From assembly GCF_001194135.2 (NCBI RefSeq), contig NC_068993.1, forward strand, positions 12,885,284 through 12,949,283: a stretch of 64,000 nucleotides of DNA, written 5' to 3'. The stretch comes from Octopus bimaculoides (Eukaryota). Under the pieces are notes generated by a model. It searched no databases. It had not been told where the DNA came from and saw nothing but the letters and a program-made list of their open reading frames with translations. Below, one piece after another: positions 1 through 64,000 of the stretch (positions are counted from its first letter, which is position 1; every line of letters begins with the position of its first letter). Made by a program: the position numbers and the translations under genes.

Positions 1-329
1 CAGCGACTTTGCACTGGCTAGAAAAGCGGTTCAAATACATTAATTTTCCACCTGCGTATATTGTCTGTTCTCATTTGTTGAAATACTACTTGACAAAACA
101 TAAAGAAGAGCCAAATTTCTAATATGATATCCACAAATATCTCCAAAAGTAATTTTCTTTTCTCTCTTTTAAAACCAAAATATTAATGGTCATGAAGTAA
201 AGTATTTTAACCACAATTTTGCTTGACCAGAGTAAACCAGGGATTGAGTATCTGCGTATGAACGCACAATCAACATACGTAAAATTAAAACTTTACATGG
301 CTCAGCTCCATTCATGGCGATTTTCTGAA

Positions 330-577
330 GTTCCACCGGGCGTAGTGAGTGTCTATTGAGCGAAAACACCTAAAACTCCACGAGACTGTTTCTCTTGTAT
401 CTGTATTTTCAATAGCCAGCCTTGTCACAATCTGTGTCACGTTGAATCTCCCCGAGGACAACGTTAAGGGTGCACGTGTCTGTGGAGTGCTCAGCCACTT
501 GCAGGTTAATTTCACGAGCAGGCTGTTCCGTTGATTGGAGCAACTGAAATCCTCGTTGTCGTAACCGACAGAGTGCC
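330..577 (+). mobile_element. SINE family D copy (degenerate)
   Basis: The 3' part 'gtgtctgtggagtgctcagccacttgcaggttaatttcacgagcaggctgttccgttgat...gtaaccgacagagtgcca' recurs at about 42700-42810 and is followed by an (AT)n tail. Confidence 0.65.
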
Positions 578-579
578 AC

Positions 580-625
<46 letters not shown>

Positions 626-904
626 TCTTCGTGGTTTTTCAGTTAATGTGGGTGCAAGGTTATTAATTCCCTCTTTATATACTGATTCCTTAAAAACGTA
701 CAACAGGAAAAAGAACAAATATAAGCATCAATATCTAAAGGTGAAATATAAACACCTTGCCCTACATTATGTGAAGAGACATATACAGGCCTAATTAGTA
801 GCTCTACTACAGAGAAAAGGTTTCCAATTATTAATAATAATGTTTCAAATTTTGGCACAAAGCCAGCACGTTTGGGAGCACGGGAATTCGTCATTTATAT
901 ATCT

Positions 905-1035
905 TCAGCGTTCAAGTGGTTCTCCTTCTATCGACCCTGAAAGGATGAAATGCAAAGTCGACCTACGTTGCTCTGTGAAGTTAGATATTGTGCATGCTGT
1001 AAATCAAGCTTCTGCTTTGTATTCTGCCGACGTAT
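905..1035 (-). mobile_element. SINE family A remnant
   Basis: Contains the reverse complement of the family A core 'gactttgcatttcatcctttcagggtcgata'; the head is degraded. Confidence 0.6.
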
Positions 1036-1221
1036 CTCGGCCATCAGGACTGTGATGTTTTATCTAAATAAATACGTATGTATACACAAGGTATATATAT
1101 GTATATGTGTGTGTATGTATATATAAGTATATATATGTATGTGTATATATATATATATATATATAAATATGCGTGTGTGTGTGTGTATATGTAAGTGTAT
1201 GTATATATAAGTATATATATG

Positions 1222-1264
<43 letters not shown>

Positions 1265-2431
1265 NNNNNNNNNNNNNNNNNNNNNNNNNNNNNNNNNNNN
1301 NNNNNNNNNNNNNNNNNNNNNNNNNNNNNNNNNNNNNNNNNNNNNNNNNNNNNNNNNNNNNNNNNNNNNNNNNNNNNNNNNNNNNNNNNNNNNNNNNNNN
1401 NNNNNNNNNNNNNNNNNNNNNNNNNNNNNNNNNNNNNNNNNNNNNNNNNNNNNNNNNNNNNNNNNNNNNNNNNNNNNNNNNNNNNNNNNNNNNNNNNNNN
1501 NNNNNNNNNNNNNNNNNNTATATATATATATATATATATATATGCATATATATATGCATATATATATATGCATACATACATAGATACCTAAATGCGCATT
1601 TGCGTGTAAGTGGAGGAAGAGACGTGGAGAGAGAAAGGGAGGTAATTTGTATTGTTCTTTAGATTCCCCAGTTATATATTGAATTTACAATAATCCCTCC
1701 TCCCTCACCTCATCCGCACTCACTCACGCTCCTCCCCCTTCTCCCCCTACTATCTTCAAGTTTTGCTTTAGGATTTTTTTTTCCTATACATCCTATGACC
1801 AACCGCCTTTTTTGTTTTTTTCTTTTAATACTTATATTTCCAACATCAGCTTTATATAAAAGTTCAGCTCATTAAGGAGAAGTTAACTTTGGAACAAAGG
1901 CAGGAATTTTGTTATTATTTTTTTTTCTTCTCAGGCACTAATTATGGGGTAATTAGCAGTGAATGCTTTCTTTCTCTCTTTTTCTTTCTGCCCTTCTTTA
2001 TACGATCGCGCCATAGTCATCCTCGCACTATACTTACTGTACTATACTATATAGCAGGCACCATTTCCAAAACAGTCAGCAACACCAGACCAAATTGCAC
2101 CATATCACATCGCACCACACCGACCCCCTTCGCCCTAAAATGCCCTGGAATGCTTGATTCTGTATGAAGAACAGAACAGCATGATTATGATAATGGTGGC
2201 CGTGGTAATGACGAAAGCACGGAGGAGAGAGAGAAGGATTATAGAAGATAGTGTTAATGATGATTATGATCATGCTGATGAAAACGCTGGTTTAATTTCT
2301 AGTTTCGTGTTTCAACTAAATTAGATCCTGCTCAACAATATAACTTTACATATAAACGCTCACACGCACGCACGCACACACACAAACACACACACACACA
2401 CACACAGAGAAAAACACACAAACATATATAT

Positions 2432-2590
2432 AAGCGTGGTTGTGTGGGAAGAATTTTGCTTCCCAACAACATGGCTCCGGTTTCAGTCTCACTGTCTGGC
2501 ACCTTGGACAATTGTCTCCTGTTATAGCCTGGGATTGACCACAGCTGTATGAGAGGATTTGGTAAATGGAAACAGAAAGAAGCCCTACAT
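2432..2590 (+). mobile_element. SINE family B (tRNA head, CORE-like body)
   Basis: 'gcgtggttgtgtgggaag...ggtttcagtctcactgtctggcaccttggacaattgtc...ggatttggtaaatggaaacagaaagaagccc' matches five other copies in the window. Confidence 0.75.
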
Positions 2591-2627
2591 GTGTTGTGTG
2601 TTTTTATATATATATATATATTCAATT

Positions 2628-2770
2628 TTTTTTCTCCGTGTTTTTCTCCTTGTCTCCGTATTCTTTCTGTTGAAGAGCGTAGCTCGAAACGTCAAAGACT
2701 TTCCGTATTCCCGAGCGTCATACTAATATATACTTTTGTTATTTACACCACCTGTCCTCGTTTGTTGTTA
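2628..2770 (+). mobile_element. Penelope-like pLTR remnant with minimal hammerhead-like motif (copy 1)
   Basis: About 140 bp homologous to 18550-18705. Contains TCTTT-CTGTTGAA-GAGC gta GCTC-GAAAC-GTC-AAAGA at 2662-2698. Confidence 0.55.
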
Positions 2771-2994
2771 TTATTTGTATATTCTCCCATATATATATAT
2801 ATATATATAATGTGTGTGAGTGTGTGTGTGTGGGCTCTGATCACAAAGCGCGATGGTCAAACACATTTCAGCCGTGATTAACTTATTTAGTGTGTCCTTC
2901 TTTTTTCATGAGGTTAGGGATATTTGATTGCTATTTTTTATGAAAACATTGGCTCTCAAGTAGTGTAAACGCGGTATTTGGTGAAGCATAGAAG

Positions 2995-3027
<33 letters not shown>

Positions 3028-3771
3028 CACTAGCGTAGCTAAATTTGGTCGTCTATTTTCCAAATCACACATCCCACACACACACACACACAAAATAAAT
3101 CGATTCTATTGAAACAAGAGAGCGGAAGTGAGCTAGAGAGAGAGTCACTACGTGGTTTTCTCTCTGCTAAAAACACCTGCTATATTCTCTCAAATCCCGT
3201 TGTATTGTCTTCAAATTGGTTGATTCGTACTTTGGAAAAACGTCGCATAGGTCATCGCTGGAACGTCTTTGATCATAGATTGACTCGATCAAAACTGGTC
3301 TGGGCCTAGGCAACAAATCGATTTTGTCCTTCAACACCACCTTGGTCAATTTTCAGCCTTTATCCTTCCCCACTCCCTTCCTTAGATCGATAAAATAATT
3401 TCCAGTTGAGTGCTTGGTTCGATTCAATCAACAATACACATCTACTAATATTTGTTGGCTCATATATATATTTTTTTACCGATATGAAAAATCAATATTC
3501 ATATGATTATTTTGTCTAGACATTCGGACATTTTATTTTATTTTTTTTATTGCTTGTAAAGCAAATGAGTATCGTAGTACTTCTTGTCTAACAAGTGACT
3601 TAATATTAGACCGTGTGCTAAAACTGAAGAAATTGCTTTGAGGAAGAACCATTTTAGCATTCTAAAATCACTCCGCCAAACTGTTGAATTCACTATTAAA
3701 TAGTTATTGCGGTCTCTAAACTACAATATTCTCTGGCATTCGACGTATTATTCAGTATAAGTATTCTTTTC

Positions 3772-3964
3772 TACACTAGGCACAAATCCCGGAATTTTGG
3801 GGGAGGGGGCCAGTCGATTAGATCGACCCCAATACGCAACTGGTACTTAATTTATCGACTCCGTCAGGATGAAAGGCAAAGTCAACCTCAGAACGTAAAA
3901 ACAGACGAAATGCCGCTAAGCATTTCGCCCGCCGTGCTAACGTTTCTGCCAGCTCTTCACCTTA
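3772..3964 (-). mobile_element. SINE family A
   Basis: Reverse complement of head 'gagctggcagaaacgttagcacggcgggcgaaatgc', core 'gactttgcctttcatcc...gtcgataaattaagtaccagttgcgtattggggtcgatctaatcgac' and tail. Confidence 0.85.
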
Positions 3965-4616
3965 TTCAATATAAGCATTTTAACATTGTCAATAGCTTTC
4001 AGAATCCTGTTACATTTCACATAAATTTCTGAGTACTTTAAATTCACCTTAGTGTATATGTCGACCGACCTAATTTTGACTGTTCTTTTTAGCATGAAAA
4101 ATTCGTCTTCAGTGGCGGTAGTAGATCTATGTTAGTGACCAGGTCCCAGAGATTTGCGAAAAATCTTAACCACGTTATGACATAAATGAAAAATGAATTT
4201 GTTTTTTTATATAGATAATATAGCTTTTCCACAGTGTTTCGTAACTCAGAAAAATCGATATAAAATGAACCGAATCGTATATTATCTTACTTTCATATTT
4301 ATCGATTTCTAATGTAAAGCTACGGCGCAAATTAATTAAGGCTGTAAAATAATAATTAGAAATTTTTATACGCAATAGAGATTAAACTGCTGAAAAAAAA
4401 ACATATATAATACAGAATAGGACAAGAACGCAAAACATCCAGACAGTTAGGTGATACAAGAAAGGGACAAAACATCCAGATAGCCTATACAAAGAAAACA
4501 AGGGCAGGTCATTCGGAGTTTTCTTTCCTCAGTCGAGATCCAGATTATCCTTGCAATTTAATTTCGGCTGGTTTATATATATATAAATATATATATATAA
4601 ATATATATATATAAAT

Positions 4617-4665
<49 letters not shown>

Positions 4666-4764
4666 CACATATATATATATATACACATATATATATATAT
4701 ACACACATATATATACACACATATATATATACACATATATATATACACACATATATATATATAC

Positions 4765-4795
<31 letters not shown>

Positions 4796-5666
4796 CATAT
4801 ATATATANNNNNNNNNNNNNNNNNNNNNNNNNNNNNNNNNNNNNNNNNNNNNNNNNNNNNNNNNNNNNNNNNNNNNNNNNNNNNNNNNNNNNNNNNNNNN
4901 NNNNNNNNNNNNNNNNNNNNNNNNNNNNNNNNNNNNNNNNNNNNNNNNNNNNNNNNNNNNNNNNNNNNNNNNNNNNNNNNNNNNNNNNNNNNNNNNNNNN
5001 NNNNNNNNNNNNNNNNNNNNNNNNNNNNNNNNNNNNNNNNNNNNNNNNNNNNNNNNNNNNNNNNNNNNNNNNNNNNNNNNNNNNNNNNNNNNNNNNNNNN
5101 NNNNNNNNNNNNNNNNNNNNNNNNNNNNNNNNNNNNNNNNNNNNNNNNNNNNNNNNNNNNNNNNNNNNNNNNNNNNNNNNNNNNNNNNNNNNNNNNNNNN
5201 NNNNNNNNNNNNNNNNNNNNNNNNNNNNNNNNNNNNNNNNNNNNNNNNNNNNNNNNNNNNNNNNNNNNNNNNNNNNNNNNNNNNNNNNNNNNNNNNNNNN
5301 NNNNNNNNNNNNNNNNNNNNNNNNNNNNNNNNNNNNNNNNNNNNNNNNNNNNNNNNNNNNNNNNNNNNNNNNNNNNNNNNNNNNNNNNNNNNNNNNNNNN
5401 NNNNNNNNNNNNNNNNNNNNNNNNNNNNNNNNNNNNNNNNNNNNNNNNNNNNNNNNNNNNNNNNNNNNNNNNNNNNNNNNNNNNNNNNNNNNNNNNNNNN
5501 NNNNNNNNNNNNNNNNNNNNNNNNNNNNNNNNNNNNNNNNNNNNNNNNNNNNNNNNNNNNNNNNNNNNNNNNNNNNNNNNNNNNNNNNNNNNNNNNNNNN
5601 NNNNNNNNNNNNNNNNNNNNNNNNNNNNNNNNNNNNNNNNNNNNNNNNNNNNNNNNNNNNNNNNNN

Positions 5667-5715
<49 letters not shown>

Positions 5716-6199
5716 AAATATTTATCGAAACCGATGTTGTGTACTCACTTTCCTGAGAACATCACCTTCTACGTCAAAAAGTAGTTAATTGGTAGTTAAT
5801 GAGCAATCAAGTCGTGAGACCTTATTTCATCATTGGTATTGTGTTAGGTAAATATTTATTTACTGATTAACTTATCTATGTTCATTCGAGAGATTGGAAG
5901 GTTTCGCACTTTACAATGAGCAAAGTTTTGATCGGTAGCTAGAAATCATCGGATCATAGAGCTAGTAGCACGCCGCTCACAGAAAGTGTACATAAAGTGA
6001 GTGGACATACGCTCACCACGTTTGGTAGCTGTTACATCTATTGTTTAATAACAGTTTGGTTCGGCCCCATCCTACTTAATGTTCTTCAAGGTAAACTTAC
6101 TGAATCAGTTATCTAAACCCTGAAGAGCTGGCTTCGTTTTACGAGGCAATGAATCTTGAAGTTGCATGGTGCGTAGCAAATGGCTATTAAATAATAGCT

Positions 6200-6482
6200 A
6201 GCTAGGTAGATAGATAGATAGATAGATAAATTAAGAGAGAAAAAGATATAGATTAAGAGAGAAAGAGATAGATAGAAAGATTAAGAAATAAAGAGAGAGA
6301 GAGAGATAAATAGATTGATTAGAGAGAGAGAAATAGACAGATTGATTGATTGATTGATTAAGAGAGAAATAGATAGATAGAATGATTGATTAAGAGAGAA
6401 ATAGATAGATAGAATGATTGATTGAGAGAGAAATAAATAGATTCATTGATTAAGAGAGCGAGAGAAATAGATAGATAGATTG

Positions 6483-6523
<41 letters not shown>

Positions 6524-6560
6524 AATAGTTAGATAGATTAAGAGAGAGAAAGAGAAATAG
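6200..6560. repeat. Compound (GATA)n/(GA)n/(GATT)n low-complexity repeat
   Basis: Directly visible tetranucleotide and dinucleotide runs. Confidence 0.9.
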
Positions 6561-7476
6561 ATAGATATACACAGATACTGTGTTCCTTTGTTTCTGCTGA
6601 ACACAAACACATACAATGGATAAAATGCTGTAGTAATCATTTCAATATGGCATAAAATTAAAACGTAAAACGGACAGTGGAGACAGAACAAATTAGATGA
6701 GCGAGCTAAGACAGTAAGAAATGAAAGAAGAAAAAGCAAGAGAAGCAGAAAAAAATATAATGGCAAATTCTGAAAGAAAATAAAGACAGTTAGCAATTTA
6801 TACCGATATAGTAACATGTTGTTTTTAATATAAATTGAAATGTTTGTCTAATCTCAAGAGTGAAAGAAATATCAAAATCAGTGATAAGTACAGCGTAATC
6901 TCATGTTATGCTATCATTTTTTTCTCTTTTCCGTATGTACGTTTCTGTGTGTGTGTGTGTGTATTTGGGTGTACATATGTATTAATACACTCACACATTT
7001 ATCTGTATGTATTACACGGTCGTACAATAATTAGATATGTAAGTTTAATTTACGAGCGTATATTTTAGTAAATATGTATCGTAGTTTCGTTGTGTAAGTA
7101 AACACGTTAGTTTTCTTTTTTTTTTTTCTATCTGCAGCTTGCTAAAGAATTAGATATAACTAGTTCTCTCTATCTTCAAGAAATAAGACATTACTGACGA
7201 AGCGGTAACAAGAACTGAAACCAACGTGGTCCTGGATAGAAATTCACTAATTAATCGACGCTATTTAGCTTTTATTGCTAGTCTAAAATATATGTATCTT
7301 TTACTTGTTTCAGTTATTTGACTATGGCCATGCAGGGCACCACTTTGAAAGGATTTAGTCGAACAAATCACCCCTAGTACTTATTCTATTGGCCTCTTTT
7401 TGCCAAATCGCTAAGTCACTAGGAGGTAAACACACCAACTCTGGTTGTGAAGCTATATATATATATATATATATAT

Positions 7477-7643
7477 ACGACGGGATTCTTTCAGTTTCCG
7501 TCTATCAAATCTGCTCACAAGACTTTGATCGGCCTGAGGCTATAGTAGAAGACACTTGCCAAAGGTGTCACACAGTTGGATTGAACCTGGAACCATGTGG
7601 TTGAAAAGCGAGATTTTTAGCACACAGCCATATCTGCGCCTAT
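7477..7643 (-). mobile_element. SINE family B
   Basis: 'acgacgggattctttcagtttccgtctatcaaatc...gaagacacttgccaaaggtg...cacacagccatatctgcgcct' is the reverse complement of the family B consensus. Confidence 0.8.
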
Positions 7644-8404
7644 GTTTACTTTCATTGCGTCGAACAGTCCAGGTAGAGAAAACCAAGGTGCCTTGGCTTT
7701 GTGCCAAAGTTTGATACAAATATTAACCATTTTTAAAACCGGGTTTGCTGGCAAAATTATCAACCTGTCGGTCGAAAAGATTTTTCGGCATTCCTTCCGA
7801 TACTTACTTTATGAGTTCAAATCTCGTCAGCTTCAGCTTGGCTGTCACCCTTTTGTATCTGTAAAATAAAGTACTACGCAAGTAGTTAGGTCGATGTACT
7901 CGACTTATCCTCTCTATTTTAAAATGCTGGTCTTGTGCCAAAATTATTAATAAGAATTATCATTAATGTTGTAATTGCGGTTACTATAATTTTTTATTTA
8001 TTTTTTTAATTTAAGTATAGGTCATTAAAAACACATTACTTTCGCTAAAGTGTGAGAGAGAGTGGAGAGTTTGGTCCGAATGACTGAGCATAGACACTGT
8101 AGGAATCTTGTATATAGAAAACAGCTATGAGAAATCACTTGATTTTCGTAGAAATGGTAATCCGAGATCTGAAGGATTCCTTGATTGGTTCCAGCTGGCT
8201 GACCCCTATTGAGACGTTTCCTTCCGCTTTCTTCTGCAATGCTTCCTCGTGCCCGATTCTAAGAACACTCATCTCCCACTAAGTATTGTAACGTTTCATG
8301 TCTTTCAAATTAAAAAGTAGTAGTAGCAGTCGCTAGTTGCGGCAGGAACAATAATAACAATGGTAGTTTCTTCGTAAGCACAAGATGAGAAATCGTTCCT
8401 TTTT

Positions 8405-8600
8405 TATTGTACTTGTTTCAGTCATTACACTGCGGCCATGCTGGGGCACTACCTTGGAGATTTTTTGCAGCCAAATTAATCGACCCCTGTACTTACTGTT
8501 TTGAGCATGGTACTTATTCTATCGGACCCTTTTGCCGAACCTCTATGTTATTACAGGGATGTAAGCGCACCAGCACCGGTTGTCAAACTATGGTGGGAGA
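8405..8600 (-). mobile_element. SINE-like family C fragment
   Basis: 'ttcagtcattacactgcggccatgctggggcac' motif shared with about 7320-7390 (-), 41205-41260 (+) and 61685-61740 (-). Confidence 0.6.
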
Positions 8601-8651
8601 CACACAATATATATATATATATATAATATATATGTGTGTGTGTGTGTGTGT

Positions 8652-8812
8652 AGGCGGAGCTCCTTTCAGTTTCCGCCTACAAAATCTACTCACAAGGCTT
8701 CGGTTGCCCCGAAGCTATAGTAGAAGACACCTGCCTAAGGTGCCACGCAGTGAGACTGAACCCAGAACCATGTAGTTGAGAAGCAAGGTTCTTACCACAC
8801 AGCCACGCCTGC
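8652..8812 (-). mobile_element. SINE family B
   Basis: Reverse complement of 'cgcaggcgtggctgtgtggtaagaacc...gggttcagtctcactgcgtggcaccttaggcaggtgtcttctactatagc'. Confidence 0.85.
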
Positions 8813-9443
8813 GTTTATTTAAGCGACCTGTGAATTATATTGATTACAGCACTAGAATGGTATGTAATTTATCGACCACGGATGGATGTAAAGCAGAACT
8901 GATATCGGTGAAATTCGAATTCACAATGCAAAAAGCCAAGCATTTCATCCGATGCCTTAACTAGTCTGCTAATTCTTTGAGTTTACGCGTTTCTCCTTCT
9001 GCACGAAATCAACGTAATTTTCTGACCAGATTCAGTCTAGCTTTTTATCTTTCACTACGTCTGTCAATACACAAAAGTAATTGGATGGAACTCTCCTATC
9101 AAAAACATCTATTGTTCAATTTTCTTGGATTGAGGATTTTACAAGTATAAAGTATATTTTACCGAGTTCGATTATATCGAATTGTACATAACCTCTACTG
9201 GCATGTTTCCAAATTGAAAAAAAGAAAATATATGTAAACAAAATTTAGTTATCTTATTTATTTATTTATTATTTTTGCCATGATTTAAATTGAAACATTT
9301 AAAGAGAAAACTTGAACGAAAATACAGCAACAAAACACACAAAAAAAATACCTTGATCTACTTACAAAATAGTTTAAAGCTACCAGACATTCAGGTAGAC
9401 AACTAGGTAGTCATACTGGTTAAGAGAAGTGTATATGGGTGCG

Positions 9444-9565
<122 letters not shown>

Positions 9566-9803
9566 CACGCTCACACGTATGTGTAGACAGATTAACAAAG
9601 GAAGAAAAACCAGACAGACAACTCTAAAACCTATCATTAAATCTACAAAGACTTAACTGTAATTCTGTGTAAGGAGCGGATATTTAATCGCAGTACCGTA
9701 GTCATGAGCAGCAGATGGGTATGAACTGTATCATTTTTCCACCACAAACAATCCTGATCGTTCAATTATTATTATTATTATTGTCGTTGTTGTTGTTCTT
9801 GTT

Positions 9804-10045
9804 AAGGCGGTGAACTGGCAGAATCTTTAGCACGCCGGGCAAAATGCCTGGTGGGTATTTCGTCCGTCTTTACGTTCTGAGTTCAAAATACAGAGGTCGA
9901 CTTTACCTTTCATCCTTTCGGTGTCGATAAATTAAGTACTAGTTGCGTATTGGGATCGATGTAATCGACTGCTCCCCCTCTCCCCACAAAATTTCAGGCT
10001 CTGTGCCTATAGTAAAAAGGATTATTATTATTATTATTATTATTT
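9804..10045 (+). mobile_element. SINE family A, full length, (ATT)n tail
   Basis: Head 'aaggcggtgaactggcagaatc', B-box-like 'gagttcaaa', core 'cctttcatcctttcggtgtcgataaattaagtac', tail ending 'gcctatagtaaaaaggattattatt'. Confidence 0.9.
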
Positions 10046-10854
10046 CATAGATCAAGATATATATAGAGACAAATGTGAACGCCTTCTTCTATAAAGCCAT
10101 ATTCGTTAAATGGTTTATAAAACGCTGGAAATTAAGGAAAGCATTGAAAAACTGTATATTCATGTTGTTTTTATGTTGCTTCTGTCCCAAATCAGAACCC
10201 ACTAAGGGAGATTCTGCTGCCACATCGAGGAACTTCACTGAGTAGAGGATCACCCCTTTAGTTCGTTGTCACATTCTTTCGTACGTATATCTATGAGATA
10301 TCAATATGGCGGATCCACATCCTTGGCCCACAGAAACAATTAGACTTAACACTGTAAGCTAACAAATTACTTAGTAATTAAGACTGTGTTTTATTGATTC
10401 TTCTTACAGATTCTAATTGTTATTAGCCTGCAGAATATTTTACTTCCTTACAGTAATTAAGACCAGATAGAATTATCTTGTTGCAAGACAGACAAAACTA
10501 TTTGCTCAATCTCATAAACAATTAAAATGTAGTCTCTCGTCAGAAAAGGCTTTTCCTCGGGACTTCAATAATAATCATTCTTATGCCATACGATCATATA
10601 CAAATTTGTCAACATTATTAAATGATGGTAGTTAACGCGGGTAACCCAATTTCCAAGGATTCTGATCGAGCTAATGGTGGTGGCGGACTCTATTTTGTTG
10701 GTCTGTTTGTTAGAAATAGCAACTAATTGAATAATGACGTCCATAAATAAAAAAAGAAAATTGGGAAGGATTTTGCTTGTAAATCTGTTCTTTCAAAGAC
10801 GACTTATTGCTCAACAATAACGTTATTATTATTATTATTATAATTATTATTATT

Positions 10855-11058
10855 AAGGTGATGAGCTGGGAAGTTTATTAGCATACCATATAAAATGCTT
10901 GACGGCATTTCGTCCGTCTTTACCTTTTGAGTACAAATTCCGCACAGGTCGACTTTGCTTTTCGTGTTTTGGGAGTCGATAAAATAAATACCAGTTAAGC
11001 ACTTGGGTCGTTGTAATCGACTAGTTGCCTGCCCCTTGAGCCTGTAATAGAACAGATT
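10855..11058 (+). mobile_element. SINE family A (degenerate)
   Basis: Same head and core as 9804; it starts immediately after an (ATT)n run. Confidence 0.8.
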
Positions 11059-12739
11059 AATATCTATATATTGTGAAATAGCTGCTGCAGCCCGGGTGCT
11101 GGTGACAAATTATAGCATCAACCTTTTTGGCTTTATACATGTTTTAATGACATTACTTGTAATGTACTTTTAATATTCTTGTGCATGTAATGTAATATAA
11201 ATATTTCCAGAATACTCTAAGGAGCTTTTAAGGGAAGCAGGTTAGCTACGATCCCAAGATATTAAACGTAAATTGTTGATTGATAAATCAGAGCCCGCCC
11301 CCGTCATCGAATAGCATTGGAAAATTAGTCAAGCTTAGCTAATATTCCCCCGATGATCTGTTACTTATTTTCGATTTCTTGGTGTCTGAGTCACGTACGA
11401 AATTAAATGCATAGCATCTTAATAACACAATATTAACCCCATCGACCTTGCCGGTCTCGGAGGGCTTCCCATGGACATTGGAACAACCTTTTCATATGAA
11501 CCAAACCAATTTTTAAAATGAAGTTCTTGCTGTAGATTTGAACAGAAAAAGTATTACTTGATGGTTCGGTTCCATATCTACCAGGTATATTTTGCAGACC
11601 AAACACAGTTAGTTCACAGATATTAGCATGCCATATGACATATAATAAAACACATTTCTCTCTATTTTCTTTGATCGAGTTTGAATCATCAATATGTCTA
11701 GTTATGAATTTATCACAACACAAGAACTGTATAAATACTGCTTTCCACAAGAGATTTTCCAGTAAACTATATAAATGCTGTTTTCCACTAAATAAAACAT
11801 TACTCAAGTCACACAAATTTCTTTCCCCTTTCCAAAAACCCTTTCTCTCTCCTTATCTACGTATGTATTTTTCTCCTATTCTTATGAATGGAACATATCC
11901 GAAACGTCGATCTTTTACTTCATCTTTACAGCGTAGACCTAAAAAAAATCTCTGTATTACTTTCTTACCACATGTGCTGCACGTTGTTAAATCGAAACCG
12001 CAACCACATGCTTATGAACAAACTTCTTAACAACAGAGCTACACTTGCTTTCTAGCTACGTTCAGAATTTAAATCCCAACGTAGTTGACTTCAGCTTTCA
12101 TGCTTCTAAAAGCAAATAAAAGTAAAAGCAAGTGCAATAACCCCAAGCCTCACCTATAAATTGTTGGCCCAGTGACAATGTCAAAAACTAAGATACATTT
12201 CACTAACGCTCTCTTTTATTCCATAACCTTCTCCCATCTACCTTCAAAGAAATAACATCTATTATAAAACTTGATACAATGCATTAAATTCTGAGAGATT
12301 CGAAACATACTACATTAAATTCTATGCGGACGGGAACAAGTCGGTCTTTCAAAATTCTACCAACAGTGTTTGTTCGAGAACGACAACAAAGACCAATACT
12401 TAATGGTGGGAAGCAGAATCTAGCTGTCAGTCGCTGTCATGTTTACTTGAATCAAAGTCTAGTGTACATTTCATGTCCAAAGCCCCTACTGTCATTCATC
12501 TATGACTAGTTCAAATCGTAATTTTCATCCGTGAATCAATAGATGCCATTTAAGTAGGTGATATGTTCTTAGAATGTACTGGTCTTGCTGTCGAATCGGT
12601 TTTCTGTTGGCTCTTTGTGTAAACGTCCAAGTTTTTCTCTTTTGCTGCCTGCCTGTCTTTGCCCGTCCCCCCCCCNNNNNNNNNNNNNNNNNNNNNNNNN
12701 NNNNNNNNNNNNNNNNNNNNNNNNNNNNNNNNNNNNNNN

Positions 12740-12804
<65 letters not shown>

Positions 12805-13718
12805 GAGTGTATTTGTCCGCTTGCATTTGTTTCAATACGTTTCTGCATTTGGGTGTATATGTCAGTCAATTTAACTAAAGTATGTACGCCTGTATGTATA
12901 TAATGCATGTAAATAATGTGTGCAGCATGTATGTGCGTGTACATGCGAATGTGTAAATATATGTGATCAAGGATATACAAATATGTGTGCGTATATATTT
13001 GCATGTATTTGTAGGAACATGTGTATATATATGTATGCATGTGTATGTACATATGTATTTGTGTGTGTGCATTAATTGATGTGCATACGTGTCTATATAT
13101 TTAGCAAGCTATCTCTTTATCTCTGTCTTCAGTTTCCCTTCTACAATACATTTTAACTATTTAAGCAAGTATCCTTCTATTCATCTGTCTCCATATGTAT
13201 ACATGTACCAATATGTCTGCCTTATTTGCTTCCTTAAGCAAGTTATCCAACTATGCGAAACGACACAATGTTTATATTTCTCATCAAAAGACAAGAGGCT
13301 ACCAAAATGTCTTTGAGTAGGTTTTATATTTGCGCCTGTACGATGTATGTTGAGTTCGTTCTCTGTATATGCGTTGTATGGTGAGTCTGTATGGTGAGTC
13401 TGTATGTGTGATTAATTTTCTGTGTTTGTATGTGAAGATATATATGCGTGCATGGTATGTATGCTATGTATGTTGTACATCTACGTGTGTATGTGTAGTG
13501 TTTGTGTCATACGTGTCTTTGTGAAGTATATTGTACTGTTGTGAGAGTATGTGCTTGTGAGTTTAATGGAAGTTGTGTGTATGTATATATATGAGGTATT
13601 CTAGGACCATGTATTTGTAAATTATGGCTTGTATGTACAACATATATAAGCGATGTATGTCAAGTTTTCTACTCTCTATCTACCTACACACACATCTGTC
13701 TATGTATGTATGTATAAC

Positions 13719-13749
<31 letters not shown>

Positions 13750-13848
13750 TGTATATGCGCACACATGTATTCATATATCCTTCAAATTCATGCGAGCAAA
13801 CGCACACACACTCAGTCATTTTTCTTGCCTTCTTTCTTCTCATTTCTC

Positions 13849-13892
<44 letters not shown>

Positions 13893-13900
13893 TCTCTCTC

Positions 13901-13933
<33 letters not shown>

Positions 13934-14270
13934 TCGCTTCTCTTCTCTATCTCTGTTAAATGTATTTACTTATTATATTTGTTCCTTTCATACAGGCATT
14001 ATCGTTTTCTTCTGTCATTGGTTTTATTTGTTTGTTCCTTTCTTTGCCTGTAAGATTATGTTTCACGATCTCTTATGACACACAACCAACTCTCTCTCTC
14101 TCCATCAGCTAGCTACTCTATAATGCACAGCAGACGCACCTTTTTGTTTGTCCCTTTCGGCACTTACCACCAAACGACCCACAAACTACCTACCAAACTA
14201 CATCTCGGCCATGCCCTTACTCATATTCATGTCACCACTAATCTTCCTAGAGAGGTTACACTGTCTAGTC

Positions 14271-14559
14271 CAGTGTTTCACAACTGGGGCCTATATGACC
14301 CCTGGGGCCTATATGACCCCTGGGGCCTATATGACCCCTGGGGCCCATAGCAAAGTTTTAAATTGGCTAGGTTTCTCTCTCTAACATCTTACATTAATCT
14401 ACTCAAGTTAATGTGGGAAAAACAAAATAGGAAGTTTGAAATATCTATAAAGCAAGTTTTTTAAATATCGAATGGGTATGTGGTGGTGGGGATTTGGAAC
14501 CGGAGTAAAATAGTTACCAAAGGGCTCTATAGGTAGAAAAAATTGTTGAGAACAACAGA
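14271..14559. mobile_element. hAT (Charlie-like) MITE
   Basis: Left end CAGTGTTTCACAAC and right end GTTGAGAACAACAG (10/14 complementary, near the CAGTGGTTCTCAAC type). Degenerate 8-bp TSD gtctagtc (14263-70) / atttagtc (14560-67). Confidence 0.6.
14284..14345. repeat. 18-bp tandem repeat CTGGGGCCTATATGACCC x3.4
   Basis: Three perfect units plus a partial unit, inside the hAT MITE. Confidence 0.95.
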
Positions 14560-14862
14560 TTTAGTCCTTCGAAATGTTGAACATGACAGCCAAGTCTCAT
14601 TTAAATCCTACTATGAACCGTTAGATAGACAATGGAAGAAAACTACGATAAATTATTTTTTAGAAAGGACAAAACGGTGAAGGTCAAATCTTTGATACTG
14701 AATTTATTTGATCGAGAATAACCTGGGGTTAAATAAAAGCAACCTCTACCCGATTCTAAACCTTAACGAAATTAATGACAATCAGCCTACCAACCAACGA
14801 AACAAACGACTGGCCGACTTCTCATCAGAAACCTTAGATTTCCGATAATATTATTTTTGTTT

Positions 14863-15315
14863 GAGGCGGCGAGCTGGCAGAATCGTTAGCGCGCCGGGCA
14901 AAATACTTAGCGGCACTTCGCCTGTGTTCATGTTCTGAGTTCAAATTCCGCCAAGGTCGACTCCGCTTTTCATCCTTTCAGGATCGATAAAATAAGTACT
15001 AGTTAAGTAGCAGGGTTAAAGTAATCGATTTCTCCCCTCCTTTGAACTTGCTGGTCCTGAGCCAGAAATTCGAAACCAATATTATCATCGTTGTTTAAGG
15101 CAGTGAACTTGCAGAATCGTTAGCACGCCGGTTGAAATGCGTAGCGGCATTTCGTCCGTCTTCACGTTATTAGTTCAAATACCAGCGGGGGTCGACTTTG
15201 CATTTTAGCCTCTTGGGAGTCGATAAAATAAGTAGCAGTTGAGTACAGGGGTTGACTAGTAACCCTCCCCCGAAACTGCTGTCTCTGTGCCAAAAGGTGA
15301 AACCATTATTATTAT
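14863..15315 (+). mobile_element. Head-to-tail dimer of SINE family A (14863-15085; 15097-15315)
   Basis: Two consecutive head-core-tail units in the same orientation. Confidence 0.85.
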
Positions 15316-15569
15316 CATCGTCCTCACAATCCACAGTCACCATTTTTGATACATCGCCACTATTATCAACTTCCTAATCAACGTTGATGTGTTCATCATC
15401 ATCATCGTCATCACCATTCTCATCATTATTTCTGTCACAGTCATCATTTTTGCTACAACGCCCTTATCATCATCTTCATCATCACAATCACTATTCTCCT
15501 CATTGACTTCATCACGAACGTCATCAATATGGCAATCATTGACGTCATTAACATTATTGTTTTTATCCT

Positions 15570-15860
15570 TACCAATAATATTAATCGCTGTGATCACCAT
15601 CGTCGTCACCACCACCATCATCACCACCACCATCGTCGTCACCACCATCATCACCACCACCACCATCATCACCACCACCATCATCACCACCACCATCATC
15701 ACCACCACCATCATCACCACCACCACCATCATCATCACCACCATCATCACCACCACCATCATCACCATCATCATCACCACCACCGTCATCACCATCACCA
15801 TCATCACCACCACCAACGTCATCACCACCACCATCATCACCACCATCAGCGTTGAATATC
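15570..15860. repeat. Compound (CAC)/(CAT) trinucleotide microsatellite
   Basis: Directly visible; it generates spurious poly-His, poly-Thr/Ile and poly-Gly/Asp ORFs. Confidence 0.95.
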
Positions 15861-16468
15861 TTCACCCTCGTCGTCATCACCAACATCGTCGTTTTTCTTA
15901 ACAGCAGAATCAAATCTTGTCGTCGTTGTCATCGTCATCATCATCATCATCATCATCTTTGTCACCGAGGTTATTGTTTTGGAACAACTATAACAAAAAA
16001 TCTCCTACTACTACTATTGCTACTACTTATTTTCTTCCTCTTCCTTCTTCTTTCTCTTCTGCCTCTTTCTCAGCAGAAGATAATATATTGCCGTCGCAAC
16101 TTCTACAAAGTTTACTCTCCAGATTGTGTGTGCCCCGCAAAATTTTAATGGTAGCGGTAGAGTGAGAATGGTTGTCGTTTTGCAGTTGTTGTTGCTGTTA
16201 TAAGTGGTGATGGTGGGGTGTGCTACTGTTGGTGGGTGATGGTTTTAAGGAGATTTGCATTAAAGACAACGTTTTTCAGTGTACATTGCGGTTTACGTCT
16301 GGAAAATGTCCGCCATCTTCTGTCGCCCTCGTTGTTATAACAATGACAATACGAAGTACATCTTAGTTTTCTCTAGTAACGTATGTAGGTTGATAACCAT
16401 AATAGTGTGATAATGTACAAAGCTGCGGTTCTTTTTGTATGCATATGTATGTACACACACGTGTGTGC

Positions 16469-16520
<52 letters not shown>

Positions 16521-16971
16521 CACATACATATATATGTGGTGTGTGAATGTATGTATGAGTTTTAAAATGGACATGTACGTGTGAACTCGTATGTAAGTAA
16601 ATACATGGTCATGTGAGAGAGAGAGAGAGAGGAGAGTGCGAGTAAGTCCTGTCGTTGTGGTGGATGTGATGAGAGATGTTGTGCCTATGGTCGTGATTGA
16701 TGTGTGTATTGTTGTTGTTGTTGTTGTTGTTGTTGTCGCTCTTCCTACTTCATGCCAGCTGCTTGGTCATCAATGTCAAAAATTGTAAGGGGCGGCCAAA
16801 GAAACTTGTCACAAAAGTAAATTCACCCACCCCTTCTTTACCTCCTAACGTACCTTTTCCACTGTTAACGATTGCACACACACACACCTACTTGCGCCAT
16901 CCATTACACACACACACACACATGTGTTTATATATATATATATATAATGTGTGTGTATATGTATATATGCG

Positions 16972-17003
<32 letters not shown>

Positions 17004-17039
17004 TATGTATATATGCGTATATATATATATGTATATATG

Positions 17040-17088
<49 letters not shown>

Positions 17089-17366
17089 NNNNNNNNNNNN
17101 NNNNNNNNNNNNNNNNNNNNNNNNNNNNNNNNNNNNNNNNNNNNNNNNNNNNNNNNNNNNNNNNNNNNNNNNNNNNNNNNNNNNNNNNNNNNNNNNNNNN
17201 NNNNNNNNNNNNNNNNNNNNNNNNNNNNNNNNNNNNNNNNNNNNNNNNNNNNNNNNNNNNNNNNNNNNNNNNNNNNNNNNNNNNNNNNNNNNNNNNNNNN
17301 NNNNNNNNNNNNNNNNNNNNNNNNNNNNNNNNNNNNNNNNNNNNNNNNNNNNNNNNNNNNNNNATG

Positions 17367-17435
<69 letters not shown>

Positions 17436-18050
17436 TCCATTAAGCATCTGCTCACCGGCAAATATATTTCCCTCACTACCTTTCTTACTGAGACAATTAT
17501 CCATATAGGCGCGCATATGAACTGAGAAATAATGTGTGTGTGTGTGTTTGTGTGTGTGTACTGTCTAAAATTACATTGGGATTTCATGTTGTGCAGAAAC
17601 ATACACGCCCACAAACGCAGACATATATAACATATATACTCTTTATGTGCACTTAGGACACTATCGAAGTATATTCGTTGTTTAACTTCCATAGAAACTG
17701 TGTAGCGATTACAGAAACACATGTAACTCGTAACAGAGTAAGTTAACAGGAGGTCGAAATCAAATCCGTCGCATAAACTTTATACACAACTCGAGGACAG
17801 CTGAAGTAATCATTGCACGAAATGATGTAACTAGCACTTGGTAAAATCATTGTGTGGCCTCTACGTCGAATATCGTACTGTTTCTTAAAAACAGTAGAGC
17901 AATGGAAACCGTATCAACTCCATTTGTGGTTGTCACACATTCTCGCATACGCATGTCTATCACACACACACATAACTTTTATATGCCCTCTAACGAACCA
18001 CACCTTAGCAAATCTATATAATTGTCTCAAAAGCATGTAAACCGAAACAT

Positions 18051-18257
18051 GTATATTAAAGATGAGGAAGGCCGGTTTATGGGATTACCTTAGGTTTCCC
18101 GTCTATAATGGGTTTATCTTTATGGTGTATCGTCAGATCCCAAACTTGTTGGCCAACGGGTTTTGGGACCTCACAATACATCACAAAGCTAAACCCTTTA
18201 TAGACGGGGAACCTTAAGCAATCCCATAAACCAGCCTTCTCCATTTTTAATATATAC
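18051..18257. mobile_element. Foldback (palindromic) MITE
   Basis: Arms of about 95 bp, roughly 80% complementary, around a loop of about 15 nt. Ends gtatattaaagatg.../...catttttaatatatac. Confidence 0.8.
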
Positions 18258-18549
18258 TGCTCTATATCGTAGAATGTGCTTCTTCCTTCTGATTTTTTTT
18301 TTTTATTTGAGAGAGAGCGAGAGTCTCAAAATTTAAACAGAAACACACCAAAAGAACTGATGATGAACGAACAACGTCTCGTGTAGTCTCTGGATTTTCC
18401 GTTTGTTCCTTTGTTGTGTTTCTGTTTCAATTTGGAACTTATTAGTTAATATAACGCTACGCGCCATTCTTATTTTTATTTATCTCTCTCTTCCTCTCTC
18501 TGTCTCCATATATATGTATGTATATGTAGATCGCTACCCATTACACATT

Positions 18550-18705
18550 CTTTTTTTCTCTCTTTGTTTCTCTTCATGTTTCTTTCTGTGTTCCTTTCTG
18601 TGGAAGAGCATAGGCTCGAAACGTTAAAGATTTTTTCATTTCCCGAGCGTTATACTAATACATCTGTTTGTAGTCTACACCACCTGTCTTCGTCTTTTGT
18701 TTTTC
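18550..18705 (+). mobile_element. Penelope-like pLTR remnant with minimal hammerhead-like motif (copy 2)
   Basis: Homologous to 2628-2770. CTTT-CTGTGGAA-GAGC atag GCTC-GAAAC-GTT-AAAG at 18594-18629. Confidence 0.55.
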
Positions 18706-19335
18706 TTTTTGAGAATTAATCATATATATATATATATATATATACCAGAAGAAGAAGAATTGGAGCCTCTCAATCTCTTGTAAGACAATGGAATAATTCA
18801 TTTCTATGATGCTGGCTTTGCGAAAAATTTTTATACAAATCCAACAATTGCTTTTACCGCTAATTTCATCCACAGAGAAGGGCAAAACCTAGTAGACCTT
18901 GGTACCAATATCGCTGATGGGGTTGTCTTTCGTCAGTATGCAGAGAGACAGAGCATACGGCAAGACAACTCGTCCGATACACTAACAATCTTGCTTATCC
19001 ACCAATCTGAATCGCTGTTGCATTTTAGAGCGAAAGGCATGTTTGCTAGACTGGCGGATTCGAGTGGAAACGAAGCACAGTTGCATGACTCTCGGTCTAA
19101 AACAGCCATTGTTATGATTGTCTCGTACCCGAAACTATTCCAAGTGTGATCACCTCGTACATTTTCATGACTAACCCATACACACACAGACAAGTGCACA
19201 CATATACTTCTATACGGTATACTCACAGATGTGCATGCACATACTGTTTCAATATGTAAGTATGGTTTTGTGTGTATGTTTGTGTGCGTAATTCCGTATC
19301 TATCAATGTGTCTGTCTGTTTATATATACACATTA

Positions 19336-19440
19336 ATGTATGCCTGTAAGTGTGTATATACAAATGTATGCCTGTAAGTGTGTATATACAAATGTATGCC
19401 TGTAAGTGTGTATATACAAATGTATGTCTGTAAGTGTATA
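19336..19440. repeat. 28-bp minisatellite (gtatgcctgtaagtgtgtatatacaaat) x about 3.7
   Basis: Directly visible tandem units. Confidence 0.9.
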
Positions 19441-19484
19441 TATGCATGTGTATATGCCTGTATGCATATACATGAATACATACG

Positions 19485-19518
<34 letters not shown>

Positions 19519-19651
19519 TACATACATGCGCACACATACATTTATAGGTATACACATGAGTAAGTATCTCTTTCTCTCTCTCTCTCTCTACATATANNNN
19601 NNNNNNNNNNNNNNNNNNNNNNNNNNNNNNNNNNNNNNNNNNNNNNNNNNN

Positions 19652-19683
<32 letters not shown>

Positions 19684-20329
19684 CCTTGGTTTTGTGAGCG
19701 TGTGTGTGTGTATATATATTTATATATATATATTTATATCCTTTAAGTAAACACATGTCTTTCATAATTTACCAGAAATCTCTTCTCTGCTATCCTCTAT
19801 TAAGTTTGTCATGACATCACTGGAAGATATGGGCTTGTCAATTATGCATGGTCTGGGGCTCTCTACACAAAATGCACTTTCTGGAAAAGCAAAAAAAGAA
19901 AGAGGAAGGATTAATTCTTACTAAGACTTTAAAAAGCCTTTCTGAGCCTTTATGGAATGTGACAATATTAGTGGGACTGTCTTCTAAAAGTTATACATTT
20001 ATTTTTTTCCCACGTCTTTTGTATACATATGTTAGGAATAGGCTAACACCCTTGCACACACTATCTCTCTCTCTCTCACACACACACATATATAAATATG
20101 TATGTGCGTATTAGACACATATACACACTTTAGAAATACTCACATACTCACGCAAATGCATTTTTCTCCCTTTGTTCTAAGAAACTACTCCTATCATCTC
20201 CATTTGACGTACAAAGTATATACATGTGTGTAGAGATAGATTAAGAAAGACTGACAGACAGGCAGCTAGAATTAGATACATATACGTTAGTTTAAATAAG
20301 AAGTTATGAGAGTACTATACTCCTAAAGT

Positions 20330-20589
20330 GGAGGCGCGTGGCTTAGTGGTTAGGGTGCCATTACCATGATCGTAAGATTGTTGTTTCGATTCATGGACCG
20401 GGCGAGGCGTTGTGTCCTTCAGCAAAACACTTCATTTCATGTTGCTCCAGTCCACTCAGCTGGCAAAAATGAGTAACGCGGCGATGGACTGGCGTCTCGT
20501 CCATCTGGGGAACACGTACGCCACTGAAACCGGGAAACCGGACCCATGAGCCTAGCTAGGCTTTAAAAGGGCGCATTCATTTATTTTAT
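20330..20589 (+). mobile_element. Full-length tRNA-derived SINE with target-site duplication
   Basis: A-box TGGCTTAGTGG, B-box GTTTCGATTC, CORE-like 'gtgtccttcagcaaaacac...ttgctccagtccactcagctg', V-domain-like 'gcgatggactggcgtc'. TSD tatactcctaaa at 20316-20327 and 20590-20601. Confidence 0.9.
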
Positions 20590-23341
20590 TATACTCCTAA
20601 AAGTACTCTCATAATATTGCAAGCTCTCGAAGTTTCTCTTTACTGCTCTCCGGACGAAGATCTATTTCACGAAATATATATATATGTGTATGTATGTGTG
20701 TAATGTATGTATGCATGTAATGTATGTATGGAAATATACTAATATACGTATATGTATTTAAGTATGCATTTATATGCATATGTTCGTATGTATAAGTGTG
20801 AGAATGTGTACATAGAAGCATGATATAGTTTTGCGATGTTCTTAATAATACCAAAGCTGATTGATTTAAGCCCCAGCGATGGCTGCTCTGCTGTTCATTG
20901 TGCACCAGTGTTAGTGACACCTAATGAAGTGAGTGGCTTTCGGAATGAACATCCCTTGTCTTGCTGCTTCCATACAAACCTCGACTTGATGGATGAAGTG
21001 CAGTGTACATACATACCATTCTGTTTTAGACACTGAAAGCTAATGGGGTTCGCAAGATTAGAACAGGAAAGGAGGCTGTTTTGCCACGATTAAGACACTA
21101 GTTAAAACGTTTCGTTGACCTATGGTCAAAGAGAGCAAAGAATATCCGGACAGCCGTTAAATATTTCAAGAGACATAGTGATGAAAATTCTCTGAGTGTG
21201 TGTGTATTTGCGTGTAATGCAAACAGAAACAGAAAGCAAGATAGAGAGAGAGAGAGATATATATATATAACGATAAAAAGAGAGGGTTGCTGAGAGAAGC
21301 AGAAAGAAAGAGTGAAAGACAAGAACAGATAGGGGAACTGAAATATCTAGAATGAAAGAGAAAGAGAGAGGGTGAGAGAGATGAGAATGGGAAAGACAGA
21401 GAGACGTAAAAATAAAAGCACTCTTCATTGATTCCTTGTTTTGAATTATTAAACAGATCTAAAGAGATATTCAGACGAAAATTTAGCTTTGCTGTATTTT
21501 TGTCATTTGATTTTTTTATTATTTATTATCATTTTTTTTACCCATTACACTGTCTGTACATTGAAAGTTTTATATTTTTATTTGTATCTTTATTCTTATC
21601 ATTTCTATTTTATTTTTTTAAAGACCGGCTTGGAGCCACTTGGAGTTTCCTACAATTACAATTCTAACCCCAAACCTATTTCATACACTCATGTATTCAC
21701 ACACACATACACACACATGCACGCACATTCAAGCCACATATACATGTATATACACACTGGCGCGTGCAACACGCACACATATACAGATATAAAACCTTAT
21801 AGATTATATGTATACACACGTGTGTATCTATGGGCGTGTGTTCGGTTCCACAAACAGACGAATATCTGTTTAAATTTCTCTATTCTAAAAATTGTATATT
21901 TGAAAAAGACAATACAAATTCACATGTTTTATTCAAATTTGTATATAATTATTGAAATATATTTATATGTGTACCTGTATATACATACCACCATACTTAC
22001 ATATATACCTCCATATATAGATTTATAATATGTCGGTTTGTGTATACGCAAGCACCATTATACATATGTAAAAATCGAAGCGTTTGTAGTCTGCAAAGAC
22101 TTACAATCGTTTTATGAACTTGTAATATAAACAGTGGTATATATTCAATTATTGATTCTGACTTTTATTTTCTTTCAATTTATACCGAAAAGAATACTGA
22201 CGCTTCTTTCTGTCTAGATAATTTACCTATATATATATATATATATATCGTATATGTGTTTATATGTAAGTGAATATATATATATTACCAAACTTTATTT
22301 CTCGTACTTATTGCGACTTAACTTGCATCACATCCATGATTGGTAATGTTTAGAAAAGTTTAGATGTGTTTCTTCTGCATTAAGTATTGGCATCAATGTT
22401 TTTGTATATACATTTTATATGATAGCTATTCTATTCCAATTTGCCTACACGCAGTCTCTCCCTCTTAACTTTCGCCTGTATCCCTCTATCTATTTCTCTC
22501 GCTATCTCTTTCACACACTCACACAGAGATGTGTACGTGTATACATATTGATACTGAGACGTATCTGTTTATTTCTACATAATTATTACAGAGAATTCAT
22601 ATCCCTATTCAATAACAGCTAATTGTCTTGTTATAACTGTACACAGTACCCTGTGTCTATTTTAAATGTTTATGAATGATAGCCCTATGTATTGCGTGTG
22701 GTTTCACCAGTTCAGTGTATGTTGCAGATTGTGGAGAACTTAAAAACTTTGTAGTTATAAGTAAATACTGTATTTTTCATGTTCGATGTTAATATTTCTT
22801 ATAAGTAGATGTTGGTGTGAAGGCATATTATACCAAAGTTTTGCTCTTAGTACTTCTCTATTGATTCCTAGGGCGACTTTGTTTTTAACGCTGCTGACAA
22901 CACCGAATTTAATGGTGGTGCGTAGGTGTCGAAACCATAATGATATCCGTCAGGCAGCAGATGATGAGAGTGTATGTTTGATGTACTTGTTTGTGAATAC
23001 ATTGTACAATTAATGTCGTTGTTCTGAGTTGTCTTTCATTCTCATAAAGTTGGTGATATTCATGATCAACACTAGGTTTGTAAAACGTAAGTGATTTTTA
23101 ATTAGAAATTAATTATTTTTTCTTCTAATACATAGGGTGCTACTTCTTTTTTTGTCCACAACCTGGACTTGAGCTTAAACTAATAGCTTTCGATATTTCA
23201 TCCAAATTTTCTACCTTCGTATAGCTACCATAATACGCATATGAATGCGCGTATGAAACCCCATCCCCCCACAGTACACACATATTAGGGGTGTACAAAT
23301 TTTGAAATTTTTCGTCATTGGCAATCGTAACTATTTTGCTG

Positions 23342-23480
23342 ATAGACTTTGCCTTTCATCGTTTTGGGGTCGATAAATTAAGTACCAGTTACACACTGGG
23401 GTCGATGTAATCGACTTAATCCCTTTGTCTAACCTTGTTTGTCCCCTCTATGTTTAGCCCCTTGTGGGCAATAAAGAAAT
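23342..23480 (+). mobile_element. 5'-truncated SINE family A, tail type 2
   Basis: Core followed by 'cttaatccctttgtc...ttagccccttgtgggcaataaagaaata', the same tail as 55040-55108, then (GATA)n. Confidence 0.85.
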
Positions 23481-23515
<35 letters not shown>

Positions 23516-23707
23516 GCATTTACATGTGCGCTTAATTTTGTGCGGGTGGTGGTAGGGCCTACAGGGTAAATACTATCTGTGTAGTTGTGCTTCTTTATAT
23601 GTATGGAAACGTAAATTGCGCGTTCGTATTTTGTTGTTTAGTCAATTATTATGCTCATTTAACATGCAAACACATGGCAGAGCAAGTGCCTCAACATAGG
23701 CAAGTAC

Positions 23708-23740
<33 letters not shown>

Positions 23741-23811
23741 TTACACACTTACACATACAATCACATACAAACACACACATGCTTACACACACATTCCTAT
23801 ATGCATGCATA

Positions 23812-23868
<57 letters not shown>

Positions 23869-24170
23869 NNNNNNNNNNNNNNNNNNNNNNNNNNNNNNNN
23901 NNNNNNNNNNNNNNNNNNNNNNNNNNNNNNNNNNNNNNNNNNNNNNNNNNNNNNNNNNNNNNNNNTTATAAGTGTGTTAATCTTTATGTGGGTAAGGTTA
24001 AGAGTGAGAGAGAGATTAAGGAGACAAAGAGAGTGAGGGCTTGTGTTTAAGTAACCCAACTCTGCTTGTCATCATACTGTTCTTAGTATACCCCCCCCCC
24101 ACCGCATATATGAAAGTCACATTCGTTCATGTGAGTGAATATGGACGAGAAAGTCAGACAAACTGGGAAT

Positions 24171-24205
<35 letters not shown>

Positions 24206-24297
24206 AGCGTGTGCACATACACAGAGAGAGAGGAGGGGTGAATAATTATCTCAAGATTTCTCATTTTCTTACTCTGAGCCCTTCATCTGCCTATTCA

Positions 24298-24339
<42 letters not shown>

Positions 24340-24449
24340 CTCTCTATTTCTCTTTCCTTATTGTCTGCCATTATGTTAATATGTATACGTGTACATATAT
24401 TCATGTAGTAATAACATATATTCGCATGAATTGACGTATTTGTGTGTGC

Positions 24450-24487
<38 letters not shown>

Positions 24488-25351
24488 AAACTGCTAATTC
24501 TTGTAGCAATATAAAATATACAAATGTTTCTTTTTTCTTAATGTAAAAACATATCCACCATTAAAACATTGAAAGTTATCTGACACCGATTCTGTCTATC
24601 ATGAATTCAGTTCTTAAACCTTAAACAGCTAAACGAGAGGAGTGAGTGTATATTTTCTATTTTATCAAGAGATGATTAACTTAGATTAGATATAAAGAAT
24701 TGACTCAATTACTATATATAAAACTGGGCTTGTACCCAACGAATTCTAATGTAATGTAAACTGATTGTTTTCTTCTTTCTCATACGTTTCGTGTAACTAA
24801 ATAGTTTGACGTGAAACTGAAAGCTAACTCTGGTTTTCCTGTAAAAAAAAAAAATGAAATAAAATGGCGTCGTATCACTATTAATAAAACATATGTTTTT
24901 AATCCTGTACATAATTGTGGATAAATGAAGAAAATTAAATACTGCAGGATTTATCGGTTAAATTAGAATGTATGTAAAGAATTTTTATTTCAGTAACAAC
25001 AAAACTGCTTTCGAGCTATACAGACAAAAAACGCGATCTTTCTAACTTCACAGATTAATGGCTAACTTCGAAAATTTCGTATTGAAATACAAATAAGTTT
25101 TAAATGTAAATAGTAAGAATATAAAGCATAAATGTTTTAAAATTTAATCGTATTAATTAGAAATAGGCATTAAATAAAATACTTTAAGGTCTCTAAAAGA
25201 AACATGTATGAAGAGTTTTGTTTTGAAATAAAAATATCCTTAAGGAATTTAAACAGAAAAAATATAAGCCTAAAATGTTTGAAAGACACACCGTATAAAT
25301 TAAAAAAAAACGTATTAATAATGGTTTAGCACCCTATAATGCATATATAGA

Positions 25352-25396
<45 letters not shown>

Positions 25397-25499
25397 NNNN
25401 NNNNNNATATAAAACCAATTATTTTCTTAAACTATACCGCTAAAATCTGTCAGGGATCGTCTATTTTTAGAATAGGTTTTAGAAATTGATAAATGTCTG

Positions 25500-25750
25500 T
25501 CTTATTTGAGCAACCTTACCGTGGAGAGAGAAAGTGGGATCAACTGAACAGTTGCTTCGGGTATCACTATAGTTTCCTCTGCAATCGTTTACCTACTATG
25601 ATTTCTATGAGGTGCGCCAAATACCAGAATCGTTTGCAGTATTCTAGGGAAAGAGATAGTTGGCACAGCTATTCCCAGTAGAAATTGGCTGTAGGTTATT
25701 ACCTGTCCAGTCGCTATGGAGAATACTTAAAGCCTTTGGAGTGAGAGGAA
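25500..25750 (+). pseudogene. Possible highly decayed LINE (RTE-like) reverse transcriptase fragment
   Basis: Manual translation gives 'EVRQIPES...QSLWRILKAFGVRG', reminiscent of the RT segments 'LRQI.EK' and 'SLW.IL..YG'. Several stops. Confidence 0.25.
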
Positions 25751-26556
25751 GAAAAAAGATGAAAATTAGGTAGAAAATGTCTTTTACTGTTTAAGGACCA
25801 ACAGATAGAATCTAAGATGGATAAATACTTTGGCCAACATTGCCAATCGACAATGTATGTTTGTGTTACTGTTCACAATGTTAGCGATAGACTATCTGGT
25901 GACATCATATCCTCCAGTTCACAAAAGGTAAACGAAAGTGAAGCATATTTTCGATGTAATCATTTTCGCAGTATTTTAATGAAAGCAGTCTAATCTCTGA
26001 TGAGGTGAGCAAGCAAGAAACAATAACGTCAGATGTGTGTGTGTGTGTGAGTGTGAGAGAGAGAGAGAGTAATTTTGCTGTGAGAATCCATAAGGATCGA
26101 GGCACATTAACTCGTATAACACCAGAACTGGCTAGATACGATAACAGACCTTACAGTGAAATAAACAAAATTAATTGTAGGCATCAAGTGTGTGTGTGTA
26201 TCTTTGCCTAGCCGTATTCTATGTCTATTTGTCTACATCCACATCACACATAATATAACTCCATCTGCCTATTTGTATGAATGCACGTTCACCAACATAC
26301 ACACACACACACACACACACTTATCTACCATTCCCTATTTCCAACACAGTTGTAGTCGACTGTTTATTTTTCCAGTTCTGTTCAGTAGCAACACATTGCT
26401 ATGTTATTTATTTTAGCCATCTTCCCGTCCCTTCCCTGCAGACACACACACACACACACACATACATATCACATACACACGCACATATCACATACACACA
26501 CACGTAGATCCATATATAGAAGCTTACTTTCTTCCTTCCTTTTTCTCTACACTGCT

Positions 26557-26860
26557 TGACGTCATAATTACTAGTGTTTCGAAGCATCGGAGAAATTAAC
26601 CAATTGTAAACAGCTGCATTATGACACGGGCATTATCAACCGGAAGTAAGTACTCTGAACAAACGACCTCGCCACCAACTGAGCTATGACCTGGACTTCG
26701 ATATCGCTGAACCAATAAATAAATAAATACAAGATACTTCAGGAATGAAATACGACACTAAATTAGGTTTGCAGTCAATTGGAAGCGATGGAATGGCACA
26801 AAAGGTGCGGGGCTGGATTAAACGTATTATAGTAATTTTTTTGAGCCAATGAGTGCGCGC
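26557..26860. promoter_or_regulatory. Promoter/enhancer-like motif cluster
   Basis: TGACGTCA (CRE, 26557-64), ACCGGAAGT (ETS, 26639-47), several CCAAT/ATTGG boxes including AGCCAATGAG (26844-53), locally elevated CpG. Confidence 0.35.
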
Positions 26861-26865
26861 CTGAT

Positions 26866-26940
26866 GCGTTAAAAATAGTAGCCAAATACCCTCTCGCATC
26901 ACGTTCTACCCTTTCATTAAAAAGAATAACGTAATCGTGG
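26866..26940 (+). repeat. Unclassified dispersed repeat ('aaatagcagccaaat.ccct' family)
   Basis: Related degenerate segments at about 27090-27115 (+), 33365-33430 (-), 48510-48550 (-), 57525-57570 (-) and 57740-57775 (-). Confidence 0.4.
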
Positions 26941-27740
26941 ATGCACAAAAATAAGTGATCGCCAAAGTTAGAACAACTTAGACCTTGCCTGTTGTGTCAT
27001 GGCTGACCTGAATATAAACCAGCAAGGAGAAAAACGACTGCAATTAGCAGTAATCTGCACAAACGAAGGAGCCTCTGCATGGTCACATGACCTGCTAGAA
27101 AGAGCCGCCAAAAGAGTTTGTTTTCATTGTATTATATACAAATTGATAGAATGAAAAAATATCAGATGGTCAGAACTAGAATAGCATTTATCATCTCTGC
27201 TCCAATAAGTATGAACTGAAGCTAAAAATAACAAAGCAACATGAATAACATAATGAGAGCGAGAAATAGCAGCCACATTAACCTCGAATCGCAGCCTGTT
27301 TTCTTGGTAACTGCGGGACATATTTGATTATTGCAGTCCTAGGTATCCATTTATGTACAGGATGGTAACGGCTAGGATCATGTTTTTGATTCTAGGACTC
27401 TTAGATCTGATTTTACCTGATGCAAAACATCAAAAAAGCAGTTACCTGTTACTAGATACGTCATTCTACCGCTCGTAATTCAAATCGTGCCGAGCTCTGA
27501 GTTGGCTAATTTTTTCTCTCTCCCTTTTTTATTTATCTATTTATTTATTTATTTATTGTGAACAATATAAATTTCTTGTCTTCATTTCAAATCCCAGAAT
27601 TTATGTTGCCAAATGGAAGATGTCAGGTATGGTTTTGGGGTGGGTGGCAACGATAGAGCATCGTGAAGCAAAAAGGGAGCTCCAAAATGCCCCTAATAGC
27701 TGCAAGACACATCAAATCGCATTCCGTTTTATGACAAGAA

Positions 27741-27794
<54 letters not shown>

Positions 27795-28080
27795 CATATT
27801 TACTCGATATACGAGTCTCCGTGATAAAAAAAAAAAAAACTGGACGAGATAGTCTAGCATGAGATTACCATTTATCGCTCAATCTGCTGTGGCCTAGATG
27901 GGACTAAACAATGCCATCACTACTAACAAAACAACTATCTTTTAACGTTGTTATTGTTCAGCTCAGTCAGATGGAATCCAGTACACATATAATAAAATCC
28001 TTTCAAAGCGTGACCTGCATATTAGTTTATCTATATATACGACTGGTAATCTAGGAATACATTTTCGAACGTGTCATTTT

Positions 28081-28701
28081 CTAAGACAGCATGGTGTAAT
28101 TCGAGGATCTGGTTGCTATTTTTAGCAGATTGATAGGTATGACGTTGGTATTGAATGGTAAAGAGCCTAACAAATGTACGCTTAGTTTTAATATAGAGAT
28201 TTTGATTCTTATAAAATCTCTAATCCTTTGGGAAAGTTTGACATTTATCCTTGTGGAGAAAGTCAGTTTAAAATTTAGAAATATGCCAGTAATATGATAG
28301 GATCTTATTCCATCACCTACATTCCTCACTTGCTCGTGGCTAAGAAAGGAATCAATGAGATCAATAATGGCTGCTCTACTATAGGTTGTAGTCCATCATT
28401 TCCATTCGGTTCGGATTTCAAGATCGTATTTCACTGTATTCATCATTTTCATGTGATGAGAAATGGCATAAACATCACGAATTCCTATACCATTGTTGAT
28501 ATCTTTTTGTTCATACATAAATATATAACTATATGTGTTATATTCACCACGAATAAACAAACGCAGAACGGCGCTAGCTATAATATTTTGACGCAAAGAA
28601 TCCTCTCTTACACCTATCAGACACCAGTATTTCAGTGTGGTTCCGACTTCTCTGTGATGACCACACTCAGATACGCTAGTCGGAAATTTTTGTTCTAAAT
28701 G
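28081..28701 (-). pseudogene. Possible Tx1/L1-clade LINE ORF2 fragment (post-RT region)
   Basis: One frame stays open for about 207 codons with a single TGA (28396-98). 'LKYWCLIGV...LRLFIRGEYNTYSYIFMYEQKDINNGIGIRDVYAI...RTEWK*W' resembles the Tx1/L1 pattern 'KLWY..V...F.W.G......L..PK..GGLG.RD...W'. Confidence 0.4.
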
Positions 28702-31700
28702 TTACGATCAGACAAATTATAATGTGAGAAAAAGGGGTAAACTTCTGATCGCAACAACAAAGTGTTCAAACAGGGAAGTAAATGTTCATATATGGAGATT
28801 ATGTCCAGTCTCAATGGTTTCAAGGTAGGTGGTGAACGATCCGACCCGTATGCAGCTCCGTCTCGTTCTGGTTCTATCCGCGCCAAGCTCCCGCTGTCTT
28901 CCCCACTCCCCTTTTCAACAGGAAGTACAAGATTACCTGCCTTGCTCGTTAACAGGAAGTGAACGAGGTTACCTGTCTCGTACTATGCTAACTTCCTGTG
29001 TATATATATATATTTGGTTATTCATACCAACGTTATTTCACTTCTGCCAAACGGTCGTTGACAAACGTTTATCTCGCCACCTTCGGAAAATATAGGGTAA
29101 GTTTTCACCCCTCATTATCTTATAGATATACATAACATAATACAGAAATAAACAAAATTATTAACTAATTGTTGTGGGAGTTTGGCCAAGCTTCAGTTTA
29201 GTCAATAAAGGCGCTTGAAACAGAATTTGCTTAAGATAACGAAGAGTATTACAGTTATAATATATGTACACTAGTATAATGGAGTTGGTTGTAATATTTT
29301 GTCACAGAGAAGCTTTTCTTACGCGGCTCTGTATCAAAAGCACAGAGTTATCTCAAAATATTAGTGGGTCATCAGACAGCGGAGTTTTGGCTTGATTTGG
29401 CCTCTTCATACATACGTTCAATATGTGCGTTAGTGCGGTGTATACAATTGTGTAAAATAATTAACATAGTAGCATTCTTAAACATGAATTTATTAAGATA
29501 TATATATATATATATATATAACAGTCAGGTATGCCTGAGCTGCTTTCAAAATTCGAACGTCTGTAGTTTTAGTATGGTCATACTGCTCGACACACAGGAC
29601 TGGTGTATTTTTTTATGGCTTCGAATTGTCCAATATTTTATGAGAAAAGTTTGGTAAACGAAAGTATGTTTGTATGTATTAATAAAGCCTGACACAAGCA
29701 CAGTTTTATATATTTTCCTTTTCATCCATGATACTCTATTTCCCTCTGTTACCTATTAAATTTCTGAAGAAACAGTTAAACTCGAAACGTCAGAGACATA
29801 TCTTCTTTCTTACATTTCAAAGAACATGAAGCAAATATTTGCGCATAGATTTCTTTGCCGCCTGAGATGTTATACACGTCGTTAATTTTCAACCCATATA
29901 CACGTACACACATGTGTTGCATGTTTCTCTTCGAATATATCGGTTAAAGATGTAAAACATTGATGAGAAAATAGATAAACCGTTGCTTTCGAAAGAAAAA
30001 GACTTCTTAAGAAATTTTAACTCTTTATCATTCTAGCCATCATAAATGCTATGAACCGTTGGCTTTTGGTTCGTTAGAAACCTCCGACATTATTGTTCAC
30101 AGAATCCGATATAAAATATATTCGAAATAAAATATAAATAAAATAAATACGTCTCCATCGATATAACGATGGATTTTTGAAACTTTTGATTCGATAATAG
30201 TTTGCTATTTCAAAGTTCAACTTTAGTTGACCTGTCTGCTGGCAATAATGTCAGAGGGATTGGAATTTCACTGAAAGCAGACGACACCATTACACACTCT
30301 ATAATTTTATACCAACACAGGCAAACAGATTACACTTATCATGTGACTTGTTAAATAAAAACAAAACAAAAAGTAAATAAATAAGAATAATCATAAAACA
30401 AAATATCAGAAAAAAATAAGGCCAGAATGATGTTGCTGTTATTGTTGATGATAGTATCGCCTCTGACTTGTTTATTTTATTTTGCAATTTATTTTAACTG
30501 TTTTCTAACTTCCATTTCGAAACATACTCACGCTCTCTCAATTCCCTATTATAAATTTTTATATTTCACACACACACACACACACACACACTTTGTCTCT
30601 CCCTCCCTCTACCTCTCTTTACCTCTGTCTCTCTTTCTCTCTCTACTTTTCTATCTCTCTTTACCCCTCTCTCTCTGTTTACCTTTCTCTTTCCCGGCCT
30701 CTCTTTCTCTCTCTTCCGTCTTACATCTTCTCCTCCCTTTCTCTCTTTACAGTTCTTTATACCGCTCTCTTCCATTACTCTCTCTCTCTCACTCTCTCTC
30801 TCTCATCCTCTCTCGTTCACATTTCTCTATTGTTATTCCATCGCTTATCTCTGTTTCTCTTATCGTTTCACATCTTTCCTTTATTTTTGTATTACATTCT
30901 TTATCGCCTCATTGTTAATATATTCCATTCTGTCTCTCCCTCCCTCTCTCTCTCTCTCTCGCTTTATTCCCACCTTTTTTTGTTTTACCTTTACACTTTT
31001 TATGCTTTTCTGTCTTTGATCTTCCCTTGTCTCTCTCCTTCTCTGTGTATCTATAGCTTTCTTTACATTTGTTTCTTTCTTCCCATTATTCTGCATGTCT
31101 ATTCCGTCATTCCATCTTCTATTTATCATTTAGCTCTACCTTTCAGTATATTTTCTTCCCCACCCCTCTCTCTCTCTCTCTTAACAGTTTTCCAAATTTT
31201 CTCATTTTATCACCATACTCTCTTTCTCACTCATTCACTACCTCTCCATCTATCTTTCCTTCATTCACTCTCTTAGATACACACATTCTCTTCTATTTCT
31301 CCTTCCATATATTTTATCATTATCATCATCAACATAGTCTCATAAACACTTTGCTTTTGGGCACACCACTAAACTAAAAAGCTAAACATTACATAGTGTT
31401 TCTAAAAACGATTAAACAGCACTGGATTTTCATTGCTTTCTCCAAACCTAGCGAAGAAGGTTGAAGTTTGCATTCGATGTTAATAATCTCCTATTATACT
31501 GAGAGGAATAAGGTCTTGTTATAATAGAATTCACAGAAACTAGTGAAGATGTTCCGTGTCGGCAAATACTATTTGTCATGTGATTGGTAGGTAGTTAGAT
31601 CTATATAGACAGTACAGCTTAAATCTGAATTGCTGAAAGGTGTTAAAACTTACAACTTTTTTTTATGCAACGCTTTAAGCGTGGAGATTACAGTCGATGT

Positions 31701-31794
31701 GCAAACATTCTAAAGTTCTCCGAAATAGAGAGAACAGTAATGTTACACTCATATGTATGTATACACACACACACACACACTTTTTCTTTCTCTT

Positions 31795-31825
<31 letters not shown>

Positions 31826-32479
31826 ATCTCTCTCTTTCATACGCACATACACACACAAACACCATTGTATGCGGTTGGGATAAAACAAGTGCGCCGTTTG
31901 TAGCCCGGTCCTTCGTCAAAAAAGAAAAGAAGATGAATATTCAACCCCTCCCTCCCTCTCTCCTTCCTTCCCTCTCTATCTATCTTTCTCTCTCTTTCTC
32001 TTTCTCTCTCTCAGATTTGCACTGAAACTTTAGGGCAACCATTTCCAAACGGCATGTTAACGTCTTGAAAAAAATGTTAATACTTTCAAACCTATAGAAT
32101 TTGGAAAACTAGAAATTTTGTAAATTCAATTTCATGGCAACAACAGAGCTACGAACCGCTGATTTCTTGGCTGGTTGTTCCAGGAGTCTCCATTCTGCTA
32201 TCTGCTACATATACATATATATATTATAACGGCATATATGCGCATATAAATTCACTGTCTCTGTCACTCACACATACATACACACACTCTCCCCCTCTCT
32301 CTCTCTCTCTCATATTTATTACAAATTCTGTTTCACATATCTTATTACCTTTTTCACTTCTTTTTCTTCCTATTCATTCTCGTCCTTTTAGTTATATCCC
32401 GCCTGTAATAACTATATTTATTAAGGCTTTCTCTATTTGTTGTCGTTGCTGTTTGTATTTCGTTTATAGTTACTGATGT

Positions 32480-33200
32480 AGCAGCAGCAGTGGTAGTAGT
32501 AGTAGTAACTGTTATTGTTGTTTGTTTTCGTTCTGTGTCATTATTAAGTCATTTCCAGCTGTGTTACAATTAACGTATTTGTTATATGATTAACAAAATA
32601 CTTTAATTTTGAAATAGTTTCATTTGATGGAATGAATGCGATGGTTTCGGAGGATGTTGCTGTTGGTGGTGGTGGTGGGAATATTGAAGTTGGCGATGGT
32701 GGCAGTGGTGGTGGTGGTGGTGAGAGTAATAATGTATCTAATGATGTTGACTGCATTTGGTGGTGGTGGTGGTAGTGGTTCTGGTAGTGGTGCTGGTGGT
32801 GGTAGGAATATTGAAGTTGGCGATGGTGACAGTGGCGGTAGAGACGGTGGTGGTGAGAGTAATAATATATCTAATGACGTTGACTGCATTGGTGGTGGTG
32901 GTGGTGGTGATGGTGGAGTAGTACTGTTTCAGATGCTGTTGCTCCTGATAATGGAGGTGTTGATGGCGGTGGAAACGATATTGAGGATAGTAACGATGCA
33001 GGTGATAGTGGCTGCATTTAGGATAGTGTTGACGCTACTCATGATAAAAGTGATGATAGTGGCGGAGACTGGTAACGATGGCGATGGTGGTGGTCATGAG
33101 GATGGTGATTGTGATGATAATGTTGGTGGTGCTACTGTTGATAGTGGTATTGGTTGGATGGTAACGCTGATGATAGTGGTAGTAGTTAGGCAGCTGTGTG
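32480..33200. repeat. (GGT)/(GAT) low-complexity tract with an internal duplication of about 127 bp period (32679 / 32806)
   Basis: 'gaatattgaagttggcgatgg...gagagtaataat.tatctaatga.gttgactgcatt' occurs twice. Confidence 0.85.
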
Positions 33201-33605
33201 TTGATATGGATGGAGATCGTGGTGTTTTATTTTCTCTCGAGTGCTTTTGTCGTTTAACCCTAGGCCGGCCTGATTGGGTGGACATTCATAGAATGACAAA
33301 CATTTTCTTTTTTCCATTTTCTTCTTTGTTCAAGTATAATGCATCCGAAACTATATTACCTTATATGTCGTCTTTCTTAAAATAGCAGTGACTGATTTTG
33401 AAGGAAATTTAGCTATTATTTCTAACAGACTGAGTAGTAATCTCGCCGAACCTTCCCCAATGTCTCATTATGATCGTCTTGTTAGCAGTTGTATTTGGAA
33501 TGATGTCAGTGCATAAATTGCGAGTTGTCGTACGTTTAACTCTAAAGAGTATATATAAATATATTTTTTAAAATATCAACAACATTATGACCGGGCGATA
33601 ACAAT

Positions 33606-34310
33606 TTACTTAACGAAGCCGCCTTCAGCTTCCACCGAGATCCCACGACGTCTCTGGAACCTAGAGCATGCGTGCCTCAGTGTCTCCCTTGGAAGATCTT
33701 CGAACACCTTGATCTTCGTAACCAGTTTGGCTTTGGTGTTGCAGGCAACGTAGTTGGTGTATTTCTCAACAGCGTCTCACACATCGTAATCCATGGAATT
33801 TCAATCGGGTCGAATAAGCGGCTAGAAATTGGTGCTGGTGAAGAGGCAGAAAATTTCCGGCAACCACTTCTAACTTTTTTTCGAATATATAGCAAGTAGC
33901 TGAATTCTGCTGTCACACATTTGGCCTTCCGGTAGCAATCCTTCCAAGCCGGTGATTGACTACTGTCTCCAGCAGCTTCACATAGGGGTCTGTACTGAGC
34001 CTAAGGCCCAGTTCATCAATCGTTGGATGAATTCCGGCGTGAGGACGCAGTCAGAGCGCCTGCTGTGTCTCTTCTTGTAGGCCATGGCTTCGTTGTCTCA
34101 GCTGCAGCTGTCCATATCTTGCAGCTTTTACGGTGTATGCAGAACATTGCGCAGCAGTCATGATGTCGGCATTTTGATACCGGGCGCAAATCTTTTCCAG
34201 TATTCAAACGGCTTCTAGTTCTCTATACCAGCTTTTTCACAATTACAACTTTCATCTTTATGCTCTTCAACGCCGTTGACTGTTCACCAGTACATCAGGC
34301 TGTTCCTGAA
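33606..34310 (-). pseudogene. Internally deleted Tc1/mariner transposase, maT/DD37D-like
   Basis: Manual translation: N-terminal 'DIMTAAQCSAYTVK...HSRRSDCVLTPEFIQ', then 'GLRLSTDPYVKLLETVV...RIATGRPNV*QQNSA', then 'NSMDYDV*DAVEKYTNYVACNTKAKLVTKIKVFEDLPRETLRHACSRFQ...VEAEGGFVK*'. Stops and frameshifts are present. Confidence 0.85.
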
Positions 34311-34904
34311 ATGTGGAAAAAAAAATGGGAACATAAAAAGTCATCAAATTTAGCCCGAACATCCAATATATCATCGTTGCCTGCAGTCTGATGAAACTTG
34401 TTAACAGCTATTGGTTTGCACGATCACAGCTTTCCTGAAACGAAAACAAATAACGATAACAACAAATGCCTATTACAAAAATAAAAATCTAGAAAAAAAA
34501 CTATGGTTACCCTTCTTTATCTAATTCATGTTTAACAAAGGTTACCGTTGGCAATTGCAAAATGCTTATTTTATAGATACAACGAATAAACTATTAATCT
34601 AACTTAGATAACCTGTCGGCAATGCGTTTAGTTGATCCTTTCATCTTTATTTTATTACTATTAGTTTATAGTTTAGTAATAACATGCTCGAAACAAAACA
34701 ATTCAACCTAAGTAGAAATAATGTTTTTCAATGTTTTTAAAAGCCTTACACGATTTTGCTGGCGGTTTTCAAGGCATGAAAATGGATTTATCCCTAATAG
34801 CAGTTACAGGGATTGAATTGAATACAAAAACGTAAAAAAATAGAATTTAACGAAACATTGCAAGATATGTTGTCTACTGCGCTACAGTTCCTGCAATATT
34901 TTAG

Positions 34905-34939
<35 letters not shown>

Positions 34940-34959
34940 TTCAAATATCTGTTCATGGA

Positions 34960-35590
34960 CAGCATGTTTTGGGTTGAGTGTGCAACAAGTACTTATTTTA
35001 TCGATTCTGGTAGGATGAAAGGCAAAGTCAGCCTTAACGGAATTTGAGCTCAGGATGTAAAGGCAGATGATGCCGCTAAGCATTTTGCCCGGTGCGCTAA
35101 CGATTCTGCCAGCTCAACGCTTTAATGATGATAATAATAATAATAATAATAATAATAATGTTGTCTGTTATAAGCACAAGGTCTGAAAATTTTGCGTGGG
35201 GGACAGTCGATTACATCGACCCTAGTACTCAACTGATACTCATTTTATCGACCTCGAATGATATAAGTCAACCACAGCGGAATTTGATCTCAGAACGTAG
35301 CAATCGGCAAAATACCGCTAAGCATTTAGTCCAGCGTGCTAACGATTCTGCCAGCTCACCGCCTTAAATTATAATCTTTTCTACTCTAGGCACAAGGCCT
35401 GAAATTTTAAGGGTGGGGACTAGTCGATTATAACGATCCCAGTGCTTCACTGGTACTTATTTCATTGACCCCGAAAGGATGAAAGGCAATGTCGACCGCG
35501 GCAGGATTTGAACTCAGAAAGTAAGGACGGATGAAATGCCGCTAAGCATTTCATACAGCGTGCTGATCATTCTGCCAGCTCGCCGCCTTA
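34960..35590 (-). mobile_element. Head-to-tail trimer of SINE family A (34960-35124; 35165-35366; 35375-35590)
   Basis: Three consecutive reverse-strand units, each ending on + with 'aacg/gatcattctgccagctc..gc(c/t)tta', separated by (AAT)n or AT-rich linkers. Confidence 0.9.
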
Positions 35591-36192
35591 ATACAAGAGA
35601 AACTCCAACTAGGGCCAATGAAGGAACCCCACAGATCCAGGTTTACCCTGACCAACAAAGTTACGAGCCCTCGCTCCTGCTCTAATAACGTTTCTTATTG
35701 TTTACAAAGCCAGAGATGTTGGAGACAGTTCAAATGTACGGGGTTTTCTTTAAGCGGAATAAAATTGGGATGGACTGGACAAAAGCAATAGACAATAAGA
35801 TGTCTAGAAAAAGTCTTCGCTGGGTTGGTGGGAAAAACCAGTGTCATTTGAGGATATATTAATAATAAAATATTAATAGTAATAATAATAATCTATCTGC
35901 TTTCAATATATTAACACTTTCAGTTGTAATGTTCTACAGCATAAATATGAAAAGTACTTAGCTGATTGGGAATATTTCAGACAGGATTAATGTAAAAGCG
36001 CGAGGCACAATAGGAAATCCATACAAAGGATTTGGATTCTCATTGTTCTTAAGGATACAATAATTTTAAATGCAATTTTAATTCTAACGGATTAAACTGT
36101 TTCTAATCCTTTAATTCTGTACCCATGCACTTAGGTAAAGTATACAAAACACACACACACACGTATTCATACTGTGAATTTGTCTATCTATA

Positions 36193-36232
<40 letters not shown>

Positions 36233-36237
36233 TATAC

Positions 36238-36376
36238 AACGGGCTTCTTTCAGTTTCCATCTACCAAATCCACTCAAAAGGCCTTGGTCGGCCCGACGGT
36301 ATAGCAGAAGATACTTGTCCAAGGTGCCACGCATGTTGTTGAGAAGCAAGCTTCTTACCACACAGTCACTCCTGCG

Positions 36377-36380
<4 letters not shown>
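36238..36380 (-). mobile_element. SINE family B (internal deletion)
   Basis: 'acgggcttctttcagtttccatctaccaaatccactc...cttgtccaaggtgccacgca...cttaccacacagtcactcctgcgc'. Confidence 0.85.
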
Positions 36381-36412
<32 letters not shown>

Positions 36413-38474
36413 CTTGTGCGCATCAGTCTATCATCTTTACTGTCATTCATTTAATTCCTCCGCTGACATAGTAGATAGTGTTAATGCTGCTGCTGCTACT
36501 ACTACTACCACTGCTGCTGCTGCTAAGTTTAATGACCGAAAGGAGGTATTTGCATGGAATAGTCTAATAGTACTTTTGGTTTGGAGGAGGTATGTCTTCA
36601 AGTGATGCAGTCTATGCTGTTTGCGTATATATTTCTGTCGGTGTATATTTGTATTTGTGCGTCTGTATGTAAGTTTTTGAGTAGATGTATGTGTGTCTAT
36701 ATGAAGTTGTATATCAATGAGTCGGCATGTGAATGCGCACCTCTCTGTTTGCATGCGTGCCCAATACGTGTTTGAGGCTATCATGCAATGAAAGGTATTT
36801 ATCCGTTTACACTTGCTTGAATAACTGTGTGCTGAGGGGACAGAAATATCCATTGATATTTTGAAACGCTCAGAATCACGGTTCAATCCCCAGCAAACGG
36901 AAAAAAATAAATGAAAATCCCTCAGGGAGTTTGGAGGACACACTGCTCCAATTTCTTCGGACAGTGAGCAACGATGACCAAAATGTATAGAGCATGTATT
37001 ATTTTAATTGCTATTACTGGTGGTCAGTCACTGTCCAAAGGAACGTTTTATATAAAATGGCGAAATTGTAAGGGGAGGAGGACAAACAAAGAGTGGAAAA
37101 GGGCTGAGACGGAAACGGAGAGGCTGAAGTGGCGTGGTGGTGGTGGTATGGGATAAAAGGGAAGCTGTAAAATAGTAAGATGGCTGAAGAATTAATGGGA
37201 ATAAAAGTCAACAACGAAGTAATATATATGTGTGGGTGGAGTGCTTGTCGTTGTATGCGTTTGAGTGTTACGCTTTTAACAAATTTATCTGTCGAACAAA
37301 CTGGAAGACAATCGAAATCTATGAAATAATAAAATATTCGAAGACATGATAGAGCTGCATCGTGAAGATCTATTAACTTTTTACTGGAAAATAAATAAAA
37401 ATCATTTGTATAGCATAGTATTTCCATAGTTTGCCTAGTACGAATGCATAAAATAATATATAAAGCGAACTAACATTGGAGTCTCTTCGTGCTTTCTCGT
37501 ACTACAAGAAAATCATATTCTGACAGTTTAAAAAGGATGGAAGACATTACATTAGACAATGTTGTCTAAGATTCCATGTTTTAATAACAGATTGGATGGT
37601 CACGGCTGGAATGCATTTGATCATAGATTTATAGGTTTATTTGTTCAATCATAACTGACCAGAGATAGGAACTAAAACACAGCCATATCTGTTTGATGAA
37701 TTTCATGAGACAAGAAGTTCATGGGACCTTATTGATTGTAATCTTGCAATATCCTCCAAAATGCAGTTTCCAAAATAAGCCCGAAATATGTTTTATATAC
37801 TTAATATTATTGTAGTATAATAAAACATCATCGTTCTGAGATGCACCGCCTTTTTTATAATTAAATATTATTAGGGGGTGCATAAAATATTGTTGAAATG
37901 TAATTAATTTATTGTAGATAAATTTTAACAGCAAAATCTTATATGGACCCCACAAGGTTCAAAATTACTGATTTAGAATCTATTTGTTCATTGAGTTTTC
38001 TTCTCAATAGCAGTGTTTACAGTATAGGCAGAGGATGATTATTGCGAAGGTGTAGTATAGGTAGACGACAGTCCCTGAGAAGAAGCTATAGCTCATAGCT
38101 TCAGCCTTAAGGAAGGTGAATTGATGTTGTTTCTAGTGATTCTTCTAGGAGTAGTCGTCGTAGCAGAGATACTCTTTGCATCTGTAGAAATAATAGTAAT
38201 AACGGAGAAGTTGTGGAAAGATTTTATTTATGTATTTTTGTGTGAATTTTGTTTTTCTTATTATTTCGCTGTCCAATAATATAAATGGATGGACATTATA
38301 CTTAACTAACTCTTTACGTGGTCAATACACTTAACTGTCCAGTACGGCCGAATTGGGTCCAGCCTATATTAGTTCACGCCACACCAGACAGAGAAATCAA
38401 ACTTTTACACGTGTATACTCCACTTCCTTATTGCTTATCTCCACCGGCCCCTCCTCTCCCTCTCTCTGTATGCG

Positions 38475-38524
<50 letters not shown>

Positions 38525-39400
38525 NNNNNNNNNNNNNNNNNNNNNNNNNNNNNNNNNNNNNNNNNNNNNNNNNNNNNNNNNNNNNNNNNNNNNNNNNNNN
38601 NNNNNNNNNNNNNNNNNNNNNNNNNNNNNNNNNNNNNNNNNNNNNNNNNNNNNNNNNNNNNNNNNNNNNNNNNNNNNNNNNNNNNNNNNNNNNNNNNNNN
38701 NNNNNNNNNNNNNNNNNNNNNNNNNNNNNNNNNNNNNNNNNNNNNNNNNNNNNNNNNNNNNNNNNNNNNNNNNNNNNNNNNNNNNNNNNNNNNNNNNNNN
38801 NNNNNNNNNNNNNNNNNNNNNNNNNNNNNNNNNNNNNNNNNNNNNNNNNNNNNNNNNNNNNNNNNNNNNNNNNNNNNNNNNNNNNNNNNNNNNNNNNNNN
38901 NNNNNNNNNNNNNNNNNNNNNNNNNNNNNNNNNNNNNNNNNNNNNNNNNNNNNNNNNNNNNNNNNNNNNNNNNNNNNNNNNNNNNNNNNNNNNNNNNNNN
39001 NNNNNNNNNNNNNNNNNNNNNNNNNNNNNNNNNNNNNNNNNNNNNNNNNNNNNNNNNNNNNNNNNNNNNNNNNNNNNNNNNNNNNNNNNNNNNNNNNNNN
39101 NNNNNNNNNNNNNNNNNNNNNNNNNNNNNNNNNNNNNNNNNNNNNNNNNNNNNNNNNNNNNNNNNNNNNNNNNNNNNNNNNNNNNNNNNNNNNNNNNNNN
39201 NNNNNNNNNNNNNNNNNNNNNNNNNNNNNNNNNNNNNNNNNNNNNNNNNNNNNNNNNNNNNNNNNNNNNNNNNNNNNNNNNNNNNNNNNNNNNNNNNNNN
39301 NNNNNNNNNNTCAAAAGAGAATGATGTACGTACTTCAGGGAAACGGAAGTACACCCCGTGGTGAAGTAGATAGACGCAGGCGATGATGATGATGATGATG

Positions 39401-39433
<33 letters not shown>

Positions 39434-39434
39434 T

Positions 39435-39805
39435 TTTCTATTATAGGCACAAGGCCTGGAATTTGGCGGGAAGGAACTAGTTGATTAGATCGACCCGAGT
39501 GTTTCACTGGCACTTAATTTATCGATCTTGAAAGGATGAAAGGCAAAATTCGACCTCGGTAGAATTTGAACTCAGAACGTAATAACGGACGAAATGCCGC
39601 TCAGTACTTTGTCCGGTGTGCTAACGATTCTGCCAGCTCACAGCTTTTCACCGCCTAAATAATAACAATAATAATCCTTTCCACTGGAAGGACAAGGCCT
39701 CAAATTTGGTAGCGAGGTGACTAGCCGATTACATCGACTCCAGTACTCAACTGGTAGTTACTTTATCGTTTCCGAAAGGATGAAAGACAAAGTCGACCTC
39801 AGCAG
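39435..39805 (-). mobile_element. SINE family A copy (39435-39657) plus partial copy (39670-39805)
   Basis: Reverse-strand core 'atttatcgatcttgaaaggatgaaaggcaaa' and head; (AAT)n run adjacent. Confidence 0.85.
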
Positions 39806-40762
39806 AATAGTAACAGCTACTACTTCTTGGTTACCGTCGATAAAAATTAATGCTGCTGTTAAAGATTGTAAAATACTTGATAAGTATGATGACGGTGTGG
39901 TATGTTTCTTCTTCGAACGGGAAAATGTGGCTTTTGTTAGAATCATTGTTTTGAAAAAAATAATTTAACAAAAAACGATTTCTCGGCACCCAGTTTTAAT
40001 ATTCTCTGTTCTTTACTGTGTGTTAACCATATTCCTCTGAACGGATATATATATATATATATATATATGTAATCTCTTTATCTTCTGAACGATTGCAAGT
40101 GACGAGAAATTCAAAGAAACGACGGAATGAGTCATCAGCTGCTTCTAAATAAATAAATTGTACCATTCGTATTGATTATTCTTTAATTCGTTTGTAACAC
40201 CAAATGTTTGTGCGTGCATATNNNNNNNNNNNNNNNNNNNNNNNNNNNNNNNNNNNNNNNNNNNNNNNNNNNNNNNNNNNNNNNNNNNNNNNNNNNNNNN
40301 NNNNNNNNNNNNNNNNNNNNNNNNNNNNNNNNNNNNNNNNNNNNNNNNNNNNNNNNNNNNNNNNNNNNNNNNNNNNNNNNNNNNNNNNNNNNNNNNNNNN
40401 NNNNNNNNNNNNNNNNNNNNNNNNNNNNNNNNNNNNNNNNNNNNNNNNNNNNNNNNNNNNNNNNNNNNNNNNNNNNNNNNNNNNNNNNNNNNNNNNNNNN
40501 NNNNNNNNNNNNNNNNNNNNNNTCTGATTTTAACGCACAAGATACAAAGCTCTGCCAAATGACTGATGCCGTGCCAAGAATTAGTATAAATGAGATTTTA
40601 AACCGATAAGGACATTGACAAGACAAATATTCCTTTTAGTCGTTTTTAATAATGTTGTTATTGTAGTTGTCTTCGTCGGCCTTGTTTATTGATTTATTTA
40701 TTTTTTTGTTTTCAATAGGATATAGTAAAGTGTAGTATAGAACACATACACGCACACACACG

Positions 40763-40820
<58 letters not shown>

Positions 40821-40922
40821 CATATATATATGCATATAGCAATACTTCGCTTAATCTTTCGATTAACGAACCCACGTTTTAGTGTTGTTTTATTAAGGTT
40901 ATAAAAATAAACTATTTAATTG

Positions 40923-41090
40923 TGCAGGCTTCGGTGTGTGGCTAAGAATTTAGCTTTACAACCACGAGGTTTCAGGTTCATCACCTCGGACAAATGTCTT
41001 TTATTCTTTTACTATAATCCTCGGCCAACCTATGCATTGCGAGAGAATTTGGTGGAAGCTGATTGTGCGGAAGTTCGTCGTAAAAAATGC
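40923..41090 (+). mobile_element. SINE family B (degenerate)
   Basis: 'ggtgtgtggctaagaatttagctttacaaccacgaggtttcaggttca...cctcggccaacc...gaatttggtgg'. Confidence 0.65.
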
Positions 41091-41777
41091 GTCCGTGTGT
41101 GTGTGAGAGAGAGAGAGAAAAGGTGCTGTGCGTGAAGGTACTGCATGTATCTATTCTGTTCTCACTTCCTCGCTTGACAAAGTAGTGTCGTTTAAAAAAT
41201 ATATACCGGTGTCGACTGAAATCCTTCAAAAGCAGTGCCCCAGCATGGCTGCACTGTAATGTCTGTACCTTTCGATATTAACCTTTAGTACACTGCAGGT
41301 GCATCATGTCACTGTATGAGTCTTCTCCCTTGTAGTAACTGTACATTGGCAGAGGAAATAATGCAGTGTGCTAAGCGTTAAAGAAAGCAGGCTATTATTT
41401 GAAGATAGCTGTCTCTAACAGGTCGGACAGTTATCTAGAACAACATTAGCAAAACTTTTTAGTCGAGTGTACCAGGAGTTTAGTTTATTTATTCCATCTT
41501 CCTATATCTTTATCATATGTATTTTACATTTAGGTAAATGCTTAAAAATTAACCTATTATAAACGTGATAAATCAGATAAATCACGTCAAACACGTCACA
41601 TTTGATTGCGAAATGTGAGTCAACGCCGCGTTATCACTGAACAAGAAATTATCTTCAGGGCCTCTTACAATACTATGCTGTTACGTTAAGTTTGTAGTAA
41701 AATAGCTGTGTATGAATTTAACATGATGTGGTTGCTATTCCAAGCTGCTAGAAGGACGATTTAGTAGTTCCTTTGTT

Positions 41778-41808
<31 letters not shown>

Positions 41809-42169
41809 ATGTATGTGTGATGTCTTGCTGTTGTTATTTTGTCTATCAATGCTAGGTGTATTGTCCTATTATTTAATTAACTTCATCACAGAGACGTACT
41901 AATTAAATTAAATACAAAATTACGAGACAGACGCATAGAAAAGAAAATGTGCCCAAGACATTGAAACAAGTTTGTGTTGGTGTATTTTGAGACAGTGGGT
42001 TGGTGGTTCTATGTGTGTGATGGTGGTGGGTGTTTATGTGAGCGTGTGGGTGTGTTTGTCAGTTTTTGCTATTTTTTATTAATCAGTAATTATGTCCAGA
42101 CATTCTCTCGTAATTTACTTTCATTTGAAGAATTAACCAGACAGACAGGTAAATATACCTTGTACGATT

Positions 42170-42203
42170 ACTTACCTGAGTAAACGAAAACGGTTAATTA
42201 GTG
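42170..42203 (-). other. Candidate recursive splice site (3'ss/5'ss fusion), minus strand
   Basis: Minus strand reads CACTAAT-taac-cgttttcgtttact-CAG|GTAAGTAA, with no AG for about 105 nt upstream. Confidence 0.35.
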
Positions 42204-42563
42204 GTGAGTTTTCAATTGAAGATATACAGTAATTATATATATATATATATACACACATATGTGTGTGTGTGTGTGTGTGTATTCTTACACACAGACTAAT
42301 ATTCTCGTACACTTATCTAAAATTCAACGTTACCATAATACTAAAGTTGATCTACAGTTACTGATTCTCAGAAGATTGTTCCGTGCCTTCGTCTAAATGG
42401 AAGACTTTTTTAGAGATGTATACGGGTTTCTCAAAAGACTAGGCTCGTAGCCTCAAATTCTGAAGCTCAAATTACAAAAAGAGCCTTATTTTTTGTTTGG
42501 AGGATCACCAAGAAACTGTAAAATATCTTGCAAATTTTTTTATTCTTTTATATGTTTCAGTCA

Positions 42564-42596
<33 letters not shown>

Positions 42597-42606
42597 AGCT
42601 ACCTGG

Positions 42607-42810
42607 TGGCGCGTTTTGCTCTTGAGTAAGACATTTTATTTTAAGTTGCTCCAGTCGAGTGAGTTACCGAAAATGAGTAGTGGCTGAAAACTACGTTAAG
42701 GGTACGCGTGTCTGTGTAGTACTCAGTCACTTGGGCGTTAATTCCACGAGTAGGCTGTTCCGTTGATCAGATCAACTGGAATAGTCATCGTCCTAACCGA
42801 CGTAGTACCA
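42607..42810 (+). mobile_element. SINE family D (CORE-like body)
   Basis: 'ttgagtaagacattttattttaagttgctccagtc' plus the tail shared with 470-577. Confidence 0.7.
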
Positions 42811-42837
42811 GTTTTGTTTGCGTATCTATATGCAGTC

Positions 42838-42887
<50 letters not shown>

Positions 42888-43676
42888 AAACTGTAGCAGA
42901 CTGTTACGAAATCGGTGTTGAAACATATTGGATTGACATAGTTTTCTGCGTCAGCTTTCTAGAATATAGTTCCAAATTTGATGTCTGTACTTGTAAAAGG
43001 TAACCAATGTTTTACCTGTGTGCGTGAGTNNNNNNNNNNNNNNNNNNNNNNNNNNNNNNNNNNNNNNNNNNNNNNNNNNNNNNNNNNNNNNNNNNNNNNN
43101 NNNNNNNNNNNNNNNNNNNNNNNNNNNNNNNNNNNNNNNNNNNNNNNNNNNNNNNNNNNNNNNNNNNNNNNNNNNNNNNNNNNNNNNNNNNNNNNNNNNN
43201 NNNNNNNNNNNNNNNNNNNNNNNNNNNNNNNNNNNNNNNNNNNNNNNNNNNNNNNNNNNNNNNNNNNNNNNNNNNNNNNNNNNNNNNNNNNNNNNNNNNN
43301 NNNNNNNNNNNNNNNNNNNNNNNNNNNNNNNNNNNNNNNNNNNNNNNNNNNNNNNNNNNNNNNNNNNNNNNNNNNNNNNNNNNNNNNNNNNNNNNNNNNN
43401 NNNNNNNNNNNNNNNNNNNNNNNNNNNNNNNNNNNNNNNNNNNNNNNNNNNNNNNNNNNNNNNNNNNNNNNNNNNNNNNNNNNNNNNNNNNNNNNNNNNN
43501 NNNNNNNNNNNNNNNNNNNNNNNNNNNNNNNNNNNNNNNNNNNNNNNNCATATATATATGGTTCTAAGAGTCTGTTTCCGGACGAAAAGACGACATTGAT
43601 GGCTAGGATTGTCAGTCCATTCTTTATACCTTTCTTCTTTTCTTTTTTTTTATCATTTGCGAAGACACCCTCTTAA

Positions 43677-43714
<38 letters not shown>

Positions 43715-44169
43715 GCACGTACCTTTGCATAGAGAGAGAGAGAGAGAGAGAGAGAGGAAACAGCTATTCTTTCGTATGTGTTGTCTGAAACAGACGACTG
43801 TGTCCTAGTTAGATCGTTTATTTAATAAAGAAAATTATTTTTCATTTATATGTATTAGTTCTTCATGTTTAATTTGGATTTATGCCGTAATTAACGTCTC
43901 GAGACTCTCTCGGTTTCGTTACCTGAATAAAAATAATTATAGAACTTATTTATTATTCGAGCACTTTAAGCCGGAAAGCATCGTGTGGGATACACTTATT
44001 GCTGTTCAAATAATCGTGTCTTGAATACATACATGAACACAAATATATGCGCAACGTAATACAAAACAAGATTTTTTTTTTATTAACTGACATATCGCAT
44101 TCAAATTGCTCATTTCTATTTAAAGTACCACTATTTCTAATACAAAGTTACTGTTCAACATACACTCTA

Positions 44170-44683
44170 TAGCAAGCGACCATCTTTGAAAAAAAAAAAA
44201 ATTCAGATGTGCTCGGTTGTGCCTATTGTTGCACACCTTGCACGAGCCATTAAATCGTTTTCTCGATAACTGGCTATTCGACCAAAAAGGTATGTCAGAC
44301 AACAGGCCTCCACTGACCAGCCCAATTTGCAGATTGTCTGATATTTGGCCAGATATGTGTCTGGTCACGCATTGTCATGGTGAAAGTGGATTATTTTCAG
44401 ATATACGTTCCGCCTCTTCCTTCTAATGGCTGTCTAAGCTTTCTGATATTCCCAACGTACCATTCACTGTTCATGGTATAGCCACGTTCCAAAAGATCAA
44501 GAATAACGTCTTTGTTGATTCCAAATCAGTCATCATGACATTTTTTTTTTTTTTTTTTTTACCTATTGCTAACTCTTGAGATTTTCAGGATTTCCTTAAA
44601 AGTTATGATGCTATTCGAAGAACTGGGCCTTGGTTTCCGGAACTTAAAATATGCTCACATTTTCATCCCTTGTCACAATAATT
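44170..44683 (-). pseudogene. Decayed mariner (DD34D-type) transposase, catalytic region
   Basis: Manual translation: 'IIVTRDE...PETKAQ' (cf. IVTGDE...PETKRQ), 'VILDLLERGYTMNSEWY', 'RRKRRNVYLKIIHFHHDNA*PDT...ICKLGW' (cf. HHDNARPH...LGW). Frameshifts, stops and a poly-T insertion are present. Confidence 0.85.
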
Positions 44684-46354
44684 TTACAAAATCTTGGTGG
44701 ATATCGGGCAAACTTGGCCTCGGCGAGATTTGAACTATGCAATAAAAAGAGAACCGTTAAGAGCCAGAACATCCACAAGCCCAATGCTATAACGATTCTG
44801 CCATCTATTTGTTCGTCTATCTGCCTATCTATCTATTTATCTATCGCTCTAATAATAGTACTGATTTTTTATATTGTCATGCAGTCCTCAAATTTTAGAG
44901 ATATATAGTCGATTAAATCGTTCCCAATACAAGCAAGTACTTACTTTATCCGTATCAGAGAAATAATATATCTATTTATGATCATACTGTGACTTGTACC
45001 AGAACTATGCGGTAAAAAAAGGATCTGTAATTAAATACAACATTGACTCACATTTAGTCAAACGATTTTACGTTTACCGAAGCTGCTGCTGCTGCTGCTG
45101 CTTTCATTACGAGGCAGTTTCCAGACATTGGGTGGCCATCTCCTAAAATGGCAGTAGCTTTCTATGTGTGTATGTGCTATGTGTGAAAGCATTTGTGTAT
45201 GATCATGTTTATGAATACACTCACATACGCACATATACATGCATGCTATTGTGTGTTTGTATCTTTATGCCAAAACACATAAACATATATGAACGTAGGG
45301 ATATGTTTTGGCGTGAGTTTGACAAATATTTGAAAACCCCCAAATACATAGCTGAGTGTTATGTCTAAAACCATGTGTCAAGTTTGTTTATTTATTATTT
45401 TTTGCTGACGTAAGAAAGAAATACTCTTGGAGCTGCTATTCTTACTTTTGTTTTTATGTGTGTGTGTATGCCCGTGTATATGCATGTGTGGCTGCGTTTG
45501 TGCGCGTTTACGTGTATAAGTGAAATTCTATAAATATGTGTGTGTTCTGGCACTTTAAAATGAAGTATGAAAACAGTAAGATGAATCATACTAAGAAAAT
45601 GACATTTTATACTAAAACCGTTTCTGAAGTAGGAACAGGGCCAGGAATGTAGTATAAGGTAATTGTTGATTATATCGACTCACAGTATATAAAATGGTAA
45701 TTTATTTTATCAATACGAAAATGAAAAGCAATGCTGACCACTCTGGGATTTGAACTTAAAACGCCAAGATCCGGAGCAAACACAATTACTCTTTTATTTC
45801 AGTCGTTTTGTGTTTCCAGTAATCGACCGCAATCATCGACTTTTCTGCGCATGCAGGAGATTACAAGAAGACTTTAGGGTAGTGTTAAGAATTCTTTGCA
45901 GTATTGGCCCGAAATGTCTTTATTGTGAGTTCAAATCTCGTCAAGATTAACTTTGCGTAGTAACCTTCTCGGGTCCATAAATGATATGTGGTCAACCACT
46001 TTACCTGTCTGTCTACCAAGCTATTTCCCAGTTTCTCTGTACCTTTATTGGAATTGCCGTGTGGAGAGTGATAGACGGTCGCCCAAAGCGTCCTGTTCTT
46101 CGGTATTAGAAAACACTTGCGCAAGAGACTAAACCATCGATTCTGATGGCAAGCCTGATATGCTTTTAAAAACGGCCAAAGACTGCTCAATGAGCAGCTC
46201 AGCGCAAGTAGAAATATAGTAGAATATATATATTGATATAATAATTATAACGAATACATTTGGTACACGTGCCAAGATAGTAGCTCTTGCCCACTAATTA
46301 CATTAAAATTTAAGTTTTTCTACCCACTATATAACAAACTGAAATAATTAAGGT

Positions 46355-46540
46355 GTTGGGCTCGCGATCTTTAGGTGTGAGGGTCGATTTTCGGCGCGAG
46401 CGGTGTGCCGTGACCTTGAGCATCGCACTTTTTATTTCAGTCTGCAGCTCATCACACTCAACTGGATTTGAGAGCCTCTATCAACTGGAGATTAACCCTG
46501 TTACGAGTTAGCATCCCTCTGGTGTTAGGATTATTGTACT
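46355..46540 (+). mobile_element. Degenerate tRNA/CORE SINE
   Basis: 'gggctcgcgatc...gggtcgatttt...gtgaccttgagcatcgcactttttatttc...aaccctg...gagttagcatccc' resembles the 20330 element. Confidence 0.5.
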
Positions 46541-47471
46541 CTCGGCCTAACAGCTTTGAATATGTAGTTATGTTCAAGCTCGAAGCAGATTTTATATTAG
46601 GTATGTGAGACGCTAGCAAATGTGTACCGCATTCTTATCATACTCCGGAAGTGTGTGGGAGAAAGAATTGCTAGAGAGCCGGACAAAATGCCTTTCGGTT
46701 ATGCATAACACGCATTTTTATTCTGAGTTCAAATGCCACTAGATCCAGTTCGTCTTTACCCGTCAGAGAAAATTGCACTCGACTTAATAACTACACCCCT
46801 CCTCTTATGCTTAACGCTCATTCCCAGTGTAAAAAAAATGCTATTAACCTTCGTAAAAGAGATTGCAGGCGTTCATATGTGAGAAACAGTATATGCCTAT
46901 TTAAAATAACTATCGCGCTGTAACTGTTTTAAATTCCACTCTCAATTTAAGGTCAAATTACATTTCAAACAAATACCGTTGAAAAACTATTTTTTTTTTT
47001 TTTACAGTGATACATGAACACGTTTTCAAATGAAATTTAGTCGAAATAATGTTTTGCATGATACAACAGCGTGTCAAATATATACCATAATCAATATAAA
47101 ACCAAAATATTTAACCAAATATAAATTTCTCATAAATCAGATTTCTGTCAGTGTATGAGTTTGTGTGTGTGTGGAGAGGTGCTTGTATAAGATTGTGGAT
47201 ATATATATATATATATATATATCTTTTATATGTAAGCATGGTTATGAATATCGTATTTAGTATAACGCATGGGGTGTACTTCAGCTGAAACATACATTCT
47301 GACTCTAATTCCCGAGCATTTTGTGCAGAAAATGTATTAATAACATAATGTCTCCAATTGAAGTCTATCTATCTATCTATCATATATAGGTCAGTGTATG
47401 TACGTATAAATATATAACACAGACATTCAACTGTTTCATGTAATATTATATATGTACTTCAGTATTGTTTA

Positions 47472-47510
47472 TACTAATGTCCATATTTTCTTTGCTTTTT
47501 CAGGTAAGTA
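47472..47510 (+). other. Candidate recursive splice site (ratchet point), plus strand
   Basis: TACTAAT branch point (47472-78), tract 'ccatattttctttgcttttt', CAG (47501-03) immediately followed by GTAAGTA (47504-10). Confidence 0.45.
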
Positions 47511-48963
47511 CGTTGGTGAATTTATTCGTTTATTTGAAGATTATATCAGGTAGGGTATCTTACCGTTTCTATACGTGGATGTGTACATGGGTATGTGTGT
47601 GTGTGTGTGTGGAATAATCAAGCTACACTCGTAAATAGAAACAATTACTTTTGAATTTATTTATTTTAGATACATATGTGGATCGATTTACAAGTAGATT
47701 GATTCCATTCGCCACCGAGTAAATCGAAATTGTGTAAAACGAAGTGGGGGGGGGGGCAAGATTTTAAAGATAATATCTATTGAAGATACAAAATAAAATT
47801 TAAGCAATGTTTATAAAAATAAGCATTATACATCTGCAGACATGCATGTATCGTTAACAAACTCGCACAGATGTGTTATTTACGATTAAATTTGAGGATC
47901 TGATCAAAGACTTTGCAATTCAAAAAGGTAGGAGGAAACTTTTCAGATGTAAGGTGGAAATATACAAAAATACATATTATTCTCCCTCTTACTGTTTCAT
48001 TTCGTTTTGAAAGGTAAAAGTTTATTTTATGGATTGTTATTGCTTATATTTTGAATTACGTAATCTCTTATGGGCGCACCAAAATCTTTTTAAGTGCTTA
48101 GGCCCACGATGGGTCTTAATCCGGCCCTGCCAGTGACTGAAACAAGTAAAAGTTAAATGATATAACGATATACCCTACGTATATTTTATCCTACATTTTA
48201 AGGAATATATAATCTTATATATCGAGGTGTTATGTAGTTGCCATCGACCTGTTAAGAGACTTACGAAAAATTTAGTAGCGTTAATAATAACTTTAGAAAA
48301 CTATTTATGCAGTAAGTTATGACTATACAGATCGCTGGTGGCGAGGGTGATGGCGGTGAGTGTTACTGTTGTTGATTAGTACCAGATCAACACTTACAAA
48401 GCAGGCATATGATCTAACGCATTACATCCACGACCACCCCCTCTTATTTTTTTGAGCAGTACTGCACCCATACCTACATTACCCAGCCAATTATTTATAA
48501 TACTGTAACGTGTGGTTTTACGGAAATTTAGCTGCTATTGACAGCATGTCGAAATCTCGACATGCTGTTGCTAACATTTAGAACCTCCTGCAGTGATTCC
48601 TGTCAGCACATGTTTGTTTATATTGGAATTAAAAACACTGCAGCGGTGGTGCTGGTGATACTGTAGTTGCTGTTGTTGTTTAACACTAGGACAGTTGTAA
48701 TTGAGCACGTCTGCGATGAACACATTTCCAACTATGACTGTCACATCTTACCAAGCATAGTACTACGTTATTTAATTTATCAATCCTGGTCTTTGTTTTG
48801 GTTTGTACTTTCTTTTTAAGTGCCTGAAAGCGCTTCAACGTTAAATTTAGTTTCCTAAATATCTGCAGATAACTGAACTGAATTTTAAGAGGTTTCAGCC
48901 TACAAAAATCATGAACACTATCCTTACTCTTCTGTCAAGGATATTAGGAAAAAATATTGACAT

Positions 48964-49120
48964 AGGCGCAGCAGTAGCTCTGTGGTAAGACGTTAGCTTG
49001 ACAACCACATGGTTCCGGATCCAGTTCCACTGTGTAGCAACTTGGATGAGTGTCTTCTATCATTGCCTCGAGCCAACCAAAGCTTTGTAAGTGGATTTGG
49101 TTGAAAGAAACTCGTCGTGT
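48964..49120 (+). mobile_element. SINE family B
   Basis: 'aggcgcagcagtagctctgtggtaag...caaccacatggttccggatccagttccactgtgtagcaacttgg...gtggatttggttg'. Confidence 0.8.
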
Positions 49121-49344
49121 TCGAAACGCGGTGTAGATAAAACGGGGGACAGCTGGTGAAGGGAATGTTCTTTATGTTGCCTGTCTCGTTTCTCAATTTG
49201 TTTCTCTCGTTGTTCGAAAAAAAGTTCGTTTTCCATGCTCTTGTCTTTTATGTTCTCGTTTCTCATTTTCTTCATGTTTTTTGGACGTCCTGTACCCACA
49301 TACGCATGTGTATATACATATACATGTAGGCATGTACGTGTGTG

Positions 49345-49623
49345 CGTGTGTGTCTGGTGTGCTAACTATTCTGCCAGCTCCCCACCGTACTTCTTTTTCT
49401 ACTGATAATCCTTTCTACTGGAAGCACAAGGCCTCAAATTTGGGGAAGGAATTAAGTCAATTACACCAACCCCAGTGTTCGACTAGGACTTAATTTGTCG
49501 ACCCCGAAAGGATGACAGGCGAAGTCGATTCCGGCGGCATTCGAACTCAGAACGTGAAGACAGGCGAAATATCGCTAACGACATCGCCCGGCACGCTAAC
49601 GATTCTGCCAGCTCGCCGCCTTA
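49345..49623 (-). mobile_element. SINE family A (49385-49623) plus head fragment of a second copy
   Basis: Reverse-strand full unit ending 'gattctgccagctcgccgcctta' on +, preceded by a second 'gtgctaactattctgccagctc' head. Confidence 0.85.
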
Positions 49624-49859
49624 ATAATAATAATAATGGTGGTGGTGATGGTGATGGTGGTTTTTGATTTTGTCTTCATGTTTTTTGGACGTCCTGTACC
49701 CACATACGCATGTGTACATATACATGTAGGCATGTACGTGTATATACACATGCGTATGTGGGTACACCTCCACTATATCGATCTCAATATTGAATTGGTA
49801 CTATATGCTATCAATAACGGGATTAACAACAAGTTGATCACGGCAAAATTCGAATTCAA

Positions 49860-49908
49860 ATAGGAAAGATTCAGAATAAATATTGCAGTGTATTTTGGGC
49901 AACCCTGT
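49860..49908. mobile_element. Solo Tc1/mariner-type terminal inverted repeat
   Basis: Ends '...gtgtattttgggcaaccctg|TA', i.e. TA|CAGGGTTGCCCAAAATAC on -, a typical Tc1/mariner end. No partner end was found. Confidence 0.4.
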
Positions 49909-50387
49909 AATGATACAGTAAGAAGGTATCTTTAACGTGATCACGCAGTTTTCTTGATATTACAGCCAGATCCACTATTAGATGTACGTTTATGACTTGC
50001 TCTGTTCTGTAATTACCTCGACACAGTTCTTTAGGTGCCTCTGACGACAAATAAATGGAAAATACTGTTTGTCTATTATTGTTATTTAGCTTTACATCTT
50101 CAGACTAGAATAGACAGACCAGTGTGGTAGGGACTGACATAGAAAAAAGTATTTATTACATTAGAAATGGCGGTCAGATAATTTAAGATAACACTGATCT
50201 ACTGAGCAAGATTATTCATCATTGTGGAGATGTGCCATATACTTACGTATATAATTGAATTCGTCTAAAGATTCGCTGGACGCACACGCATGCACACATG
50301 CAAACACGCACATTCTCCTGCGCTGCTTGCTATTTGTCACACACGCCTTTGTATGTTTACGGTGTATTTTATTTTAATGGTTGTTTC

Positions 50388-50432
<45 letters not shown>

Positions 50433-51196
50433 CTGTAGTAGTGGTAAGTCTTTTATTCGTATTTTCTCTTTTGAAACCTTACGGCACGTACTGACCCGCT
50501 TGAAAATGAATAGATCACCAACTTGGCTTAGTGGCGTTTTACAACCCGAATGATCCTTCTGAAAACAAACAATTTCTAAGAGAGAAAGAAACACACGAAG
50601 AAAAATAAAAAAAAAAGAGAGAGAGATAGAAAAAAGAAAGAATGTTTTTGAATGAAGGTTAGAGAATATAGTTGTAGTACGGTGGGATGGGCTAAAATAA
50701 CTGAACAGAGTATGATAGGAATAACAAATAGAGAAGAAGTTATAGACAGACTGTGGAATTGATAGCTGATCAAATAATGGCGTTTACAGAAAGCAATCAG
50801 GATTCAACTCCAGCTGTAACTACAATAGACTATAGACGATCAACCCACACTCAGGCACGCACCCCCTCTCTCTCTCACTCTCCATCTTTCTCTCACACAC
50901 ACATACACATACTCTCACAAACGTGCGCACACTCACAAGAATGAGCCAGTTAGGGTGCCAATGCGTAGCTGTTTTATCAGCTAGAAAGAGTAGTGAAATG
51001 CTCTTTAAAACGCGTTTTTTTTTTTAAACATGTGACAGTCTTTAAAACAGGATGAGAAGCAAAAACCGGGAAGGTCGCGGATGAAATGCCTTTCATCTTA
51101 GGTCTGCTCAATGAAGGCCTCTGTGAACTAAATAATAACCACCAACAAAAGCACTTCTCTCTCTCTCTCTCTCTCTTTTTCTCTCTCTGTATATAC

Positions 51197-51242
<46 letters not shown>

Positions 51243-64000: not shown

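What the first reader, a model, noticed from the sequence alone, without database searches (positions are those of the whole stretch)
47472..47556. Textbook recursive-splicing (ratchet) site on the + strand, with a possible RS-exon
Seen: TACTAAT at 47472-78 (branch A about 26 nt upstream), an AG-free pyrimidine tract, and CAG (47501-03) fused directly to a consensus donor GTAAGT (47504-09). A weaker donor CAG|GTAGGG lies 46 nt downstream (47549/50). Established: YAG|GTRAGT zero-length exons mediate recursive splicing of very long introns in Drosophila (e.g. Ubx) and of long neuronal genes in vertebrates, where a cryptic RS-exon follows. Inference: this window is the interior of a giant + strand intron processed stepwise, a mechanism I am not aware of being characterised in cephalopods. 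Rough composition estimate: the bare 9-mer CAGGTAAGT is expected about 0.4 times in the window by chance, so the evidence rests on the added branch point and tract.
Basis: partly seen in the sequence, partly recalled or inferred. Interest (0 to 1): 0.75.

Follow-up and report, generated by a model that had tools for sequence, protein, structure and literature searches.

The report
Used recursive-type splice site in long intron
The fused acceptor-donor motif at 47503/47504 really is used as a + strand splice acceptor: assembled transcripts join an exon from outside the window exactly onto GTAAGT.

Summary
The motif is exactly as described: TACTAAT, an AG-free pyrimidine tract, CAG|GTAAGT at 47503/47504, and CAG|GTAGGG 46 nt downstream. 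Its acceptor context ranks among the best 8 of 6314 AG sites in the window, so a chance composite is expected about 0.0025 times per window.

In three runs of one study (two samples), assembled contigs carry the same foreign 20-21 nt, (A)AATGTCTTGATCTTGCTTTC, joined at 47503/47504 and running on through GTAAGTACG. None of the four runs covers 47392-47502. Contigs of DNA runs pass straight through the site. The 20-mer is not in the window, so the partner exon is more than 47 kb away or sits in an assembly gap.

RNA-type runs hold 1.3 to 3.4 times more of the 10 kb after the site than of a 10 kb stretch 12-22 kb before it. The DNA control holds the same share (0.79) of both. Poly(A)-type runs show nothing at the site.

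This supports + strand transcription, acceptor use and a sawtooth-like step. Donor use at 47504 was not shown. A 10-fold pile-up over the first 100 nt relative to 0.4-0.9 kb downstream keeps an ordinary or terminal-exon reading alive. Host gene, library type and taxon are unverified. Verdict: probable recursive splice site, a new member of a known kind.

The parts
47472..47478 (+). Branch-point consensus TACTAAT (predicted branch A at 47477, 26 nt upstream of the AG)
   Evidence: Sequence. It is the only AG in the window with TACTAAY at -15..-45 together with a good pyrimidine tract. Branch use was not tested.
47479..47500 (+). AG-free polypyrimidine tract
   Evidence: 15 of 18 pyrimidines at -20..-3; the nearest upstream AG is 41 nt away.
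47501..47503 (+). Acceptor CAG; the splice junction lies after G47503
   Evidence: Contigs of X13, X15 and X16 match the window only from 47503 rightwards. To the left they carry the same foreign 20-21 nt. DNA contigs of X9 (47202-47710) and X19 (47204-47611) are colinear through the site.
47504..47509 (+). Donor GTAAGT that would be regenerated after the first step (ratchet-point donor). With the joined exon end it reads TCG|GTAAGT.
   Evidence: 7 of 9 match to CAG|GTAAGT after joining; all six intronic positions are consensus. Its use as a donor is inferred, not observed.
47504..47549 (+). Candidate cryptic RS-exon, 46 nt, out of frame
   Evidence: Its length and layout match the ~50 nt cryptic RS-exons of Drosophila ratchet points (PMC8605326). 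The contigs read through 47549/47550 unspliced, so inclusion through this donor is not evident.
47550..47555 (+). Downstream donor CAG|GTAGGG (7 of 9 match) that could define the RS-exon
   Evidence: chance of such a donor in the 30-80 nt interval is 3.7%.
47504..47920 (+). Stretch with raised RNA depth in study P5 directly after the junction
   Evidence: Depths for the contig 47503-47611, then the later contigs in order (the second X15 value is from a contig starting at 47900):
- X13: 316, 161, 31, 34, 11
- X15: 132, 12.6, 3.4, 24, 15.5
- X16: 69, 27, 7.6, 9.7, 4.9
Upstream unique contigs lie at 2.6-5.7.
47792..47797 (+). AATAAA, a candidate poly(A) signal that could end a truncated isoform
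   Evidence: Motif only; common in AT-rich DNA.
1..47503 (+). Inferred first intron segment, removed by splicing to 47503 (at least the part from the last assembly gap onwards)
   Evidence: The foreign 20-mer is absent from the window at up to 3 mismatches. The window has no convincing coding ORF. RNA-type runs hold 6-39% of the words in 25501-35500.
47504..64000 (+). Inferred second intron segment (transcribed, absent from poly(A)-type RNA)
   Evidence: RNA-type runs hold 17-57% of the words in 47504-57503, against 0.79 in the DNA control. Poly(A)-type runs hold at most 0.04.

Best explanation
The window lies inside a long + strand transcription unit, and 47503/47504 is a ratchet-type recursive splice site.

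Step 1 (shown): an exon lying outside the window, ending ...CTTGCTTTC(G), is spliced to the acceptor CAG at 47503. This step presumably uses the TACTAAT branch point and the pyrimidine tract. It removes at least 47 kb of upstream intron, or less if the exon hides in an assembly gap.

Step 2 (inferred): the joint recreates a donor, TCG|GTAAGTAC, at the very start of the remaining intron. This donor is then paired with the next real exon's acceptor, so no local sequence reaches the mRNA. The 46-nt unit ending at CAG|GTAGGG would serve as the cryptic RS-exon that lets the site be recognised by exon definition.

Side branch (inferred from depth only): in the samples of study P5, part of the molecules stall or end within a few hundred nt after the joint. 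This could happen at the AATAAA at 47792, and it would give a stable truncated RNA.
For: (1) Motif quality and rarity.

(2) Junction: X13, X15 and X16 (two samples) each have a 129-130 nt contig with the same foreign 20-21 nt joined at 47503/47504. There is no P5 contig on 47392-47502, nor on 47004-47502 apart from a 98-nt X15 piece at 47122-47219. The joint is canonical only for the + strand, because the removed side ends in AG.

(3) Not genomic: the DNA-type run X9 and the relative's DNA run X19 are colinear through the site without a break.

(4) The foreign 20-mer is not in the window and is not a variant of the local upstream sequence.

(5) Sawtooth-like step, as word shares in 25501-35500 against 47504-57503:
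- X17: 0.24 to 0.57
- X20: 0.14 to 0.47
- X30: 0.06 to 0.17
- X41 (relative): 0.07 to 0.14
- X13: 0.37 to 0.48
- X15: 0.39 to 0.55
- X16: 0.34 to 0.47
- X18: 0.28 to 0.40
- DNA control X9: 0.79 to 0.79
X17 has no unique contig in 45736-47563, then nearly continuous contigs from 47564.

(6) No reads at the site in three poly(A)-type raw runs, and at most 0.01-0.04 word share in about a dozen other RNA runs. The downstream sequence is therefore not a stable mRNA exon there.

(7) The contig stops at 20-21 foreign plus 10-11 local nt, which equals one 31-mer. This fits a graph branch caused by the exon's own donor also reading GGTAAGTAC (inference).

(8) The architecture equals Drosophila ratchet points with cryptic RS-exons (PMC8605326; PMC6110457; PMC2773006).
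Against: - The second step was never observed. There is no lariat or branch evidence for a 5' end at 47504, and no raw total-RNA reads.
- The library type of studies P5 and P6 is unknown ('?' and 'RNA?').
- P5 depth is about 10 times higher over the first 100 nt after the joint than at 0.4-0.9 kb beyond it. A simple sawtooth over tens of kb does not predict this; it looks more like an exon or a prematurely ended RNA.
- X18 (same sample as X13) and the P6 runs lack the junction contig.
- X20 does not cover the first 700 nt after the site.
- Conservation was testable only in a relative 5-6% diverged, where identity over 47463-47527 is uninformative.
- An equally good-looking composite on the opposite strand, at 42177, has no support. 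This shows that look-alikes do occur.
Confidence: 0.62

Rival explanations
1. Ordinary exon acceptor. 47503 is the 3' splice site of a normal exon that merely happens to begin with GTAAGT. The exon would be an alternative terminal exon, an intronic polyadenylation isoform ending near 47.8-47.9 kb, or a long non-coding RNA exon. No second splicing step takes place.
For: In P5, depth over 47503-47611 (316, 132, 69) is 9-10 times that of the contigs starting near 47900 (31, 12.6, 7.6), reproducibly in three runs. AATAAA lies at 47792 and ATTAAA at 47885. The contigs read through the 47549/50 donor unspliced.
Against: - An exon starting with the exact hexamer GTAAGT has a chance of about 3e-4. Adding a 7-of-9 donor 46 nt on contributes a further factor of 0.037.
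- Three deep poly(A)-type runs have zero reads there, and about a dozen other RNA runs hold at most 1% of the local words.
- P6 runs cover the downstream 10 kb well (0.47-0.57) but show no exon-like peak at 47504-47563.
- Coverage continues for at least 10 kb beyond the putative poly(A) sites.
Confidence: 0.2
2. The junction contig is a lariat-branch read, not an exon joint. The foreign 20 nt would be the sequence just upstream of a distant branch point, read through the 2'-5' link onto the intron's 5' end at 47504. This would be evidence for the second recursive step rather than the first.
For: The order [foreign]-GTAAGT... is what a branch read gives. The foreign end CTTTC(G) would fit yUnA if the last base is a misread branch A (branch motif as quoted from PMC6110457). 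Coverage starts exactly at 47504 with nothing upstream.
Against: - Branch reads are extremely rare: 46 in 10.2 billion reads in the fly data quoted. Here the joint assembled in three runs.
- The contig stops after 20-21 foreign nt rather than 30. That fits an exon followed by its own GTAAGTAC donor, not a branch region.
- A lariat would not give a 5'-weighted depth profile.
Confidence: 0.07
3. Artefact or DNA-level event. The joint would be a structural variant or insertion in the sampled animals, or a chimera made by reverse-transcriptase template switching across the short repeat GGTAAGTAC.
For: The library type of P5 is unknown. The inferred 9-10 nt identity between the two donor contexts is the kind of microhomology that favours template switching.
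Against: - The breakpoint falls within 1 nt of the predicted AG|GT. An unrelated breakpoint would land that close by chance in about 3 of the 4591 positions laid.
- The same joint appears in two samples.
- Depth runs from 0 to 316 within 100 nt, which is not DNA-like.
- The colinear form is absent upstream, although a low-frequency chimera would leave it dominant.
- The two DNA contigs examined at the site (X9, X19) are colinear, and the DNA-type runs of the species hold most of the reference words around it.
Confidence: 0.05
4. Chance motif without function in non-coding DNA.
For: A genome of a few Gb should hold on the order of 100 such composites by chance. A second composite sits on the - strand at 42177 with no RNA or conservation support.
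Against: The junction contigs begin exactly at the site, and there is a coverage step.
Confidence: 0.03

Closest known systems
Drosophila intronic ratchet points with cryptic RS-exons (Ubx, kuz, Bx; Hatton 1998, Burnette 2005, Duff 2015, Joseph 2018; as summarised in PMC8605326, PMC6110457, PMC2773006)
   Same: Consensus (Y)nNCAG|GTAAGT. Position deep inside a very long intron. A short (~50 nt), out-of-frame unit follows, ending in a weaker donor. There is an exon-to-ratchet junction and a rise of RNA coverage after the site. Nothing from the site appears in poly(A) RNA.
   Different: - A different phylum, if the cephalopod assignment holds.
- The second step, lariats and deep conservation are documented in flies but not here.
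- The fly sites do not show the strong pile-up of RNA over the first 100 nt seen here in one study.
Vertebrate RS-exons in long neuronal genes (Sibley 2015; Blazquez 2018; cited in PMC8605326 and PMC6110456)
   Same: The acceptor is followed by a regenerated donor. Exon definition works through a downstream donor, and the two donors compete. The RS-exon or an extended form may be kept in a minority of transcripts and yield truncated or unproductive RNAs.
   Different: Vertebrate cases were defined with total-RNA sawtooth profiles, junction reads and antisense-oligonucleotide tests. Here only assembled contigs of unknown library type are available, and the host gene is unknown.
Alternative terminal exons and intronic polyadenylation isoforms
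   Same: An acceptor inside a long intron is followed by a few hundred nt of elevated RNA and an AATAAA.
   Different: Such exons do not begin with a perfect U1-complementary donor, and they should be visible in poly(A) RNA. None of about 15 poly(A)-type runs shows this one.

Membership tests
Recursive splice site (ratchet point) | Juxtaposed acceptor and donor: pyrimidine tract, AG|GTAAGT | tested here: met
   The acceptor context is among the best 8 of 6314 AGs, and the 9-mer is perfect.
Recursive splice site (ratchet point) | Lies on the sense strand inside a long intron (more than 10-20 kb) | tested here: inconclusive
   The strand is fixed as + by the canonical joint. The partner exon is absent from 47.5 kb upstream, and no exon signal appears over 47504-57503 in the poly(A)-type runs. 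However, 15 assembly gaps could hide an exon, and no annotation was available.
Recursive splice site (ratchet point) | First-step intermediate: upstream exon joined to the ratchet point | tested here: met
   An identical joint appears in contigs of X13, X15 and X16 and is absent from DNA contigs. Caveat: these are assembled contigs, and the library type is not on record.
Recursive splice site (ratchet point) | Second step: the regenerated donor is used (lariat with a 5' end at the ratchet point; site sequence absent from mRNA) | tested here: inconclusive
   Site sequence is absent from three raw poly(A)-type runs and from other RNA runs, but host-gene expression in those runs is unknown. Lariat reads could not be searched, because the only raw reads were from runs with no coverage.
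Recursive splice site (ratchet point) | Sawtooth RNA profile: minimum just before the site, jump after it | tested here: inconclusive
   The word shares and contig maps agree with it in 8 RNA-type runs, and the DNA control is flat. The measure is coarse, unstranded and based on contigs.
Recursive splice site (ratchet point) | Cryptic RS-exon of about 50 nt with its own downstream donor | tested here: met
   A 46-nt unit followed by CAG|GTAGGG, a 7-of-9 match with a chance of 3.7%. The feature is as described in PMC8605326.
Recursive splice site (ratchet point) | Evolutionary conservation of the SA|SD core above flanks | tested here: inconclusive
   Organism B is identical over 47463-47527, with changes at 47432, 47461, 47462 and 47528. 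At 5-6% divergence this is expected by chance. No more distant genome was reachable.
Ordinary or terminal exon | Present in mature poly(A) RNA with a defined 3' end or a used donor | tested here: not met
   Zero reads in X24, X26 and X27. Word share is at most 0.01 in other RNA runs for 46500-48500. The contigs read through 47549/50. Not met in the runs available, but the expressing tissue may be missing from them.

The most novel reading that the evidence does not exclude
Recursive splicing operates in a lophotrochozoan with giant introns, which would extend the mechanism beyond flies and vertebrates. At this site it doubles as a decision point. After the first step the transcript either re-splices from the regenerated donor, giving full-length mRNA, or ends a few hundred nt downstream, giving a stable truncated RNA. 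The 10-fold pile-up in one study would be that truncated RNA.
Probability: 0.25. Interest if true: 0.7.

Novelty: new member of a known kind. Interest (0 to 1): 0.55.

Why it matters
Recursive splicing has been documented in Drosophila and in vertebrates. The paper library held nothing on it for cephalopods or other molluscs.

Cephalopod genomes are large and rich in long introns, especially in neural genes. How those introns are removed accurately is an open practical question.

A site with a direct first-step junction gives a concrete, testable entry point. The tests are to map the 22-nt exon tag, design RT-PCR for the intermediate and the lariat, and then scan the genome for sites of the same grammar. 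If confirmed, it would argue that ratchet-type splicing is an ancestral bilaterian solution rather than a fly speciality.

Tried and rejected
- Repeat or transposon origin. blastn of ±400 nt around the site against the window finds only itself, and the - strand look-alike shares only the 11-mer TCAGGTAAGTA. Only single DNA contigs of X9 and X19 cover the site. Rejected.
- Known RNA genes that could explain the RNA pile-up. No Rfam family reaches threshold in the window, only low-complexity palindrome hits at 49695-49767, and there are no tRNAs. Rejected.
- Exons or a host gene inside the window. ORF listing and six-frame stop-free segments gave only low-complexity and SINE-like translations. 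No host gene was found.
- Poly(A)-type raw RNA runs X24, X26 and X27 gave no read at either composite site. Most reads laid were partial microsatellite matches, and the 'joints' there (for example 45187 to 47592) are repeat artefacts without GT..AG ends.
- The idea that the foreign 20 nt is a diverged copy of the local upstream sequence. Its alignment score of 15 is below random hits of 22 elsewhere in the window. Rejected.
- Inferring the strand from A-runs or T-runs next to coverage patches. Both readings fitted, so it was abandoned.
- Spliced-leader trans-splicing. It does not fit a contig that stops at 20-21 nt, and from my own knowledge it is not known in molluscs. Not pursued.
- I ran no further search on 16-48 aa peptides from the site. 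An exact hit would not reach significance, and a hit was unlikely.

Full report
**The observation**

- TACTAAT lies at 47472-47478, with the predicted branch A at 47477, 26 nt before the AG.
- An AG-free pyrimidine tract follows at 47479-47500.
- CAG lies at 47501-47503 and GTAAGT at 47504-47509.
- A second donor-like CAG|GTAGGG lies at 47547-49/47550-55, which delimits a 46-nt unit.

The 9-mer CAGGTAAGT occurs twice in the window, once on each strand, against 0.34 expected. Eight of 100 shuffles reach two. The bare 9-mer is therefore unremarkable.

The context is not. Of 6314 AG dinucleotides on both strands, only 8 combine at least 83% pyrimidines at -20..-3, an AG-free zone of at least 25 nt and a CTRAY branch motif. 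This site is the only one with the full TACTAAY.

With P(GTAAGT|G) = 3.1e-4, the composite is expected about 0.0025 times per window. A donor matching at least 7 of 9 positions in the 30-80 nt downstream interval has a further chance of 3.7%. For a genome of a few Gb this still allows on the order of a hundred chance composites (my extrapolation). The motif alone could not settle the matter.

**What the surroundings are**

- The window is AT-rich draft assembly with 15 gaps totalling 4675 N. It is full of microsatellites and SINE-like repeats and has no convincing coding ORF.
- No Rfam family or tRNA is present.
- The 800 nt around the site are single-copy in the window.
- Only a single colinear DNA contig covers the site in the same species (X9, 47202-47710) and in a close relative (X19, 47204-47611).

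**RNA evidence**

Three deep poly(A)-type raw runs (X24, X26, X27; about 6% of each was read) have no read at all on 47392-47588. What they appeared to show were partial microsatellite matches. About a dozen other RNA runs hold at most 1% of the local words. Mature mRNA in the sampled tissues therefore does not contain the site.

Two other studies of the same species behave differently. These are P6, guessed to be RNA, and P5, of unknown kind. A study of the relative, P17, behaves the same way. All three cover unique, non-coding sequence across the window.

The decisive result came from P5. In X13, X15 and X16, which represent two samples, a 129-130 nt contig matches the window only from 47503 to 47611. 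To the left it carries the same foreign sequence, (A)AATGTCTTGATCTTGCTTTC. The molecule therefore reads ...CTTGCTTTC-G-GTAAGTACGTTGG....

- No P5 contig covers 47392-47502, or 47004-47502 apart from a 98-nt X15 piece at 47122-47219. Coverage runs on with only short gaps from 47503 to about 49100, and again from about 49700.
- The 20-mer does not occur in the window even with three mismatches.
- It is no more similar to the local upstream sequence than to random places.
- The removed side ends in AG, so the joint is canonical for the + strand only.
- An unrelated breakpoint would land within 1 nt of the predicted AG|GT by chance in about 3 of the 4591 positions laid.
- DNA contigs pass through the site unbroken, so the joint is not genomic.

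I conclude that 47503 is a used + strand 3' splice site. Its partner is an exon outside the window, or one hidden in an assembly gap.

A detail fits this reading. The contigs stop after 20-21 foreign plus 10-11 local nt, which is one 31-mer. That is what an assembly graph does if the foreign exon is elsewhere followed by the same GGTAAGTAC, namely its own donor. This is an inference. A polymorphism in the exon could break the contig as well.

**Coverage step**

The table gives the share of the window's sampled 31-mers held by each run.

| Run | 25501-35500 (12-22 kb upstream) | 47504-57503 (downstream) |
|---|---|---|
| X17 | 0.24 | 0.57 |
| X20 | 0.14 | 0.47 |
| X30 | 0.06 | 0.17 |
| X41 (relative) | 0.07 | 0.14 |
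| X13 | 0.37 | 0.48 |
| X15 | 0.39 | 0.55 |
| X16 | 0.34 | 0.47 |
| X18 | 0.28 | 0.40 |
| X9 (DNA-type control) | 0.79 | 0.79 |
| Poly(A)-type runs | at most 0.04 | at most 0.04 |

X17 holds 0.34 of 46500-48500. Its contig map shows that all of this lies to the right of 47564, with no unique contig in 45736-47563. The pattern is intermediate coverage far upstream, almost none just before the site, and most just after it. That is what a sawtooth at a recursive site predicts for + strand transcription. The measure is coarse, unstranded and based on contigs, so I rate it as consistent rather than proven.

**What does not fit a pure ratchet**

In P5 the depth of the first contig after the joint is 9-10 times that of the contigs starting near 47900, reproducibly.

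| Run | 47503-47611 | Contig starting near 47900 |
|---|---|---|
| X13 | 316 | 31 |
| X15 | 132 | 12.6 |
| X16 | 69 | 7.6 |

The (TG)n at 47594-47611 is shorter than a 31-mer, and the DNA contig across it has normal depth (6.9). The high values are therefore real. A sawtooth over tens of kb would not fall tenfold within about 0.4-0.9 kb.

Part of the joined molecules must therefore end or be processed within a few hundred nt. AATAAA at 47792 and ATTAAA at 47885 are candidates. This keeps alive the reading that the acceptor opens an ordinary or alternative terminal exon.

Several points count against that as the whole story.
- An exon beginning with a perfect U1-complementary GTAAGTA is improbable.
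- The site is absent from all poly(A)-type runs.
- P6 covers the downstream 10 kb well but shows no exon-like peak.
- Coverage continues for at least 10 kb.

The contigs read through 47549/50 without a branch, so the 46-nt unit is not detectably spliced out through its own donor.

**Mechanism proposed**

- Shown: + strand use of the acceptor at 47503, joined to a distant exon.
- Inferred from established spliceosome behaviour and from the fly and vertebrate precedents (PMC8605326, PMC6110457, PMC2773006): the joint regenerates TCG|GTAAGTAC, U1 binds it, and the rest of the intron is removed in a second reaction. The 46-nt out-of-frame unit with its 7-of-9 donor serves exon definition, as a cryptic RS-exon does.
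- Inferred from depth only: a fraction of molecules terminates shortly after the joint.

I put 0.62 on recursive splicing, 0.20 on an ordinary or terminal exon without a second step, 0.07 on the joint being a lariat-branch read (which would itself prove donor use), 0.05 on an artefact or structural variant, and 0.03 on a functionless motif.

**Conservation**

The relative differs from the window by about 5-7% around the site. It is identical over 47463-47527, with changes at 47432, 47461, 47462 and 47528. At that distance a 65-nt identical run is expected by chance, so the test is uninformative.

**Comparison with what is known, and novelty**

The site meets the sequence grammar, the RS-exon architecture and the first-step-intermediate criterion of fly ratchet points. 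Intron context, sawtooth, second step and conservation are inconclusive.

The library holds no paper on recursive splicing in cephalopods or other molluscs.

A specialist would find it plausible rather than startling. Its value is that it supplies a concrete junction sequence with which the mechanism can be tested directly.

**Limits**

- The library types and the taxon are coded or unknown.
- The evidence for the joint rests on assembled contigs, not raw reads.
- The host gene is unidentified.

Noticed in passing
window 42171-42206, minus strand: A second recursive-type composite lies on the opposite strand: cactaat, 21 nt of AG-free pyrimidine-rich sequence, then ctcag|GTAAGTAATCG, with AAG|GTATAT 17 nt further on. 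It shares only TCAGGTAAGTA with the + site. It is one of only 26 of 6314 AGs with a comparable acceptor context. It has no poly(A)-type RNA reads, and no contig of the relative matches it at 85% or better. It is antisense to the transcript shown here, so it is probably a chance look-alike or belongs to an antisense RNA.
   Followed up: partly
window 48729-49829: A contig of the relative's RNA-type run X41 joins 48728 directly to 49830. The ends are non-canonical (CA..AA), so this is not a splice. The skipped 1.1 kb holds high-copy SINE-like elements and a roughly 65-nt direct duplication (about 49278-49340 and 49680-49745). It is probably an insertion or deletion difference between the two species.
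   Followed up: partly
window 49695-49767: A near-perfect palindrome of TG/CA/TA-rich sequence gives sub-threshold hits on both strands to repeat-derived miRNA families (mir-297, mir-466, mir-3149; 38-48 bits against gathering scores of 85-100). It looks like a low-complexity hairpin, not a credible miRNA.
   Followed up: no
window 48974-49743 and 50336-50500: These are very high-copy dispersed repeats. Contig depths reach thousands to tens of thousands in both DNA and RNA runs, and many RNA reads carry mismatches typical of other copies. One element ends in an (AAT)n tail at 49637, and an (ATT)n tract lies at 50387-50433.
   Followed up: no
whole window: T exceeds A on the + strand (AT skew -0.047), and there is no GC skew. 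This direction is the one reported for sense strands of mammalian introns (from my own knowledge). It is weakly consistent with + strand transcription but is confounded by repeats.
   Followed up: no
window 2332-2625 (-), 8407-8775 (+), 36174-36605 (+): Copies of one SINE-like element recur in both orientations, recognisable by the pseudo-translation ...FHLPNPL...SRRxLxKVP....
   Followed up: no
window 46600-46734: An RNA-type run labelled as a third organism (X25) holds a 161-nt contig identical to the window here. The stretch overlaps a repeat (depth 100-400 in the DNA runs), so this is probably repeat expression or a labelling matter.
   Followed up: no
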